Assembly: GCA_048939245.1 (NCBI GenBank)
Contig: JBHLPR010000003.1
Span: 14,266 to 78,265, forward strand
Direction: 5' to 3'
Origin: Promethearchaeota archaeon
Lineage (GTDB): Archaea > Asgardarchaeota > Hermodarchaeia > Hermodarchaeales > Hermodarchaeaceae
Length of the DNA stretch: 64,000 bases
The number at the start of each line of letters is the position of its first letter. Positions within the stretch are counted from its first letter, which is position 1. Below the pieces are notes generated by a model. The model searched no databases. It saw only the letters and a program-made list of their open reading frames with translations, and was not told the DNA's origin. Made by a program: the position numbers and the translations under genes. Shown piece after piece: positions 1 to 64,000 of the stretch.

Positions 1-1
1 C

Positions 2-190
2 ACTTTAATTGATAGCTTCGATCAACTAGATCTGATACGTGAATGGGTGGGACCGAAACATTATGTTCTTCAATATTTTCGTCCCAGTAAGACGGTCATA
101 GATTCGACTCTCACTTCATCATTTAGTAAGAATCAACTGGATCAATTTCAACAATACGCACAAAAACACGGCATAACTACTCGATTTTAA
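2..190 (+). CDS. 3' end of a gene truncated by the window start; hypothetical protein
   Basis: Open frame 2 runs from the window edge to TAA at 188-190 (translation ...LIDSFDQLDLIREWVGPKHYVLQYFRPSKTVIDSTLTSSFSKNQLDQFQQYAQKHGITTRF*). No recognisable motif. Confidence 0.3.
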   Translation, partial: TLIDSFDQLDLIREWVGPKHYVLQYFRPSKTVIDSTLTSSFSKNQLDQFQQYAQKHGITTRF

Positions 191-273
191 CACCTTTCGA
201 ATGCAGTGGTCAAGAAGGCTTTAATTTGAAGCCCTCATGTATGATGTAGAATTCAGAAAGCTTTGGGTTTTGT

Positions 274-681
274 ATGTCTGAGTGGATCATAAAACTTGTA
301 AACAATTCCATACATCATTTTGTCGACTTACAAAAAGCCATCGGGCAATATTACGAACTTCAATCTGGTTGGATACATAAACTCCAAGCCTGTATTGAAA
401 CTGAGCCTGCATATTCTGCTCATATCAATCTCATTGACACAATAGCCGGACCAGGTAACGAAAAACTCCTTGCCCCTTTTCTACTGCTTCTTATTACAAA
501 AACACACCTAACCGTAACTTTTCTAGGGGAACTAACTGAAAATGAAACGGCCTACATCGTTGGCGTTTGGCCGAAAAAGTTCCTTCAGATTCTAAAAACG
601 GATAAGGATGCCATTCTTAACTTATTGTATATAATCACAGACCAACCTCAACTCGTAGACAACATTGATGTATATTTCTAA
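274..681 (+). CDS. hypothetical protein (135 aa)
   Basis: ORF in the six-frame track; no family motif recognised. Co-oriented with the next ORF. Confidence 0.4.
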   Translation: MSEWIIKLVNNSIHHFVDLQKAIGQYYELQSGWIHKLQACIETEPAYSAHINLIDTIAGPGNEKLLAPFLLLLITKTHLTVTFLGELTENETAYIVGVWPKKFLQILKTDKDAILNLLYIITDQPQLVDNIDVYF

Positions 682-800
682 GTCCCTTTCAATGTGACTA
701 TTTTCGGACCACTTTTCACCAAAACAGAGTCTAATCATGAAATTTAAAAGAAATCTATATATTATGAGATTCAATCTACTGCGTCGGAGACTCTCAAACC

Positions 801-1451
801 GTGCTTACTGCGCAATTACAACTACCCCGGGATGAACAACCTCAAGGAACATTTCGTATTCTTAGTGTCGAACAAAGACACGAACGCAGTGGACGGGTCG
901 TAATGCTCATTGATGCTGAAAGTATGGGCGAAACAAAAACAGATCTCCGCAAACGCCAATTTACTTATCGAATCCTCGGTGTCACTGATATCCCAATAAA
1001 ACCCGGCTCTTGGCTTCTGAGTCCTCGTGAAGATGTCGGAACGATTACCGAAGTTCAAGAAATAACAAAAAGAAAATCTAGAAAGAATTCGCCCAAACGA
1101 ATTGTACTCAGGGTCCGATTCGATGAAACGGGCCTTATCCGCTTAAACGAAGAGTGGGTGATCTTTAAAAAACAGCCAATCACTCGACGGGAAATGAATC
1201 GTTGGGAAAATCGAATGACCGAAAGTGCATCACAGTACTTTCGCCAAGTTCTTCCAGGTGTATTAGATTCTATTCTCTTTGAACCCACTGAAGGAGTTAA
1301 TGGAGAACAGGTGAAAAGAATCAGACATCTTCAAGATCAAATTCTATATTGGGCCATCAAATCGGCGAAATCTAAGGAATCTGTTAGGTTGACGAGCACT
1401 CATCTTGTTGATGCTACCCGTAAGATTCTCGAACCTTTCGAAAAGAAGTAG
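801..1451 (+). CDS. hypothetical protein (216 aa), basic and charge-rich
   Basis: Long ORF with no confident family assignment. Antisense ORFs 822-1058 and 1055-1288 lie wholly inside it and are presumed spurious. Confidence 0.45.
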   Translation: MLTAQLQLPRDEQPQGTFRILSVEQRHERSGRVVMLIDAESMGETKTDLRKRQFTYRILGVTDIPIKPGSWLLSPREDVGTITEVQEITKRKSRKNSPKRIVLRVRFDETGLIRLNEEWVIFKKQPITRREMNRWENRMTESASQYFRQVLPGVLDSILFEPTEGVNGEQVKRIRHLQDQILYWAIKSAKSKESVRLTSTHLVDATRKILEPFEKK

Positions 1452-1504
1452 GGCATAATACGAAAGGTTTAAGAGTCTAATATTCGCGGCATCCCACGCA
1501 ATGA

Positions 1505-1792
1505 AATTTCCGGGGGGTAACAATCATTCAGTTCTGTCCGAAATGTGGTAGTCTCCTGCGCCCGGAGAAAAATAAAGCTGGTAAAACTATCCTTAAATGC
1601 TCCTGTGGCTACAAATCATCATCTAAGGAGGCAGAAGGGTACAAGGTGAAGTTTCCCATTCGTCACACAGAACGGGACTATATTGTCGTTGTAGAGGAGG
1701 AAGAGGGAAAGAAGCGTAAGAAACGCGAAATTGATGAAGACGAACGACAAGAAATGCTTGAGCTTATGCTGGACCATTTTCCAGATGATTAA
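1505..1792 (+). CDS. possible small zinc-ribbon protein (about 90 aa) lacking a canonical in-frame start codon
   Basis: Frame-2 open frame translating ...IIQFCPKCGSLLRPEKNKAGKTILKCSCGYKSS... (CPxCG...CxCG zinc ribbon) followed by an acidic/lysine-rich tail ending DHFPDD*. No in-frame ATG, GTG or TTG follows the upstream stop at 1502-1504, so the ORF track missed it. Confidence 0.3.
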   Translation, partial: NFRGVTIIQFCPKCGSLLRPEKNKAGKTILKCSCGYKSSSKEAEGYKVKFPIRHTERDYIVVVEEEEGKKRKKREIDEDERQEMLELMLDHFPDD

Positions 1793-1885
1793 TTGTGCAT
1801 CTTTTTTTCCTCTTCAATGAATAACGACTGTCCACCTTGGTACTAGGAATTTCACTCCTCTTTAACTAAAATAACCCACCTACCC

Positions 1886-2671
1886 TCAGACATAGAACGG
1901 AATAGGTCGGTACCCATGATCCTGTGCTACTTGCTCTTCTCTTCGTGCCTCTTTAGCTAACTCGTTTAACTGAGCTTTAATGGCTGATTTATTTTGGATT
2001 AATGATTGGATGCTTACATCAACATCGAGAAATCGATTAATAGCTGAAACCATATTCGCTGCAGCTTCTGGATCAGGGGCTTCTGCAGTAGCTGTAGCTA
2101 ATAAGCAGTATCCATCTAACTGTCGGATAAGGCATTCGTTTAAAATTGCTCCTGCAATTCCAACCACGAGTCCTTTTTGAACCCGAGGTACAGAATACTT
2201 TTCGAGTTCTACCAGAAGATGGGGTTCAGCGGCACCAAAGACTTCTGGAGCTTCAGTCCGTTTCTCTACTCCTATTCCCTCAATGCATACAACTTTTTTC
2301 ACACCTTGTTCTGTTGCCCAATCCAAAATCTTGCTGGCAACAAAGAAGATAGTCTCCAGGGGTAAGGGGAACTCAGAAATTACCGTAATGAGTTGCCCAT
2401 CGTCAGTTGCGTGAATACGGATTGGTAATCGAAGAATTCCACCAAAGAAGGGGGTTACTGGTGGGATGAGAGGTGAACGGATTGCTCCAATCAATTTCAT
2501 GTCCAATCCCTCAATCATCCGACTCGCAGCAATCATTCCTACTAAACCAGGACCTGGAAATCCTATTACTAGGATAGGTTCCTTAGCTAGTTTGATTTTC
2601 TCGACGGTTGATACAATCTGAATAAACGGTTCTCCTGAATGTGTTTTTGGGGTTGGTGGTTTTTTAGACAA
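1886..2671 (-). CDS. PAC2-family (proteasome assembly chaperone 2-like) protein
   Basis: 261 aa. Pattern typical of archaeal PAC2 proteins (ILVIGFPGPGLVGMIAASRMIEGL..., glycine-rich core, coiled C-terminus). Confidence 0.55.
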   Translation of the reverse strand: MSKKPPTPKTHSGEPFIQIVSTVEKIKLAKEPILVIGFPGPGLVGMIAASRMIEGLDMKLIGAIRSPLIPPVTPFFGGILRLPIRIHATDDGQLITVISEFPLPLETIFFVASKILDWATEQGVKKVVCIEGIGVEKRTEAPEVFGAAEPHLLVELEKYSVPRVQKGLVVGIAGAILNECLIRQLDGYCLLATATAEAPDPEAAANMVSAINRFLDVDVSIQSLIQNKSAIKAQLNELAKEARREEQVAQDHGYRPIPFYV

Positions 2672-2765
2672 AGTTTCTCCTTCCTATAAATCCAAATCAA
2701 ACGAGGTTCTTCTAACGGGAGATAAGGATTCCTTTATTCGACTTGAATGTTTCTTTGTACTGCAC

Positions 2766-3053
2766 TTATCCTCTTTGTTCTTGAAGCCAACGTTGAATGG
2801 TGGCATCTTGGTAACCACAATTAGGGCAAGTACTTTTCATCACTCTAATATTGGTGATGTTTACGCGAGTTAACAGGTTATGGCATTGTGGACATGCAAA
2901 GTGTTTCTCTCCGCAAGTTTCGCATTGTCTGACGATGCCATCAGCAGTCCACGGTATTGACCGACGCATCCACTCATCGGTTACTCGACGAAAACTGGTG
3001 CCACCACATTTATGACAGGTCATTTCATCAGATGCCATTGTTCGAAACCACAT
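2766..3053 (-). CDS. double zinc-ribbon protein (four CxxC pairs)
   Basis: 95 aa with CHKCGG, CETCGEKHFACPQC and CPNCGY motifs. Immediately downstream of and co-oriented with nrdD. Confidence 0.5.
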   Translation of the reverse strand: MWFRTMASDEMTCHKCGGTSFRRVTDEWMRRSIPWTADGIVRQCETCGEKHFACPQCHNLLTRVNITNIRVMKSTCPNCGYQDATIQRWLQEQRG

Positions 3054-3132
3054 TATTTCCTTGGCTTCAACTGCGTCATTTGTAAAATTAAAGGGTTTGT
3101 CTTGCCTCTCTTTTAAAAAATGGAGTTGAAGA

Positions 3133-5478
3133 TTACTGAGTGGATTGAGTGCTGGAGGGAATACGAATCTGTTCTTGTTGAGAAGAAGTTGATGAAAGGT
3201 CGCTTGTTAATGGTGCGGGTCCGTTTAACACACGATGCCTTCGTTTCAGTTCCTCGCGTTTACCTGCGTTCCATCCGGATACATTCTGATAGTAGCCAGT
3301 AATTCGGCTAAACCAATCAATATCTGTATGTCCACATTTTGGACACACATCTAGTAAACCACTTGCAGTATTATGGCACCGTTTGCACACGGATAAATCA
3401 CGAGTGTAACTATAATAGCCTAACTGGGTATTCATAGCAATCCGTTGATTCAATTTCATTAATGCATTTGTATCAGGTGCAGCTTCTCCAAGGAACACAT
3501 GGAATATGTTACCACCGGATAGTAGAGGAAACGCCTTCTCCTCAATTGCTATTTTCTTAGCCAAGGAGACCTGTGAGTCGTAATTAACCATAAACCCATT
3601 AGTGTAATAAGCAGGAACAGCTGTTCGCCCTGCTTCTTCCAATTGGTTACGCCAGTTTGATATGTCTCCCTTAACAACTGATTTTGCTTGGCCATTATAA
3701 TGAAGTAGGTCCATTATCGCTAAACGTGTGGAGCATGATTCTGCAGGAGTTCGAGCAACAGCGAATGGCAATCCAGTTTCTTCACTGTAAATCTTCCGAA
3801 TATGTTCCATCTCTGCAATGACGCGTAATCCAAATCGCAAAGCTTCTTGACTCTCATGTAGTTGAGTTCCTGTGTGGTATTGGACCATCTCATTAACTCC
3901 AACAAAGCCGAAAATCGGTGATGAGTTGAGAATGTCAAAAAGTGGTGGAGCTGTGTCACCATTAAATCGTGGTTGTTGGTTGAGAAATGGAAGCATACCA
4001 TTATCCAATTGCTGTTTTATGAACTTGCGTTTAATCATCAGCACACGTCTGGCTAACTCCATTTGTCCGCGAAGGTTCTCAAATAATACAGTATCATCCC
4101 CATTCGCGATATACGCCAAACGTGGCAAATTCAATGTTACGACCTGAAGGCCACCCATAGAGAAATGCGCACCATCTTCAAACATGATCTTCTTTTGAAA
4201 TTCTTCAGAACTAATATCCTCCTCAAGTCGAAAAGCGCAACACTGGTAACAATCTTGTCCTTCGGAATCCCTGTATCCCGGAATTACATTATCGAAGTAA
4301 CTACTACCAAATTTTGCGGAGAGTTTAGTGGCTAAATACATGTTTTCTTCATGTTCGCTTTTAGTGAAATACTCTCGACGAACTCGAATTTCGGGTTTGG
4401 GGAAGCTAAACATCTTTCCCCACGCATCCCCTTCGAGATAGGTCTCAAGTATAGTTGTCATGAATGTTCGAGCCTCATCCTCGTACTCCCCATATGAATC
4501 CGGTCCAACTCTTCCACGATAGACTACAGGGGCATCACGCCAGATTTTGGGAATGCCTGATTCAAGTTGAATGCTCGAGAAGACTAGTTGCCCGCCTCGA
4601 GAGACGTATGTTTCGTTGGCTTCGAAGAGGATTGTTTGAGCAAGCTGTTTAATCTCTCGAGGAGACTTTCCGCGGAGGAAAGGCGCCAAGAATACATTAA
4701 AATTGAAGAGTCCTTGACCGCCGGCGCAGTTTGTTTGGCCGGCTGCCAAGACTTTGATGAGGTGCAATATAGCCACCGTTGGGTACGACGCTGGTTTAGC
4801 AACTGCTGTTCTTTCACCAAGACCATCACACATCAATCCGTATTTGAAGAAGTATCTTGCATCGTAGTCTGCACAGAAGGGTCGGGTCCCAAAGTATTCA
4901 AGGTCATGTATATGAATATCTCCTGCAAGATGCGCGTCAGAAAGTTCAGGTGGGAGCATTAGAAGGTATGCTTCCTTACAAAGCCGATCTGCAATCTTTT
5001 TATGGATTGTTTCAGGGTTAGGCTGCATATTCGCATTTTCATGGGCCTCATAGCCATTTCCGCCAATGATATGACTAAAGTCCCACATAGGAACACCAAC
5101 ACGGGTCAAGGCATTACGATAAACTGCAAATCGTGGGTCCTGCTTTGCTTTTTCAAGAAGTACTTGGTTTTGTATTTCTCGGATTAGAGGAGCACTGACA
5201 AAGGGAAGCTGCATTTGCTTGATTCGCCGCTCTACCTCATTTGCGATGCCCTTGGCTTCCTTTTGACTAATTGAGGGGATTTTAAAAAGTTCCTGGACTA
5301 ACAGCGTTTCTCGGACGAGGGCATCAACAATTTTCTTGGGATTCCAACTGCGAATTAATGCGTCGCTGGTGCGTACCATAGGCATGCCCGCTGCCTCTTT
5401 GCGAACCGCTTGAATCCAACGATCTAGTGATAACGTTCTCTGCGTTGAATCTGTTGCTCTCCTCCTACGCCGGGCCAT
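3133..5478 (-). CDS. nrdD: anaerobic ribonucleoside-triphosphate reductase (class III RNR, glycyl-radical enzyme)
   Basis: 781 aa. N-terminal ATP-cone-like segment. C-terminus shows the class III hallmark zinc site CKRCH...CPKCG followed by SRITGYYQNVSGWNAGKREELKRRHRV (glycyl-radical loop). The true start may be the internal MPMVRTSD (about position 5385), since the annotated start overlaps the upstream gene by 14 bp. Confidence 0.85.
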   Translation of the reverse strand: MARRRRRATDSTQRTLSLDRWIQAVRKEAAGMPMVRTSDALIRSWNPKKIVDALVRETLLVQELFKIPSISQKEAKGIANEVERRIKQMQLPFVSAPLIREIQNQVLLEKAKQDPRFAVYRNALTRVGVPMWDFSHIIGGNGYEAHENANMQPNPETIHKKIADRLCKEAYLLMLPPELSDAHLAGDIHIHDLEYFGTRPFCADYDARYFFKYGLMCDGLGERTAVAKPASYPTVAILHLIKVLAAGQTNCAGGQGLFNFNVFLAPFLRGKSPREIKQLAQTILFEANETYVSRGGQLVFSSIQLESGIPKIWRDAPVVYRGRVGPDSYGEYEDEARTFMTTILETYLEGDAWGKMFSFPKPEIRVRREYFTKSEHEENMYLATKLSAKFGSSYFDNVIPGYRDSEGQDCYQCCAFRLEEDISSEEFQKKIMFEDGAHFSMGGLQVVTLNLPRLAYIANGDDTVLFENLRGQMELARRVLMIKRKFIKQQLDNGMLPFLNQQPRFNGDTAPPLFDILNSSPIFGFVGVNEMVQYHTGTQLHESQEALRFGLRVIAEMEHIRKIYSEETGLPFAVARTPAESCSTRLAIMDLLHYNGQAKSVVKGDISNWRNQLEEAGRTAVPAYYTNGFMVNYDSQVSLAKKIAIEEKAFPLLSGGNIFHVFLGEAAPDTNALMKLNQRIAMNTQLGYYSYTRDLSVCKRCHNTASGLLDVCPKCGHTDIDWFSRITGYYQNVSGWNAGKREELKRRHRVLNGPAPLTSDLSSTSSQQEQIRIPSSTQSTQ

Positions 5479-5950
5479 ATCCGTTGCTCCTCAGAAATGT
5501 TGTAAGAGTTGATTCGTTAAACTGATTATTTGCGAATAGTTCTGATTGATGTAAGACCTTCTGATCAATGACCAGTGCGGGTGTGTTGTAGATATTCAGC
5601 ATCAGTGCATCGACTTGCGCGTCGGGTTCCTCTACCATGCGTACTGTATGCTCAATATTGTGGTCTTGCAGATATTGTTTCAGTGCCTCACATCGAGGAC
5701 ATACACTGCTAGAGTAGACCACACAGACCACGAAAAGATCCCGCCTCCCATCTAATTTCACATCATTCCATAAAAATGCTATTTTAAGTCGGTAGTGATT
5801 TGAATACGCAAATAGCTGGGAAGTCAATTTTTGATTTGGAGAATTCTTGTCTTCGAACGATTCCAGCTTCCCCTTATTGCACCATAGCGCACTCTCACAA
5901 ATTCTATTGTTAGAAAATACGAAAACTCCGCTTATTCGATGATTCATCAA
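5465..5950 (-). CDS. glutaredoxin/NrdH-like thioredoxin-fold protein
   Basis: C-terminal half has VVYSSSVCPRCEALKQYLQDHNIEHTVRMV...PALVID (CPxC redox motif in a Grx-like context). Overlaps the nrdD start and is co-oriented. The N-terminal about 80 aa are uncharacterised and the true start may be internal. Confidence 0.55.
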   Translation of the reverse strand: MMNHRISGVFVFSNNRICESALWCNKGKLESFEDKNSPNQKLTSQLFAYSNHYRLKIAFLWNDVKLDGRRDLFVVCVVYSSSVCPRCEALKQYLQDHNIEHTVRMVEEPDAQVDALMLNIYNTPALVIDQKVLHQSELFANNQFNESTLTTFLRSNGYGPA

Positions 5951-6189
5951 TTAAGATAGATTTTTGCACTGGTGATTTAATGGAAAATGACAAGAAAATA
6001 CGCGCGCTTTGAATTGAAAGAAGCCAAATTAGCCGCTCACTCGCTCTAGGTAACTATGATAGTTCATCCCGCGAGTGCGGTCACACAAATGCCTTCCTGT
6101 CATCGCGGATAAGCGACCAGAGACTTTTCAGCCTATCGATGCACATAAACCTACCGATACCTGATTTCTAATTTAAGGCGAGGAAAATC

Positions 6190-7068
6190 ATGAACGCTGA
6201 TCCATGTATCCACTTTAGTCATCAACTCTATGATTTACTAACTAAGATGATTTCACAAAATCTTACCTCTTCTATTGAACTGGGTGTATTATTTTCGGGA
6301 GGACTTGATAGTAGTGTAATAACTGCAATACTTACCAAGCTTCATCCAGCACCATTTCAACTCTTTGTAGCCGGTATTGAAGCAGCCAAAGATATCAACT
6401 TCGCTAGGAAAGCTGCCGAGGCTTTGAATCTTCAACTTACAATACAATTGTTTACTGCAGCAGATGTAGAAGAGGCCCTCCCAACGATATTGTCTGTTCT
6501 AGAAACTGTTGATGTTTTACATGTGGAATTAGCTATCCCACTTTTCTTTGCAGCTAAGTGTGCTAGCCAATTTAAGATTACAACACTTTTCAGTGGACAG
6601 GGTGCTGACGAGCTTTTTGGAGGATATGCCAAATATGAAAAACGCTTTCTTAACTCAGAAGAATCCACACTTAATGAAATGAAATCCGATCTCCTAACAC
6701 TCTATGATAAAACCCTTCCCTCAATGACCGCCATAGTTTCTCACTTCAATGCACGATTAATTGTTCCGTTTTGTGAACAACCAATCAAGAACTTTGCTGA
6801 CCTAATTCCCTTCTCATGTAAAATAGCTCAAATCTCTAAGAAGGTCATACGCAAACGAATTCTTCGGCTTCTTGCCAGAAATTTGAACCTTCCTTCCCAA
6901 ATAGCTGATGCCCCCAAGCGGGCCCTTCAATATGGATCCGGTACTCATCGTATCCTAAGTCGATTAGCTACTAGCTATTGGCTTAAAAAAAACCCAAAAC
7001 TCTCAAAACGTAAAACAAGAACCCATGCGCGAATTGAGCAATATCTAACTCAGTTTACTGATACCTGA
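6190..7068 (+). CDS. asparagine synthetase-domain protein (PP-loop ATP pyrophosphatase, no glutaminase domain)
   Basis: SGGLDSSV PP-loop motif and GQGADELFGGY motif typical of the AsnB C-terminal synthetase domain. 292 aa. Confidence 0.6.
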   Translation: MNADPCIHFSHQLYDLLTKMISQNLTSSIELGVLFSGGLDSSVITAILTKLHPAPFQLFVAGIEAAKDINFARKAAEALNLQLTIQLFTAADVEEALPTILSVLETVDVLHVELAIPLFFAAKCASQFKITTLFSGQGADELFGGYAKYEKRFLNSEESTLNEMKSDLLTLYDKTLPSMTAIVSHFNARLIVPFCEQPIKNFADLIPFSCKIAQISKKVIRKRILRLLARNLNLPSQIADAPKRALQYGSGTHRILSRLATSYWLKKNPKLSKRKTRTHARIEQYLTQFTDT

Positions 7069-7109
7069 TTTTCCATATCAATAAGCGCATGAAGCCAATT
7101 CATTACTCA

Positions 7110-7499
7110 TCATTTCAGCATTCGCTTCAAACGCTTGGTCATCAAATCGATGATTAATGTAATTGCACCTAACGGAGCATTCCGATCGGCTATCAATGCC
7201 AACACATTGGCTTCGCTGATTCTTCGTACTAGCAAATGCCCTCGTCCACACCGTAGCATCAAATCATTATATTTCCCGATTTTAAGGCTGCTCGCTGTTT
7301 GTTCGGATAGCGCACCAAGTGAAGCTATTGCTGCAGCTAATTCTAATTTCTCTACTTCCCCTTTACCCATAAGCACAATGAGCGGTAATCCGTCAGCTGT
7401 CATGACCGCAGCACTATAAATAAAGGGTTCCCGGCCCACCATTTCCTCTAAATAATTCTCTACTGTCGACATAGCTGAGGCATCGGAAGGTGATTGCAT
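7110..7499 (-). CDS. Roadblock/LC7 (MglB-like) domain protein
   Basis: 129 aa. Matches the Roadblock profile (AAVMTADGLPLIV..., LAAAIASLGAL..., GHLLVRRISEANVLALIADRNAPLG). Confidence 0.7.
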   Translation of the reverse strand: MQSPSDASAMSTVENYLEEMVGREPFIYSAAVMTADGLPLIVLMGKGEVEKLELAAAIASLGALSEQTASSLKIGKYNDLMLRCGRGHLLVRRISEANVLALIADRNAPLGAITLIIDLMTKRLKRMLK

Positions 7500-7655
7500 A
7501 CTTGTCTTCCCTCACTGTGAAGCTTTTAGTGTTTCCCGAAATATAGAACCCCAAAAATAAAGACAAAGATTCTACACCCAATCTTTACATTGTTATTTCA
7601 GTCTGCCAATACTTTTATTAATCACTCTGAATTTTCCTTGTCTACCCGTGCTTAG

Positions 7656-8156
7656 GTGGTTAACTTGTCAGAGAAAGGATCTAAATCCAAGGCGAAAACG
7701 AAGACCGCTAAGAAGTCTAGTGCGAAGGCGAAAACGAAGACCGCTAAGAAGTCTAGTGCGAAGGCGAAAACGAAGACCGCTAAAAAAACAACCAAGACTA
7801 AAAAGACAACTGTCAAAAAAACCAAGAAAAAGCGAAAAACTCAACCACCAACGAAGGCCAAACCCAAAAAGTCCCGCCGATTACCCTTGGAAGCACCGGT
7901 TAAAGGGGTGTTAATGAATTATCAACGTGGAACAGTTACTCAACGACCTCATTATGGGTTAATTCAATTGGAAGGGATAACCTCAGTATCTGACGCTGCT
8001 AAATACATTGGACGGTCCGTTATTCTACATTTCAACGATCAAAAATCCACTCAAGGGCGTATTATTTCTGCACATGGGCGTAATGGAGTGCTCCGAGCTC
8101 GTTTTCGACGTGGTTTAGCTGCTGAAGCGATAGCGAAGGAAGTTTTGGTTTACTAA
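7656..8156 (+). CDS. rpl35ae: ribosomal protein eL33 (L35Ae) with an N-terminal K/A-rich repeat extension
   Basis: C-terminal 85 aa align with eukaryotic/archaeal L35Ae (GRIISAHGRNGVLRARFRRGLAAEAIAKEVLVY versus the canonical [27 protein letters not shown]...). N-terminal about 75 aa is KAKTKTAKKSSA x3 plus a further lysine-rich stretch. Confidence 0.8.
   Translation: MVNLSEKGSKSKAKTKTAKKSSAKAKTKTAKKSSAKAKTKTAKKTTKTKKTTVKKTKKKRKTQPPTKAKPKKSRRLPLEAPVKGVLMNYQRGTVTQRPHYGLIQLEGITSVSDAAKYIGRSVILHFNDQKSTQGRIISAHGRNGVLRARFRRGLAAEAIAKEVLVY
7690..7788 (+). repeat. three perfect or near-perfect 33-bp tandem direct repeats inside the eL33 N-terminal extension
   Basis: aaggcgaaaacgaagaccgctaagaagtctagtgcg repeated twice identically, then a third copy diverging at its end. 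Encodes the repeated KAKTKTAKKSSA peptide. Confidence 0.85.
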
Positions 8157-8239
8157 ACTTTCATTTTCAGTACAAAGAAACCTTTTTTGGTCACTCACCC
8201 CACAAAAGGATATTATTGAAAATGCCTTCTCGAGAGTAG

Positions 8240-8629
8240 GTGCGACGGATGATTGAAAATGAGAATAAGGTGAAGCGCAAGATTCAGCTTAGACCTGTGA
8301 CAGTTAAACACCAAGAAATCTCATTACCTAAAGAAATCATCGAAAAAGCTGAAGCAGCAGAAGCTAAAGAGGCTGTTGAGGAAGAATCAAATCTATCTGC
8401 TGATCAACTCGCGATATTATTCGTCTGCCAACGGGGGCATCAATCATTCATTAGCGTTCTACAAGGGGTAAATAGCACCCGTATTCCCGTGGGTAAAAAA
8501 CCACTCAGAGAAGCTGAGGTTCGCGCCCTCTTAGATGACCTCGAAACACAGGGTTATCTAAAGAAAGCGGAAATACATGACCAACCTACCTGGGCGGCAA
8601 CTGAAAAAGCCCGAGCCTTGGAAACCTGA
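8240..8629 (+). CDS. hypothetical protein, possible DNA-binding (winged-helix-like) protein
   Basis: 129 aa, charged N-terminus. No strong motif. Confidence 0.35.
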   Translation: MRRMIENENKVKRKIQLRPVTVKHQEISLPKEIIEKAEAAEAKEAVEEESNLSADQLAILFVCQRGHQSFISVLQGVNSTRIPVGKKPLREAEVRALLDDLETQGYLKKAEIHDQPTWAATEKARALET

Positions 8630-8720
8630 GTAACATTGTTAATCAAGGCTTTTCAAATTTCTCTAAATGACTATTGTTACTGCTACTAAGGCAGCAATTT
8701 AATAGTCAAGTTCTTGCATC

Positions 8721-8960
8721 CTAAAATTCGGCTGCAATTCGTTCGCCGTAATCGGTCAAGAAGTAAAAAGAGTGATATACTCCTCGACGCTGTTCGACGA
8801 GTCCCGCAGAAAGTAGCCGCTTTAGATGATATGCAGCGGTACTTGGAGGGATATCTAATGCTCTTGCGATATCTCGCAAAAATGTTCGTTGCCCATTTAG
8901 GGTTGTTAAAATTTCTCGACGAGTGCGATGACGTAATACTTTTTCTGTGATCGGAGTCAT
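8721..8960 (-). CDS. winged helix-turn-helix transcriptional regulator (ArsR/Lrp-like HTH)
   Basis: 79 aa: RREILTTLNGQRTFLRDIARALDIPPSTAAYHLKRLLSAGLVEQ is a classic HTH-plus-wing pattern. Confidence 0.55.
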   Translation of the reverse strand: MTPITEKVLRHRTRREILTTLNGQRTFLRDIARALDIPPSTAAYHLKRLLSAGLVEQRRGVYHSFYFLTDYGERIAAEF

Positions 8961-9222
8961 ATTTTCTACCGTCCAGGAATCTCCGCCAACTCGAATGACA
9001 TTTATTTTACGCTCTTAAATATATACTTTGCGGCATAAATACGTACATTACTCGTTATGGGCGTTATATACACTTCATGTCACCTATTCACCAAATCCGG
9101 TTGTGTCCTGATTTGCTATGGCTTAGTGCTGATAAAAACTCATAAGAACAGGAAGGCAGAGTTAAACTAAACATCTTAGTGCACCATGATAGACTTAGAA
9201 ATACCCGCTGGCTGGGGTAGGC

Positions 9223-9594
9223 GTGTCGAAGAATCGAGGAAAAGATGCATATGACTTACTTATGTCCCTTCTTTCTCTAAGTGAGATTCAAAGGCGAATT
9301 CTCATTTCTCTCGCCCATATCTACCCACGTGCAGCCTCAGGTAAGCAGCTCATCACTTTGATTGGATATAGTGGAAAAGCGAAATCCTTGTATCGTGGTC
9401 CCCTTGAACGTCTCGAAAAAGAAGAGCTAATTCTTGTTGATCGATTGACTCCACGTCTTCACTCAATTCGAGTAAACCATCTGCATCCTCTAATATCGTA
9501 TCTACTCGAACTCATTGAAGCTCATGGAAAGAAAACGATGGAACTTTACACAAAAGCTCTCGAGGAGGGAACATCTGTTGACCGAGAAGAATGA
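9223..9594 (+). CDS. putative winged-helix regulator (MarR/TrmB-like)
   Basis: 123 aa: RRILISLAHIYPRAASGKQLITLIGYSGKAKSLYRGPLERLEKEELI resembles a wHTH. Confidence 0.4.
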   Translation: MSKNRGKDAYDLLMSLLSLSEIQRRILISLAHIYPRAASGKQLITLIGYSGKAKSLYRGPLERLEKEELILVDRLTPRLHSIRVNHLHPLISYLLELIEAHGKKTMELYTKALEEGTSVDREE

Positions 9595-10195
9595 GCAAGT
9601 GCTTACAAGCATGGTTAGGGAACAATACATCATGGAATGGGGATTATTAGGCGTTCTTTGGACAGTGAGCATTATCTGTTCCTATATTCTTGTAATTAAT
9701 CTGCTGCTTCTGCCTTCATTAGGTCCTCCTTGGACTCCCACCCCAGAGCAAACTTGGTGGCAGTGGTTACTTCTAGCTTTTCAACACCAGTATATTTGGC
9801 CTGCTGGGTTAGCAACAACCCTCGCTTTGGTTTTGACAATTAGTGTGACTATTTATTTCGCCTTTTGGATCCCGTCACGGGTTGATAAGACAATTCAAAT
9901 CGAGTTACACCGAATAGGACCAACAACCAAACTAAGACTTCACAGACAATATGTAACAAAAATCAATTCAAAGGGGCTTCTTGTTACTAGGTTGCTGGCA
10001 AAAACGACGAGTTCAGGAGAATATGGGCTAGTTGTGCTAAGGGCTTCATTTCCGAATGTGTCATATGATGAGATAGAATCTGTAGCACAACGGAATTTCT
10101 TAGCCTGGGATAAAAATTCAATCGCGACCGTTTCTTCTGTCGATGAACTTCACTTCAAAATTACTCAACTTGCCCGTGCATTCGCTGAGCTATGA
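9515..10195 (+). CDS. membrane protein (3-4 predicted TM helices); true start probably near 9611
   Basis: Hydrophobic stretches WGLLGVLWTVSIICSYILVINLLLL and LATTLALVLTISVTIYFAFWI. The annotated start overlaps the upstream gene by 80 bp in another frame. Confidence 0.4.
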   Translation: MKLMERKRWNFTQKLSRREHLLTEKNEQVLTSMVREQYIMEWGLLGVLWTVSIICSYILVINLLLLPSLGPPWTPTPEQTWWQWLLLAFQHQYIWPAGLATTLALVLTISVTIYFAFWIPSRVDKTIQIELHRIGPTTKLRLHRQYVTKINSKGLLVTRLLAKTTSSGEYGLVVLRASFPNVSYDEIESVAQRNFLAWDKNSIATVSSVDELHFKITQLARAFAEL

Positions 10196-10207
10196 AACTA
10201 GTATTAA

Positions 10208-11866
10208 TTATCGGATAAGTTCGGTTACGGTTCCAATACATCGTGTATTGGCTTCTCGAGTTACAATCCGATCACCGATACGAAGCATCTCAGGTCCTTT
10301 TTTAAAGACCATGCGGACTCTAGCTACATCACCGACAACTAGATACTCTTTATCAAAGATTTTTTCGTAGATAACCGGTTGTTGGATAGTGGAACTATGG
10401 AAGACCGGTTCGTAGCCTGTTCGGATTCGTGTAGGGTGTCGTGTTACGATGATGGTAGAATCGAATGCTTGAATTGCTTTAACATCCGCATCTTTGTCGC
10501 ATATGATTTGCCCACGACGGATTTTTTCTGGGGTAAGGCGTTTGAGATCAAAGCCAAATACATCTCCCGCTTTTACACGTTCAACTCGTTTTTTGAATAC
10601 TTCAATTGAGCCGATTCTCCCTTTCATGAATCGTCCTTCGTTATCAGGACCACATAAAATTGGTTGACCTGGTTTGAAGATTCCTTCTTGCACTGTACCT
10701 GTAATCACCACATTGGTTCCTCGTATTCCTCGATAGACCTTATCGATGTAAGCAAAGGCTGGTCTTTCGATACGTTCATTGGGGATTCGGGAGGGCAGAT
10801 CAACGAGGGTTTTTCGAAGCAGCTCTAATCCATCACCCGTCACACAACTAACTTCAAAAACAGGGACAATTACTTTGTGAGCGATTTCCCGAAAGATGAT
10901 GGAGATATCATCTTCCGATGTGACCCGGAGCGGTACATGCCCAATTTCTTTGATGGTTTCGAATACGAGATTGCGAACATGATTTCGTGTGGATTCATCG
11001 CAATCATCGATTTTGTTTATTACAACTAGGAAAGGCAGCTCTTGGTTTGAAACTAATAATAGGTGCTCTCGAGTGATATCATCTAAACGGAGTATCCCAC
11101 TTCGTTGTTCTTCAGCAATTGCTAGTTTATATTCGTCGAGGGAGGGAACGAGAACCATACTGTATTGTGCTGAAGCACCTAGTACGCTTCTAATCATGGT
11201 TTTGGCATATTCTTTGTGGCCAGGGGCGTCAAAGATTGTTATTATTCGGTGAGCTTGATCTAGAATCCGGGCACGTTTTGACTTGTCCAATGGTGCTTGC
11301 ATAGCGATGAATTTACCTTCTTTGTCTATCGCGGCAAACGTAACATGAAGATCCGCTGTTTGCCCTCTCTTCAATTCTTGGGGATACGTTAGGAGTACTG
11401 CTCTGGCATACCCACTTCCATCATCGAGTTTACCTTGGATCAGAACACCAGCTAGGGTTGTTTTTCCACTGTTTACCCGTCCAACTAAGTTTATACCCAA
11501 TGTTTCGGGAACCATCGGAGTAATAACTCGGGCTAAGGTGAAACTTGTGACAATTCCTTGCTCGGTATTGTAATGTGTTTCTTCTAGAATCTCAATTCCC
11601 GCTTCCTTACATAGAGTTTTGAGGACGGATTTACTGATTTCTACTTCATCGTTTGTGAGTCCATATACTTCCCATTTCTTTCCGTGAAGATCTTCGATTC
11701 CCACGACGAATTGTCCTAGCCCCTCGCTAGTAATTAATTTTAATTGGGCAATCAGTTTTGCCCCACGATCTCCAGCCTTGTCTTTATCAGTTAGTGAACG
11801 TTTAAACTCAGTATTTCGTGTTTCTCCATTCTTTAGAAGTTGTTCGAGATTAAAATCCGATGTCAC
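10208..11866 (-). CDS. EF-Tu-like translational GTPase of the GTPBP1 family
   Basis: 552 aa. G1 GRVNSGKTTL, G3 DAPGH, G4 NKID. N-terminal extension of about 110 aa and C-terminal beta-barrel domains, as in GTPBP1-family proteins. Confidence 0.6.
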   Translation of the reverse strand: MTSDFNLEQLLKNGETRNTEFKRSLTDKDKAGDRGAKLIAQLKLITSEGLGQFVVGIEDLHGKKWEVYGLTNDEVEISKSVLKTLCKEAGIEILEETHYNTEQGIVTSFTLARVITPMVPETLGINLVGRVNSGKTTLAGVLIQGKLDDGSGYARAVLLTYPQELKRGQTADLHVTFAAIDKEGKFIAMQAPLDKSKRARILDQAHRIITIFDAPGHKEYAKTMIRSVLGASAQYSMVLVPSLDEYKLAIAEEQRSGILRLDDITREHLLLVSNQELPFLVVINKIDDCDESTRNHVRNLVFETIKEIGHVPLRVTSEDDISIIFREIAHKVIVPVFEVSCVTGDGLELLRKTLVDLPSRIPNERIERPAFAYIDKVYRGIRGTNVVITGTVQEGIFKPGQPILCGPDNEGRFMKGRIGSIEVFKKRVERVKAGDVFGFDLKRLTPEKIRRGQIICDKDADVKAIQAFDSTIIVTRHPTRIRTGYEPVFHSSTIQQPVIYEKIFDKEYLVVGDVARVRMVFKKGPEMLRIGDRIVTREANTRCIGTVTELIR

Positions 11867-11944
11867 TCCGCTTCCTCACATAGTATATTTTCGTAATGAA
11901 AATAAATTGGGTGTCTGCATATCAGCCTTTTGTTTGCGTTCCAA

Positions 11945-12628
11945 CTAGTCGTCCATCAGCTTCTGTTCTCGAAGATAGGATATAATCGGAGTCAATGTTG
12001 AAAAAATTGCGATTGCCCCCTCAGCTCTAAGTTCTTTCTCGGTACGAAGTTTTGAACGCCGTGCAATACAGCGTATTCCTAGCTTATTTGCAGTCATGAT
12101 ATCGATGGTAGAATCACCAATGAATATTGTTTGTTCAGCAGGAATATCAAAATGGTTAAGAATTAATTCTAGCCCCGCAGTAGCTGGTTTCATGTGGGGC
12201 GCCTCTTCACGGGTAATTAATAAATCAACATATTCCATCAATCCAAATTTTTCCAAGAGATATTTGGCAACGGCTTTGTTGTCATTGGTTAAGATCGCAA
12301 TATTGACTTGATACTGTTGTAGGGCTTTGAGAATCTCCTTGGCACCAGAAACTAACTGGGCTTTTTTTGCTCCTTCCCATTCGAATTTCACCGCCTCTAA
12401 ATAGACCTCATCACGTAGTTTGCTTATCTCAATTGGAGTAAACCCTTTTTCACCCGCGTAGGCAAAAGCACTGCGGAGCAAGTCCTGCGTACTGTTCATT
12501 GGAAGAACGTGTGTCGGAAATTCATGTTCAATGAGTAGATCTCGAATAGCTTGTCGCATAGCCTGAAAATCAATCTCTGCCGTAACTAGAGTGCCATCTA
12601 AATCAAATACGACAAGCTCGATTGCCAT
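11945..12628 (-). CDS. HAD-superfamily hydrolase (phosphatase)
   Basis: VVFDLDGTLV motif I, a second motif around ILTND, a late GDS..D motif. Confidence 0.75.
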   Translation of the reverse strand: MAIELVVFDLDGTLVTAEIDFQAMRQAIRDLLIEHEFPTHVLPMNSTQDLLRSAFAYAGEKGFTPIEISKLRDEVYLEAVKFEWEGAKKAQLVSGAKEILKALQQYQVNIAILTNDNKAVAKYLLEKFGLMEYVDLLITREEAPHMKPATAGLELILNHFDIPAEQTIFIGDSTIDIMTANKLGIRCIARRSKLRTEKELRAEGAIAIFSTLTPIISYLREQKLMDD

Positions 12629-12669
12629 AAGAGCATTACTCCACTCTTTTGATTTGAATGTGGGCTCTG

Positions 12670-13758
12670 CTAAAGGTCTGTGAAACTTTTAACAGTCTTT
12701 GAATCCAAGCCTTTCACTACTTCTACGAGCAAATCAATGGTTTGCTCAACGTCGTTTAGGTTTAGAATACCAACGTGGCTGTGGATGTGGCGTGTTGGCA
12801 CACCAATAACCAAGCTGGGGCATCCCACTCGATCTAGGTGAATGACACCCGCATCTGTTCCGCCACCATACATTTGAGATAATTGGTAAGGTATTTTGGC
12901 TTTCTTCGCAGTTTTTATTACGAAGTCGAGTAAGGGTTGGTTGGGAATCATTGATCGATCCATGGTGCAAAATGCTGGTCCCTTGCCCAATTTTGTAGCA
13001 GCTTGTTCGGGTTTGATTCCAGGCATGTCGCCGGCGAGGTCAACTTCTAGAGCGAAACCAACATCTGGTTCAATGAGATGTGCAGTTGTCCGTGCGCCTC
13101 GTAGACCAACTTCTTCTTGTACTGTGGCCGCTCCAATTACGGTATTCGGATGGCTAATCGATTCTTTCTTCAGTTGATAAACAACCTCCATAGCGATGAA
13201 TGCTCCAAGACGGTCATCGAAAGCCTTTGCAGCAGCTAATTTCCCATCCCGAATCAATTGGAAAGATGAATCAGGAATTATGGGATCTCCGATTTGAATT
13301 CCCATTTCTTTGATGTCGTCTTCAGATGATGCCCCTACGTCGAGGAACATTTGATCGAGTTCTACGAGCTTCTTTCGTTCGTCTGGTTTTAGAATGTGGG
13401 GAGGCTTGGCTCCAAAAACGCCGAAATATTGCTCATTTTTACGCGTTTTGATAATTACCCTTTGGGCGAGAACAACCTGGCTCCACCATCCACCCAAAGG
13501 ATTTACTTTGAGAAATCCATCTTTGGTGATTCCTGAGACGATGAATCCTACCTCATCAACGTGGCCTGCAAAAAGTATTCGCGGTGTTTTCGCTGTTCCT
13601 TTTTTGATGAACTGAACACTTCCGAGTTTGTCAATGGTGATTTCATCGGCAATTGGACGCATTGTCTTAGCAACGATGGCAGAGGCTTCTCGTTCGAAAC
13701 CACTTGGTCCAAATGCATCTACCAGGGTTTGTAATAGTTTTATCCGTCTTTTATTCAT
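12670..13758 (-). CDS. M42-family metallo-aminopeptidase (TET/FrvX-like)
   Basis: 362 aa: GHVDEVGFIV..., central PDZ-like insert, DDRLG, C-terminal HS.. metal ligands. Typical M42 architecture. Confidence 0.8.
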   Translation of the reverse strand: MNKRRIKLLQTLVDAFGPSGFEREASAIVAKTMRPIADEITIDKLGSVQFIKKGTAKTPRILFAGHVDEVGFIVSGITKDGFLKVNPLGGWWSQVVLAQRVIIKTRKNEQYFGVFGAKPPHILKPDERKKLVELDQMFLDVGASSEDDIKEMGIQIGDPIIPDSSFQLIRDGKLAAAKAFDDRLGAFIAMEVVYQLKKESISHPNTVIGAATVQEEVGLRGARTTAHLIEPDVGFALEVDLAGDMPGIKPEQAATKLGKGPAFCTMDRSMIPNQPLLDFVIKTAKKAKIPYQLSQMYGGGTDAGVIHLDRVGCPSLVIGVPTRHIHSHVGILNLNDVEQTIDLLVEVVKGLDSKTVKSFTDL

Positions 13759-13905
13759 GAGATGGCACCTAACACGAATTCATCTCATTAGTTAGATAAG
13801 CTTTTTTCAGGCTGCAGAACTTTATCAAGAACCGGGTCTTTTTCTAGGAAGAAACAAGTTTATCCTTCATGAGGGGACAATTCAGGTGTAACGGAGTGTT
13901 CAAAG

Positions 13906-14727
13906 ATGACTTTGAAAGTTGAGGAGCTCGCTAAACTAATTGATCATACACGACTCAAACCGGAGACAAAACAAGCTAAGATTTCGGAACTCTGCGAAGA
14001 AGCAATAGCTTACGATTTCGCATCAGTATGCATCAACCCCGTGCATGTGAAGTATGCCGCGGAGTTATTACAAGACTCTTCAGTAGCAGTTTGTGCTGTT
14101 GTGGGATTTCCCTTAGGTGCCACATTTTCGAAAGCCAAAGCATTTGAGGCAAAGGAAGCGCTTGATAAAGGCGCTTCCGAGCTTGATATGGTAATTAACA
14201 TCGGAGCGCTTAAAGACAAACACTATGACTTGGTTCAATCGGATATCGAAGCCGTTGTAAGTGTAGCTGATGGAGCAATAGTGAAAGTCATTCTTGAAAC
14301 GGGCTTCCTCATCGATGATGAAAAACGGCAAGCCTGTCTTCTTTGTAAAGATGCTGGGGCAGATTTTGTGAAAACATCTACTGGATTTGGGCCAATGGGC
14401 GCTACACCATATGATGTGAAGTTAATGCGAGAAACTGTAGGTAACAAAATGGGTGTAAAAGCAGCGGGAGGCATTCGAACCTTCAAGGATGCGTTACGCA
14501 TGGTTGATGCAGGCGCAAACCGTCTGGGCACCAGTTCTGGTGTAGCCATAATAGAGGGCTTTCGTTGGGCAGGTTATAGTGATACATTTCTTGAACCTGA
14601 CAAACCATGTTGGACTTGCCCAAGTCGACAAGCGAGTCTGGCCAAACAACCCAAGGAAGTGTATCTCTGGTATAAACAAAGATGTGTCACATGTCCGCAT
14701 CGTGATCAAAACGTTTTCAATGATTAG
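13906..14727 (+). CDS. deoC: deoxyribose-phosphate aldolase with a C-terminal CxxC...CxxC extension
   Basis: [11 protein letters not shown], ...[11 protein letters not shown]... (Schiff-base lysine region), [10 protein letters not shown]. The last roughly 50 aa carry CWTCP...CVTCPH. Confidence 0.85.
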
Positions 14728-14738
14728 GAGGCTTTCAG

Positions 14739-16526
14739 ATGGCAAACAAATCAAGTCAAGCATATGCTAACACGAAACTGCTTTGGGTTTCACTCACCAA
14801 ACAAACCACTCAAGAAAAAACCCTTTCGCAGCCTCTTTTCACCCAATTCTTGGGGGGTCGTGGACTTGGAGTTAAAATCGTCTATGATCACGTTACTCCT
14901 GATATCGCACCTCTCGCTCCAGAGAATCTTTTGATATTTGCGATTGGTCCTCTGACGGCGACTGCTGCACCTACTGGAGGACGATTTGCAGTGGTTACAA
15001 AGTCTCCGTTAACTGGAACAATGTTTGATTCGAATTGCGGGGGGCATTTTGGTCCCCAGCTACGTAAAGCGGGATATGCGGGATTAGTCTTAGAGGGGCG
15101 GGCTCAATCACCCACCTATTTATGGATTAATAACGAAACTGTTGAGTTTCGATCAGCTAAAGATATATGGGGTCAGGAGGTCAGTCCCTCCACCGATTAC
15201 CTACTTGATGAAACCGATCAAAAAGCTCAAGTTGCATGCATTGGACCAGCTGGAGAGAACCAAGTCAGGTTAGCTGCCATCATTAATGATAAACATCGTG
15301 CAGCTGGTCGGGGTGGCGTTGGCGCTGTAATGGGTTCCAAGAATTTGAAGGCACTTGTTATTCGTGGTACAAACCAAGTTTCAATTACAAATCCTGAACA
15401 GCTTGATCTGGTTGTAAATCGTTTACGGCGGCTTATCAAGAAGGATTCCGTCACGAACAAATCCCTCCCCGTTTATGGAACTGCGGTCTTGGTCAATCTA
15501 ATAAACGAATATGGAATGCTACCAACATACAACTTTCAGGAGGGCACCTTCAATGATGCTGAGGGGGTTTCAGGGGAAAAACTGTTAGAACGGTTCTTTG
15601 TTAAGAGGTATCATTGTTTTGGTTGCCCAATAGGTTGCGGTCGAATCACTGAAGTTCGTGGTGAAACAATTGGTGGTCCTGAATATGAAACAATTTGGGC
15701 ATTAGGGCCTGAATGTGGTATCAACGATCTTGAATGGATTACAACCGCCAATCATCGATGCAATGAGCTTGGGATGGACACCATCTCAGTGGGAAGCACA
15801 ATTGGTTGTGCAATGGAACTTGCTAAGACTGGTAACCTTAAAGCTGAATTAAAATTCGGTAAAACGAAGGGATTACTTGAACTCGTTGAGGATACTGCTT
15901 ATGCTCGGGGTTTGGGGGCAGAAATTGGACAAGGATCTAAAATTTTAGCTACAAGATACAACGCTCCGGATTTAGCTATGCAAGTGAAAGGGCTAGAACT
16001 TCCGGCTTATGATCCAAGAGGAGTTCAAGGACACGCATTGGCCTATGCTACTTCTAATCGTGGCGGCTGCCATCTACGGGCATACTTAATTGGCCCAGAA
16101 ATTCTCGGGTCTCCTGTTCTTGTTGATCGCGACCGAATTGATGGGAAAGCTGAACTCGTTATTCTATTTCAGAATCTATCGGCAGCTATGGATTCCTTAG
16201 TCCTTTGCCGATTTACCACCTTTGCCTTCAGCGTCGAAGACTATGCAGACTTAATTAGTGCAGCCACCTCCTTGACGGTGACCGGAAAAGACTTTCTCCA
16301 AATTGGGGAAAGGATTTGGAACTTGGAACGGTTGTTTAATCTCCGTGAAGGATTTACTGCTGAAGATGACTGCCTCCCTCCACGATTTTCCAGTCCATTA
16401 CCTGAGGGAGGTTCTCGAAACCGGATAGCTCATTTAGACAAAATGCTTCCTAAATACTATAAACTTCGAGGCTGGGACACTAAAGGGCAACCAGAAAAAT
16501 CGCGTCTAAACCAGCTTGAGCTCTAG
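14739..16526 (+). CDS. aor: tungsten-containing aldehyde:ferredoxin oxidoreductase (AOR family)
   Basis: 595 aa. AOR N-domain, 4Fe-4S cysteine motif CFGCPIGCGR, pterin-binding domain motifs. GGAGG RBS 8 nt upstream. 11-bp gap after deoC. Confidence 0.85.
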   Translation: MANKSSQAYANTKLLWVSLTKQTTQEKTLSQPLFTQFLGGRGLGVKIVYDHVTPDIAPLAPENLLIFAIGPLTATAAPTGGRFAVVTKSPLTGTMFDSNCGGHFGPQLRKAGYAGLVLEGRAQSPTYLWINNETVEFRSAKDIWGQEVSPSTDYLLDETDQKAQVACIGPAGENQVRLAAIINDKHRAAGRGGVGAVMGSKNLKALVIRGTNQVSITNPEQLDLVVNRLRRLIKKDSVTNKSLPVYGTAVLVNLINEYGMLPTYNFQEGTFNDAEGVSGEKLLERFFVKRYHCFGCPIGCGRITEVRGETIGGPEYETIWALGPECGINDLEWITTANHRCNELGMDTISVGSTIGCAMELAKTGNLKAELKFGKTKGLLELVEDTAYARGLGAEIGQGSKILATRYNAPDLAMQVKGLELPAYDPRGVQGHALAYATSNRGGCHLRAYLIGPEILGSPVLVDRDRIDGKAELVILFQNLSAAMDSLVLCRFTTFAFSVEDYADLISAATSLTVTGKDFLQIGERIWNLERLFNLREGFTAEDDCLPPRFSSPLPEGGSRNRIAHLDKMLPKYYKLRGWDTKGQPEKSRLNQLEL

Positions 16527-16555
16527 AACCATATGGTGCATTTAGAGGTAATTGA

Positions 16556-17176
16556 ATGGTAAATCCTACAAATTCTACGGTTTCTATCCTGTTTGCTCGA
16601 ATTCTTTCTAATCTTCTATCTCCGCCTATTATTGCACTTGGTGCGGTTTTGGTCCTTGCGTTTTATTCTCCCATCGGAACTGGTATTATCTTTCCTTGGC
16701 ATTCGTTTCTCATCGGACTCATTTTCGTCGTCATTGGTCCCGTCGTTCCTCTCTCTTTCATGGTGGCGTGGGGCAGAATTACTTTCGATGTCAAAAATCG
16801 CCGTGATCGTCCTCTCCTTTATCTTGCTGCCATTATTGTCTACATTACGGGAGCGATGGTTGCATGGTTTTATCAGAATCATACCATGGCTGTTATTGCG
16901 GTTGCATATGCCGCTGTTACCTCAGCAATAACCTTGGTAAGCCTTTTTTGGAAAGTTTCCGCACACGCGGCAGGAGTTACGGGACCAATCACCAGCTTAA
17001 TTTGGGTGTACGGTTTTATTCTGATTCCCTTCATGCTTTTGGCTGGAATCGTAGCTTGGGCACGATGGAAACTAAAACTCCATACTCCTTTACAGTTACT
17101 TAGCGGCATTCTCATCGCAATAGTGGTTACTGCGTGTGTTTATCTGATTTTCTGGGGTTTTCCAGTTGCTCTTTAG
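16556..17176 (+). CDS. polytopic membrane protein (about 6 TM helices), function unknown
   Basis: Highly hydrophobic 206 aa. Internal overlapping ORFs 16593-16931 and 16616-16882 are presumed spurious. Confidence 0.4.
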   Translation: MVNPTNSTVSILFARILSNLLSPPIIALGAVLVLAFYSPIGTGIIFPWHSFLIGLIFVVIGPVVPLSFMVAWGRITFDVKNRRDRPLLYLAAIIVYITGAMVAWFYQNHTMAVIAVAYAAVTSAITLVSLFWKVSAHAAGVTGPITSLIWVYGFILIPFMLLAGIVAWARWKLKLHTPLQLLSGILIAIVVTACVYLIFWGFPVAL

Positions 17177-17188
17177 ATTCTGAGCAGT

Positions 17189-20100
17189 TTAAGCAATCTC
17201 TATGTTCATAGTAATTGTATCTGGCAATCTGTTGGTTAAGTTCAGCTCATAGATTAGAATTCCTTTTGCTTCTCGATGTTCTGCAACAACAGGCAATCGA
17301 GGCAATTCAACCTGTGCTCCCGGAATTTGAATCATCACAGCTTCAGGGTCTTGTGAAAGTGCGTCGACTCCTAAAATTTGTAGTGTTACTGTTGCAGCCA
17401 AATCCTCAGTAGTGATTAACCAGAATCCAATAGACACATTGTTTTCACTAGGCTTTTGGAGTGTGAGCCAACTTTGAATTTTATCGCCTTTGTAGGTGCT
17501 GCATAAAATTGGGGTTATTTCGTACCAAATAAGATCAGTAGGTTTTGTTGATGGACGAAGATTAGAGAAAGTGCGCGTTTTCATCTGTATTTGTCCGTCA
17601 ATGGAGATTTCGGGTTCAATTTGGAGGCTGATTCGAAACTGTTCATCAGCTAGAGTAAAACTTGTTTCAGCGTCCTCGAGTCGAAAACCAGAATCGAGGA
17701 TAGACTCGTCACCCAGTTGGAAAGCCCATTGCCGTTCTAATTGTGTCGCTAACTGGGCTTGTTCTTTCGAACCGATTTGACTTGCCTCACGAAGTAGTTC
17801 GGTTAATTGTCGTCGAACCGAATCAAGCTTGTCTTTGCCTTGAGCTAGACTTGTAAATGTCAAAGGAACTTGGGTGTTCAATATCCTTGAAGCTTGTAAC
17901 CGAGTAGCGGCTTCAGTTACGTCGATACTTTCTAAGGCTTCGATTCCCTCTTGATAGACTAGATCCCATTCTTTGAAAATAAGAATTTGTGTGGATAGCG
18001 TCGGATTTGTTCTTAGGCGTGTCTGCATTAATTGGTTGTATTGAGATAATGCCGCTTCGATTGTGATGGGGTTCTCTTCCTTTGCTGCTGCTTTGAGTGC
18101 TTTTTCAATTTGGGTTGTTGCTCTTCGTAATAGGCGGTGTTGGGCACCTGCAGATGTTGACAGAGTTGCCAGTTTTGCTGTGGCGCTTCCTGCGGCACTT
18201 AAAGCCAGAATTTCATTGTGTGTATCACCTTGGGCTGCAGCAGCTTTCGCTAGTGTCTGAGCAAGGTTTTCGCTTTTTGTCAATAGGGTTTCCCATTGTG
18301 AATCTTCTGCTGGGTGTTCATCATGAACTAGGGCGTTGATATTTCGCAGTAATAGGAATGCAAAGGGATACGTTGTTTTCGTTATCTTGTCAACGGCAGG
18401 CATAAACGTGAGGGTCTGCTCCACAAACTCTTGTGCGTCTTTTTTCAATTTATATGCGTCTTGAACATCAGTTACCTTTGATATACGCTGGAGAAGAATC
18501 CAAATTAGAAGCGATCCAGCTTTCAAAGCCTTTGCTTGATGTCGTCCTTTTACCTGTGCCACCATTGCCGTGGTTGCATAATCTTCCAATTTATCCAGAT
18601 CCTTTGTGGGAAAGGATGCACTAATTTTTCCTGAGGAATCTGGCGTTACAGTTGAAATTAAGAGCTGCAAGGCTAATTGTGCACGTATTTTGGGGTCTTT
18701 GGTTTGAAAATAGAGGTGTTCGTTAAGTTGATTACTTCGTTCCATCAGCAGGTGTGCTGACTCACTTATGGTTGCAACTGGTCTCTGTGAGAGTTGTTGG
18801 GTTATCTTCGATACAACCTCAAGATCTTGGTCGTTGATTTTGGTCGATGGGGAAATCTCTGGAATCAATTGAGTTGCGTATTTCGCTGCCGTGCTTAGAA
18901 GGCTATCCTTCTCTGCGTCAGGGGCCGCTTCAGTAAGGCGGAGTATGGCTTTTATCAATTCACGGTGAATTGCCAGGGAAGCTTCAGGTTCCGTATTAAG
19001 TTGTTGCAATTGATTAAGTGCGATTTGTTGGAATTTCACATGTAATTTTGCCAACACATAACGAGCTTCAGAGGCTTCAATTTTTGGCATTAATCTGGCG
19101 AGAAGTCTGTCCAGCTGCTTTGACATGCGAAGAATGAGATTTTGGTCTATGGGACGATCCAATAAGGGTATTGTGCTGATGAGTGTTTTGAGTGTGCCCG
19201 TGGTCGCTTCTTCAAGGATTTCTGGTGAGTCTGAAGAAATCTCGCCAGTTAAGCGGAGAATATAGTCAAGCTGTTTGACAGCTCTGGCTATATCATCAAG
19301 TGCCCGATAATTGAATACCGCGGTGCGTGCAAATCGTAGACTTCGTAATAGATCATCTCCGAACGCTTTATCCGATTTTCCCTGTGCCATTTCAAACCAG
19401 AGTGTGCTTGCCCGTGTTGCCAATTTCGCGGTTGAGTAGGCATCTCGAAGTTCAATTGCTGCGTTCATTGCAGTCGTTAGATGCTTAAGCTGTGACTGAC
19501 GCAGTTTCTGGGTTGACATGGTTTGGTGTAGGCGATCTTTCAAATGCTGTTCGCTGATGTCCAAAACCTTCAGATCATCAATCGATTGAAGCGCTGTTAC
19601 GATGATCTTTCCTGTTTCTCTCCCTCTGTCCTCCATTATCTTATGAAGGGCTTTCCAATTTCTTGTGAGTTTACGTAATAGGGCAATTTGTTTTGTGGGG
19701 TCATCCTCTTGTGTGAATTCATTGATTGTGTCTTTGGCTTTGGCTGTCTGGTAGGCAAGAAGTGAGTTTCGCTGAAACTTTTCAGCAAATTCAATGATTT
19801 GCTCTAATTCCGCTTTCATTGTGGTTTCAGGAATAATGAGAAGGCGGTGTAATAGTATTTGTAAGACTGTTTCTATTGTTGAGGCATTCGTATCTTCTAG
19901 GGTTTCCAGAATCGTGGCTATTGCTGAAGCTTCAAGCGCAATTAACTCTTTTCGGAAATCTCCGTCTGGGACAATCCCTAAAAGCCAATGGCTTTTCCAT
20001 AGAAGTTCTACGGGTTCGACTTTGCGTTTAGCTGTGATATCTGCCAAAGTGCTTTCTAGGTGGTGTCGACCAAAATAGCGCGTTTCAAGGGCCTCATGAA

Positions 20101-20284
20101 TCGTAAGATCCGTATTCTTTGCTAACGTGACTGCATCTTGAAGTTTCTTTTCATAAAGAAAGATTTGGCTTAAATTATTGATTCCCCGCTTGTCAAGTTT
20201 CTTTTGAAGTTTTGTAGGAAGGCTTGATAAATCTGATAAAGAAATGGAAAGGTCAATGCCAACCATTTTATTCACCACTTTCAC
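17189..20284 (-). CDS. large (1031 aa) predominantly alpha-helical protein of unknown function
   Basis: Uninterrupted 3.1-kb ORF, no TM segments, mostly helical/coiled sequence with a beta-rich C-terminal 200 aa. No recognisable catalytic motif. Confidence 0.5.
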   Translation of the reverse strand: MKVVNKMVGIDLSISLSDLSSLPTKLQKKLDKRGINNLSQIFLYEKKLQDAVTLAKNTDLTIHEALETRYFGRHHLESTLADITAKRKVEPVELLWKSHWLLGIVPDGDFRKELIALEASAIATILETLEDTNASTIETVLQILLHRLLIIPETTMKAELEQIIEFAEKFQRNSLLAYQTAKAKDTINEFTQEDDPTKQIALLRKLTRNWKALHKIMEDRGRETGKIIVTALQSIDDLKVLDISEQHLKDRLHQTMSTQKLRQSQLKHLTTAMNAAIELRDAYSTAKLATRASTLWFEMAQGKSDKAFGDDLLRSLRFARTAVFNYRALDDIARAVKQLDYILRLTGEISSDSPEILEEATTGTLKTLISTIPLLDRPIDQNLILRMSKQLDRLLARLMPKIEASEARYVLAKLHVKFQQIALNQLQQLNTEPEASLAIHRELIKAILRLTEAAPDAEKDSLLSTAAKYATQLIPEISPSTKINDQDLEVVSKITQQLSQRPVATISESAHLLMERSNQLNEHLYFQTKDPKIRAQLALQLLISTVTPDSSGKISASFPTKDLDKLEDYATTAMVAQVKGRHQAKALKAGSLLIWILLQRISKVTDVQDAYKLKKDAQEFVEQTLTFMPAVDKITKTTYPFAFLLLRNINALVHDEHPAEDSQWETLLTKSENLAQTLAKAAAAQGDTHNEILALSAAGSATAKLATLSTSAGAQHRLLRRATTQIEKALKAAAKEENPITIEAALSQYNQLMQTRLRTNPTLSTQILIFKEWDLVYQEGIEALESIDVTEAATRLQASRILNTQVPLTFTSLAQGKDKLDSVRRQLTELLREASQIGSKEQAQLATQLERQWAFQLGDESILDSGFRLEDAETSFTLADEQFRISLQIEPEISIDGQIQMKTRTFSNLRPSTKPTDLIWYEITPILCSTYKGDKIQSWLTLQKPSENNVSIGFWLITTEDLAATVTLQILGVDALSQDPEAVMIQIPGAQVELPRLPVVAEHREAKGILIYELNLTNRLPDTITMNIEIA

Positions 20285-20306
20285 TAGTTAGGGGCGCAAA
20301 ACAAGA

Positions 20307-20406
20307 ATAAGAAATTTTGCAGAATGGCATTACTCGCCCTTCACTCTCAAAGATTCAATACGTTAGTTAAGCCCCGTTACAAGTTCCTCAACTGCCTCAT
20401 CTGGAA
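20307..20406 (-). pseudogene. orphan copy of the metG 3' end (about 100 bp, about 75% identical to 27381-27480)
   Basis: aagaaattttgcagaatggcattactcgcccttcactctcaaagattcaatacgttagttaag...caactgcctcatctgg aligns with the real metG terminus aagaaattttactgaagggcgttacttagcttttgctctcgcagattcaatacgttggttgag...caactgcctcatctga. Confidence 0.65.
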
Positions 20407-20467
20407 TCCTTGAAATCATTACTATAGGTTGGGGAAATTCTTATCCTAGGTAAACTGGATCCTTCTT

Positions 20468-20932
20468 TCACCTCTCCTCAGTTATTTTAGTAGAGGTGAG
20501 CTGCTCACTTTGATGAATACCTTCACCTACCCAATAATTGCCCTGTTTCACGATAGTTTTTCCTTCTCTGTGTTCCCAGTATAGTTGAGTCAAGAGGAGG
20601 GGCCAGGACCCAAGAACAAGGACACCCAAAATGAAAGTGACGAATCCGGCAATTAGGGTTGCTACTATCCCGAGTCCAACAGGGAAGTACAAATGGAGCC
20701 ACGATATTCCATACTGAATTAGGAAAGTCTGGATTAACACCAAAGGTATCAAGATTAACAAGTGCCACCATCGAATATGTCTGATTTTTTCACGGGAAGG
20801 AATCTCTGCAGGAAGCCTAGCAGACCAACCTAATTCATAGTGTACTTGAGGTATGCCACTCAGTAAGAAGCTAAGCGAGAGACTAATCAACCCTGGAACG
20901 CTGATTAAGAAAAACCTCCAAGGGGTCGTCAC
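20468..20932 (-). CDS. small membrane protein (4 TM helices)
   Basis: 154 aa hydrophobic ORF between metG-fragment copy A and the 21040-21295 repeat. Confidence 0.4.
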   Translation of the reverse strand: MTTPWRFFLISVPGLISLSLSFLLSGIPQVHYELGWSARLPAEIPSREKIRHIRWWHLLILIPLVLIQTFLIQYGISWLHLYFPVGLGIVATLIAGFVTFILGVLVLGSWPLLLTQLYWEHREGKTIVKQGNYWVGEGIHQSEQLTSTKITEER

Positions 20933-21039
20933 TGCAAGCCATATTAATAGAAAAGCAATTGGAGTCCAACCAAGAGTAATGGTTAGGCGTCGATTGCGAA
21001 GGACATTCCACCGTGAAATCGAAGCACTAACGGATATGG

Positions 21040-21295
21040 TCTATTCCCTCTATCTGGACTAGGTGATTCCAAGACCAAAAATATTACTAAATCAGAAGCT
21101 AACTTGATTCTTGTATAGCCATCTAGTGCATTTACCGAAGATGTAAGATCCGTTATCCATCGAAGTAGAATGGTGGTTTTTTATCATAGCGCTGCATAAT
21201 GAAAGGTTGTTTGAACAACAGGCTAAGAAATTTTGCGGAATGGCGTTTCTTGTCTTTTTCTCTCAATGATTCAATATTTTAGTAGGTTTGCTTTA
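21040..21295. repeat. copy 1 of a roughly 200-bp direct repeat (21040-21245) fused to a second orphan metG 3'-end fragment (about 21227-21295)
   Basis: ctattccctctatctggactaggtgattccaagaccaaaaatattac...gcataatgaaaggttgtttgaacaacaggctaagaaatttt matches 27180-27395. It is followed by gcggaatggcgtttcttgtctttttctctcaatgattcaatatttt, which resembles the metG terminus. Confidence 0.7.
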
Positions 21296-21739
21296 GCAAA
21301 AACGAAAAGAAGGGAAGAATGAAAAACGAGGAAGTTGATGATAATTCACTTTTGGAGGGAAATTCGGTGTATTGGAAACGTGTGCCTGTTTGGGTTCCAG
21401 GCGCGTTGATCACAATTATTGTATGGCTTGTTGTACTTTACATCATTCTCACTTTTTTTTCCAATTGCGCCCGAACAGCAACCCATACTTGTATTAGTCA
21501 CCGTAATGATATTCCTGATATGTTCGGGGTCAGTGCTCTATTACTGGCTTCAACGGCTTTTTGGGACCCGATACAATCCCGACATTTAGAGTAGGAGCTT
21601 TAGTAACCTTTTTGGTCTCGGATTCACCTAATCCAATTAGAGGGAAAAAACAAATTCTAGCAAAGAATCTCGGACGAACTATAGTGAACCTATCTACTTC
21701 CTTATCTTCATTGTATCACCACTACTCCTTGTCTTTCTT

Positions 21740-22081
21740 ATGCTGGCCACTTTGATAGCTAACGCCTTGTGGATCATTATCTATGCGATACCCTATGTTA
21801 TCGTAATGCCGCTTTGGTTTTACATCGATACCCGAATACGCCGTAAATTACTAGGAGACGGAGCAAAATACGCTGTTTTATTGGTTGTCCATGGCATATC
21901 CATTATTTTACTAACTTTCAATTGGATGCTGGCGACACCTGAACCTCTGCCGTTCTGGCCTCTTTTCGTGTGGGGGTTTTGGGTGGTTTTCATCTTATTC
22001 ATTAGTTCTGTCATTTGTGAGCGGTTCTTAAAACCCAAGTTTCGTTCATTGTATGAGCAATCAGAACCAGGTCATTTCTAG
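21740..22081 (+). CDS. small membrane protein, paralog (inverted orientation) of 26782-27231
   Basis: C-terminal CERFLKPKFRSLY versus CERFLKPKLESGG. The upstream short ORF 21561-21755 shares ...SDSPNPIRGKKQ... with the paralog N-terminus ...ESPSPIRGNRV..., suggesting a frameshifted or diverged duplicate. Confidence 0.4.
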   Translation: MLATLIANALWIIIYAIPYVIVMPLWFYIDTRIRRKLLGDGAKYAVLLVVHGISIILLTFNWMLATPEPLPFWPLFVWGFWVVFILFISSVICERFLKPKFRSLYEQSEPGHF

Positions 22082-22098
22082 TTTTTTTCCACCGTAGA

Positions 22099-22935
22099 TT
22101 AAGTTTTTCGCTTTAAGAGAATAACAATAACAATAACTACTATGCTAATGCCAATACTGATTGCTACTATCTTAAGAGTCTGGTCAGATAGAGCGCCCTC
22201 AATGCTATCACTAACAACAATATTATCAATCGAGGAATTCCCCTGAAAAGAAACAAAACTGAATGTTTCCGATGTGGTGACTCTATCATCCGTTATCTCG
22301 ATAACTAATTCTGAATTGAGATTGATTTGAAACTGGCCTGGTAAATCTCGTATGATTTCAAAATGAAATACCTCATTAGCTCTTGTGATGATAGGGTGTC
22401 TAGCTAATATGTAACGCTCCAATCCTTGGAATAACTCAAAGTAGATCTCACCATTAACAAATGAGTCTAAAATTAATGCATAACCATCCATATTAGGAAC
22501 CTGGGATACTCCAGATAAATTGTAATTGTTTTCTAAATCTGTATATACAAAATTAACAGAATCGAAGGAAACATTACTACTGGATACATGCCAATCAAAA
22601 CTCCAAGTACCATATGCCGTACTACTATTATGGATAGCTCTTCTTAGATGGGTCAGGTCTCCGTGGTATCCAACATTAGGCCAGTAGTAATAGACATCTT
22701 CAGCTGTCAGCGTTCCATTCTCAATAGTGAATCCATGATCAACTTCACAAAATACATCATCAACTAGTTCGTATCCCTGGAGAATCCAATCGTCCAAGGA
22801 ATCTATATTATCAACCTCAAAATCTTCACTCCAAAATTGTCCTGCAGATACTGTGATAGGAAAGAGAGTGGAAAGGACTAAGAATAATACAGTGGATAAA
22901 ACAAGTATTCGAAATGAGATAGATCTATGAACCAA
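22099..22935 (-). CDS. secreted, C-terminally membrane-anchored surface protein (paralog A)
   Basis: 278 aa. N-terminal signal/TM, C-terminal TM anchor IVAISIGISIVVIVIVILLKRKT. Shares blocks with 22975-23796 (WSEDF.V...LDDW.LQGYE..D..F..VDHGFTI.NG.LTAEDVY, AYGTWSFDW.VS, FVSFQGNSSIDNIVVSDS). Confidence 0.5.
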   Translation of the reverse strand: MVHRSISFRILVLSTVLFLVLSTLFPITVSAGQFWSEDFEVDNIDSLDDWILQGYELVDDVFCEVDHGFTIENGTLTAEDVYYYWPNVGYHGDLTHLRRAIHNSSTAYGTWSFDWHVSSSNVSFDSVNFVYTDLENNYNLSGVSQVPNMDGYALILDSFVNGEIYFELFQGLERYILARHPIITRANEVFHFEIIRDLPGQFQINLNSELVIEITDDRVTTSETFSFVSFQGNSSIDNIVVSDSIEGALSDQTLKIVAISIGISIVVIVIVILLKRKT

Positions 22936-22974
22936 AGTTCCACCACAATTTCTCTCTGTTCCTTTAATCTAATC

Positions 22975-23796
22975 TTATTTCTTCCATTTAAAAAAGATAA
23001 CAATAGCTACAACAATGACACCTATTCCAATCCCGATTACAATAAGTTCAATAGTTAGTCCAGATTGAGTAACATCAACACTATCACTAACGACTATATT
23101 GTCAATCGAGGAGTTCCCTTGAAATGACACAAAATTGAATTTCTCACAAGAGGTGACATCATTATCTATCACATTGAGTACTAGTTGTGTATCAAAATAC
23201 ACATTAAACTCTCCTTCCAAAGAGCGTGTTATATCTATATGATGTTGGCCAATTAAATCAGAAGGAAAATCATGTCTAACAAGGATAACGCCGTGTGTTA
23301 CAGCGAACTTCTCAATGTACATCTCATCATTCATAACTGTGTCCAAAATAAGAGTATATCCTGTCATTGCATATGATGTGAATTCTCCTGTTAGATTGTA
23401 TTCATTTCGCAAGTCAGTAAACATGAACTCCACTCCATCATAACCATTCTGACTTCCACTAACACGCCAATCAAAACTCCAAGTACCATATGCCACGGTA
23501 CTATTATGAATCGCTCTTCTCACTTGGGACATGTAGATTGACCATGGAACATACACGTCCTCTGCAGTCAACTCTCCATTCACAATGGTGAAACCATGAT
23601 CCACTTGGTAGAACGTAGAATCAATCATTTCATATCCTTGAAGGACCCAATCGTCCAACTCTTCAACAGGAGAAACCGCGAAGTCTTCACTCCACACAAT
23701 TGCAGCAGATACTTGCATTTGATTTAAAGGAATTGCGATTAAGATTGTAACTGTAATCACAGATATTATTCTAAGCAACTGGAATAGTGTAGACAT
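22975..23796 (-). CDS. secreted, C-terminally membrane-anchored surface protein (paralog B)
   Basis: 273 aa, same architecture and conserved blocks as 22099-22935. Tandem duplicates. Confidence 0.5.
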   Translation of the reverse strand: MSTLFQLLRIISVITVTILIAIPLNQMQVSAAIVWSEDFAVSPVEELDDWVLQGYEMIDSTFYQVDHGFTIVNGELTAEDVYVPWSIYMSQVRRAIHNSTVAYGTWSFDWRVSGSQNGYDGVEFMFTDLRNEYNLTGEFTSYAMTGYTLILDTVMNDEMYIEKFAVTHGVILVRHDFPSDLIGQHHIDITRSLEGEFNVYFDTQLVLNVIDNDVTSCEKFNFVSFQGNSSIDNIVVSDSVDVTQSGLTIELIVIGIGIGVIVVAIVIFFKWKK

Positions 23797-23949
23797 GAAT
23801 CCACCTCCCTCTATCTTCTATTTAAAAGGAACTTCAACCCTTCGCAATGCCTTAGTGAATAAATCTGGATCTTGTCTCACGAGAGACATGTTACGTTGCC
23901 TGTAATGATACGGCTTGAAGGTTCACTAGTAGGTTATTACGAGAAGATA

Positions 23950-23988
23950 GCATAATGAGAGGTTGTTTGAACAACAGGCTAAGAAATT
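23950..23988. repeat. third partial copy of the gcataatga-aggttgtttgaacaacaggctaagaaatt element
   Basis: gcataatgagaggttgtttgaacaacaggctaagaaatt matches 21196-21234 and 27346-27389. No metG fragment follows here. Confidence 0.6.
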
Positions 23989-24290
23989 ATACAAATACAA
24001 CTCGTAAACGAAAAGATTGGTACGCCTAGATAGACGCTATGGAAGTAATCGAAACCAATAAGGATGGTAGAATCGTCGATGAACTAATTTATGGACTGCA
24101 GAGCAATGATGAGGACACTAAATCATGTATTCCAACCTTACTAGCAAGTCAAGGCGATCAGTGACCAATCCAAATCATTGGCCATCTGCTTGAGAACTTC
24201 CTGCTTCCTTAAAGGGAAGGTGCTCAAATAAATACCAAGTTGAATGGAAAAGCGTAAATCCGAACACGCTGGTTCAGATTTAGGCTCAAT

Positions 24291-26615
24291 TTGACTAGTC
24301 AGAAGCAGGATTCATTACTTGCTAGGCTGCTCAATTATATCTTAGTGAATTTTTATTCCGAACGTGAGGAATTTTTGAGCAATGTGATAAGTATGATTCT
24401 GCCTGTGAGTCGTAGGCGTGTATGGACTACAGCACTACTACTTTTTTTTCTATTCCCAGTGCCAGCTTATGTAAGACATCAATGGACATACAATTCTTCT
24501 TCCGGTCTAAGTAATAATCTCACAGTACCAATAATACCTAATCTTCTTAATTATGAAATCAACATAGTCTTCCTAGGCATCAATGAAACAAGAATAGATC
24601 AAGATTCGTTGTTGGACCAGCTACCAAAATGGTATGCCCCGGTCGATGGCATGTGGTGGCGCCAGGAGTTTGACATGAACTTCACTCTAGCATACAGCCT
24701 TAGCTTTACCGAACAAGTTCAAATAGATGATTATCGAATGTTCTTGCACCAGAACTCTGTAGAGGATAGGTCACCGTTCTTCATACAGCCTGAACATCCA
24801 ATGGCTAAATACATTCACTCGGATATGGTTGAGTCATACTTAGCTGAGAACGTGATCGACAAATCGTCAGCAACTCTTGTAATCATTGATACCTACTCCT
24901 TTGATCCGACTGGACATGTTCCCTATTACTACAATGCGACCTATAACGAACTGGATGCAGAACTTGAGGGATGGGTCATCAACCCACTTCCTTGGGCTTC
25001 AACTTACCAGATAGCTGGAGGTGGTGAGAACTCAAGACTACTCTGGCTAGATCTTTCAGCAGGTCCGACTGTCTATCATTCGACCTTCGATTCGAGTACG
25101 GGAGGTGTAGAAGAGATCTTGCCCATCTGGACCTACGAAGAACTAGTAAATCCTGTGGAACAACTAACAGAAGATCTTGTAAAATACATTACTCAAGCAG
25201 TCGAATGCCGGTTCTCGCCATCAACTTACCTTCGAGCCACTATTGGGGTGCCTCTAATCCATTCACCCACCACTGAAATTGCAATGGAAGTTCTTCTTGT
25301 AGATCTGGCCAATACTAATTTCAGATTTGAGGAAAGACTCAAGCTCGACTATATAGCATCCGAGTACGAAAGAGTGAATCCTTTCGTGGAATGGACATAT
25401 AGTGTAACGGATTGGGATTGGGAATCAGATCTGAGTTTTCTCTCAGTCCTTGAAGCTTCGCAAGATGATCAAGCGATGACCTATGACCCGAGGATTCTAG
25501 TGGAGTTTTTTGACCTAAAATACATGAGCCTCTTCAATTCGAGTTCGCATAATAGATTAGTATTACCAATCTTCTTGTTGACACTTCCTGTAGGTTGGAA
25601 CTTCAATCCTGAGTGGGGTGGAATGGCTCAATGTATCGATGGCGAGTTTGCCTACATTTATGGGAAGCAAAGTCTGGACTTAGTTGATCCTAGCTACATC
25701 GATCAGGCGATCATCCCGCTTGAAGGTTTGCAGATTGAGAGTGGAGACTCCTTCAATATTTCGGGATACTTGGGGGATTTTATTGGTTCTATCGATTTTT
25801 CGATGAATGTTCTTAACAGCAGGATTAGTGTCTATTTTCTAGATGAATATGGTTACAATCAATATGAGCAGGCTTTACCATTTGTGGATCTTTTAAATCA
25901 CTCATTTGAGAATGTCTCTGCCGGGTCGGGCATGGTGGTTTCGAACTTCGAATGCACGATTTATGGAAGATATTATCTGGTGATCGAGAATAACGAAAAC
26001 GAGACAGCAACCGTTGATATCACATTGAATATAGAGGTAGACCATTGCTATGGGTACACTTGGAAAATCATGCATGAGATTGGACATGCTTTGGGGTTAA
26101 ACCATCCCCATGATGCATACTCTTGGGGTAACTATAACCACCCGGCTGCAAATGTAGGGGTTTACCTAAATTGGCTTTGGGATATGTCGTATTCTCAGAT
26201 GAATTACGCGAACCAGGTTCCAACGATTTCCTTGATGGATATTGACACGCTTCAAAGAGAGTCCATAACAAGATATTGGGCAGATGCTGTGAACATCTGG
26301 AATGATATTGTTAATAATTCTACAATCAAATATGGTGGAGTTTCATCCATCATAGAAATGCATCTAGTAAACGCTTCCCAGCATTTCAATCAGAGCGTGG
26401 ACTATTACTCAAATACTAACAGTCTAGACAATTACCAAAATTCATTACATGAGGTTTTTAGCATGTGGAAGGAGCTTAGGTTGGCCTTAGCTGAACTAGC
26501 CTTCTATTCCCTGTTAGAGATTCAAAACATTCTGTTTATTGTTTTTGTGGTGGCTGTCATCATCTTAATTGTTGTGATCTATGTAGTAATGCGAAGAAGG
26601 AGAATGAGGGAGTAG
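24291..26615 (+). CDS. large membrane-anchored extracellular protein with a metzincin zinc-protease motif
   Basis: 774 aa. Probable signal peptide at the internal MILPVSRRRVWTTALLLFFLFPVPAYV. HEIGHALGLNHPHD (HExxHxxGxxH) near residue 590. C-terminal TM anchor ILFIVFVVAVIILIVVIYVV followed by MRRRRMRE. Confidence 0.6.
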   Translation: MTSQKQDSLLARLLNYILVNFYSEREEFLSNVISMILPVSRRRVWTTALLLFFLFPVPAYVRHQWTYNSSSGLSNNLTVPIIPNLLNYEINIVFLGINETRIDQDSLLDQLPKWYAPVDGMWWRQEFDMNFTLAYSLSFTEQVQIDDYRMFLHQNSVEDRSPFFIQPEHPMAKYIHSDMVESYLAENVIDKSSATLVIIDTYSFDPTGHVPYYYNATYNELDAELEGWVINPLPWASTYQIAGGGENSRLLWLDLSAGPTVYHSTFDSSTGGVEEILPIWTYEELVNPVEQLTEDLVKYITQAVECRFSPSTYLRATIGVPLIHSPTTEIAMEVLLVDLANTNFRFEERLKLDYIASEYERVNPFVEWTYSVTDWDWESDLSFLSVLEASQDDQAMTYDPRILVEFFDLKYMSLFNSSSHNRLVLPIFLLTLPVGWNFNPEWGGMAQCIDGEFAYIYGKQSLDLVDPSYIDQAIIPLEGLQIESGDSFNISGYLGDFIGSIDFSMNVLNSRISVYFLDEYGYNQYEQALPFVDLLNHSFENVSAGSGMVVSNFECTIYGRYYLVIENNENETATVDITLNIEVDHCYGYTWKIMHEIGHALGLNHPHDAYSWGNYNHPAANVGVYLNWLWDMSYSQMNYANQVPTISLMDIDTLQRESITRYWADAVNIWNDIVNNSTIKYGGVSSIIEMHLVNASQHFNQSVDYYSNTNSLDNYQNSLHEVFSMWKELRLALAELAFYSLLEIQNILFIVFVVAVIILIVVIYVVMRRRRMRE

Positions 26616-26781
26616 TTTCTACGTGTTGAAGATGCAAATTTTGGGTGTAGAAGGAAGTCTTTGAGGAGTTGTGCGTCATTCATCGCACGTTGGAACATAC
26701 TCACTGATTGGTTAAAGTTTATCGTCCTGTCGACTTTTCTACGGTTTATTTCAGATAAGAAACACAACTGCGACTTTGCTC

Positions 26782-27231
26782 CTATCCACCTGATTCGAGT
26801 TTTGGTTTTAAGAATCGCTCACAAAGCATGGAAGTCAAGGTTCCAAGGAACATGGCTGTGAATACAAATGAGAAACTAGCTAGGAAAAAATAGGGCGTCC
26901 AAAATGGACCAAACGACGTCATTAAGAACACCGTAATGAAACTGAATATTAAAGCCACCACAAGTTTCACTCCTCCTCTAACGAGCCCGGGTTTTATACG
27001 AGCATCAACGTAACACCAGATTTGCTTTACGATAACCCATGGTAGGGCAAATGCAATGGCAAACAATAAATTAGATAAGAATGCAAATACAAGAATTCCA
27101 CCGAAAATCAGTGGTGAGACGACAAAGCTAATGAAAAATGGGTTCACTGAAGTCTCTCCGCGACTCATTTTCAGACATACTCTATTCCCTCTAATTGGAC
27201 TAGGTGATTCCAAGACCAAAAATATTACCAA
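26782..27231 (-). CDS. small membrane protein (paralog of 21740-22081); true start probably the ATG near 27165
   Basis: Hydrophobic 4-TM protein. The annotated TTG start lies inside the 27180-27395 direct repeat. In-frame ATG (MSRGETSVNPFF...) sits about 66 bp downstream. Confidence 0.4.
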   Translation of the reverse strand: MVIFLVLESPSPIRGNRVCLKMSRGETSVNPFFISFVVSPLIFGGILVFAFLSNLLFAIAFALPWVIVKQIWCYVDARIKPGLVRGGVKLVVALIFSFITVFLMTSFGPFWTPYFFLASFSFVFTAMFLGTLTSMLCERFLKPKLESGG

Positions 27232-27395
27232 ATGAAAGTCAACACGATTCTTCTATAACCATTTGGGCTTCAAACCAGCGCATTTACAGAAGATGTAAGA
27301 TCCATTAGCCTTCGAAGCAAAATCGTGGATTTTTTTGGTCATAGTATTGCATAATGAGGTATGGTTTAAACAACAGGCTAAGAAATTTTACTGAA
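27180..27395. repeat. copy 2 of the roughly 200-bp direct repeat, abutting the stop codon of the real metG
   Basis: About 80% identical to 21040-21245 over roughly 205 bp. Confidence 0.7.
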
Positions 27396-27400
27396 GGGCG

Positions 27401-29125
27401 TTACTTAGCTTTTGCTCTCGCAGATTCAATACGTTGGTTGAGTCCAGTTGCTAATTTTTCAACTGCCTCATCTGATATCTTCGCAAACAGCACTTTAGGC
27501 TTAGATAATTCAGTGCCAGGACTAAGTGCTTCTAAACAGCTATCCACCTTCACATCATGCACACTTCCGGATTGGCTTAATTGTTTCCAAATTTTTTCTG
27601 CGGTGGCTGGTATTGCTGGTTCAATTAGTATGGCAATCGCTTTCAGCAGTTGTAAGCATTGATACAAATCGTTTTGACAGCGATCCGCATCCTCTTTGAT
27701 GGTTTTCCATGGTTCGTTTTGTTGAAAGAAAGTGTTTCCGAATGAGGCAAGGTGCATAGCAGCGTCAACAGCTTCTTTGAACTTAAAATCTTGAACAGCT
27801 TCATCAATCTCCTCTATTGTCTTTTCAATTTGCTCAGTAATTAGAGAGGAGATTGCACCTTCAGGGATTTTTTTTAAATTCCTATGAATAAACAGGAGTA
27901 CGCGGTATGCATAGTTTCCTAAAATTCCAACAAGTTCATTGTTCAATTTGGATTGGAATTCATTCCAAACGAAATCTAAATCTCTTGTATGGCCTGTATA
28001 GGAGAGGATGTAATAGCGCACAGCATCGAGATTAATTCCCTGCTTAATGAAATCTTCTTCAATATCAATTACAAAACCGCGGCTCTTTGAAAGGCCGTGG
28101 CCTTCAACTTTAACCATGCCACTGGCCACAATTGCATATGCTGTGTTATAGTTAACACCTTTTAGAATGGCAGGCCAGAAGACAGCATGATGATAGACGA
28201 TGTCTGCACCGATGAAGTTAATGATTTTTCCATCGCGAATCCAATAGTCCTTCCAATCAGCTCCGGTTTGTCGTGCCCACTCTTCTGTAAAGGATATGTA
28301 ACCTGCATAATTTTCAGCCCATACGTAGAGGACCAGATCCTCGTCACCTGGATATGGAATTCCCCATTTCAAATCTCGTGAAATACCCCAATCCTTTAGT
28401 CCTTGCCGAATCCATCCCAGGGCGTAATTCCGCGCCAAGGCTGTTCCTTTTAATTGTTCATTAAATTTGATGAGAAAATCAGTAAACATTGGTAATTTAA
28501 AGAAGTGGTGTCGGGTTTTTCGCTTAATTGCCGGTGATCCGCAGGTGACACATCGGGGATTGATCAATTGATCAGCATCGAGATAGCGTTGGCAGCCTTG
28601 ATCGCATTCATCACCACGCGCTAGAGCTCCACAATAAGGACAGGTTCCAATAAGAAAGCGGTCTGCAAGAAAGGTCTGGCAATTCTTACAGTAGGGTAAT
28701 GCTACCTCCCGGGCTTCAACATATCCGTTCTTCTCAAGAGTGCGGATTATAGTTTGTACGCGTTTGTAATGGTAAGGCGCTTCTGTTGTCCCGTACAAAT
28801 CAACGCCAATGTCCATTTTTTCAAAGATGCTTTTAAAATGTTCATGATATTTGTCTACTAGTTCTTTCGGAGTTATTCCTGCTTGTTCAGCAGCCAGTTC
28901 GATTGGGGCACCATGGGTGTCGGACCCGCATACAAATCTCACATCGTAGCCAAATCGTTTTAGGTACCTTACGTAGGCATCACCAGGAATATAGGTACGC
29001 AAGTGACCAATATGGGCCGTTCCATTCGAATAGGGAAGCCCACACGTTACTAAGATTTTATCAGTCTTGGTTAGGGACATATGGAATCCCTCCTTAGCAT
29101 TTTGGTGAGAGCATTCTTTGACCAA
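27401..29125 (-). CDS. metG: methionyl-tRNA synthetase
   Basis: 574 aa. Class I HIGH motif (AHIGHLRTYIPGDAYVRY), zinc knuckle CPYCG...C..C, KMSKS-type GLSKSRG, anticodon-binding helical C-domain. Confidence 0.9.
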   Translation of the reverse strand: MVKECSHQNAKEGFHMSLTKTDKILVTCGLPYSNGTAHIGHLRTYIPGDAYVRYLKRFGYDVRFVCGSDTHGAPIELAAEQAGITPKELVDKYHEHFKSIFEKMDIGVDLYGTTEAPYHYKRVQTIIRTLEKNGYVEAREVALPYCKNCQTFLADRFLIGTCPYCGALARGDECDQGCQRYLDADQLINPRCVTCGSPAIKRKTRHHFFKLPMFTDFLIKFNEQLKGTALARNYALGWIRQGLKDWGISRDLKWGIPYPGDEDLVLYVWAENYAGYISFTEEWARQTGADWKDYWIRDGKIINFIGADIVYHHAVFWPAILKGVNYNTAYAIVASGMVKVEGHGLSKSRGFVIDIEEDFIKQGINLDAVRYYILSYTGHTRDLDFVWNEFQSKLNNELVGILGNYAYRVLLFIHRNLKKIPEGAISSLITEQIEKTIEEIDEAVQDFKFKEAVDAAMHLASFGNTFFQQNEPWKTIKEDADRCQNDLYQCLQLLKAIAILIEPAIPATAEKIWKQLSQSGSVHDVKVDSCLEALSPGTELSKPKVLFAKISDEAVEKLATGLNQRIESARAKAK

Positions 29126-29298
29126 ATACGTGAAGATTGATTGATTTCCAATGCATTTCGTAAGTTTTGAAGTTTTGCATTTATTGATCTTGGCAAGTAT
29201 TCTATATCACGGATTCAAAGCTTTTTGTTAGAATTGCTTATAAGGAACATTGACAGGAACTGAATAGTCGATTAATTATCGTCGAGGGATTTCAAAGT

Positions 29299-29547
29299 AT
29301 GACCCTTAGAGCAATCATTTTGATAGATGTTGACCCTCCCCTCACTGATTCTGTATTCGATTCACTCAAAGACTTGGCTGTCGTTAAAGAGATTTCATCA
29401 GTGTATGGAATCCATGACATCTTTTGCCTTATCGAGGTGGCTGACGAAGAAAAATTGAATGATTTCATATTCAAGAGACTCCGTCCAACTGAAGGAGTAA
29501 AAGAAACATTAACCCTTATGGTGTCAAACAGCATCCGAAAGGACTAA
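29299..29547 (+). CDS. stand-alone Lrp/AsnC C-terminal (RAM-like) ligand-binding domain protein
   Basis: 82 aa. The pattern resembles the AsnC C-terminal domain. Confidence 0.4.
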   Translation: MTLRAIILIDVDPPLTDSVFDSLKDLAVVKEISSVYGIHDIFCLIEVADEEKLNDFIFKRLRPTEGVKETLTLMVSNSIRKD

Positions 29548-29689
29548 TCTAACAGCTAGTCAGCCTTTGTTTTTTATGATTGCAAAGAATGCGGAATATC
29601 AAGGGAAAAGAATGTAGGTTTTTTCTTCATAATTGCGGAGTTTAAATAATTTCTACTAGTCTCCCTTCTGAAGGAAGCGAAGGGATAAG

Positions 29690-29790
29690 GATGTAATGTT
29701 GTGTCCGCATCGTTCCTCGCCCTCCCCTCGCTCCCCCTACCTCCCCTACCTTCCCCTCTTTTCAATCGCACCTTCGCTTCCTTCTCTAAT
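29690..29790. promoter_or_regulatory. pyrimidine-rich (C/T) low-complexity tract, G-run-rich on the complementary strand, in the 5' region of the small GTPase gene
   Basis: cctcgccctcccctcgctccccctacctcccctaccttcccctc. The complement carries GGGG/GGGGG/GGG runs (G-quadruplex potential). Overlaps only a presumed-spurious antisense ORF (29574-30029). Confidence 0.35.
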
Positions 29791-29883
29791 TTCTTCAAAC
29801 CATTTTCCCCAGCTTGATTGTCATCTTGAATATTCTTTAGACATAAGACTATTAGATATGCTGTAGCACAGTGGGACATTGAG

Positions 29884-30471
29884 GTGCGGTCAATCTCACA
29901 AAATCCTGAAAATTCCAACTCCCCGAATGTGGTAGCTGCAGAGAAAGCAGGCTTCGTTGTGAAAGTAATTATAGTGGGGGATTGGGGTGTGGGAAAAACG
30001 AGTCTTATTCGAAGATTTGCTGAAAACAAGTTCGACCATGACTACAAACCCAGCATCGGCGTTAACATCGTCACCAAAGTTGTCGATGTAGCTGGAAGAA
30101 AATTAAAACTGCAACTATTCGATACAGGTGGACAAGAACGCTTTCAATCCCTTCGACAAAGGTATTACAAAGGGGCAAACGCAGTCATATTCGTCTTTGA
30201 CATAACAAGGCCTTCATCAGCATCAGCGATTGAATCCAAATGGTTAGATGAGGTGAAATCAATTCTCGGTGAAGATTTTGTACGGGTGGTTTTAGCGAAT
30301 AAAACGGATTTAGAATCTGGCCGAGCCGTATCTGAATATGCCGCTCAACAAGCCACTGATCGAATTCAAGGCAAGTATTATGAAACCAGTGCCTTAGATG
30401 GCCGGAATGTCACCGAGGCATTTTCTGAATTAGCTGCCGAATTAATGGAAAAACTCTTTCCGGAGGTATAA
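29884..30471 (+). CDS. Ras-superfamily small GTPase (Rab/Ras-like)
   Basis: G1 GDWGVGKTSL, switch II/G3 DTGGQERF, G4 NKTDL, G5 ETSAL. About 170-aa G-domain. N-terminal about 25 aa uncertain (true start may be internal). Confidence 0.8.
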   Translation: MRSISQNPENSNSPNVVAAEKAGFVVKVIIVGDWGVGKTSLIRRFAENKFDHDYKPSIGVNIVTKVVDVAGRKLKLQLFDTGGQERFQSLRQRYYKGANAVIFVFDITRPSSASAIESKWLDEVKSILGEDFVRVVLANKTDLESGRAVSEYAAQQATDRIQGKYYETSALDGRNVTEAFSELAAELMEKLFPEV

Positions 30472-30475
30472 CTCT

Positions 30476-31699
30476 TTGAAATCCCGAATTTCGGAGATAG
30501 GTGAAGAATATATCCAACTAGCCTTTCAAGTCGATTATTTCCTCAAAAACCAGATTGGAGAGGACACTATAATTGTCGATAGTTATTTTGGTCCACCCGA
30601 ACTCAAACCCGAAATACACACTGTGGACCCAGATCTCTTACTAAAATCAATCCATCAGCTCCGCGAAAAAATCAAAAAACGAATAAAAGAACATCCGCAA
30701 AGAACCTATCTGATTAAACAATTAGATGCTCTAGCCCTTCTTGTGAAATATGGTCTTAATGAAAAGGTCACCTTCAGCGAAAGAGTAAAGACGGGATTAG
30801 ACGTCGATGTCGTCGTTATTTCAAATGAACGCATCGATGAGCTAAATGAACAGGCATATCGCGCCCTTCGAAAAGAGGTCCTGAAAGGGGACCTTACTAC
30901 CATGGCGACCAGCTGGCGAAGACGAGCAATGACGACAGGCGCTGAGATTGTTCCTCTTGCACAGGATGTGGCAGCAGAGGCTAGACAAGCCACAGAACAA
31001 GTTCTTTTCAAACTACCTAGAGAAGAAGCGGTCGAGTTTCATGCAGTGCCCACCGCTCCGTGGAGCGCTTATAACTATTATAAGGGAAATTATAAGGCAA
31101 TTATTGAAATTAATATCGAGTTACCACGGAGCAAATACACTATTTGGAAATGGGTAACCCACGAAACCTATCCAGGGCATCAAACCCAATTAGTCCAGCG
31201 AGAAGCAGGTTTTCATAAAGACTTACATAATCTCGAAGCAACGATTGCAATAATTAATACTCCTGAATGCACCATAGCTGAAGGATTAGCTGAAGCTGGC
31301 TCAGATCTCCTAAGTACAGCTCGTCCACTGACAAAACCTGAAACGGTTTCATCCTATCTGTTACAACTTCGACGAGCCGTAGGTATCAATGCATTGGTAA
31401 TGCTTCAGGAAAAACAAACTAGTGAATCCGAAGTTGTGGAATACATCAAAGATCTTGGAGCTTATGAAGAAGATTATGCAAAGGCTCGAATACCCTTCAT
31501 GACGGATCCAATGTGGGCTCCCTATGGATACACCTACCTTATCGGAGCCTGGTTAGTACGTGGTTTCTTCAAAGCTGCGCAAGAAGCTCACCTCATTGAT
31601 GAATTCATCAAAGCCCTCTATTTGGAAGTCCACACTCCTTCAACACTCAAATCACGGATTTCCAAACTTGAATTAAAACTACCCAAGCAAATCATCTAA
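30476..31699 (+). CDS. hypothetical protein with a DUF885-like HExxPGHxxQ motif (putative metallo-hydrolase)
   Basis: 407 aa. WVTHETYPGHQTQLV resembles the conserved motif of the DUF885 family. Starts 4 bp after the GTPase stop (likely operon). Confidence 0.4.
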   Translation: MKSRISEIGEEYIQLAFQVDYFLKNQIGEDTIIVDSYFGPPELKPEIHTVDPDLLLKSIHQLREKIKKRIKEHPQRTYLIKQLDALALLVKYGLNEKVTFSERVKTGLDVDVVVISNERIDELNEQAYRALRKEVLKGDLTTMATSWRRRAMTTGAEIVPLAQDVAAEARQATEQVLFKLPREEAVEFHAVPTAPWSAYNYYKGNYKAIIEINIELPRSKYTIWKWVTHETYPGHQTQLVQREAGFHKDLHNLEATIAIINTPECTIAEGLAEAGSDLLSTARPLTKPETVSSYLLQLRRAVGINALVMLQEKQTSESEVVEYIKDLGAYEEDYAKARIPFMTDPMWAPYGYTYLIGAWLVRGFFKAAQEAHLIDEFIKALYLEVHTPSTLKSRISKLELKLPKQII

Positions 31700-31757
31700 A
31701 ACTTCGAAGGGAAGACCCAAATACCAGTTTAACCGTCATTTCAATTGAAGGATTAAT

Positions 31758-32663
31758 ATGGCTATTGAAGGGGTTTCACCAGTCGTCAACACTTTCTTTG
31801 GGACAACAACAGACCCTTCATCAGCAGTTTTTGTGTTCATGGGAGTGCCATTTGATAAAACCAGTACTCACCGTCTTGGAGCAAAACACGGTCCTGCGGC
31901 AATCCGTACAGCCTCACAGGCGATTGAAAGTTTTTGTTTACAAGAACAAAATACTATTGATGCTGCTCTTCTCCCAATCGCTGATATCGGTGACGTCATA
32001 TTTGGCCAGAACTCAGTCCAAAGCATGCTGCGTGCCGTAGAATCAGTAGTGGGACAAATCACTCAACAAGAAAAGACCCCACTTCTCCTTGGAGGCGAAC
32101 ACACCCTCACCCTCGCAGCAGTTCGCGCCTTACCACGTGATATTATATTACTTCAATTTGATGCTCATATGGATTTACGCGACCGCTTCAATGACCAAGA
32201 GTTTTCTCATGCTTGCGTACAACGACGAATTGTCGAGCAACTGGGTCCTGATCATCTCATCCAAATCGGCGTAAGAGCTGTGTCTGAAGAGGAATACGAT
32301 TATGCTCAGGAACACAATATTACATTTTACACCTGTGATGCGATTAGAAAGGAAGGGGCTGCTACAATAGCCCATCGAATTAATGAGGCAATTCCTCCCG
32401 GTCCACCGATATACCTTTCTATAGACATGGACGTCTTAGATCCAGCTTATGCTCCCGCAGTAGGGAACCCAGAAGCCGGAGGAATATCAACCTCCCAATT
32501 ACTTACAATCCTCCGCGTTATCGCGCCACGTGCTAAGATTTTTGATATCTCTGAAATTACTCCTCAATACGATCAAGGTATCACCGCTATTGCTGCTGCT
32601 CGAATTATCACCACATTCCTTTGTGTTCAAGCCAACCGTCTTAGCCAAGCTTCTTCGAAATGA
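31758..32663 (+). CDS. speB: agmatinase/arginase-family ureohydrolase
   Basis: GGEHTLT, DAHMDLRD, SIDMDVLDPAYAP motifs (binuclear Mn site). Confidence 0.8.
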   Translation: MAIEGVSPVVNTFFGTTTDPSSAVFVFMGVPFDKTSTHRLGAKHGPAAIRTASQAIESFCLQEQNTIDAALLPIADIGDVIFGQNSVQSMLRAVESVVGQITQQEKTPLLLGGEHTLTLAAVRALPRDIILLQFDAHMDLRDRFNDQEFSHACVQRRIVEQLGPDHLIQIGVRAVSEEEYDYAQEHNITFYTCDAIRKEGAATIAHRINEAIPPGPPIYLSIDMDVLDPAYAPAVGNPEAGGISTSQLLTILRVIAPRAKIFDISEITPQYDQGITAIAAARIITTFLCVQANRLSQASSK

Positions 32664-32769
32664 TATTTACTTTTAGCATACAGTTTTTTTATCTCATTAA
32701 ATTTCAGTGGGGAAAAGCCTTAAAGTTCAAAACCATAGGAGCAAACCAATCAAGAATGGGTGAAATTCG

Positions 32770-33783
32770 GTGTCAGATATTCTTGGTGTATTAGGTCAGC
32801 TAGGATCACAAGTAGATGAAAAAATGCTCGAACTTCTTGCTGTAGGTGCCTCAAAGGACTTCCAGGAGGTGGTCTTTCATCAGGTTCAAGCTGGCGGAAA
32901 ACGTATTCGACCGGCCTTGACACTTCTATTTTGTCAAGCTGTAGGTGGGGATATTAATGATGCCTTATCTACAGCCGCGGCTATCGAATTAGTCCACAAC
33001 TACTCACTGATCCTCGACGATATCATCGATGATGCTTACATACGACGAAATCTCCCCACGACATGGACCAAATACGGTCTCAACTTTGGTGTTTTAGCAT
33101 CGACTCATTATCGGGAAGCCATTGAGGAAGGCGTGCTTCAATCTCCTAACCACTCAGCAATCTCACGAATTATCGCAGATACTATTCGCGAACTAGTCGA
33201 AGGCGAACGACTAGATGTTCTATTCGAACAACTACCAAGCGAAGAAGAATATACGGAGAAACACCGCTATCGTGATGTCAGCTTAGATGATTATGAAACC
33301 ATGATAGGATACAAAACAGCCTCATTAATCCGCGCCGCATGTGAAGTTGGAGTAATCTGTGCAGGAGGTTCAGAAAAACAACAAGAAGCTGCAAGAGAAT
33401 TTGGCTGGAAGGCTGGCATCGCCTTTCAGCTAGCTGATGATGTACTCGATCTTTTTGCCGAAGAAATGAAACTTGGAAAAAAATTGGGTAAAGATATCTA
33501 TGAACATAAACTGGGTAATGCTGTGATTTTGCGAGCTCTTCCTCTTCTGTCTCCTGATGACCGCGGCTTCGTTCTCAAGGTTCTTCGCTCTCCAAAACCT
33601 AATGAATCCGATGTTAAAGAAGTGATCAAACTCTTTAAACAAACTAAGGCTAGTGAACAAGTACGAGAACTAGCAAAACAGCTGGTTGAAGAAGCAAAAA
33701 AGGCACTCAAACATTTTCCAAATAAAGATGCAACCGCGTTACTTGAAAATCTAGTCGCCTTTATCTATCAACGCTCCTTCTAA
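32770..33783 (+). CDS. trans-isoprenyl diphosphate synthase (GGPP synthase-type)
   Basis: First aspartate-rich motif LILDDIIDD, second QLADDVLD, and KR.RP substrate lysine/arginine motif. Confidence 0.8.
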   Translation: MSDILGVLGQLGSQVDEKMLELLAVGASKDFQEVVFHQVQAGGKRIRPALTLLFCQAVGGDINDALSTAAAIELVHNYSLILDDIIDDAYIRRNLPTTWTKYGLNFGVLASTHYREAIEEGVLQSPNHSAISRIIADTIRELVEGERLDVLFEQLPSEEEYTEKHRYRDVSLDDYETMIGYKTASLIRAACEVGVICAGGSEKQQEAAREFGWKAGIAFQLADDVLDLFAEEMKLGKKLGKDIYEHKLGNAVILRALPLLSPDDRGFVLKVLRSPKPNESDVKEVIKLFKQTKASEQVRELAKQLVEEAKKALKHFPNKDATALLENLVAFIYQRSF

Positions 33784-33799
33784 GGATTTGAAATGGGGG

Positions 33800-34852
33800 T
33801 TAATCCAATCCATCGGTTTCCATCAGTGCTCGAAGCTCTTGCATACTTAGTTTCTGTCCTGCTTGCTGCTTCGCCTTAGCTTGTTCAGCCATTTTTTCCA
33901 TCACAACTTTCTCTCGTGCCTGGCGAGACGCTTTACGTTTGTTTCGAATTGCATCCAATTGGGTTTTCAGTCTATTTTCTTGTCCTCGTAAGACCTCCAA
34001 TCGGTCACGCATCTCATCTGCTTCTTGGAGGCATTTAACATACATTTGATGAGCCTCATCAATCTCTGTTCGAGCAGGACCAAGACCTTGCGATAGTTGA
34101 ATGATGCTCTGATGAGTTTGTTGCGCCTCTTCCACGAGGGCTATCATTTTTTCATGATGCTCTTGGGCTCTATCTCTAATTTCCTGTATCTCCTGCCATA
34201 GTTGGCTCATTTCATCTGTATAGTTTGATGTCATTGATTCTTGCGGAGAGGCAGTTTCCATTGCCTTCGATAACCGTTGCAATTCCTCTAAGAGGGCTCT
34301 TTCTTCATCTACCGTGAGTGAAGTGGTCTGTTGTTGCCATTCTAACTCTCGAAACTGCTGTTGCAAATCTTCCAATGGGATTAAATCACCCTGTTTTTCG
34401 CGCTGAGATTTTAATTTCTGTAGTTGTTCCTGTAATTGGTGAGCCTGTTCATTGGCTTCATCTCGTAACGTTTTTTGCCGTTGAACTTCTGCATTCAATT
34501 CATCTCTTTTTGTTCGTTGATCGGACATTTCATTATGGGCTACTGGGGTTTCAGATCGTAGCTCATCTCTTCTATCACGCCATTCCCAGGCTCTATTTCG
34601 AGCATCTTTAATTCCACGTAACAACACACGTATCGCTGCTTGCACTTTTCGAAGTTGATCCAGAATGATCCCAAATTCATCTTTTTCCGTCTCGGAATCC
34701 TTGGCCATATTATCCACATTAGTCTTGATTATATGCTGTAATGATTCTTGTAGCACAGGACTACTTTGCCTAAATCTTTTTGGTCTCAGAAATAAGTAGA
34801 CCTGAAAAGGGGCTAATTCAATGACAATCCCTCTCTTAAATATGGACGACAA
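33800..34852 (-). CDS. coiled-coil protein of unknown function
   Basis: 350 aa, Q/E/R/L-rich heptad-like sequence throughout. 3' overlap of 32 bp with the start of the divergent M24 gene ORF. Confidence 0.4.
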   Translation of the reverse strand: MSSIFKRGIVIELAPFQVYLFLRPKRFRQSSPVLQESLQHIIKTNVDNMAKDSETEKDEFGIILDQLRKVQAAIRVLLRGIKDARNRAWEWRDRRDELRSETPVAHNEMSDQRTKRDELNAEVQRQKTLRDEANEQAHQLQEQLQKLKSQREKQGDLIPLEDLQQQFRELEWQQQTTSLTVDEERALLEELQRLSKAMETASPQESMTSNYTDEMSQLWQEIQEIRDRAQEHHEKMIALVEEAQQTHQSIIQLSQGLGPARTEIDEAHQMYVKCLQEADEMRDRLEVLRGQENRLKTQLDAIRNKRKASRQAREKVVMEKMAEQAKAKQQAGQKLSMQELRALMETDGLD

Positions 34853-35969
34853 AATTCAACTCGTCAGACAGTATATGAACGACTTCAACATTGATGGCTG
34901 GCTTATAATTGATTTTAGAGGAACTGACCCAACGGGACCAGCATTGCTCGGAAATCTTGCTCCCCATTCGCGCTTATATGCAATTCTCATCACGGCTTCC
35001 GGTCCTATTACCATAATCAAATCTCCTGTCGAAGGGAACGAATTAATCGATCTCCACCCCTCGATCAACACCATTGACACCCTGACCCAAACAGCTTTCA
35101 TGCAGGCTATCCGACAACAGGTCAAAGGCTTTGAACGTATTGCATTGAACTGTGGTAAGAATCCTCAAACAGATGTCTTACCCGCAGGTAGATTCATCCA
35201 CCTTCAACAAGTGCTACCTAAAATGAATTGGGAAACCGGAGAAAACTTGATGCAAATAATCCATTCAGTGCTTACGCCAGCGCAAATGGAAAGTCACAAA
35301 CATGCCGCTCATACACTCACCAATATTATGGGACAAACATTCGATTTCATCAAAGATCGAATCGGTTCTATTACAGAAGCCCAGGTTGCTAATTACATGC
35401 ATGACCTTCTCCGAAAAGAAAAATTAACCTTCCTTGAAGGACCAATGGTTGCAGTGCAAGCTAATGCTGCGAATCCACATTACACTCCGGGAAATGTTAG
35501 GATTAGGAAGAACCAGATACTAATGATTGATCTTTGGGCAAAATGGGACATATATGCTGATATCACACACATGGCTTTTACCGGATCGAAAGTTCCCACC
35601 AAGATTCAGACTGTCTGGGATACAGTCCTTGAAGCTCGAAATACAGCAACAGCAGCTATTAAACCAAATATTCCTGCCAGTATTCCCGATGAGCTGGCTC
35701 GTGAAGTCATTATCGCCGCAGGGTTCGAAAAAGAGATACTACATCGAACAGGACATAGTATCGATACTAGATCTCATGGTCAAGGAGCAAATTTAGACAG
35801 CTATGAAATGCCCGAAACACGTCTTTTACTCCCCAATACACTCACATCCGTTGAACCTGGAATCTATCTAAAAGGACGGTTTGGAATTCGAAGTGAAATC
35901 AACGTTGCAGTCACAGATACAGGGCACCTTGTTACAACTCCCCCACAAGAAAACTTATTGTGCTTGTAA
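34821..35969 (+). CDS. M24-family metallopeptidase (Xaa-Pro aminopeptidase/prolidase-like)
   Basis: Pita-bread C-domain motifs: DLWAKWDIYADITHMAF, HRTGHSID, EPGIYLKGRFGIRSEINVAVT. Confidence 0.75.
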   Translation: MTIPLLNMDDKIQLVRQYMNDFNIDGWLIIDFRGTDPTGPALLGNLAPHSRLYAILITASGPITIIKSPVEGNELIDLHPSINTIDTLTQTAFMQAIRQQVKGFERIALNCGKNPQTDVLPAGRFIHLQQVLPKMNWETGENLMQIIHSVLTPAQMESHKHAAHTLTNIMGQTFDFIKDRIGSITEAQVANYMHDLLRKEKLTFLEGPMVAVQANAANPHYTPGNVRIRKNQILMIDLWAKWDIYADITHMAFTGSKVPTKIQTVWDTVLEARNTATAAIKPNIPASIPDELAREVIIAAGFEKEILHRTGHSIDTRSHGQGANLDSYEMPETRLLLPNTLTSVEPGIYLKGRFGIRSEINVAVTDTGHLVTTPPQENLLCL

Positions 35970-36027
35970 TATAATATGGGAACGTTAGTTGCTATTCAAA
36001 TAATAGCATCCGGCGGGATGATGTATC

Positions 36028-36819
36028 ATGGCGGATAAATTTGTTTTATTGCTCGAGTTTTCTTCGGGAATCATCGAACCCCTTCCCCTTTCGGTTGGAG
36101 CCCTCACAGAAGATCGAATTGTGATAGTGATTGATGAAATCAAAGAACGTGTCTGGTTATGGCAAGGGACTACAACCACTCTTGTCGAACGCCGAGCAGC
36201 ACAACGTAAAGCACGCTCGCTTGTCAGTGCGGGATACCAACTTGGTCCATATCGAATTGGACGGGATGTAACCGATATCGAAATTATCGATGGTGATATT
36301 CTTGATGACCCTGAAATAAAAGGGTACTACGACCAATTAGTTCATACTCTAAGCCAAAATTTTAAAATCACCGAAGGTGTCCTTGGCAGGTTCAGTGGAA
36401 CCCTCTCTCCTGCTCCACAACCAACAGAAGGCGTGTCTGCGCCAACACCGAAACCCGCATCAACACCTACACCCATAGAAAAAAGTGTTCCAGCTCAAGA
36501 AGAGGTAATAAAAGTCGCTCCTGCTGCATCAACGACGGAAGTTGTTGCTCCGAAGCCGACTCGTGAATTACAGGATCTTGGGGTGATTCGGGTCGGAATT
36601 CTCATCTCTTCCATTCTCGACTTCTTCCCCATGTGTTATGTTAGTGCCACTAAAATCGAGGATGGTACACGCTATTCAATAGAAGACCCTGAAGGCATCA
36701 TCTGTCAAATTGAAGTGGCTAACGGTTCGGTTCATTTTCTCCAACGGTATGATTTTCGTGGAAGGCGCAAAGACATTCTTGGGATGCTCCGTGACCGATT
36801 AGCTGCCGCAGATCTTTAG
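36028..36819 (+). CDS. gelsolin-like domain protein (single N-terminal gelsolin domain + P/T/A-rich linker + unknown C-domain)
   Basis: RIVIVIDEIKERVWLWQGTTTTLVERRAAQRKARSLVSAGYQLG fits the gelsolin-repeat signature. Linker PAPQPTEGVSAPTPKPASTPTP. Confidence 0.5.
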   Translation: MADKFVLLLEFSSGIIEPLPLSVGALTEDRIVIVIDEIKERVWLWQGTTTTLVERRAAQRKARSLVSAGYQLGPYRIGRDVTDIEIIDGDILDDPEIKGYYDQLVHTLSQNFKITEGVLGRFSGTLSPAPQPTEGVSAPTPKPASTPTPIEKSVPAQEEVIKVAPAASTTEVVAPKPTRELQDLGVIRVGILISSILDFFPMCYVSATKIEDGTRYSIEDPEGIICQIEVANGSVHFLQRYDFRGRRKDILGMLRDRLAAADL

Positions 36820-36926
36820 CACATCCCTCTCAAAGGAAAATTTTTGCAGGAACTGTATTCAATACAACACGCAATTCAAGCACAGGGTCAACTTAATAAA
36901 TACGGTAACAAATTCTAAACCGACCC

Positions 36927-37766
36927 TTGACACAAAATACACTCTGCAGGTACCGAGCTAGTAATTCGGGGGTCAAAATTCCTCAAAGTAAGCAGCGCTT
37001 CGAACCCTTTTGGGTCAATCGGGATGTTATAAACATGACACGAATTATAATGTTGGAAATTGGAGGTCTAGGCTTTGTTCGATCTATTCGTCCTGGAGCT
37101 CGGAAGCTCCAGGGTGATGTCTGTGTCGCAGTGGTAGATGAACAAAATAAAGCCCTTTGGTTTTGGATGGGGAGCGGTGTTCAATACGATAAACGCCGGA
37201 CAGCGAAGGCAAAAGCTGAACAAATCACTTCGGAAGGGCATCGAATCGGGGATGAACATCTAGCTCGTGGATATACTCTTGTTCCCATAGACCAAGATAA
37301 GCTCGAGGACCCCACAACCTCCAATAACTACAATAACCTTATTGCACTCCTTGAAGCACCAATGGAAATCAATACGGTTGCTAATCCTAAAGGAACGCTA
37401 ATCATAGGGCAACTTCAAGTAGGTATTTCATCTGCTCCTGTATCCACAAGTACTCAAGCGCCTGCAGAAACTGCTCCCTCTCAAGTAAGTATTACTCCAG
37501 GGAAACCTGCTGTTCCAGCCACCACTAAAAAAACCACTAAATTAGATTTGGAAGCCGCTTTGATGGCTGTTATTCGTGTTCATCAACAGGTGCACATCGA
37601 GTATAAAAGCAAGGATGATACTGAAGAAATTACCATCGAAGGTATTGATGGGCTTACTCACAAAATGAAACGGAGCAAAGGAAAACTCACCTTCAAATGG
37701 GATTCAAAAACTCCGAAAGAGCTCAAACAATTGGTTGCCCATGAGCTCAAACGCATCGCAGGCTAA
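36927..37766 (+). CDS. gelsolin-like domain protein, paralog of 36028-36819
   Basis: VCVAVVDEQNKALWFWMGSGVQYDKRRTAKAKAEQITSEGHRIG. Similar S/T/A/P-rich linker and C-terminal domain. True start likely an internal Met (about 37036). Confidence 0.5.
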   Translation: MTQNTLCRYRASNSGVKIPQSKQRFEPFWVNRDVINMTRIIMLEIGGLGFVRSIRPGARKLQGDVCVAVVDEQNKALWFWMGSGVQYDKRRTAKAKAEQITSEGHRIGDEHLARGYTLVPIDQDKLEDPTTSNNYNNLIALLEAPMEINTVANPKGTLIIGQLQVGISSAPVSTSTQAPAETAPSQVSITPGKPAVPATTKKTTKLDLEAALMAVIRVHQQVHIEYKSKDDTEEITIEGIDGLTHKMKRSKGKLTFKWDSKTPKELKQLVAHELKRIAG

Positions 37767-37793
37767 TGCAGCATTGATTAAAGGCATGAAATA

Positions 37794-38366
37794 ATGAGCT
37801 CTCTTCTTTTTGCCTTGCTATTAATTGCTTCATATTCCCTCGTCGGGGGAGCTATCAAAGTACTGGACCAACTAACAGATCATCCAGAATCTTATCAAAG
37901 TCGCCACATCTATCTGTGGTTGCTAACAGTTATTCTAGTTATTCTAGTCAATATCTGTGTCTTCCTTGATGTCTATACTGCTGTCCTAGCAATTGGAGTA
38001 ATCTTAGGATTAATTGTGACACACAAAGTCGATAACAGATATTTCGTCGTTTTAACAATCACCATATTACCTCTAAGTATACTTCGGGTCTTAGGATTCG
38101 CATTTACTTCGTTCATTCTCCTAACTCTCCTCGCAGTTTTTATTGCCTCACTCTTTGATGAATTATTACACGAAAAAGCATCAAAGGTTTCAACCACTGC
38201 CTTACACACTCTTCTAACGTATCGCCCTATCTTGAAAATCTTGGTGTTAATCCTTCCTTTCTGGAATTTATTAACCTTCATTCACACTTTAGGATTCTGG
38301 GGGTTTGATTTTGCATATGAATTGGTTGCATACTACTTTCGCGCCTCTTCCCTTCCAGAAGCTTAA
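37794..38366 (+). CDS. polytopic membrane protein (about 5-6 TM), unknown function
   Basis: 190 aa hydrophobic ORF directly downstream of the gelsolin-like pair. Confidence 0.4.
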   Translation: MSSLLFALLLIASYSLVGGAIKVLDQLTDHPESYQSRHIYLWLLTVILVILVNICVFLDVYTAVLAIGVILGLIVTHKVDNRYFVVLTITILPLSILRVLGFAFTSFILLTLLAVFIASLFDELLHEKASKVSTTALHTLLTYRPILKILVLILPFWNLLTFIHTLGFWGFDFAYELVAYYFRASSLPEA

Positions 38367-38468
38367 GTTCACATAGATTAAACCTCCAAATCGAGTCCTT
38401 CTCTCCTGGTTTGGAAAGGTTTAAGTCGGCTCAATTGCCAAAGAAACACACAAAGGTGAGGCTAAACC

Positions 38469-38711
38469 ATGAAAGCAAATATCTCGCTTTCCTATAGGGG
38501 ATCAAGTCGTGAAGAGAATGCAACTAAGACTGGCTGGATTAATTTACTACTAAACCAACATGGACGGATAATTAGTAAATTACCTCTGGGGGAAGGACGA
38601 TATCATTTTGTCATTGAACTCGAGGACTTGGAACGATTTACCCAGTCCCTTTTTGAGTTCACACGGCAAAATCCTTGGCTACGTGTAGAAAAAGTCTCAA
38701 CTCACGCTTGA
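38469..38711 (+). CDS. hypothetical small protein (80 aa)
   Basis: ORF only; no motif. Confidence 0.3.
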   Translation: MKANISLSYRGSSREENATKTGWINLLLNQHGRIISKLPLGEGRYHFVIELEDLERFTQSLFEFTRQNPWLRVEKVSTHA

Positions 38712-38726
38712 GACCCTACAGGATTT

Positions 38727-40133
38727 TCAACCGAGAATGAACCGTTGACCAATTCTAGGGGCTATTGCAGGGCATCTAAGAAGACCTTTGGCAGTATTTG
38801 CTAGACTCTTACAGGCTCCAGGACTCCCATGAATACAAAACACGGTTTGTGGAGGATTTCGCCGAAGGGAAGCAAGAAATTCCTTTAATTCATTCTTATC
38901 CGCGTGAGCTGAAAACCCGTACAAACGTTCAACTTGCGTCTTTACCCTTTTTTTGCGTCCATATATTGTTACAGTTCTAGCACCGCGAACTATCTGCTGA
39001 CCCAGAGTTCTAGGGGCTTGAAAGCCGATTACCAGTAAGTGGGTGTTTTTGTTTTCGATGCGACGATAAAGGTGCCTAAGGATGCGTCCTCCGTTCATCA
39101 TTCCCGAACCTGCAACAATCATGATTGGTCCTTGTTGCTGGCTAAGCTGGTCGCTTTCATATTGGCGTTCCACAAACTGGAGACCTTTAAACTCCAGAGG
39201 GGCGTCACCAGATTGTATCAAATCCCAGGTTTCTTCATCAAAACATTCTCTATGGTGTGTGAAAATCTCTGTGGCCCTAATAGCTAAGGGGGAATCAATA
39301 GCAACTGGAATAACTGGGACACGAGCATTTTCTACAAGTAAGTTGAGTGCATAGATGAGCGCTTGGGTCCGGCCAATAGCAAAAGCGGGAACCAAAATGT
39401 GGCTTCGATGACGATACGCTTTTACAATAATTCGCTCAAAACGTCTAATGGTTTTTGAAAAAGGTTCATGAGTACGATTAGCATATGTCGATTCGCATAG
39501 AAGGTAGGTCGCACTATCAGGAAAATCCGGATCTCGAATTATTGGTGCATTCTTCCGTCCAATATCTCCCGAATCAACAAGATGGATAATTTTTCCTCGC
39601 TCTTCTGCCCACACTTCAATAATGGATGATCCCAGTATGTGTCCGGCATCTCGAAATCGGAGCGTCACATTTCCTGGAAGACTCTTCTTTTCACCATATT
39701 TCAGAATACGCAATTTGTTGATAGTTCGTTCTACATCTCGAATTGTAAATAATGGCTCAATTGAAGGATGATGGTTGCTCTTCGACTCGCTCTGATGAAT
39801 TCTGGCTCTGGCAGCATCTTCTTCCTCGCTTTCTGCAACATCTTGAAGAAGCATTGAGCAAAGCTCCGCGGTCGCTGCAGTCACATAGATCGGTCCTTGA
39901 AAACCTAATCGAACAAGAATTGGTAAGCGACCGCAATGATCGAGGTGTGCATGGGATAGAATTACAAAATCAATTTCAGATGGATCGAATTCAAAGGAAC
40001 TGTTCCGTTGGTATTGTTTTGCTGGGTTACCTTGGAAGAGTCCACAATCAATAAGAAACGAAGTTGATTTTGTCTTAATGTGGTAAAGACTCCCAGTTAC
40101 AGTCTGTCCAGCCCCATGAATCACTAGTTCCAA
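38727..40133 (-). CDS. beta-CASP ribonuclease of the metallo-beta-lactamase fold (aCPSF/RNase J-like)
   Basis: ILSHAHLDHCGRLP (HxHxDH), later D and H metal ligands, C-terminal beta-CASP/RMMBL pattern. 468 aa. Confidence 0.75.
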   Translation of the reverse strand: MELVIHGAGQTVTGSLYHIKTKSTSFLIDCGLFQGNPAKQYQRNSSFEFDPSEIDFVILSHAHLDHCGRLPILVRLGFQGPIYVTAATAELCSMLLQDVAESEEEDAARARIHQSESKSNHHPSIEPLFTIRDVERTINKLRILKYGEKKSLPGNVTLRFRDAGHILGSSIIEVWAEERGKIIHLVDSGDIGRKNAPIIRDPDFPDSATYLLCESTYANRTHEPFSKTIRRFERIIVKAYRHRSHILVPAFAIGRTQALIYALNLLVENARVPVIPVAIDSPLAIRATEIFTHHRECFDEETWDLIQSGDAPLEFKGLQFVERQYESDQLSQQQGPIMIVAGSGMMNGGRILRHLYRRIENKNTHLLVIGFQAPRTLGQQIVRGARTVTIYGRKKRVKTQVERLYGFSAHADKNELKEFLASLRRNPPQTVFCIHGSPGACKSLANTAKGLLRCPAIAPRIGQRFILG

Positions 40134-40175
40134 GATATCTGGCTCCTCTCAGGTGTAGTAGATAGTACTGAGAAA

Positions 40176-41129
40176 TTAGCCAAAAAGGTCAAACTCAGAG
40201 GATCCACCATTGTTGCCATTCTCTTCTTCATTATCCACAGCTTCTTCCCTTTCTTCTTGTTCTTCTTCTTTGGTCTCATCATTTTCTTTGGGAGGATTCT
40301 GGCTAATCTTGGATAGTTGTTCACGCATGGATTCCATCACAGAAACCGGTTTGTCCTCAGTGGAAGGAGTAACCCCCCTTTCCAGCTGAGTGGATGCAAT
40401 GAATATCTGTCCTTCCGCTGCCAGTTGAGGTTGTTGACCGAAGCATCGAGAAAACGCCTCGATATCTTCTTGAGCTTCTGCTCGAATCTCTGAGAAAAGG
40501 ATAGCATCTCCTTGACAGAAAAACCGCATTTGTAAACGTATAACTGAAACCTGAAATTCATTGGGGCCAATTGGGTTCATAGTGGCCTGTCCGTAACAGT
40601 CAGCTACAGCGAAAAGAACCTTAGTTGCTAGTTGTTCCTCATAGGTTAGTATCCGGCGACGAATTGGAGTTACTTTCCGCACAGGTTCAGGCATAATTGT
40701 CTGCTCAATAACCTCAACCTTATCTTTGAAGGCTTCTTCAAATGTTGATATCTTCTCTTCTTCTTTAACAACAACCAGATACTCTGAAGTCTTCTGATGG
40801 GTATCAAGAAGCTTCTGAAGAAGAGTGGCTTTTGGGCTTTTTAGTTCCCCCGGAACTTCAATGAAGGTCGTACATTTTGTGCCAAAGTGCGTGTCTTCGA
40901 CACGGGTTCCATTCTTCATTATAAATCGCGCTTGACGAAGAGCTGTTGTACGTTGTAGCATTGAAGTTCCTCGTCCGAGCCACACCCAAACGATACCCTC
41001 TGGTTCATCGACAATAAGGATAGATCTTCCATCGACGAGGTGGTTAGGATTCCAGTGGAGCGCTTGCATTTCGCCTCCTTCACCTAGGATTTCAATCATC
41101 CCAATGAATTGTTTCATTTCTCGTATCAC
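40176..41129 (-). CDS. gelsolin-like domain protein with acidic C-terminal tail
   Basis: SILIVDEPEGIVWVWLGRGTSMLQRTTALRQARFIM gelsolin-like signature. C-terminal EEEQEEREEAVDNEEENGNNGGSSEFDLFG. Confidence 0.5.
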   Translation of the reverse strand: MIREMKQFIGMIEILGEGGEMQALHWNPNHLVDGRSILIVDEPEGIVWVWLGRGTSMLQRTTALRQARFIMKNGTRVEDTHFGTKCTTFIEVPGELKSPKATLLQKLLDTHQKTSEYLVVVKEEEKISTFEEAFKDKVEVIEQTIMPEPVRKVTPIRRRILTYEEQLATKVLFAVADCYGQATMNPIGPNEFQVSVIRLQMRFFCQGDAILFSEIRAEAQEDIEAFSRCFGQQPQLAAEGQIFIASTQLERGVTPSTEDKPVSVMESMREQLSKISQNPPKENDETKEEEQEEREEAVDNEEENGNNGGSSEFDLFG

Positions 41130-41214
41130 CGGAAGAAAATATCACGCTTATGCAGCCACACATGGTGAACCTTCACTACATATCAGGGAACGAGGTCTAT
41201 AAGAAATTGTTGTG

Positions 41215-42504
41215 TCACGCTTTTTTCTTTCGAACCTCAGCAAGGATTTCTTGGGCTCGATCAAATCGAACACGTTTTTCAGCAATCATCTGCTTTGCAA
41301 CTTGGTCAACTTCTTCACCCGCGGCTCCGGCTGCTACTGCCACATTTCGGGCATGAAGTTTCATGTGTCCAGTTTGAATTCCTTCTTGACTTAGCGCTCG
41401 TAAAGCCGCAAGGTTTTGTGCTAATCCCACACTAGCAATAATCTGTGCGAGTTCAGTTGCTTTTTTCACACCTAATATTTTTACACAAAGCTTGGCTATT
41501 GGGTGGGTTCTGGTCGCTCCACCCACTAATCCAACTGCCATTGGCAACTCGATGGTTCCCCGTAAATCACCTTCTGGCGTTTTATTGTACTGGGTAAGCG
41601 ATTGATAACCTCCCTCTCGTGTTGCGGCGTAGGTATGGGCTCCCGCTTCAATAGCTCGGAAATCTTGACCAGTGGATAACAAGACGGCATCGATTCCATT
41701 CATGATGCCCTTATTATGAGTGGCACATCTGTAGGGGTCAGCCTGGGCAAAAGCGTAAGCCTTCAGGATCCCATCAACCCCCTTCGAACCGCCAAGAGTC
41801 TTGGCGGGGAATATTGCTTCGGCTTTCGCAAGTCGATAGACGGCTAGATTGGACAAAATTCGAAGGTAGACCTTCCCCTTTGTGAGCTCCTCGATTATGG
41901 GCGCTAATGCTTCACACATCGTATTCACTGCATTTGCCCCCATCGCGTCGCGCGTATCAACCAATAGATGAATAATAAGCATAGGGCCCATCATCGATTC
42001 CAAAGTTCGTAACTGTAAATCCAGTGCGCCTCCCCCAAATTTCACTAAGATAGGATCTTGTCTATTTGCCACCATTAACAAATTCTCTTTCTGTTTAAGA
42101 ATCGCTTGTTTAGCAACTTTCACATCGGGTAAGTCGGCGACTTGGATTTGTCCTATCATCACTGGATCCGTGGTTCTTGCTGTAAATCCTCCAGTTTTAC
42201 GCGCCATTCGTGCAGCATTTGATGCTGCCGCAACAACGGATGGTTCTTCCAATGCCATTGGTATGAGGTAGTCTTTTCCATTTATCTGGAAATTTGTCGC
42301 TATGCCCAAGGGAAACGCGTAGGAACCCACTACGTTCTCAATCATCCGATCAGCGGTAGCTGCGTCTAGGCCACCAAAGGCCTTTAACAGAGCCACTTCC
42401 TCATCCGAAAGATCTGCAAAGGTACGAAGCTTTTCAAGCCGTTCTTGGATGGAGAGACGGTAGAATCCACTAATAGCGGAGGTTTTTTTTGACACGATAT
42501 TCAC
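41215..42504 (-). CDS. hmgA: HMG-CoA reductase, class II
   Basis: ENVVGSYAFPLGIATNFQINGKDYLIPMALEEPSVVAAASNAA closely parallels the class II (P. mevalonii-type) ENVIG...NFQING...EEPS block. DAMGAN present. 429 aa. Confidence 0.85.
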   Translation of the reverse strand: MNIVSKKTSAISGFYRLSIQERLEKLRTFADLSDEEVALLKAFGGLDAATADRMIENVVGSYAFPLGIATNFQINGKDYLIPMALEEPSVVAAASNAARMARKTGGFTARTTDPVMIGQIQVADLPDVKVAKQAILKQKENLLMVANRQDPILVKFGGGALDLQLRTLESMMGPMLIIHLLVDTRDAMGANAVNTMCEALAPIIEELTKGKVYLRILSNLAVYRLAKAEAIFPAKTLGGSKGVDGILKAYAFAQADPYRCATHNKGIMNGIDAVLLSTGQDFRAIEAGAHTYAATREGGYQSLTQYNKTPEGDLRGTIELPMAVGLVGGATRTHPIAKLCVKILGVKKATELAQIIASVGLAQNLAALRALSQEGIQTGHMKLHARNVAVAAGAAGEEVDQVAKQMIAEKRVRFDRAQEILAEVRKKKA

Positions 42505-42599
42505 TTCATCGTGTCTCTGCTATGGGTTGACTTATCAAACTTTCTTCCTGTGCTACAGAATCAACTTATTCAGAGAATGTCGATGAACGAGAAAGGTTT

Positions 42600-43109
42600 C
42601 TATTTTTCTCGGAGTTCCCAAATACAAGAATCTGCGCCCCAGGTTTTGCACTGAACCTCTTCGCATTCACTACTAAACCCGCGGAGTGTGAGTACGTGTT
42701 GAAATACACCACTTAGAATATTGCAATACTTCAATCCATCAAATTCCTCAGACATCCGAATATTTTGACAGATTGGGCAGTCTTTGAAGATGTAGACGAT
42801 TTTCCTTTCGGCTTCATCATAATATGCCTCATCGAAGGCTCTGCCCAACATTACTCGCGTTGCAAGGGTAAAGGTATCAAGGAAACCATCAAAGGTAGTG
42901 GCATGCTGGCCAATAGTATCGCTATATTCAAATAGTAAAGTCTCAGCCATGGCATTGCCTAAGCGTAGTAGCTTCTCATTTGCGAGGTTAACGTCGCCTT
43001 TAGTCGTAAGCAAAATGTCGTCAATCACTGCTGCAACCAAAGCTTGGAATGCATTAAGTGAGGTTTTTTCCATCTTAAAATGCCAACCGATCCAACCTTT
43101 GACACCCAT
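42600..43109 (-). CDS. V4R-domain protein (Bet3/TRAPP-like fold)
   Basis: C-terminal ...DCPICQNIRMSEEF...YCNILSGVFQHVL...CKTWGADSCIWEL matches the V4R cysteine pattern (C..C ... C..G.d.C.fe.). Confidence 0.5.
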   Translation of the reverse strand: MGVKGWIGWHFKMEKTSLNAFQALVAAVIDDILLTTKGDVNLANEKLLRLGNAMAETLLFEYSDTIGQHATTFDGFLDTFTLATRVMLGRAFDEAYYDEAERKIVYIFKDCPICQNIRMSEEFDGLKYCNILSGVFQHVLTLRGFSSECEEVQCKTWGADSCIWELREK

Positions 43110-43174
43110 TTAATTCACCACATATTTGTTCTTCACAATTAGCGTTATCAATCATTCGTTCATGGGGTTTGGTA

Positions 43175-43699
43175 CTAAACACGTTTTTCGAAATCTACAA
43201 GACCCCGCTTTTGCAGGTCTAAAAGCATCCGCATGGCAATGAAAAACTGTAATCCCATTTTTTCTCCAATCTCTTGGAGGGTTGCTTTTCCATCACATAA
43301 ACTAAGCATACGAAATTCTGTAATCGACAGTTTCTGCTTCTCCAAATCGGCAATAACCCGAGGGACAATTCGTCGGCTTTTTGTTCCCACCATGGGGGGT
43401 CTTGTTGGAGGTGCTGGTTGAGGTACAGCACCGGGTTGGGCTTTTGTTATTTCTACCTCATTTGCTGCATGAATCTCAGATACTTCATGACCCCGTTCGA
43501 CAAGATCCTGATCTAGGTAAATGGTGATGACATGGGACGGCTCACCATGAACATATGAATAGGGGAATGGAAAGACTGTTTGTCGCTCAATGATATCCGG
43601 CGGGACGTCTATCGCAATGTATGCCTTACACATCTCACAATAGGTGTAAACGACTGGCATCGACGAGCTCCCAGGATTTTTACCGAGTATATAGCACAA
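43175..43699 (-). CDS. hypothetical protein with probable C-terminal winged-helix domain
   Basis: 174 aa. C-terminal LSITEFRMLSLCDGKATLQEIGEKMGLQFFIAMRMLLDLQKRGLV is HTH-like. Pro-rich linker. N-domain unknown. Confidence 0.35.
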   Translation of the reverse strand: MCYILGKNPGSSSMPVVYTYCEMCKAYIAIDVPPDIIERQTVFPFPYSYVHGEPSHVITIYLDQDLVERGHEVSEIHAANEVEITKAQPGAVPQPAPPTRPPMVGTKSRRIVPRVIADLEKQKLSITEFRMLSLCDGKATLQEIGEKMGLQFFIAMRMLLDLQKRGLVDFEKRV

Positions 43700-43787
43700 G
43701 AACCGTTCTTAACGTTTCCTTCTAAAATACTTTAAGTCGGTAGAAATTCCAGTAAATCTTGAAAGTGCAAGAAGACGAATGCTCGTA

Positions 43788-45083
43788 TTAATCAGTTGCA
43801 TAGACAGCAATTTTATTGGCATCATGAAAGACGTGGATTTTCGATGCAGAATCATTTTCGAGCCACATATCAACAATCTTCTGTGGCTTTGTTACATAAG
43901 AAATATGAGCCGTTTCCACTTGTGTTTGATTTAGCGTGGTGTATAGCCAAATATGACGTAATCGCTGAATGAGCTCACCAAATTTCCAGCTCTTGTGAGT
44001 GTATAGGCGGTACTGTTTTCGAATTTTCGCCATCATTTCTGGAAGGGGCATAATGAGATAATCATAGAAGAATTCGCGAGCCGTTGGAGTCGGAGCAATC
44101 CCCTTTGGGCATTCAGCTAAAAGAAGCACTTCTCCATTATCACGAACCGCGTTCTTAGTGAGTTCAAGTCCCCGTTGTGCATTATATAGACTCTCGTCTT
44201 GGGGACTTCCCCCTGGAGTGACAATGATATGATCTGTCGCTGGGACGGTAAAAGAGGCCGTTTTGTCAATGGTCTGGAATCCTTCACTAGTGACTCGTTG
44301 TAATTCACCACTTTTCGACCATATGATATAGGGTCCGCTAGTCACCATTGCCAGAAGAAACGCTGGTCGGTCAGTCAGAATCATATTCATTCCTTCTAGC
44401 ATATCCTCGGCTACTGGATTTGTTCGACGGTTCGGGTTGGGGTGAAACGGATGTCGGCCAAATGTGGATTCGGGTTCTAAAGCGAGGCTATGGTTGGCTT
44501 CAATTGTATTAAAATCACAAATGCCTGGCAAGAAGTTCTTGAGAACATTAGAGTATCCGGCAAAATAATGATTCTTCATATCTGCTGCGATAACAAACGC
44601 GTCGGTTTCAAGCGCTTCTTTATTAACACGAACCTCTGTTCCACGACTAGTGGTACCCATAAGCTCACATGGTGATCGAAGGGCGTCATGAACTATGACA
44701 CGATAGCTGTCAAGATCATTAGTTTTACAGCTGCTATGAATCGCTTGAATAATTTCTTGATTGCGCGCGCTATGAGGTTCATGCGAACCTGTTGCTAATA
44801 TGAAGTTAACAGCCTTTGCACTCTTGAAGTGCGGGGTTAGTTCTTTGAGGATGATTTCGTGAGGTTCTGCTCGTGTTCCATCTTCTACTAAAACACACAC
44901 GCGACGATTTGCTACAGTTTCTGCGAGAGAAATACCGATTGGTGTCTCGAGGGAGGTTCGAAGGGATCCCGCAATATCTTTCGATGCATCCTGCTTGCGT
45001 GGTTGAATAACCTCACCAATATTTTCATCAGGGATTTGTAACTGGATATTTCCTTGACCATAACGAAGTTGAAGCTCTGGCAT
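43788..45083 (-). CDS. LarA-family (lactate racemase-like, DUF2088) nickel-pincer enzyme homolog
   Basis: N-terminus MPELQLRYGQGNIQLQIPDENIGEVIQP follows the LarA start pattern (M.v.lpyG.g...v.iPd.n...v..p). 431 aa, typical size. Confidence 0.6.
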   Translation of the reverse strand: MPELQLRYGQGNIQLQIPDENIGEVIQPRKQDASKDIAGSLRTSLETPIGISLAETVANRRVCVLVEDGTRAEPHEIILKELTPHFKSAKAVNFILATGSHEPHSARNQEIIQAIHSSCKTNDLDSYRVIVHDALRSPCELMGTTSRGTEVRVNKEALETDAFVIAADMKNHYFAGYSNVLKNFLPGICDFNTIEANHSLALEPESTFGRHPFHPNPNRRTNPVAEDMLEGMNMILTDRPAFLLAMVTSGPYIIWSKSGELQRVTSEGFQTIDKTASFTVPATDHIIVTPGGSPQDESLYNAQRGLELTKNAVRDNGEVLLLAECPKGIAPTPTAREFFYDYLIMPLPEMMAKIRKQYRLYTHKSWKFGELIQRLRHIWLYTTLNQTQVETAHISYVTKPQKIVDMWLENDSASKIHVFHDANKIAVYATD

Positions 45084-45089
45084 AAGCTC

Positions 45090-46646
45090 TCAGGTGTCCA
45101 GTGCGCTCAGTTGTGAAAAAACCTTTGCCTTATCTAAGGCTTGGTAAGTCGCCGTTTGAACCCGATAGAGTTTATCGTAGCGTTTCGCGAGGGCCTTCGA
45201 AGGTTGATAGTGCTCTCCAACTGCGATCATCGCCTCAGCTGCCTGACTAACATCCCGATAGATGCCGCCGCCGGTGGCGGCAAGAACAGCTGCTCCTAAG
45301 GCCGTTGCTTCTTCTATTTGGCTTCGTTGGACTTGCAATTGAGTGATATCTGATTGAATCTGATTCCAGATTGTGCTGCGAGTTGCTCCACCTGTCAATC
45401 GTAGCTCTTTCACCTTAATCCCTAAACTCTGCATAGTTTCAAGGTTACGGCGAACTTCAAACGCGGTTCCTTCCATAATTGCCCTAATGATATCTGAACG
45501 TGAATGGCCTAAGGCGAGCCCAGTAATTACACCGCGTGCCTCTGGATTCCAATATGGAGCCCCTGCACCCACAAAATGCGGTAAGATCACAATCCCTCTT
45601 GCTCCTGGCGGAGACTGGCTTGCTTGATTATTCATGAGCTCATAAGCATCTGAATCCAATAATTTGGCTAGCTGTTTCTCTTCTTGCCCAAACTGATCTC
45701 GGAACCAGCGATAGATAATACCGGTGGTGAAAATACTTGCTTCGATCACCCAGCGGTCAGGAACAGCATGGCAACTACATAAGAGACGGTGTTGTGGGTC
45801 AAAAAGGGGCTGTTTTTCAAAGGCTAGAATAAAGGTTCCAGTTCCAATGGTGGCTTTCACACGGCCTGGTTTGACTACGCCTACACCCACTGCTCCACAT
45901 TGTTGATCGCCACCTCCTACAATGACAGGCAATCCTTTGGGAAGTCCTGTGGTTTTTGCTGCACTATTAGTAATTTCAGAAAGGTTTGTACCTGATGGAT
46001 ACGCTTTTGGAAGTTTCTCTTTCGGGATTTCAAGCTGGTCACACATCAAATTAGACCAGTCTAATTTTTGAACCGAAAAGAGCATTGTTCGTGAAGCGTT
46101 ACTATAATCTGTTGCAAATTCTCCTGTTAATCGATGTAGAATAAAATCGTGTACCAGGAGGAATTTGTGAGTTTTTTGAAAGAGTTGAGGTGTTTCATGT
46201 TTGAACCAGAGAATCTTTGGTGCGGAAAAATAGGGGTCGATGGTTAAGCCGGTCTCATTATACACCGTATCAATTCCAAGTTCACTCCGAATTTTCTGGC
46301 ATTGGGGGGTTGTTCGTCGATCCTGCCATACCAGCGCTTTATGAAGTGGGGTTCCGTGTTGATCTACGGGAACTATGGTCTCGCGTTGATTCGTGATACT
46401 TACGGCTATGAGGGCATCAACCTTTTTGCCAAGGTGGCTTACAGTGGCTTGAGTGGTGCTGCAGGTGGTTTGCCACCAATCCTCTGCATTCTGTTCTACC
46501 CATGCTGGACGGGGGAAAAACGAAGAATATTCCTGGTGGGTCTGTGTAATGAGTGCTCCTGTCTTTGCATCGAATACGGCGGTTCGAGTCCCACTCGTAC
46601 CCACATCAATCGCCATCACAAGCTGTGAATTGGTCAACCTGAACAC
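45090..46646 (-). CDS. FGGY-family carbohydrate kinase (glycerol kinase/xylulokinase-like)
   Basis: MAIDVGTSGTRTAVFD N-terminal phosphate-1 motif, GGGDQQCGAVGVG, C-terminal GGATRS.IW motif. Confidence 0.8.
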   Translation of the reverse strand: MFRLTNSQLVMAIDVGTSGTRTAVFDAKTGALITQTHQEYSSFFPRPAWVEQNAEDWWQTTCSTTQATVSHLGKKVDALIAVSITNQRETIVPVDQHGTPLHKALVWQDRRTTPQCQKIRSELGIDTVYNETGLTIDPYFSAPKILWFKHETPQLFQKTHKFLLVHDFILHRLTGEFATDYSNASRTMLFSVQKLDWSNLMCDQLEIPKEKLPKAYPSGTNLSEITNSAAKTTGLPKGLPVIVGGGDQQCGAVGVGVVKPGRVKATIGTGTFILAFEKQPLFDPQHRLLCSCHAVPDRWVIEASIFTTGIIYRWFRDQFGQEEKQLAKLLDSDAYELMNNQASQSPPGARGIVILPHFVGAGAPYWNPEARGVITGLALGHSRSDIIRAIMEGTAFEVRRNLETMQSLGIKVKELRLTGGATRSTIWNQIQSDITQLQVQRSQIEEATALGAAVLAATGGGIYRDVSQAAEAMIAVGEHYQPSKALAKRYDKLYRVQTATYQALDKAKVFSQLSALDT

Positions 46647-46725
46647 ACCATCTTACCCTGCTCTGTTAAAAGATATAACTTGTATTGGCCCCGAACCACC
46701 CACAGGTTTATGTCTACTCATGTGA

Positions 46726-47511
46726 TTGGCTTGTTTAACAGGTGTCTGTTCGTTGATAAGCAACCAAATCCAACAGGCCGCTGAGATAATTATTCGTTCA
46801 AGGTCCGCTGTTGCCCTTACTGGTGCAGGGGTGTCAACGAGAAGCGGGATTCCAGATTTTCGTGGTCCAACTGGTCTTTGGACGAAAGTTAATCCTGCAA
46901 AATTTGCTAGTATAGACGGATTCATGAATGATCCCAAGGCTTGGTGGGAAATGGCATTAGAGTTGGCACCTACATTTATGAATGCTAAGCCAAACCCCGC
47001 TCATTTGAAATTAGCAGAGCTCGAGAAAATGGGTTTCTTGGACTGGGTTATTACACAGAATGTAGATGGGTTACATCAACAGGCAGGAAGCCAAAATGTG
47101 CTTGAAGTCCACGGAAGCCTATTTAGTGGCACATGTACTCTCTGTTGTTATCAAGTGGACCGTAAGTTCTTAGAAAAAGCCATGAAAAAACGGCAAATCC
47201 CGGTAATGTGTCCTAGTTGTGGTGGGTTAGTGAAGTTAGATGCAGTGTTTTTTGGCGAAGCTTTACCGCAAAAAGAATTAGCCACTGCCATTGAATCCGT
47301 GCGAAAGTGCCAGTTAATGTTAGCAGTAGGTTCGTACTTAGTTGTCTATCCTGTTGCTTCTCTTCCCACAATCGCCCAGCAAAGTGGGGCGCAGCTCATT
47401 ATTATTAATCAGGAACCTACTCCCTTTGATTCGGTTGCCAATCTTGTTTTTACGGCTGAGGCTGGAGAAACCTTATCCGCTATTGTGGAGGCAGTTCGAA
47501 AACTCAAATGA
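46726..47511 (+). CDS. cobB: Sir2-family NAD-dependent protein deacylase (sirtuin)
   Basis: GAGVSTRSGIPDFRG, QNVDGLHQQAG, zinc ribbon CTLCC...CPSCGG, VLEVHGS. Confidence 0.85.
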   Translation: MACLTGVCSLISNQIQQAAEIIIRSRSAVALTGAGVSTRSGIPDFRGPTGLWTKVNPAKFASIDGFMNDPKAWWEMALELAPTFMNAKPNPAHLKLAELEKMGFLDWVITQNVDGLHQQAGSQNVLEVHGSLFSGTCTLCCYQVDRKFLEKAMKKRQIPVMCPSCGGLVKLDAVFFGEALPQKELATAIESVRKCQLMLAVGSYLVVYPVASLPTIAQQSGAQLIIINQEPTPFDSVANLVFTAEAGETLSAIVEAVRKLK

Positions 47512-47516
47512 ATTTA

Positions 47517-49241
47517 TTATCGACGTAACTGATATTGGGTTTGATGATTGGCATACTGCATTTCTCGAGGAACATCCTCGCTTCCTGGAACAACAGGTAA
47601 TAGGCTTAATTGCCTTGTACGCCGCTCTTTGATGCTTGTAGGTAATTCTCCGCCTTTCGGATGCTCAAAGGGCAGCAAGAAACGGTAGTCTTTGCCTAAA
47701 ATTCCTGAAATTCGCGTAAGCATACGTTTTGATCGTCCCCCATGTTTATGCCGATAATAAGTTAGGTAAAGAAATCCACCGATGAGCTTTACCATTTGGC
47801 GGTTTATCCATGTATTCTTGATGTCACCAAGCCACGCATCGCGCCAGTGATGGAGGTTGTGATCCCAGCATTCAATGAATATTTCCCATTGTAACTCGGT
47901 TAAACGGCTAAGGTTCAAGGTCTTTTCTTGTCGCAATGCACAATCTTCAAGGGAGACGAAGAATAGGGGTACAAAGAACGTCTTATACCGTCGCATTCGA
48001 TGAATTAAATCGAGGGTCAGCAAGACATCCTCTTCTTTTTCTTTCGGCAAACCCGTAACCAAAGTGCACAAAGGCACCCAATTGGCATCATTGAGAATAC
48101 CGTACGCTTCACACACGATTTCGGGCCACTCACTCACATTATATGGTAAGGCTTTCCCACGCATGTGTTCTTGCATTAATCGTGGGCTACCCGTTTCCAC
48201 ACCCACTTCTACTGTGACCACAGGGTTGCCCTTGTACTGGTAACGACATTTATCACCGATTATCTCTGTAATTTGATGAACCATTTCAGGTTCTATTATG
48301 GCTGGAGCTAAAGAGGCATGCGCGGTTTGAATGTAATCAACGCCTGGCTCGTTAACGACCGCTTTATAAACTCCGAGGACAGCGTCACGATTAGGTAGGA
48401 ATCGTTCTTTGGAGCCGTATAAGAAGACATCATCGGTGTTTAATAGAATCATGTCAGCGCCACAGCTGATATTGGCGCGGACTTCTTGGAGAATTTTGTC
48501 GATTGAGAAATTGCGTCGATACTTCATTGTGGGTGAACAGAACTGGCATCCTCGACCACACCCTCTCGATATTTCAACTGCGCCATAAACTGCTCCCTTT
48601 TTGATAGGAACGATATCCTCATCGGCTGGTCGCTTCGCTCTTACTATGGGAGGTAATTTATCACCGCGAATGGCTTTTTCGAATAATTGGGCAGCAGTAC
48701 TCTCTGCTTCTCCCATTACAATGCAGTCGAGTCCGAATTTTTCACGGAGTTTCGGATTCTTCAGTTGCCAGGATCCAGCACCTCCCAGAATGCGAGGAAC
48801 CTTATAACGGTTAAGCGAGGAATTCTGAGATAGCCGCCAAAATTCTAATCCAGTAGCGGGCACATACCCAAGGCCGGTCAACGAAGTATACGTCACGCTA
48901 ACATAGGCCATCCCTAATGGATCCATACTTGATAAGCCAACTACTTTGGTTTTTGGACCCATCACATGGTTCAGTTGATTTGGATGAACAGTAATAACAT
49001 CCTCGTCATCGAAGCCATTCTCCAATAGAACCGCTTCGATTTTCCGTAGACCATAGGGGGCAAAAGGTGCTGAGTGATCAGTATTTGGTTTGTCTGGTTT
49101 ATACATACGTCTTAGTAGGAACTTAGGGAATAGTCGGCCAGGAAATCCACCTGCAAATGCCATGAATGGATCAGCATCCCATCCAGCCATTTCAGCCACT
49201 GATGCAGTTAGAACAACTTTCTTGCCACCGTTTTTTCCCAT
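47517..49241 (-). CDS. radical SAM enzyme with an N-terminal B12-binding-like domain
   Basis: EISRGCGRGCQFCS (CxxxCxxC) after an N-terminal Rossmann-like segment. 574 aa. Confidence 0.7.
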   Translation of the reverse strand: MGKNGGKKVVLTASVAEMAGWDADPFMAFAGGFPGRLFPKFLLRRMYKPDKPNTDHSAPFAPYGLRKIEAVLLENGFDDEDVITVHPNQLNHVMGPKTKVVGLSSMDPLGMAYVSVTYTSLTGLGYVPATGLEFWRLSQNSSLNRYKVPRILGGAGSWQLKNPKLREKFGLDCIVMGEAESTAAQLFEKAIRGDKLPPIVRAKRPADEDIVPIKKGAVYGAVEISRGCGRGCQFCSPTMKYRRNFSIDKILQEVRANISCGADMILLNTDDVFLYGSKERFLPNRDAVLGVYKAVVNEPGVDYIQTAHASLAPAIIEPEMVHQITEIIGDKCRYQYKGNPVVTVEVGVETGSPRLMQEHMRGKALPYNVSEWPEIVCEAYGILNDANWVPLCTLVTGLPKEKEEDVLLTLDLIHRMRRYKTFFVPLFFVSLEDCALRQEKTLNLSRLTELQWEIFIECWDHNLHHWRDAWLGDIKNTWINRQMVKLIGGFLYLTYYRHKHGGRSKRMLTRISGILGKDYRFLLPFEHPKGGELPTSIKERRTRQLSLLPVVPGSEDVPREMQYANHQTQYQLRR

Positions 49242-49400
49242 CGTATCATCTCATGGAAGCTATGAACACTATCTCAGCTGTTAATCATAAAATGGTGAGT
49301 TAGTTCTCGGCGATTTCAAGCTTATTATGTTTTTCGCCACTTTCTATGCTCCTTCCATCCTATCCTTATAAATGGCTCCTGAAAAGGTGTTTTTAGATTA

Positions 49401-50774
49401 TCATTGGGTTGCGGCGGTCATGGGCACATCTTTGACACGTACGAAAGGAATGATTGTTGGTGTTTCAACTTCCCACCATTGAACCTGTCGGGATGATTTG
49501 CCTAACGCTTCAATATTGGCATATATTCGTAGCAGATTATCTGAGATACGGAGCTTTTGAACCGGTTGGCTAATTTCACCCTTTTCGATTAGGAACATTC
49601 CGTCTCGTGGAATCGTTGAGAACGTGCCTTCGAGTTGATTTGTATATCGTAAGTACCAATTTGACGTCACATAAATCGTCGGTCTCTGAGGTTCTAATAG
49701 CTCTTCAAAGGAAGCATCACCTTCAGAAAAGACAACATTGGTTGGCGCTGGAACAAGCAGTTTTGAGCCCATTCCAAAGCTAACAAGTTGGCAATTACCG
49801 GTGCTCTTTGTCTGTAACATCTGGGCTGTTGATGCATTATGAACAACCCCTTGAAGCGTACCCTCCACAAAAATTGGCGATTTTTGCGTGGGAGTACCTT
49901 CAAAATCGAAAGGTGCACTCGCCAATCCATTAGGCAATCGTCCGTCATCCCATATGCTCACTGAATCGGGAGCTAATTTCTCTCCGATTTTGTCTTTCAA
50001 TGGGCTCATTCCGAGCATCATCAATATTGGATTAGCTGACTCTGCAAGGCTGCCTAACACTGATGCTGCCACCGTCGGATGCAAGATTAAGTCGTAAGTA
50101 CCAGCCTTTCCCTGCTTACCTCCCTGGGCAAGTTTCGCAATCTCGCCTGATTCCTGACCTGCTTGTGAAATCTGTTTTTCAATCTTATCCAAAGTCCGCC
50201 CTACTACAACTCCTTGCCCGGAACTTTCGGCATCGACAAAACTTCGCAACGTAATTCGATAAGACGATGTAAGATAATTTCCGCTAAAGCCTTGTGACGT
50301 CTCTAATAAATAGCGTTTTTCATCGAAGAAAAACGACCCAGCTATTCGCTTTGCACCAGCCTTTTGTGCGCGATGTACTGCCGCGGTCATTATATCAGGA
50401 GCTTTCGAAGGGAAATCACGAATTCCTTTATCATATAGTTGATCTACCTTCGTTGGCGGTTGAATTTCCTCCTGTAACCCTGAAAACATCGGCGTTGGCT
50501 GCAGACCTCGAACAAACTTAGTCAAACGCTTCAATTCAGCATCAAGTGTTTTCTTTTTCGGATTATAGATCTCTGTGGTTCCTATTCGCCCATCAATCGC
50601 AACAAACGCTTCTAGCACGGTATACTTCCACTGTTTGAAAATATCAATCTCAGAATTACTAACTCGAATCTGATGCTCCAATACTTCTCGGCCTTGAACG
50701 ACGGCTTCGCCTTCAGCTGAAGCAAACTTTAACGCCTGATTAACAATCTCTTGTAAATTCTCCTGCTTAGTCAT
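49401..50774 (-). CDS. pmbA: TldE/PmbA-family metallopeptidase partner
   Basis: PmbA-family fold. Listed ORF extends to 50903, but the probable start MTKQENLQ at about 50774 gives a 4-bp overlap with tldD. Confidence 0.7.
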   Translation of the reverse strand: MTKQENLQEIVNQALKFASAEGEAVVQGREVLEHQIRVSNSEIDIFKQWKYTVLEAFVAIDGRIGTTEIYNPKKKTLDAELKRLTKFVRGLQPTPMFSGLQEEIQPPTKVDQLYDKGIRDFPSKAPDIMTAAVHRAQKAGAKRIAGSFFFDEKRYLLETSQGFSGNYLTSSYRITLRSFVDAESSGQGVVVGRTLDKIEKQISQAGQESGEIAKLAQGGKQGKAGTYDLILHPTVAASVLGSLAESANPILMMLGMSPLKDKIGEKLAPDSVSIWDDGRLPNGLASAPFDFEGTPTQKSPIFVEGTLQGVVHNASTAQMLQTKSTGNCQLVSFGMGSKLLVPAPTNVVFSEGDASFEELLEPQRPTIYVTSNWYLRYTNQLEGTFSTIPRDGMFLIEKGEISQPVQKLRISDNLLRIYANIEALGKSSRQVQWWEVETPTIIPFVRVKDVPMTAATQ

Positions 50775-50776
50775 CT

Positions 50777-52213
50777 TTACACACCCCCTAAGCGAATTCC
50801 ACGCAATCTTACCGCATCCGGACCTGCTGTCCAAACCGGAACCCCCTGAGCTGGATCCGATTTCCCACAAATCGACTGCCAAGCTTCGAACCCTTTCGAA
50901 CACGCATCAATTGCCTCAAATAATGCACGAGAGGTAATCTCTAATGCTGGTCTCCGAACAAGCTTGTCGGTGAGCTTACCATCCTTTATCACTCGGGCAT
51001 ATGATCCCACATATTTCGACTGATACCGCCGATCATCGATATTCCACTCGGTGAAGCTGTACATGTATATGCCTGTTTTGACATCTTCGACGATTTCATC
51101 GAAGGTGTAGTCGCCTGGGGCGATGTAGGTGTTGGACATCCGGGGGATTGGTTCGCGGTTATAGTGTTCAGCTCGGGATGCCCCGTTTGATTGGGTGCCC
51201 GCGTGACCGGCTGATAGTCGGTCGTGAAGCATTTCATTGACGATGCCTTGTTTGATAAGGTAACGTGGGCGTGCTTTGACGCCTTCGTCATCGTAGAGGT
51301 AGAATCCGCCACTTTTCGGGAGCGTGGGGTCATCGATGACAGTCACTGCTGGGTTTCCAATTTGGGTTGTGCCCACCTCGATGTCCATCCAGAAGGATTC
51401 ACCGGCGTTCATTCCCTCGCGACCTTGAATTCGGTCAGCTTCGGAAGGATGTCCACAATTTTCATGAGCGATAATCCCGGCGACTTCGGGGCCAACGACG
51501 ACATCGATTGGTTTATCAAAAGTAATTTTTTCAGCTTTGTCCACAATTTCCTTCAGATCTTTTGCTTCTTGAATGAGAGTCTGGATGAAGTCAGGTGATT
51601 CAAGGAATTCCCAGCCAGCTGATTCACCGTGAGACAAATAACGCTGTTCGGTGCCTTTGGTTCCTTGAACTGTAAGAATTGAACCATATCGAACGAGACT
51701 GTGATCTGATTCTATTTGGGTTCCTTCATTATTGGCGAAATATTTCTTCTGCGTCTCTAAAGCTGCAACGATAACTCGATAGGGAAGGCTCTTTTCATCC
51801 AAAGTTTCTTTGAGTTTTTTGTCTGCTTCGAGTACACGATTCAGCTTATCTTCAGAAGCGATATCCGCGAATGGTGTTTTAACTGGAACTTTCCATCTAG
51901 TTTGGATGCTGGGTTCTTCCGAGAGAACCAAGGGCGTTTTTCGCTTGGATGATTTCGCGAGTCGAATGGCGGTATCTACTGCCCGTTCAATTTCACGCTT
52001 GTCCAGTTTGGGGATAGCGACAAACCCGATGCCACCGTTCGCTAGCGCACGGATTCCTATTCCCGCGGTCTCTGTCGTACCCGCTGCCAGAATATCACCA
52101 TTTCGCGTACTATACCCTTCTTCTACAAATTTTACGTAGCGGAGTTCAATGTATTTTGCGCCCTGAGCGCTGCCATACTCAACACCATGGTCTACCAAGT
52201 CATGAAATGTCAT
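50777..52213 (-). CDS. tldD: TldD-family zinc metallopeptidase
   Basis: GIIAHENCGHPSEADR HExxxH motif in the TldD context. 478 aa. Confidence 0.8.
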   Translation of the reverse strand: MTFHDLVDHGVEYGSAQGAKYIELRYVKFVEEGYSTRNGDILAAGTTETAGIGIRALANGGIGFVAIPKLDKREIERAVDTAIRLAKSSKRKTPLVLSEEPSIQTRWKVPVKTPFADIASEDKLNRVLEADKKLKETLDEKSLPYRVIVAALETQKKYFANNEGTQIESDHSLVRYGSILTVQGTKGTEQRYLSHGESAGWEFLESPDFIQTLIQEAKDLKEIVDKAEKITFDKPIDVVVGPEVAGIIAHENCGHPSEADRIQGREGMNAGESFWMDIEVGTTQIGNPAVTVIDDPTLPKSGGFYLYDDEGVKARPRYLIKQGIVNEMLHDRLSAGHAGTQSNGASRAEHYNREPIPRMSNTYIAPGDYTFDEIVEDVKTGIYMYSFTEWNIDDRRYQSKYVGSYARVIKDGKLTDKLVRRPALEITSRALFEAIDACSKGFEAWQSICGKSDPAQGVPVWTAGPDAVRLRGIRLGGV

Positions 52214-52305
52214 AAAATCGCGTTCAGTAGCGTTCTCTTTCCATAAAAGGCGTATTCATCTCCAACTTTATTGATGAAAAAATGAGAACACATTCTCATC
52301 GCAAT

Positions 52306-53379
52306 CTATTTTTCCCAGAAATATTTGCCTTTTTCATAGATGGTAAAATCGCCTGCGAGGATTTTTCCATCTTCTTTCATGCTTTTGATGATATCCACGT
52401 GTACCGCACTTTGATTCGTCCCTTTGCATTCGGGATATGCGTTGCCTAAGGCACAGTGAATGGTGTCCCCTATTTTTTCGTCGAACAGCATATTCAGGGT
52501 ATATTGCTGGATTCCGCGGTTTGTTCCGATTGCCATTTCTCCTAAGTATCGGGCTCCCTCATCAACGTTTAACAAGGCGTCTAAAGCCTCTTGTCCCTTT
52601 TCTGCGGAGTATTTGACAACTTGTCCCTTTTTAAATTCCAAGCGGACCCCTTGGATTTCCGTACCCGCATAAAGAAAGGGGATGTCGAAATAGATATGTC
52701 CTTCAACGGATTTTTCCAAGGGGCTAGTAAATACTTCTCCACTGGGCATGTTATGGGTGCCTTCTGATGCCACCCAAACCCGGTTCTTCGTGGAAGCCTT
52801 CAAATCGGTTTCTTTTCCAAGGAATTGGATTGTTTGGCTTTCCTGGAGCTTATCTCGGAGCTTCCGCATGAGTTTTGCTTCTTTCTCCCAATCCAGGAGG
52901 GTCGCCCCATAGACGAAATTCTGGTAATCCGTTAAACTCATTTTTGCTTCCTGAGCCAGCGCTTGATTGGGATGGATGGTCAAACACCAACGTTTTGTCA
53001 AGACTTCTTCGGAAATGGGCTTTGTGGTTTTTTGTCGGCGCATGAGCCGTTTCGGATCCAATCCAGCAAAGGCGCGTGTGTTCGAAGGGGATCGTAGCCG
53101 GATAAGTACATCTGAGGCCTTGATAGCTTCCATTTGGTGTTTGGGAAACAAATCTAAGGCTTCATCTGTTGCTGCATCCATATACCCCCGGCTGAGTTCC
53201 GATGAGTCCATAATCGTGAGAGTAGCTGCTCCTCGCTTTGCAATCTGTTTCACAACTTCAACTGCAAGTGGGTGTGCATCCAAATCAGAGATTATGTAGA
53301 CCATCTCGCCCGTTCGAACATTCGTTGAATACTCGATGAGAATCCGAGCATGTTCTTTAATTCGTGGGTCAGTCATCAT
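52306..53379 (-). CDS. M29-family aminopeptidase (AmpS/PepS-like)
   Basis: N-terminus MTDPRIKEHARILIEYSTNVRTGEMVYI and overall 357-aa architecture typical of M29. Confidence 0.7.
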   Translation of the reverse strand: MMTDPRIKEHARILIEYSTNVRTGEMVYIISDLDAHPLAVEVVKQIAKRGAATLTIMDSSELSRGYMDAATDEALDLFPKHQMEAIKASDVLIRLRSPSNTRAFAGLDPKRLMRRQKTTKPISEEVLTKRWCLTIHPNQALAQEAKMSLTDYQNFVYGATLLDWEKEAKLMRKLRDKLQESQTIQFLGKETDLKASTKNRVWVASEGTHNMPSGEVFTSPLEKSVEGHIYFDIPFLYAGTEIQGVRLEFKKGQVVKYSAEKGQEALDALLNVDEGARYLGEMAIGTNRGIQQYTLNMLFDEKIGDTIHCALGNAYPECKGTNQSAVHVDIIKSMKEDGKILAGDFTIYEKGKYFWEK

Positions 53380-53469
53380 AATGCACTTTTCTGTGGTGAT
53401 TCTCTAACTAGATTGGATATATAATATCAATCAAATCACTCAAAAATCGATTAGGATAAACCAGATTAT

Positions 53470-54801
53470 GTGCTTAGCATAAGCCTTTATAGGGCATCTT
53501 ACTCAAAACGAGGGAATAACCTGCTGAGATTAGGTGAATTAAGAGTGACACGTAAAGTTTGTATGATCGGTGGTGCAACCACACCTTTCGATTATCCTCT
53601 TCATTCTACGACTGAAAATGGAATCGCTGAATGCGTTCGAGAACTCCAAAGAGATCTCCCCCATTTTAGCCTACGTGATCTTGATCTGATGATTTACAGT
53701 CATTTCAGCGTTCACTTCGAAAAACAACTTTGCCCTGAGTGGATTGTTCATGATCATTTGGGTCTTGTTGGGCTTCCTCACTATAGGGTAGAAAACGGTG
53801 GAAACACTGGGGGTTCTGCCCTCTATGCTGCTTTCCTTGCGGTTCGATCAGGGGTTCACGACGTAGTTGGAATTGCGGGATGGGAATCAATGGATTCAGT
53901 TACACAGAGTCAGGGAGCTGAGTTCATTGCTATGGCTTCAGATACAAGATATGAACTTTTAGCCGGGGGTATTTACCCAATTTATTATGCCGCCATGGCT
54001 TACCTCTTCATGAAGCAACACAACATGACCGAAGAAGACTTTGCCTTGGTTGCTATGAAAAATCGTAATAATGCAATGGACAATCCAAAGTCTCAATGGT
54101 ATCGCAACGAACACATGTACGTTACTGTGGATGATATCATGAATTCTCGACTCATTTCATATCCCATCAAGAAGTATGACTGCTGTATGATGACCAAAGG
54201 TGGTGCATTCGCTGTCTTCTGTACAGAAGATTATGCTAAAAAAGTAGCTCCAGGACAGTACATTGAGGTTACTGGTGCGGGTTTAAGTAGCTGTACAATC
54301 CGTGCAGGTGATCGACTAGCCTTCCCAGGATGGACAGAACGGTACGGTCCTGGTTACCCGGATATGTCTGAATTTGGTGCGTGTCGGGCATCAGGTGAGA
54401 TGGCATATAAAATGGCAGGAGTCAAGAACCCATTGAAGGAAATTGACGTGGCTGAATTACACGACGCCTTCTCAACATCTGAAGTTCAAATTTACAAAGC
54501 TTTGAACTGGTGCACAAAAGAGAATGTAGGTGAATTTGTCAGGAATAAAGAAACTTTCATGGGTGGCTCTATTCCTAGTAACCCTGGTGGTGGTTTGATG
54601 GGCTTTGGACATCCTGTTGGTGCTACCGGCATAATGTCTGCTGTTGAATGTTATTACCAGCTTGCAGGTATGGCGAAAACGAAGCATTTGAGTAAAAAAA
54701 CCCAGGTTCCAAGTGCTCAAAGGGGACTAGTCAATAGTCATGCTGGGACAGGGACAAGTATCTCGAACTTTATTTTTGAAGTACCCTCAGGAGGTCGATA
54801 G
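53470..54801 (+). CDS. thiolase-superfamily protein (SCP-x/archaeal-type), partner of DUF35; canonical N-terminal Cys nucleophile not evident
   Basis: C-terminal thiolase signature NPGGGLMGFGHPVGATG. Probable start MIGGATTPF (about 53563). Region where the nucleophile Cys is expected reads VENGGNTGGSALYAAFLAVRSGVHDVVGIAGWESM. Confidence 0.6.
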   Translation: MLSISLYRASYSKRGNNLLRLGELRVTRKVCMIGGATTPFDYPLHSTTENGIAECVRELQRDLPHFSLRDLDLMIYSHFSVHFEKQLCPEWIVHDHLGLVGLPHYRVENGGNTGGSALYAAFLAVRSGVHDVVGIAGWESMDSVTQSQGAEFIAMASDTRYELLAGGIYPIYYAAMAYLFMKQHNMTEEDFALVAMKNRNNAMDNPKSQWYRNEHMYVTVDDIMNSRLISYPIKKYDCCMMTKGGAFAVFCTEDYAKKVAPGQYIEVTGAGLSSCTIRAGDRLAFPGWTERYGPGYPDMSEFGACRASGEMAYKMAGVKNPLKEIDVAELHDAFSTSEVQIYKALNWCTKENVGEFVRNKETFMGGSIPSNPGGGLMGFGHPVGATGIMSAVECYYQLAGMAKTKHLSKKTQVPSAQRGLVNSHAGTGTSISNFIFEVPSGGR

Positions 54802-54804
54802 CAA

Positions 54805-55449
54805 ATGGATGATTTTCGTGGTGATAAAGACTCCACACTGGTTAATCGAAAAATAGTCCGTCCTCCAGATACAAAGGAAGTCGGCTTTCAATTTGTCGAT
54901 TATGCATATACCAAAGATAAGGAACTCTTTGTTCAACACCTGCATTACGATCAGCTATACGCAATTCGCTATGGAGATCTTTCTCCATATGCTAAAGGGC
55001 TCGTTGAAGGAAAACTCATGGGCACACGTTGTCCAAAATGTGGAGACAAGTTCTTTCCCGCTCGAGTCCATTGTTGGAATCTCGATTGTAATTTAGAACC
55101 CACCGAGTGGATTGAGTTAAAGCCTGAAGGGCGTGTACACACCTACACGCAAGCAGGTTGGGCTGCAAAATCTGTGCTCAAAAAACTCCCATTCATTTTA
55201 GCGTATGTAGTTGTTGATAATTGTAAAACTGCCATCGCTAATGATCTCAAAGGTCTCAAGCCATGGGATGCGGAATTCGGCATGCCTGTCATAGTGAAGT
55301 TCAAACCCAAAGTAGAACGTGTTGGTAGCATCACCGATTTTTGGTTTGAACCTGCACCAGACTGGAAGCCTTCTCCTATGAATGCTGAGAAAGAGCGCAT
55401 CAAACAACTATGTGAGCCAGTTTATAAATGGGTGAAAACCCTCAAGTAG
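54805..55449 (+). CDS. DUF35 zinc-ribbon/OB-fold protein (thiolase-associated scaffold)
   Basis: CPKCGDKFFPARVHC...C rubredoxin-like ribbon followed by an OB-fold region. Starts 4 bp after the thiolase-like gene. Confidence 0.7.
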   Translation: MDDFRGDKDSTLVNRKIVRPPDTKEVGFQFVDYAYTKDKELFVQHLHYDQLYAIRYGDLSPYAKGLVEGKLMGTRCPKCGDKFFPARVHCWNLDCNLEPTEWIELKPEGRVHTYTQAGWAAKSVLKKLPFILAYVVVDNCKTAIANDLKGLKPWDAEFGMPVIVKFKPKVERVGSITDFWFEPAPDWKPSPMNAEKERIKQLCEPVYKWVKTLK

Positions 55450-55565
55450 CTTATGGGTTTCATTTCCATTTTTTGAAAATGTGTTCAACCCTGTAAAGTC
55501 ATCTAAATTCAAATTGGCTTAACTCTGCATTCGGAAAATATAATGGTAATTGATAATTGCACCTA

Positions 55566-55856
55566 TTAGCGGGCACAGCTTGGTTTCTGATAAGTGAGGC
55601 GATATCGCACCTGAAAAGTCACGTCATCTTCTGCTTCAAAATCAACGACTGCAAGACTAATCGGTGATCGGTTATCCAGTTCGAAAATTAGGTCCTCAAA
55701 ATAATCGAGCACACCACATGTGCGACAAAAGGAGCCGGTGAATCGGACAAAGACCTCGTTATTATCAAAGCCGATGAACTCGGCAAAAGCTTCTGGGCTG
55801 CGGAGCCGGTTGAAACTAGCAATGGCACGAGCAATAGCATCCGGTGGTGCAGTCAT
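55566..55856 (-). CDS. hypothetical small protein (96 aa)
   Basis: ORF only. Acidic C-half. Confidence 0.3.
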   Translation of the reverse strand: MTAPPDAIARAIASFNRLRSPEAFAEFIGFDNNEVFVRFTGSFCRTCGVLDYFEDLIFELDNRSPISLAVVDFEAEDDVTFQVRYRLTYQKPSCAR

Positions 55857-55922
55857 AGATTACATCTTTCTCCAGTTCTGGTTTTGAGGTCTTCGGTTTT
55901 ACCAATTTTAGAAAAAAATCAC

Positions 55923-56843
55923 TTACTGGCTCTCTGGAAAAAGACTTCGAGAAAACCCCTGCGCCATAATCTGGATGAATAGGGGGCGCGCATTAGGAGG
56001 GAAGACTTCTAGTTGTTGGAGAAATCGTTCACGAATGGCTGCAATAATCGACGCTTGTGAGGGTTCATCTTGCCATGCCTGTTCAACGGTCTCTTTCCAC
56101 GAATCTAAGGTGGTGAGTGCTCGACTAAAAATCACAGGAATATCAGACCCCGTGACTGCACCGAAATGGGAGAATACGAGAAACGCAGGATCATACTCTC
56201 GCAGTTTTTCAATGGAAGCCTTATATGTGTCGAACCTAAAACTGGGTGGAAACGAGGTTGGAATCACTGTAAAATTCTCCGGACCCAACAATCCCATAGC
56301 ATCACCCGTATATATAGTCCGAGAACTGGTTTCGAAATACGCCAGATGGTCAGAGGTATGACCTGGTGTACCAATGATTTCTAAATCAATGTTATTGCCT
56401 AGCTCTATTCGGTCTCCATCAACGACCTCCCAAATGGGAACTGTGTCAGGAAGGGCATGTATGTCTTGTGCATATGCTCCAAACAATTGGCGGGCGCCTT
56501 GATTTAACCGACTGGGTTCTCGAAGTGTTGCTATTGTATACTTGTGTCCAACTACCGTCGGATTTGGCAACTTCGATGCTAGTGGTGTAGAACCACCACA
56601 ATGATCACCATGCCGGTGGGTCACGCAAATAAAGCGTACGTTATCAAACGCAATTGACCGTGTCTTCAAAGCTTCGAGAATTTGTTCACCACACCTATGA
56701 TGTCCGGTTTCAATAATCGCTGTCTCCCGCCCTCGAATAATGAGGCTGGTGGTGGTGTGCTTAAAATCCCATCCCTGAATATCTATCATATCGATTGAAT
56801 CCGTTAAGGATTGGGGTTGCATGATAAATGGCATAGCATTCAC
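55923..56843 (-). CDS. metallo-beta-lactamase-fold hydrolase
   Basis: ICVTHRHGDHCGG (HxHxDH). Confidence 0.7.
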   Translation of the reverse strand: MNAMPFIMQPQSLTDSIDMIDIQGWDFKHTTTSLIIRGRETAIIETGHHRCGEQILEALKTRSIAFDNVRFICVTHRHGDHCGGSTPLASKLPNPTVVGHKYTIATLREPSRLNQGARQLFGAYAQDIHALPDTVPIWEVVDGDRIELGNNIDLEIIGTPGHTSDHLAYFETSSRTIYTGDAMGLLGPENFTVIPTSFPPSFRFDTYKASIEKLREYDPAFLVFSHFGAVTGSDIPVIFSRALTTLDSWKETVEQAWQDEPSQASIIAAIRERFLQQLEVFPPNARPLFIQIMAQGFSRSLFPESQ

Positions 56844-56934
56844 ATTCGTTCAGGAATTGTCAAGCAACCTTGAAGCTAGAAAGGCTTTTTGCTTTTCGCA
56901 TCCCTGAAACACCATAATCCTTCCTATCATTGAA

Positions 56935-57636
56935 TTGAGGGAAATACTCGTGGAAAATGCCCCACAGCGAATCACACGCCACACCTACTGTATCGGTGGT
57001 CCCAATATCACAGACCCCGATGATTGTTACATATATCTTGCCGATTTAGAAAATCACCTTGTATTGATTGATGCAGGTATAGGTCGAAGCACCGACCGCC
57101 TCCTTGCTAATATGAACAAACTGGGTATAGACCCAGCGAAACTCGAACTCCTCATTCTCACCCATGAACATGTCGACCATATTGGAGGCGCTATCCCCCT
57201 CCATTCACGCTTAAAATTCAAGATAGCAGCACACGAAAAAGCAATTTCCACCATCAGTCAAGGAGACCCAATTGCCACGGCTGCCAACGCCTATCGAGTT
57301 GATGTTCAACCAACACCCATCGATGTGATTCTTGACAAGGATGCAGGGGTAGTTCCAATTGGAAAAAAACAACTCCATTATCTTCACACACCCGGACACA
57401 CACCAGGAAGCATCGTGTTATATTTCACTGATGGGAACCGCCGAGTGCTCTTCGGGCAGGACCTCCATGGTCCCTTCAATTCCTCTTGGGGAAGTGATAT
57501 TTCTCAATGGCGAACTTCCATGAAGTTAGTTCTTGCTTTGGAAGCTGATATCCTCTGTGAAGGGCACTATGGCGTATACCATGGAAAATCAGCAGTCCGA
57601 CAATTTATCCTTGGGCTGCTAGCACAAACCTCCTAA
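56935..57636 (+). CDS. metallo-beta-lactamase-fold hydrolase
   Basis: LILTHEHVDHIGG, TPGHTPG. Confidence 0.7.
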   Translation: MREILVENAPQRITRHTYCIGGPNITDPDDCYIYLADLENHLVLIDAGIGRSTDRLLANMNKLGIDPAKLELLILTHEHVDHIGGAIPLHSRLKFKIAAHEKAISTISQGDPIATAANAYRVDVQPTPIDVILDKDAGVVPIGKKQLHYLHTPGHTPGSIVLYFTDGNRRVLFGQDLHGPFNSSWGSDISQWRTSMKLVLALEADILCEGHYGVYHGKSAVRQFILGLLAQTS

Positions 57637-57804
57637 TCCAAAGGTGTACAAATATCATTGGTCTTTCTCATTCAGGCTGTCCACTTCAATCCGCTCCGTG
57701 AAGTTGATAAGCACTACCGGCTTCATTTCTGATGGGTGTAATTTTCAACCGTTTCGCCTTTGTATCCACACTGCTAGTACGAATCGAGTGTAGAAAGCAC
57801 TAAC

Positions 57805-58974
57805 CTATTTTTCCCTTTCAATTATTGTTGCAGTTCCAAGACCCAAACCACAACAGAAAGTTGCCAGCCCATACTGACTATTCTGGTGTTCCATGACATT
57901 GAGTAACGTGGTAATCACTCGGGCACCGGAAGCTCCTAAGGGATGCCCTAACGCAATAGATCCGCCGTGAACATTGAGTCGGGGATCGGCAAGTGGGTCA
58001 AACCCCAGCATCTTCCCTGCAGCAATTACCACGCTAGCAAAAGCCTCATTCACTTCAATGGTGTCTAACTCTTCGATGGTGAGATTCGCTCGTTCTAAGC
58101 ACGGTGGAGTCGAATATATTGGTCCCTCCAAGCAGAGGACAGGTTCTGTTCCCACTACGGCCTGTGCTTTCACCACTGCCCGAGCTTTCAGCCCATGTTT
58201 TTCCGCTTTGTCACGGGACATTAACATCACAGCTGCTGCGCCATCATTAATCGGACAGCTGTTCCCAGCGGTAACTACTCCTCCGAATAGTGGTGGAAGC
58301 TTCGCTAATTTCTCCATTGATGTAGTTGGACGAGGACTTTCATCCTTCTCAACCGTTACCCAACTCCCATCCTCTTGACGCGCTGGCGTTGGAACTACCT
58401 CATTTTTAAATTTCCCAGTCTCCCATGCAGCAACAGCTTTCTGATGACTCCATAGAGCAAATTTGTCAAGATCTTCTCGTGGGATCTCATATTTTTCTGC
58501 CATCCTTTCCGCACTCATGGGCATCGGGATAAACTGATATTTCTTGACCAATTCGGGGTTGAACACCGCATAACCTTCACCAAAGTCAGCACCAATAGGG
58601 AGCCAGGACATATGCTCAACGCCTGCAGCAATAACGATGTCAGCATTATCTGTGGCAATTGATTGTGCAGCAAAATTGACGGCTTGCTGAGAGGAACCAC
58701 AGGCACGATTTATTGAACAACCAGGAACCGTGTAAGGAAAATCTGCTCCTAAGAGAGCTAGACGCCCAATATTTCCACCTTGCCAAGCAGTTTGGGTATT
58801 ACATCCCATCATAACATCGTCAACGTGTTTAGGATCCACTTTAGTTCGTTTTGTGATCTCACGCAGGACATGGGAAGCTAATTCATCAGGGCGCGTGTGA
58901 GCAAAGGCTCGGTCTTTCCGCCCTATGGGTGTCCGAATAGCATCAACAATAACTGTTTCGCGGAGTGTTTTCAT
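57805..58974 (-). CDS. acetyl-CoA C-acyltransferase (thiolase I/II type)
   Basis: VIVDAIRTPIGR, active-site NRACGSSQQA (Cys), C-terminal GHPLGASGAR and CCGLGLG. Confidence 0.85.
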   Translation of the reverse strand: MKTLRETVIVDAIRTPIGRKDRAFAHTRPDELASHVLREITKRTKVDPKHVDDVMMGCNTQTAWQGGNIGRLALLGADFPYTVPGCSINRACGSSQQAVNFAAQSIATDNADIVIAAGVEHMSWLPIGADFGEGYAVFNPELVKKYQFIPMPMSAERMAEKYEIPREDLDKFALWSHQKAVAAWETGKFKNEVVPTPARQEDGSWVTVEKDESPRPTTSMEKLAKLPPLFGGVVTAGNSCPINDGAAAVMLMSRDKAEKHGLKARAVVKAQAVVGTEPVLCLEGPIYSTPPCLERANLTIEELDTIEVNEAFASVVIAAGKMLGFDPLADPRLNVHGGSIALGHPLGASGARVITTLLNVMEHQNSQYGLATFCCGLGLGTATIIEREK

Positions 58975-58989
58975 GTCTATTCACCTATT

Positions 58990-59778
58990 TTATTCGCCTT
59001 TGTAGTTGGGTTTTCGTTTCTGCAAAAATGCCGTGATTCCTTCAAAAATATCTTTTGTTGTGAAGGTTTTAGCAAAAGCCTGTGCCTCATATGCGAGACC
59101 AATTTCTAAAGGAACTTGTGTTCCATAGTTTAGACACTGTTTGACCAATTTGAGTGCGATAGGCGCCTGGGAGGCTAACGTTTGCGCAAAAGCACGCACT
59201 TCCTTTTCAAACGAGGCATTTGGGAAGACTCTATCCACTAAGCCAAGTTCCAGCGCTTCATCAGCAGTATATTGTTTACCAAACATAATCGCTTCCCGTG
59301 CTTTTGCCAATCCAATAACCCGTGGCATACGTTGCGTTCCTCCCCAAGCAGGAATAAGTCCCAGATTGACTTCTGTAAGACCAATCTTTGCTCGTTTGGT
59401 AGCCAAGCGGAAATCACACGCTAATGCAATTTCGCAACCCCCACCATAAGCATACCCGTTAATGGCTGCAATGACGGGTTGGGGTAATCGATCAATCATG
59501 GCAAGAATCTCGTGCCCTTTCCCCGCAATATATTGGGCATAAATAGGAGTGACACCACTCATAAACACGGATAAATCTGCACCCCCCGAGAAGGCTTTTT
59601 CTCCCGCCCCGGTGATGATAAGAACCCGTATTTCCTTATCCTGTTCGACTTCTGCAAGGGTTTGTTGTAATTCTCTTGTGAGATCCTCGTTGATTGTGTT
59701 CAATTTTTCTGGGCGATTCAAAACGAGCCAGGCAATCTTTTCTTTTGGCTCCTTTTTCAAAAGAACGGTATTGACCAT
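58990..59778 (-). CDS. enoyl-CoA hydratase/isomerase (crotonase) family
   Basis: LNRPEKLNTI, GAGEKAFSGGADL, catalytic Glu-containing AAINGYAYGGGCEIAL. Confidence 0.85.
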   Translation of the reverse strand: MVNTVLLKKEPKEKIAWLVLNRPEKLNTINEDLTRELQQTLAEVEQDKEIRVLIITGAGEKAFSGGADLSVFMSGVTPIYAQYIAGKGHEILAMIDRLPQPVIAAINGYAYGGGCEIALACDFRLATKRAKIGLTEVNLGLIPAWGGTQRMPRVIGLAKAREAIMFGKQYTADEALELGLVDRVFPNASFEKEVRAFAQTLASQAPIALKLVKQCLNYGTQVPLEIGLAYEAQAFAKTFTTKDIFEGITAFLQKRKPNYKGE

Positions 59779-59925
59779 AAATAATTCCTCACTAGTTGCT
59801 TCATTCGATGGGTAATTATTTGCAATTATTAGCCTGCTTCGAAAGGAAAAGCCTTACGAAAGCCCACAAAATCGTGGAGTGCTCTCTTCACCAGCATTTA
59901 AAATGAATGCCAACGATTCAATGAG

Positions 59926-61602
59926 ATGTTAATGTGTTCTATGGGGTGTTTAATTGTGAACCGGTTTTGGCATAAAAGCTGGCCTAAGGACTTTCCTTTC
60001 GATATCGAAATACCAACAACGACCATTCATGACACCTTAACCGCGACGGCACACCGATACCCCGATAATCCTGCCTATCACTTTCAAGGTAACACGGTCA
60101 CCTTCAAGGAGGTAGACTTGCTTTCCAATCAGCTTGCCAATGGATTATTAGAATTAGGCGTGAAAAAAGGAGACCGCATCGCTTTCATGCTCCCCAATGT
60201 TCCTCAGGCGCCCTTGTCACTTTTCGGAATTCTCAAAGCAGGCGGTATCGTTACCCCCATTAATCCACTCTTCAAACAACACGAGTTGAGATATCAACTT
60301 GACTCGGCTGAGGTTAGACATCTTATTGCCCTTGATCTTTTCCATGAAGTAGTTGAAGCGGGGAGACAAGGGACATCCCTGGAATCTGTAATCTATACAC
60401 GAACAGGGGAATACCTAGGCAAACTCAAAGAATTTCTCGCCCGGATAACTAGGAAAATCCCTCACCCCGCACTTCCTACAAGTCCAGATGTGCACCTCTT
60501 CCAAGATTTAATAAAGCACCAATCCACCATAACCCCTTCAATTCCTGTTGCTTCAGATGACACTGCTGCATTGCTATATACCGGGGGAACTACTGGACCC
60601 CCAAAGGGGGCAATGCTTAGTCATCAAAACTTCATGTTTAACGCCAAGGTCGGGAGTCAGTGGTTCAAAGTACGAGAAGGGGCAGAATCTTTCATCGGAA
60701 TACTGCCTGCTTTTCATGCCTTTGGTTTTTCATGTATTATCGTTCTCTCTGCACTAATTGCTGCTTCTGTGGTACTGATTCCTCGTCCTGACATGAAAGA
60801 AATCCTGAAGAGCATCCAACATTACCAAGCTACGGTGCTTGTCGGGGTCCCCACGCTTTATGTCTCAATACTAGCCAGCCCTTGGCTCAAAAAATATAAT
60901 ATCAATAGCCTAGAAAATTGCTTTTCCGGGGCCGCTTCACTACCTGTTGAGGTTCTGAAGCAATTCGAACAGGAGACTGGTAGTTATATCGTCGAAGGCT
61001 ATGGGATGACTGAAACCTCCCCAATCCTCACTCTCATTCCCCAAGGGATTCTTCGTCCAGGGTCCGTCGGGATTCCTACCTTTAATACTGATATCAAAAT
61101 CGTCAACCAAACCGATGACACAAAAGAACTACCCATTGGCGAGTGGGGGGAAATCTTAGCGAGAGGACCCCAAATTTTCCAAGGCTATTGGAATGCGCCA
61201 GAAGCAACTGCAGACACACTTCGAGGTGGATGGATACATACTGGTGATGTGGGGCGATTTGATTCAGATGGCTACCTATACATTGGTGACCGAAAGAAAG
61301 ACCTCATCAAACGCAGCGGCTACTCAGTATTTCCTGCCGAAGTAGAATCTCTGCTTTATCGCCATCCCAGCATCGCTGAATGCGCCGTTATCGGCGTCTC
61401 TGCTCCTCGTGTGGGAGAAGAGGTCAAAGCGTTCATTGTGCTTAAACCTGAAAATAAAGGAAAAATCACCGAAGACGAGATCCGAAATTGGGCAAAACAA
61501 CAAATGGCTGCCTATAAGTATCCTCGCGTCATTGAGTTCCGAGAGGAATTGCCCAAGTCTGCAGTCGGGAAAATCCTACGCCGTGAACTCCGCGAAAGCT
61601 AA
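59926..61602 (+). CDS. AMP-forming acyl-CoA synthetase (fatty acid-CoA ligase)
   Basis: AMP-binding motif LLYTGGTTGPPKGAML, GYGMTE, TGDVGRFDSDGYLYIGDRKKDLIKRSGY. Confidence 0.85.
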   Translation: MLMCSMGCLIVNRFWHKSWPKDFPFDIEIPTTTIHDTLTATAHRYPDNPAYHFQGNTVTFKEVDLLSNQLANGLLELGVKKGDRIAFMLPNVPQAPLSLFGILKAGGIVTPINPLFKQHELRYQLDSAEVRHLIALDLFHEVVEAGRQGTSLESVIYTRTGEYLGKLKEFLARITRKIPHPALPTSPDVHLFQDLIKHQSTITPSIPVASDDTAALLYTGGTTGPPKGAMLSHQNFMFNAKVGSQWFKVREGAESFIGILPAFHAFGFSCIIVLSALIAASVVLIPRPDMKEILKSIQHYQATVLVGVPTLYVSILASPWLKKYNINSLENCFSGAASLPVEVLKQFEQETGSYIVEGYGMTETSPILTLIPQGILRPGSVGIPTFNTDIKIVNQTDDTKELPIGEWGEILARGPQIFQGYWNAPEATADTLRGGWIHTGDVGRFDSDGYLYIGDRKKDLIKRSGYSVFPAEVESLLYRHPSIAECAVIGVSAPRVGEEVKAFIVLKPENKGKITEDEIRNWAKQQMAAYKYPRVIEFREELPKSAVGKILRRELRES

Positions 61603-61675
61603 CTTGCTGTGAATTGAAAAATCCCTAATCTTTCTTTTTATTGTGGGTGCTATGGGTGTTTTCTTCACTCAAGTA

Positions 61676-62989
61676 CTAATTAAACGTCAATGACTGTCCA
61701 CAAATTGCAGCTTTAGCTGTAAATCCAAACTGTTCACGCAATGTCTGAGCAAGATTTTCACATGAGGCGGCTTCCCCGTGCATTGTGAGAATAGTGGGAT
61801 TTCCTTGGGTTTGTTTCAGATAGTTCAATACCTCTTTACGACCCACATGGCAGGAAAAATCAAATGAAGCTACTTTTGCCTTCACATGATAAGTCTTAGG
61901 TTGATCATGATATCCCCCGAGATTAATTATTCCGCTTTCAAGTAGTTCAGCACCAGGAGTACCTGGTAACTGCTTTCCGACAAGCAACACACTGCTCTTC
62001 TTGTCTGCAGCGATTCTTCGCAGATATAATTGTGCTGTTCCACCCTTCAACATCCCCGCAGGTGCAATAACAATTGCTGGCTCATTGAGTGCACTTTTCC
62101 GCTCGGAATTATTTTGAATAAAAGAAGTTTCTTTGGTTGCTTGATTAAGGTTGGAACCACCGGTGAAAGCTTTTGCATGTTGTTGCATAATTCGGGTAAC
62201 TTGGCGTGCCATGCCATCGATAAAAATTGGATAGTCTAATCCTCGATGGCGGTGCTGATTTAGCACTGTAAGAATTTCTTGTGCTCGCCCTACAGCAAAG
62301 GACGGAACTAATACGGTGCCACCTGATTCCAACGTCGATCGACTCATATCAACAAAGGTCTTCTCTACTGTTTGACGAGATGGGTGCTCTTCACGGGCAT
62401 AGGTACTTTCGATGATTATGAGGTCAAGCTCGCCCAATGAACGAAGCCCTGGTGCTCCTTTAACCAATCGCGTATTGGTCGTGTTTATATCTCCAGTGTA
62501 TAGGATGCGGGCGGCTCCACCTCCGTTAGCTTCTGTTTCAACTAAAATTGAGGCACTCCCCGGGATATGACCCGCATCGTGGAGGGTAAATTGAAGCTTG
62601 GGGTGTACCCGTATTGGTTCACCATAATTGACTGTGTGCGTGTTACGAAGAAGCGTCTTTACCTCTTTGGTTTCAAATCCTAAGGATTCTCCGTTTATTC
62701 GGAGCATATCTTTCAGAAGCAGCCTAGCCAATTCCTTAGTTAATTTAGTTGAATACATTGGAACCCGCTGGGTTTGACTACCGCTGATAAACGGCAGGCT
62801 TCCACTATGGTCTAAGTGGGCGTGAGAAAGAACGCTTGTGAGGTTTCGTGTAGATGTTGGAAGGGGGACACGTTGGGTCCCTCTGAAGGCGGTGCCATAA
62901 TCCATGACAATTCGAGCTCCTGCCTGTTCCACGAGAACAGCTGAGGCTCCAACTTGGTGGCAGCCACCGAGAAAAGTTACTTTCGTCAT
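61676..62989 (-). CDS. beta-CASP ribonuclease of the metallo-beta-lactamase fold (second copy)
   Basis: VLSHAHLDHSGSLP, beta-CASP and RMMBL C-terminus. 437 aa. Confidence 0.75.
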   Translation of the reverse strand: MTKVTFLGGCHQVGASAVLVEQAGARIVMDYGTAFRGTQRVPLPTSTRNLTSVLSHAHLDHSGSLPFISGSQTQRVPMYSTKLTKELARLLLKDMLRINGESLGFETKEVKTLLRNTHTVNYGEPIRVHPKLQFTLHDAGHIPGSASILVETEANGGGAARILYTGDINTTNTRLVKGAPGLRSLGELDLIIIESTYAREEHPSRQTVEKTFVDMSRSTLESGGTVLVPSFAVGRAQEILTVLNQHRHRGLDYPIFIDGMARQVTRIMQQHAKAFTGGSNLNQATKETSFIQNNSERKSALNEPAIVIAPAGMLKGGTAQLYLRRIAADKKSSVLLVGKQLPGTPGAELLESGIINLGGYHDQPKTYHVKAKVASFDFSCHVGRKEVLNYLKQTQGNPTILTMHGEAASCENLAQTLREQFGFTAKAAICGQSLTFN

Positions 62990-63266
62990 TTTCTTTCATT
63001 CCCTCTATTTGGGTAAATATGACAAGTTGACCCGTATCTCCGAATCGTGCTCTGCTGATTCGGGTTGGTCGGGTTAGCTAGGTGTTTCGTTCACTCTGCC
63101 TCATCTGAAGATTTCAGTTCATAATCGAAGTCTTCGCGCAGGTGAATTATCGTCGTTTCGTCTCAAATCCAATCATAGGAAATTATATGATCGAGACACG
63201 ACGTGGAACACGTATCTCTTGTCTGACTGTGAGACATTAACACAGGTTTTTAAATCTTGCTAATAA

Positions 63267-63902
63267 TTAGGCAGGTCCGCTAGGAAAGGGGAGCATTCCG
63301 AATAAGTCCTTATAACGACGGCGAAGCATTTCAAGGGTCTCAACGGGGACTGGAACAGAACCTAACTCTGCTTTCTCTGGGCTCGGTCCGTGGTAATCGG
63401 AGCCTCCTGTGAGCGTCAAGTTATACCTTTTTGCCAGCGTCATGAGTTCAGCTAGTCTTGACTCGATGCTGGTATACCAGTCTGGAGCTTTGCCTGCTAC
63501 CTGCTCATAAGGATAGTAGTATTCAAGGCCTTGAAGGCGGCTGTTGATAAGGTCGGTAATTAACACGTTGGGTTCCACATCAACGGTTAAAGGATGTGCG
63601 ATGACCGGAACGCCTTTTGCGTGTAAAATTGTCTCAATTCCCTGCTCGACGCTAGGTCGGGGGCGGTCAACATATGCAGGGCGACCATAGCCGAGATATT
63701 TGTCAAAAGCTTCTTCAATTGAATTCACGTGGTTATGGCGAAGGAGGACTCGGGCAAGATGTGGACGCCCGGAGGATTCCCCTTTTGCCTCGGCTTCAAC
63801 TTCACGTTGATCTACTTCAATACCCAGTTCTCGGAGTTTGGCAATCATCTTAGGTAAGCGCTGTTCACGACCAACCCGCATCCATTCAAGGAGAGAACAC
63901 AA
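63267..63902 (-). CDS. PHP-domain phosphoesterase (possibly N-terminally longer)
   Basis: C-terminal ...LTGGSDYHG... motif and H/D/E ligand pattern of the PHP (histidinol-phosphatase-like) fold. Confidence 0.55.
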   Translation of the reverse strand: MCSLLEWMRVGREQRLPKMIAKLRELGIEVDQREVEAEAKGESSGRPHLARVLLRHNHVNSIEEAFDKYLGYGRPAYVDRPRPSVEQGIETILHAKGVPVIAHPLTVDVEPNVLITDLINSRLQGLEYYYPYEQVAGKAPDWYTSIESRLAELMTLAKRYNLTLTGGSDYHGPSPEKAELGSVPVPVETLEMLRRRYKDLFGMLPFPSGPA

Positions 63903-64000
63903 ATCAGCCTGTTGGGTGTCGAGGTAGAAACCAAGAAGATGGACGTGCTTGTCTTGCCAATTGCAGCTAATTTCAACACCGGGTACAACCTCAATTCCAA

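Follow-up and report, generated by a model that had tools for sequence, protein, structure and literature searches.

A cluster of three genes encoding single, highly diverged gelsolin-homology domains with C-terminal extensions in a Promethearchaeota archaeon

Three genes (G1, G2 and G3) located within a 64-kb stretch of DNA from a Promethearchaeota archaeon (the whole of which is here called the window) encode paralogous proteins, each of which has at its N terminus a genuine gelsolin-type domain, albeit one of very divergent sequence. The architecture, i.e. one gelsolin-homology (GH) domain followed by a C-terminal extension, is that of the Asgard single-GH-plus-extension class, and we consider, with a probability of roughly 0.6, that the three proteins bind actin (lokiactin). 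All three carry the annotation 'hypothetical'.

Results

Gene positions and domain architecture

The three GH-encoding genes, which are the only copies of this domain in the window, and a gene for a membrane protein lie where a sequence-only reading of the DNA had placed them, its coordinates being reproduced. G1 (36028–36819, plus strand; 67 homologs) encodes a protein of 263 residues, the AF2 model of which has a mean pLDDT of 79.5. It comprises a GH domain (residues 1–125; 36028–36402, plus strand), assigned from the model (pLDDT 84–93), Foldseek, the family profile and motif counts, a disordered linker (residues 126–178; 36403–36561; pLDDT <50 at residues 134–177), which differs in length between orthologs, and a conserved C-terminal α-β4-α domain (residues 179–263; 36562–36816; pLDDT ~90).

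G2 (37035–37766, plus strand) is a tandem paralog of 243 residues with the architecture of G1, i.e. a GH domain (residues 1–125), a linker (approximately residues 129–163) and a C-terminal domain (approximately residues 164–243). Its start was refined to the ATG at 37035 from orthologs, and the resulting product is 100% identical to NCBI MFX1575780.1. G3 (40176–41117, minus strand; 61 homologs) is a paralog of 313 residues, the start of which was likewise refined to the ATG at 41117 from orthologs, which begin MKQ. Its GH domain (approximately the first 117 residues from the ATG; 40767–41117, minus strand; pLDDT 87–94) is followed by a charged linker, a distinct α/β C-terminal domain (residues 163–244 of the model; 40398–40643, minus strand; order H-E-E-E-E-H-E; pLDDT 92–95) and a tail (40179–40397, minus strand; pLDDT ~30) in which alignment reveals a conserved helix, SV.(D/E)SMR.QLS, a disordered acidic stretch and a C-terminal motif, the protein ending in EFDLFG. 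The poly-acidic tail reported from the sequence is thus present, with 37% Asp/Glu over the last 43 residues. The P/T/A/S-rich linkers ascribed to all three proteins are present in G1 (60% P/T/A/S) and G2 (60–63% for the two), but not in G3, where the proportion is 20%.

Homology and fold of the N-terminal domain

A homologous N-terminal domain of ~105 residues is common to G1, G2 and G3. Profile–profile comparison of the isolated domains gives probabilities of 96.7–98.7% and E-values of 4e-10 to 1.5e-16 over 79–101 ordinary columns, i.e. the similarity is not confined to low-complexity sequence. By hhalign, full-length G2 matches the G1 family at 98.9% (E 1e-17), the range for G2 and G1 across comparisons being 98.7–98.9%, and the GH domain of G3 matches the N-terminal domain of G1 at 98.5% (E 2e-15). 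The N-terminal signature proposed in the sequence-only reading is for the most part retained, with D36, E37, W43, W45, G47, R55, A58 and A62 invariant in a three-way alignment, but its helical part reads R..A...A rather than R.A..A.

None of the three proteins matches Pfam PF00626, even at E-values up to 1, and single-sequence searches give only marginal matches (E 0.1 to 1.2), e.g. the GH domain of G3 with villin domain 3 (phmmer, E 0.096). The G1 family profile matches Heimdall 2DGel at E 0.0097. A merged profile of the N-terminal domains (A5) matched 32 chains in the PDB, every one of which is of the gelsolin superfamily, including villin (9e-11), Loki 2DGel (1e-6), gelsolin (6e-6), Heimdall 2DGel (2.5e-4) and Thor ProGel (0.012); when run against 1.8 billion proteins, the same profile reached six-repeat villins containing PF00626 and a headpiece domain, at E ~1e-8. 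PF00626 scores are marginal in some distant relatives (P0178, 17.1 bits; P0240, 21.7 bits; cutoff 21).

The pattern D-x8-W-x-G is present in 67/67 members of the G1 family, 40/42 of the G2 family and 54/61 of the G3 family, with the same spacing as in ProGel; W45 and G47 are invariant throughout the merged alignment. Few parts of the domain are as well conserved as the long helix, [KR]RR[TA]A.R.A. The DWG feature separates gelsolin from cofilin, which has a WP motif (Akil 2020, PMC7444086). Its presence, together with the absence of any ADF-H structure from the top 50 fold matches to G1 and G3, argues against assignment as cofilin/ADF-H.

Structure models were made for G1 and G3, G2 being placed by profile comparison with G1. 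The modelled GH domains (pLDDT 84–94) have a β-sheet at the center, flanked by one long and one short helix, and superpose on solved gelsolin domains, with chain B of Thor ProGel (7c2f_B) as the best Foldseek match to both (TM 0.74 for G1; TM 0.83, rmsd 2.3, for G3). The leading matches are ProGel, gelsolin, adseverin, villin and CapG. Gelsolin-type domains account for all of the top 50 matches to G1 and for nearly all of those to G3, the exceptions being few and of low probability; Sec23 appears as a lower-ranked fold match in the G1 list. Identity to ProGel is 13–18% in the Foldseek alignments of G1 and G3, or ~26% when counted by hand over a 53-residue aligned core. The description of the proteins as single-domain gelsolin-like is therefore upheld by profile searches, models, fold searches and the DWG signature, notwithstanding the failure to match PF00626.

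Candidate calcium site in G1

Two ligands of the gelsolin type II calcium site were sought, the Asp at the start of strand B and the Glu at position WxG+7 on the long helix. Glu54 of G1 occupies the latter position and is thus a candidate ligand; Glu is found there in 67/67 members of the G1 family, with Lys in G2, Gln in G3 and mixed residues in distant relatives. The G1 family also has a near-invariant Asp, at [ED]DR. We take the Glu at G+7 to be the equivalent of human gelsolin E97, by sequence alignment alone to the human protein. ProGel has no calcium sites, and the same apparently applies to G2 and G3. An ancestor with a single, calcium-binding domain was postulated by Akil et al., who found none in sequence databases; the apparent retention of both candidate ligands in a single-domain protein family may bear on that proposal.

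C-terminal domains

The C-terminal regions had been described as distinct from one another, which is correct for G3, but those of G1 and G2 are homologous. With the GH domains masked, a jackhmmer search for the C-terminal domain of G1 (~85 residues) converges on 168 sequences, recruiting that of G2 at E 2e-22; the domain is also present in distant Asgard relatives and has no match in the PDB or Pfam. The C-terminal domain of G3 has no sequence relationship to it by hhalign and was never recruited by jackhmmer. In the G3 family the extreme C terminus is conserved as hydrophobic-[FY]-x(0-3) in 56/56 members, with the motif [FY]-[DE]-[LFMW]-F-x.

The wider family and its genomic context

G1 is the nearest of the three to a pan-Asgard (G1-type) family of ~90 clusters at 50% identity, which is represented in Thor/Hermod, Loki, Odin, Hel and Hod-labelled MAGs and is always annotated as 'hypothetical'; BLASTP identity between G1 and its distant relatives is 25–31% at ~90% coverage. 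Relative P0240 combines a canonical GH domain with one of the G1–G3 type and a Zn ribbon, and the linker of P0188 contains a coiled-coil insert, the sole coiled coil noted among the relatives.

Profilin adjoins the G1-type gene in 3/10 distant loci (L019, L021 and L023), representing at least two lineages; that of L019 lies 45 bp upstream on the same strand and matches 5zza_P at 1e-28. In Loki-type loci profilin is adjacent in 0/57, and the G1-type gene is directly upstream of a co-oriented DNA ligase gene in 42/42 loci, which form 30 clusters at 70% identity and have a median pairwise identity of 50%. Neither flank is as constant as this link (28/52 upstream, 33/41 downstream). A median of 110 bp separates the G1-type and ligase genes, and conservation extends to the gene that follows the ligase. 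A ligase gene is within 2 kb in 8/10 other distant loci, in varying orientations; in the Thor/Hermod clade, to which the window belongs, the link is absent.

The polytopic membrane protein (37794–38366, plus strand; 190 residues) has approximately six, possibly seven, hydrophobic segments by hydropathy, in agreement with the six previously proposed, and its ORF begins 27 bp after that of G2. A gap of 25–27 bp separates the two ORFs in the window and in L001 and L003, and at all remaining Thor/Hermod loci they adjoin each other. The protein has no match in Pfam or NCBIfam; its 15 homologs, each of which follows G2, are clade-specific and share the motifs K..D...D, DE.LH and FD.AYD.

Discussion

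Likely function

That G1–G3 bind actin is inferred from several sources, i.e. the profile and fold matches, the DWG signature, the conserved long helix, the profilin neighbors in some distant loci, and precedent. In the studies consulted, the Asgard GH proteins assayed had an effect on actin in vitro, that of ProGel being weak, and co-immunoprecipitation with Lokiactin was obtained for five GH proteins of L. ossiferum. The case is weakened by the failure to reach the Pfam threshold, the low identity to ProGel, the lack of an actin or profilin gene within the 64-kb window, the Loki-type context, in which the constant neighbor is a ligase gene that does not point to actin, and the presence among the fold matches of Sec23, the gelsolin-like domain of which is not known to bind actin. 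On balance, G1–G3 are likely to be actin regulators.

We infer that the GH domain would bind lokiactin, its long helix, which is basic and conserved, docking in the manner of ProGel or gelsolin G1, and that filaments might consequently be capped, severed or sequestered. G1 is the local representative of a pan-Asgard family in which the GH domain is followed by a variable disordered linker and an α/β domain of ~85 residues, G2 is its tandem duplicate, and in G3 the GH domain is reused with a different C-terminal domain and an acidic tail, at the end of which is a short linear motif. A second binding site or a localization signal may be provided by the C-terminal domains and by the tail of G3. 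If the G1-type family does bind actin, inventories based on Pfam or BLAST undercount the GH repertoire, and the conserved new domain of ~85 residues becomes a candidate actin- or partner-binding module.

A rival reading, raised from the sequence as a membrane-associated actin-regulatory module, is that the membrane protein recruits G1–G3, e.g. via their C-terminal domains, so coupling actin dynamics to the membrane, with G2 and the membrane protein gene forming an operon. The order G1–G2–membrane protein–G3 is found in each of the 14 species-representative loci that extend far enough, as well as in L001–L003, and the spacing of the G2 and membrane protein genes is short throughout. In the two most diverged genomes, those of L003 and L017 (~44% identity), the intervening β-CASP and 80-residue protein genes are missing such that G3 abuts the membrane protein gene. 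However, the cluster is conserved only inside the Thor/Hermod clade, where the genes for HMG-CoA reductase, an M24 peptidase and a DUF7121 protein are equally syntenic; adjacency is therefore weak evidence for a common function. Moreover, a homolog of the membrane protein is present beside 0/90 distant G1-type genes, the membrane proteins that do adjoin such genes are unrelated to each other, and the protein itself has enzyme-like conserved acidic motifs and is encoded in an isoprenoid-rich region. Its membership of a G1–G3 system is thus uncertain, co-transcription with G2 and membrane anchoring are tentative suggestions, and the module as a whole is considered unlikely.

It is unlikely that the gelsolin fold has instead been reused for a function not involving actin, whether in concert with DNA ligase or some other partner or in the role of a generic protein-interaction scaffold, as in Sec23/24, and that the copies in the window have inherited that function. 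The constancy of the downstream ligase gene in Loki-type loci, its proximity in most other distant loci, the extreme divergence of the domain from actin-binding gelsolins and the Sec23 fold match are consistent with such reuse. By contrast, the sequence-profile matches are to actin-binding gelsolins and villins rather than to Sec23, profilin neighbors occur in more than one lineage, the median 110-bp gap to the ligase gene and the conserved next gene may reflect a syntenic block, and the ligase link does not extend to the clade of the window. Membership of the Sec23/Sec24 proteins themselves is rejected, because G1–G3 (243–313 residues) lack the other coat-subunit domains on Pfam search.

More speculative, and improbable on present evidence, is the idea that the G1-type family is more than a further actin regulator and is functionally coupled to an ATP-dependent DNA ligase in replication, repair or cell-cycle control. 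The Thor/Hermod triad would then be a lineage-specific expansion, no longer at the ligase locus, that gained other partners, i.e. the membrane protein for G2 and a translation-GTPase-type partner, via the L-F-G tail, for G3. If correct, an actin-type regulatory fold would be connected with those processes. That the gelsolin likeness is a chance or low-complexity artefact, the ORFs being unrelated orphan genes, might be suggested by the marginal single-sequence matches, but is refuted by the agreement of profile matches (E to 1e-10), fold matches, motif conservation and >160 conserved homologs.

Comparison with known gelsolin systems

Sec23/Sec24 proteins have their gelsolin-like domain inside a coat subunit of ~700 residues or more, with zinc-finger, trunk, β-barrel and helical domains. 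The tail of G3 resembles those of the archaeal/eukaryotic ribosomal stalk proteins aP1/P1/P2, in that both are flexible and acidic and terminate in [LF]-x-x-L-F-[GD]-COOH (L-S-A-L-F-G in aP1; E-F-D-L-F-G in G3); there is no homology outside the tail, and so short a motif could reflect convergence or chance.

The most significant profile matches to the G1–G3 domain are to eukaryotic gelsolin/villin repeats, especially domain 3 (adseverin A3, villin V3 and gelsolin G3), the alignment covering the strand-hairpin-WxG-long-helix core. The eukaryotic proteins have 3–6 repeats, whereas the domain in G1–G3 is solitary and below the PF00626 threshold. The Asgard 2DGel proteins (Thor 7C2G, Loki 7WHG and Heimdall 7WHF) are also among the best sequence-profile matches, and P0240 combines its GH domains with a Zn ribbon, as in Loki 2DGel; by contrast with G1–G3, the 2DGel proteins contain two GH domains and several calcium sites, together with a WH2-like LRRV/LKDV motif, which was not seen in G1–G3.

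ProGel (PDB 7C2F chain B; KXH73987.1), the closest structural relative of both models, is a single gelsolin/cofilin-type domain of 94 residues, to which G1–G3 add linkers and structured C-terminal domains. The published Asgard GH inventories consulted, made by BLAST (Akil 2020, 2022) or, in a single organism, L. ossiferum, by Foldseek, list ProGel, 1DGelX and 2DGel. It is with the 1DGelX/GelX proteins (Thor KXH72031.1; L. ossiferum B35_GelX and B35_Gel1/2), which have one GH domain, a disordered region and an uncharacterized 'X' region, and of which several paralogs occur per genome (Akil 2022), that G1–G3 are to be classed. Thor 1DGelX severs actin in a calcium-independent manner, and the B35 proteins co-immunoprecipitate with Lokiactin. 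There are clear differences, in that the GH domain of Thor 1DGelX is 35% identical to that of ProGel (Akil 2020), far above the values for G1–G3, and that its X region is, by its published description, a predicted coiled coil, whereas G1 and G3 have confidently modelled α/β domains. In G1–G3, as in Thor 1DGelX, a single GH domain is followed by a non-GH extension, as the models and alignments show, and the three proteins are new and diverged additions to the Asgard class with a single gelsolin domain ('GelX') that was already known.

Three Paralogous Genes

The N-terminal gelsolin-homology (GH) domains are encoded by G1 (36028-36819, + strand; a 263-aa ORF), G2 (+ strand; ORF 36927/37035-37766, orthologs placing the start at the ATG at 37035, which gives 243 aa; NCBI MFX1575780.1, locus tag ACFFCF_01265, 100% identity) and G3 (- strand; ORF 40176-41129, with the ATG at 41117 likewise set by orthologs, giving 313 aa). 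As the sequence-only reading had described, G1 and G2 are in tandem and are followed, 27 bp past the end of G2, by a 190-aa membrane ORF with some six hydrophobic segments (the TM gene; 37794-38366, + strand).

The N-terminal signature proposed in that reading is present in all three proteins, D36, E37, W43, W45, G47, R55, A58 and A62 being invariant in a three-way alignment, but the spacing along the helix is R..A...A, which corrects the motif as first written. The isolated N-domains are paralogous, with profile-profile comparison giving probabilities of 96.7-98.7% and E-values of 4e-10 to 1.5e-16 over 79-101 columns, all of ordinary composition; a six-frame profile scan of the window detects three copies and no more. 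Low-complexity linkers had been ascribed to all three proteins; those of G1 and G2 are indeed 60-63% P/T/A/S, but that of G3 is charged. The acidic tail ascribed to one of the proteins is present, at the C terminus of G3. The original observation is thus confirmed, and the feature is real and well conserved. A promoter and terminator scan was uninformative, because its consensus sequences are bacterial and its counts equal the shuffled expectation.

Gelsolin Fold of the N-terminal Domain

Pfam and NCBIfam scans with the single sequences of G1-G3 and the TM protein gave no match, so the Pfam assignment anticipated for the three proteins was not obtained in this way. Searching the PDB with single sequences gave marginal matches, which nevertheless pointed to the expected proteins (Thor ProGel 7c2f, E 1.2; villin domain 3, E 0.096). 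For each protein there are 40-70 conserved homologs, without exception from Asgard MAGs (with Thor, Hermod or Promethearchaeota labels, occasionally Odin or Hod), annotated "hypothetical" and devoid of Pfam domains. The top three PDB matches of a G1-family profile are Heimdall 2DGel, Loki 2DGel and Thor ProGel. When the N-domains were merged into one profile (A5), it matched 32 PDB chains, every one of the gelsolin superfamily, including villin (E 9e-11), Loki 2DGel (E 1e-6), gelsolin (E 6e-6), adseverin, CapG, Heimdall 2DGel and Thor ProGel. Among 1.84 billion representative proteins, A5 retrieves first about 90 Asgard-type proteins (E <= 1e-10) and then long multi-repeat proteins, the three sampled being six-repeat villins with a headpiece domain.

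AlphaFold models of G1 and G3, built from family alignments, have N-domain pLDDT values of 85-94, and for both the best Foldseek domain match in the PDB is Thor ProGel (TM 0.74 for G1; TM 0.83, rmsd 2.3 Å for G3); domains of gelsolin, adseverin, villin and CapG come next, and Sec23 stands further down the list. The DWG motif, which separates gelsolin from cofilin (Akil et al. 2020, PMC7444086), occurs with the ProGel spacing (D-x8-W-x-G) in all 67 G1-family sequences, 40 of 42 in the G2 family, 54 of 61 in the G3 family and 75 of 91 distant relatives. A gelsolin fold is therefore predicted, profile matches are found, and the similarity lies outside low-complexity sequence; the gelsolin-fold call is correct, the models being those of G1 and G3 and G2 being assigned through its homology to G1.

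C-terminal Domains

In the G1 model, aa 1-125 form the GH domain, 134-177 a disordered linker and ~180-263 an alpha-beta4-alpha domain predicted with confidence. In that of G3, the GH domain leads into a charged linker, ordered in part, and then into a confident H-E-E-E-E-H-E domain (163-244); a short helix, which is conserved, and a disordered acidic stretch complete the protein. The G3 tail region (40179-40397, - strand) consists of this amphipathic helix, SV.(D/E)SMR.QLS, about 40 acidic residues and a terminal ...GGSSEFDLFG.

The C-terminal regions had been taken as distinct, which is so for G3, but those of G1 and G2 are homologous. When every GH domain is masked, iterative searching that starts from the G1 C-domain converges on 168 sequences, among them the whole G2 family (E ~1e-22) and ~58 distant relatives, and never recruits the G3 family; thus G1 and G2 have a common C-domain, and G3 another. 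Pairwise profile comparison by itself overlooked this kinship. The domain common to G1 and G2 has no relative in the PDB or Pfam. Foldseek alignments of 260-320 columns to multi-domain gelsolins prompted the idea that the C-domains are degenerate second gelsolin domains. Profile-profile comparison with the N-domains found nothing, and the idea was set aside; kinship at the level of the fold is still conceivable, with sequence lending it no support.

A Wider Asgard Family

The G1 architecture, i.e. a GH domain, a variable linker (proline-rich, charged or coiled-coil) and the same C-domain, recurs in MAGs that bear the labels Odinarchaeia, Helarchaeota, Hodarchaeota and Lokiarchaeota, always as a "hypothetical protein"; among its carriers is Ca. 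Harpocratesius repetitus, whose genome is closed. Of G1-G3, it is G1 that comes nearest to this pan-Asgard type (25-31% identity across ~90% of its length); G2, a tandem duplicate, has diverged further, and G3-type proteins are found solely in the Thor/Hermod group. Two distant relatives have fusion architectures which link the diverged family to the 2DGel class: P0240 (374 aa) combines a canonical GH domain above the Pfam threshold with a GH domain of the G1-G3 type and a C-terminal Zn ribbon, and P0173 (525 aa) has two GH domains of the G1-G3 type.

Genomic Context in the Thor/Hermod Clade

The order DUF7121, M24 peptidase, G1, G2, TM gene, (80-aa ORF, beta-CASP RNase), G3, HMG-CoA reductase is kept in 14/14 species-representative loci of sufficient length, as well as in L001-L003. 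The genes in brackets are absent from the two most diverged genomes (L003 and L017; ~44% identity), so that G3 there adjoins the TM gene. Between G2 and the TM gene there are 25-27 bp in the window, L001 and L003, and the two ORFs abut in all other Thor/Hermod loci. L003 has an additional 160-aa all-helical ORF (8941-9423, + strand) between G1 and G2, without counterpart in the window. The 80-aa ORF (38469-38711, + strand), between the TM and beta-CASP RNase genes, is 80-96% identical across Thor/Hermod loci, where G1-G3 and the TM protein are less conserved, and has no family match.

A membrane-associated actin-regulatory module had been proposed for this cluster. Its conservation is compatible with a functional unit, but gene order argues weakly for one because the housekeeping genes on either side keep their order equally well; moreover, homologs of the TM family are absent near distant G1-type genes, both in ten loci of other lineages and in Loki-type metagenome loci. 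Co-expression of G2 with the TM protein, the set acting at the membrane, is a weakly supported reading of low probability. Neither an actin nor a profilin gene is found within the 64-kb window, and a search for profilin in the Thor/Hermod loci found none. The TM protein has no database match. It could be a small membrane enzyme rather than a cytoskeletal anchor, to judge from its conserved motifs and the many isoprenoid genes of the window. Motifs conserved in its family are K..D...D, K.DN.YF, DE.LH, RP..K and FD.AYD, two of them DxxxD-like.

The remainder of the window holds housekeeping genes, several isoprenoid genes (polyprenyl synthase, 32770-33783; HMG-CoA reductase, 41215-42504; thiolase-like and DUF35-type, 53470-55449), a Ras-family GTPase and a Roadblock/LC7 protein (7110-7499, - strand). 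The gene for the Ras/Arf-like small GTPase (29884-30471, + strand) lies 4 bp upstream of one for a conserved 407-aa protein without family match (30476-31699, + strand); this pair recurs in L001, L002 and L003, which suggests that the 407-aa protein is a possible GTPase partner. A 1031-aa ORF (17189-20284, - strand) has no Pfam or NCBIfam match.

Genomic Context of Distant Relatives

Profilin lies directly beside the G1-type gene in three of the ten distant loci. In L019 it is 45 bp upstream on the same strand (6587-6955, + strand) and matches 5zza_P, an Odin profilin crystallised with actin (E 1e-28); it is divergent from the G1-type gene in L021 (2927-3295, - strand) and in L023 (4391-4750, - strand), where profilin, GH gene and DNA ligase are contiguous. 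These are genuine Asgard profilin genes (profilin HMM match, E 5e-33). An ATP-dependent DNA ligase lies within 2 kb of the G1-type gene, in varying orientation, in eight of the ten (L019, L020, L022-L027).

A metagenome scan for the Loki-type subfamily yielded 80 loci (L029-L108), which fall into 30 clusters at 70% identity and have a median pairwise identity of 50%. Profilin is beside the G1-type gene in 0/57, and a co-oriented ATP-dependent DNA ligase is directly downstream in all 42 loci with enough sequence (median gap 110 bp), or in 60/80 when partial ligases are counted. The flanks vary more, the biggest upstream homology group covering 28/52 and one family supplying the post-ligase gene in 33/41. 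The neighborhoods thus give one signal coherent with actin, that of profilin, and a dominant one from the ligase. In L028, a 195-aa gene (3994-4581, - strand) divergently adjoins the G1-type gene and has a ProGel-like core (VLVLDDQRGDLWVLRG); as a candidate GH protein it was rejected, given only a weak profile match (E 2e-3) and no Pfam support.

Proposed Function and Comparison with Known Systems

G1-G3 are probably actin regulators. The GH domain would bind actin via its conserved basic long helix, as in ProGel and gelsolin G1, and the C-terminal modules would supply a second contact or a localisation signal; we put the probability of this reading at about 0.6. All 67 G1-family sequences have Glu at WxG+7, together with a near-invariant Asp, the residue there being Lys in G2 and Gln in G3. 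By our alignment to human gelsolin, the G1-family Glu and Asp would occupy the type II Ca ligand positions.

These results add to the Asgard GH repertoire a pan-Asgard family so far unannotated, together with a new conserved domain; they also raise two associations, the DNA ligase neighborhood and a stalk-like G3 tail. Every full-length G3 protein (56/56) terminates in hydrophobic-[FY]-x(0-3)-COOH behind an acidic stretch. The terminal [FY]-[DE]-L-F-x motif is conserved in the family, and this ending appears to resemble the tail of ribosomal stalk aP1/P1/P2, the recruiter of translation GTPases; the aP1 tail, ...L-S-A-L-F-G-COOH, binds aEF1-alpha and aEF2 (PMC4267659).

ProGel, 1DGelX and 2DGel were defined in Thorarchaeota (Akil et al. 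2020, PMC7444086). Thor 1DGelX (identified here as KXH72031.1) has a GH domain 35% identical to ProGel and an X region for which a coiled coil was predicted; it binds rabbit actin with a Kd of 7.7 µM and does not need calcium to sever filaments (Akil et al. 2020, PMC7444086); several 1DGelX paralogs occur per Loki genome (Akil et al. 2022). In L. ossiferum, five GH proteins, some with a single GH domain and disordered regions, co-immunoprecipitate with Lokiactin (2025 preprint), two of them (26.6 and 29.2 kDa) being the size of G1-type proteins. Like the 1DGelX class, G1-G3 have one GH domain plus an extension. By contrast with Thor 1DGelX, their GH domains are 13-18% identical to ProGel, and the X region of G1 and G3 is an alpha/beta domain. 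Since the architecture fits and these two descriptors fail, 1DGelX being compared by description, G1-G3 are filed as diverged members of the class.
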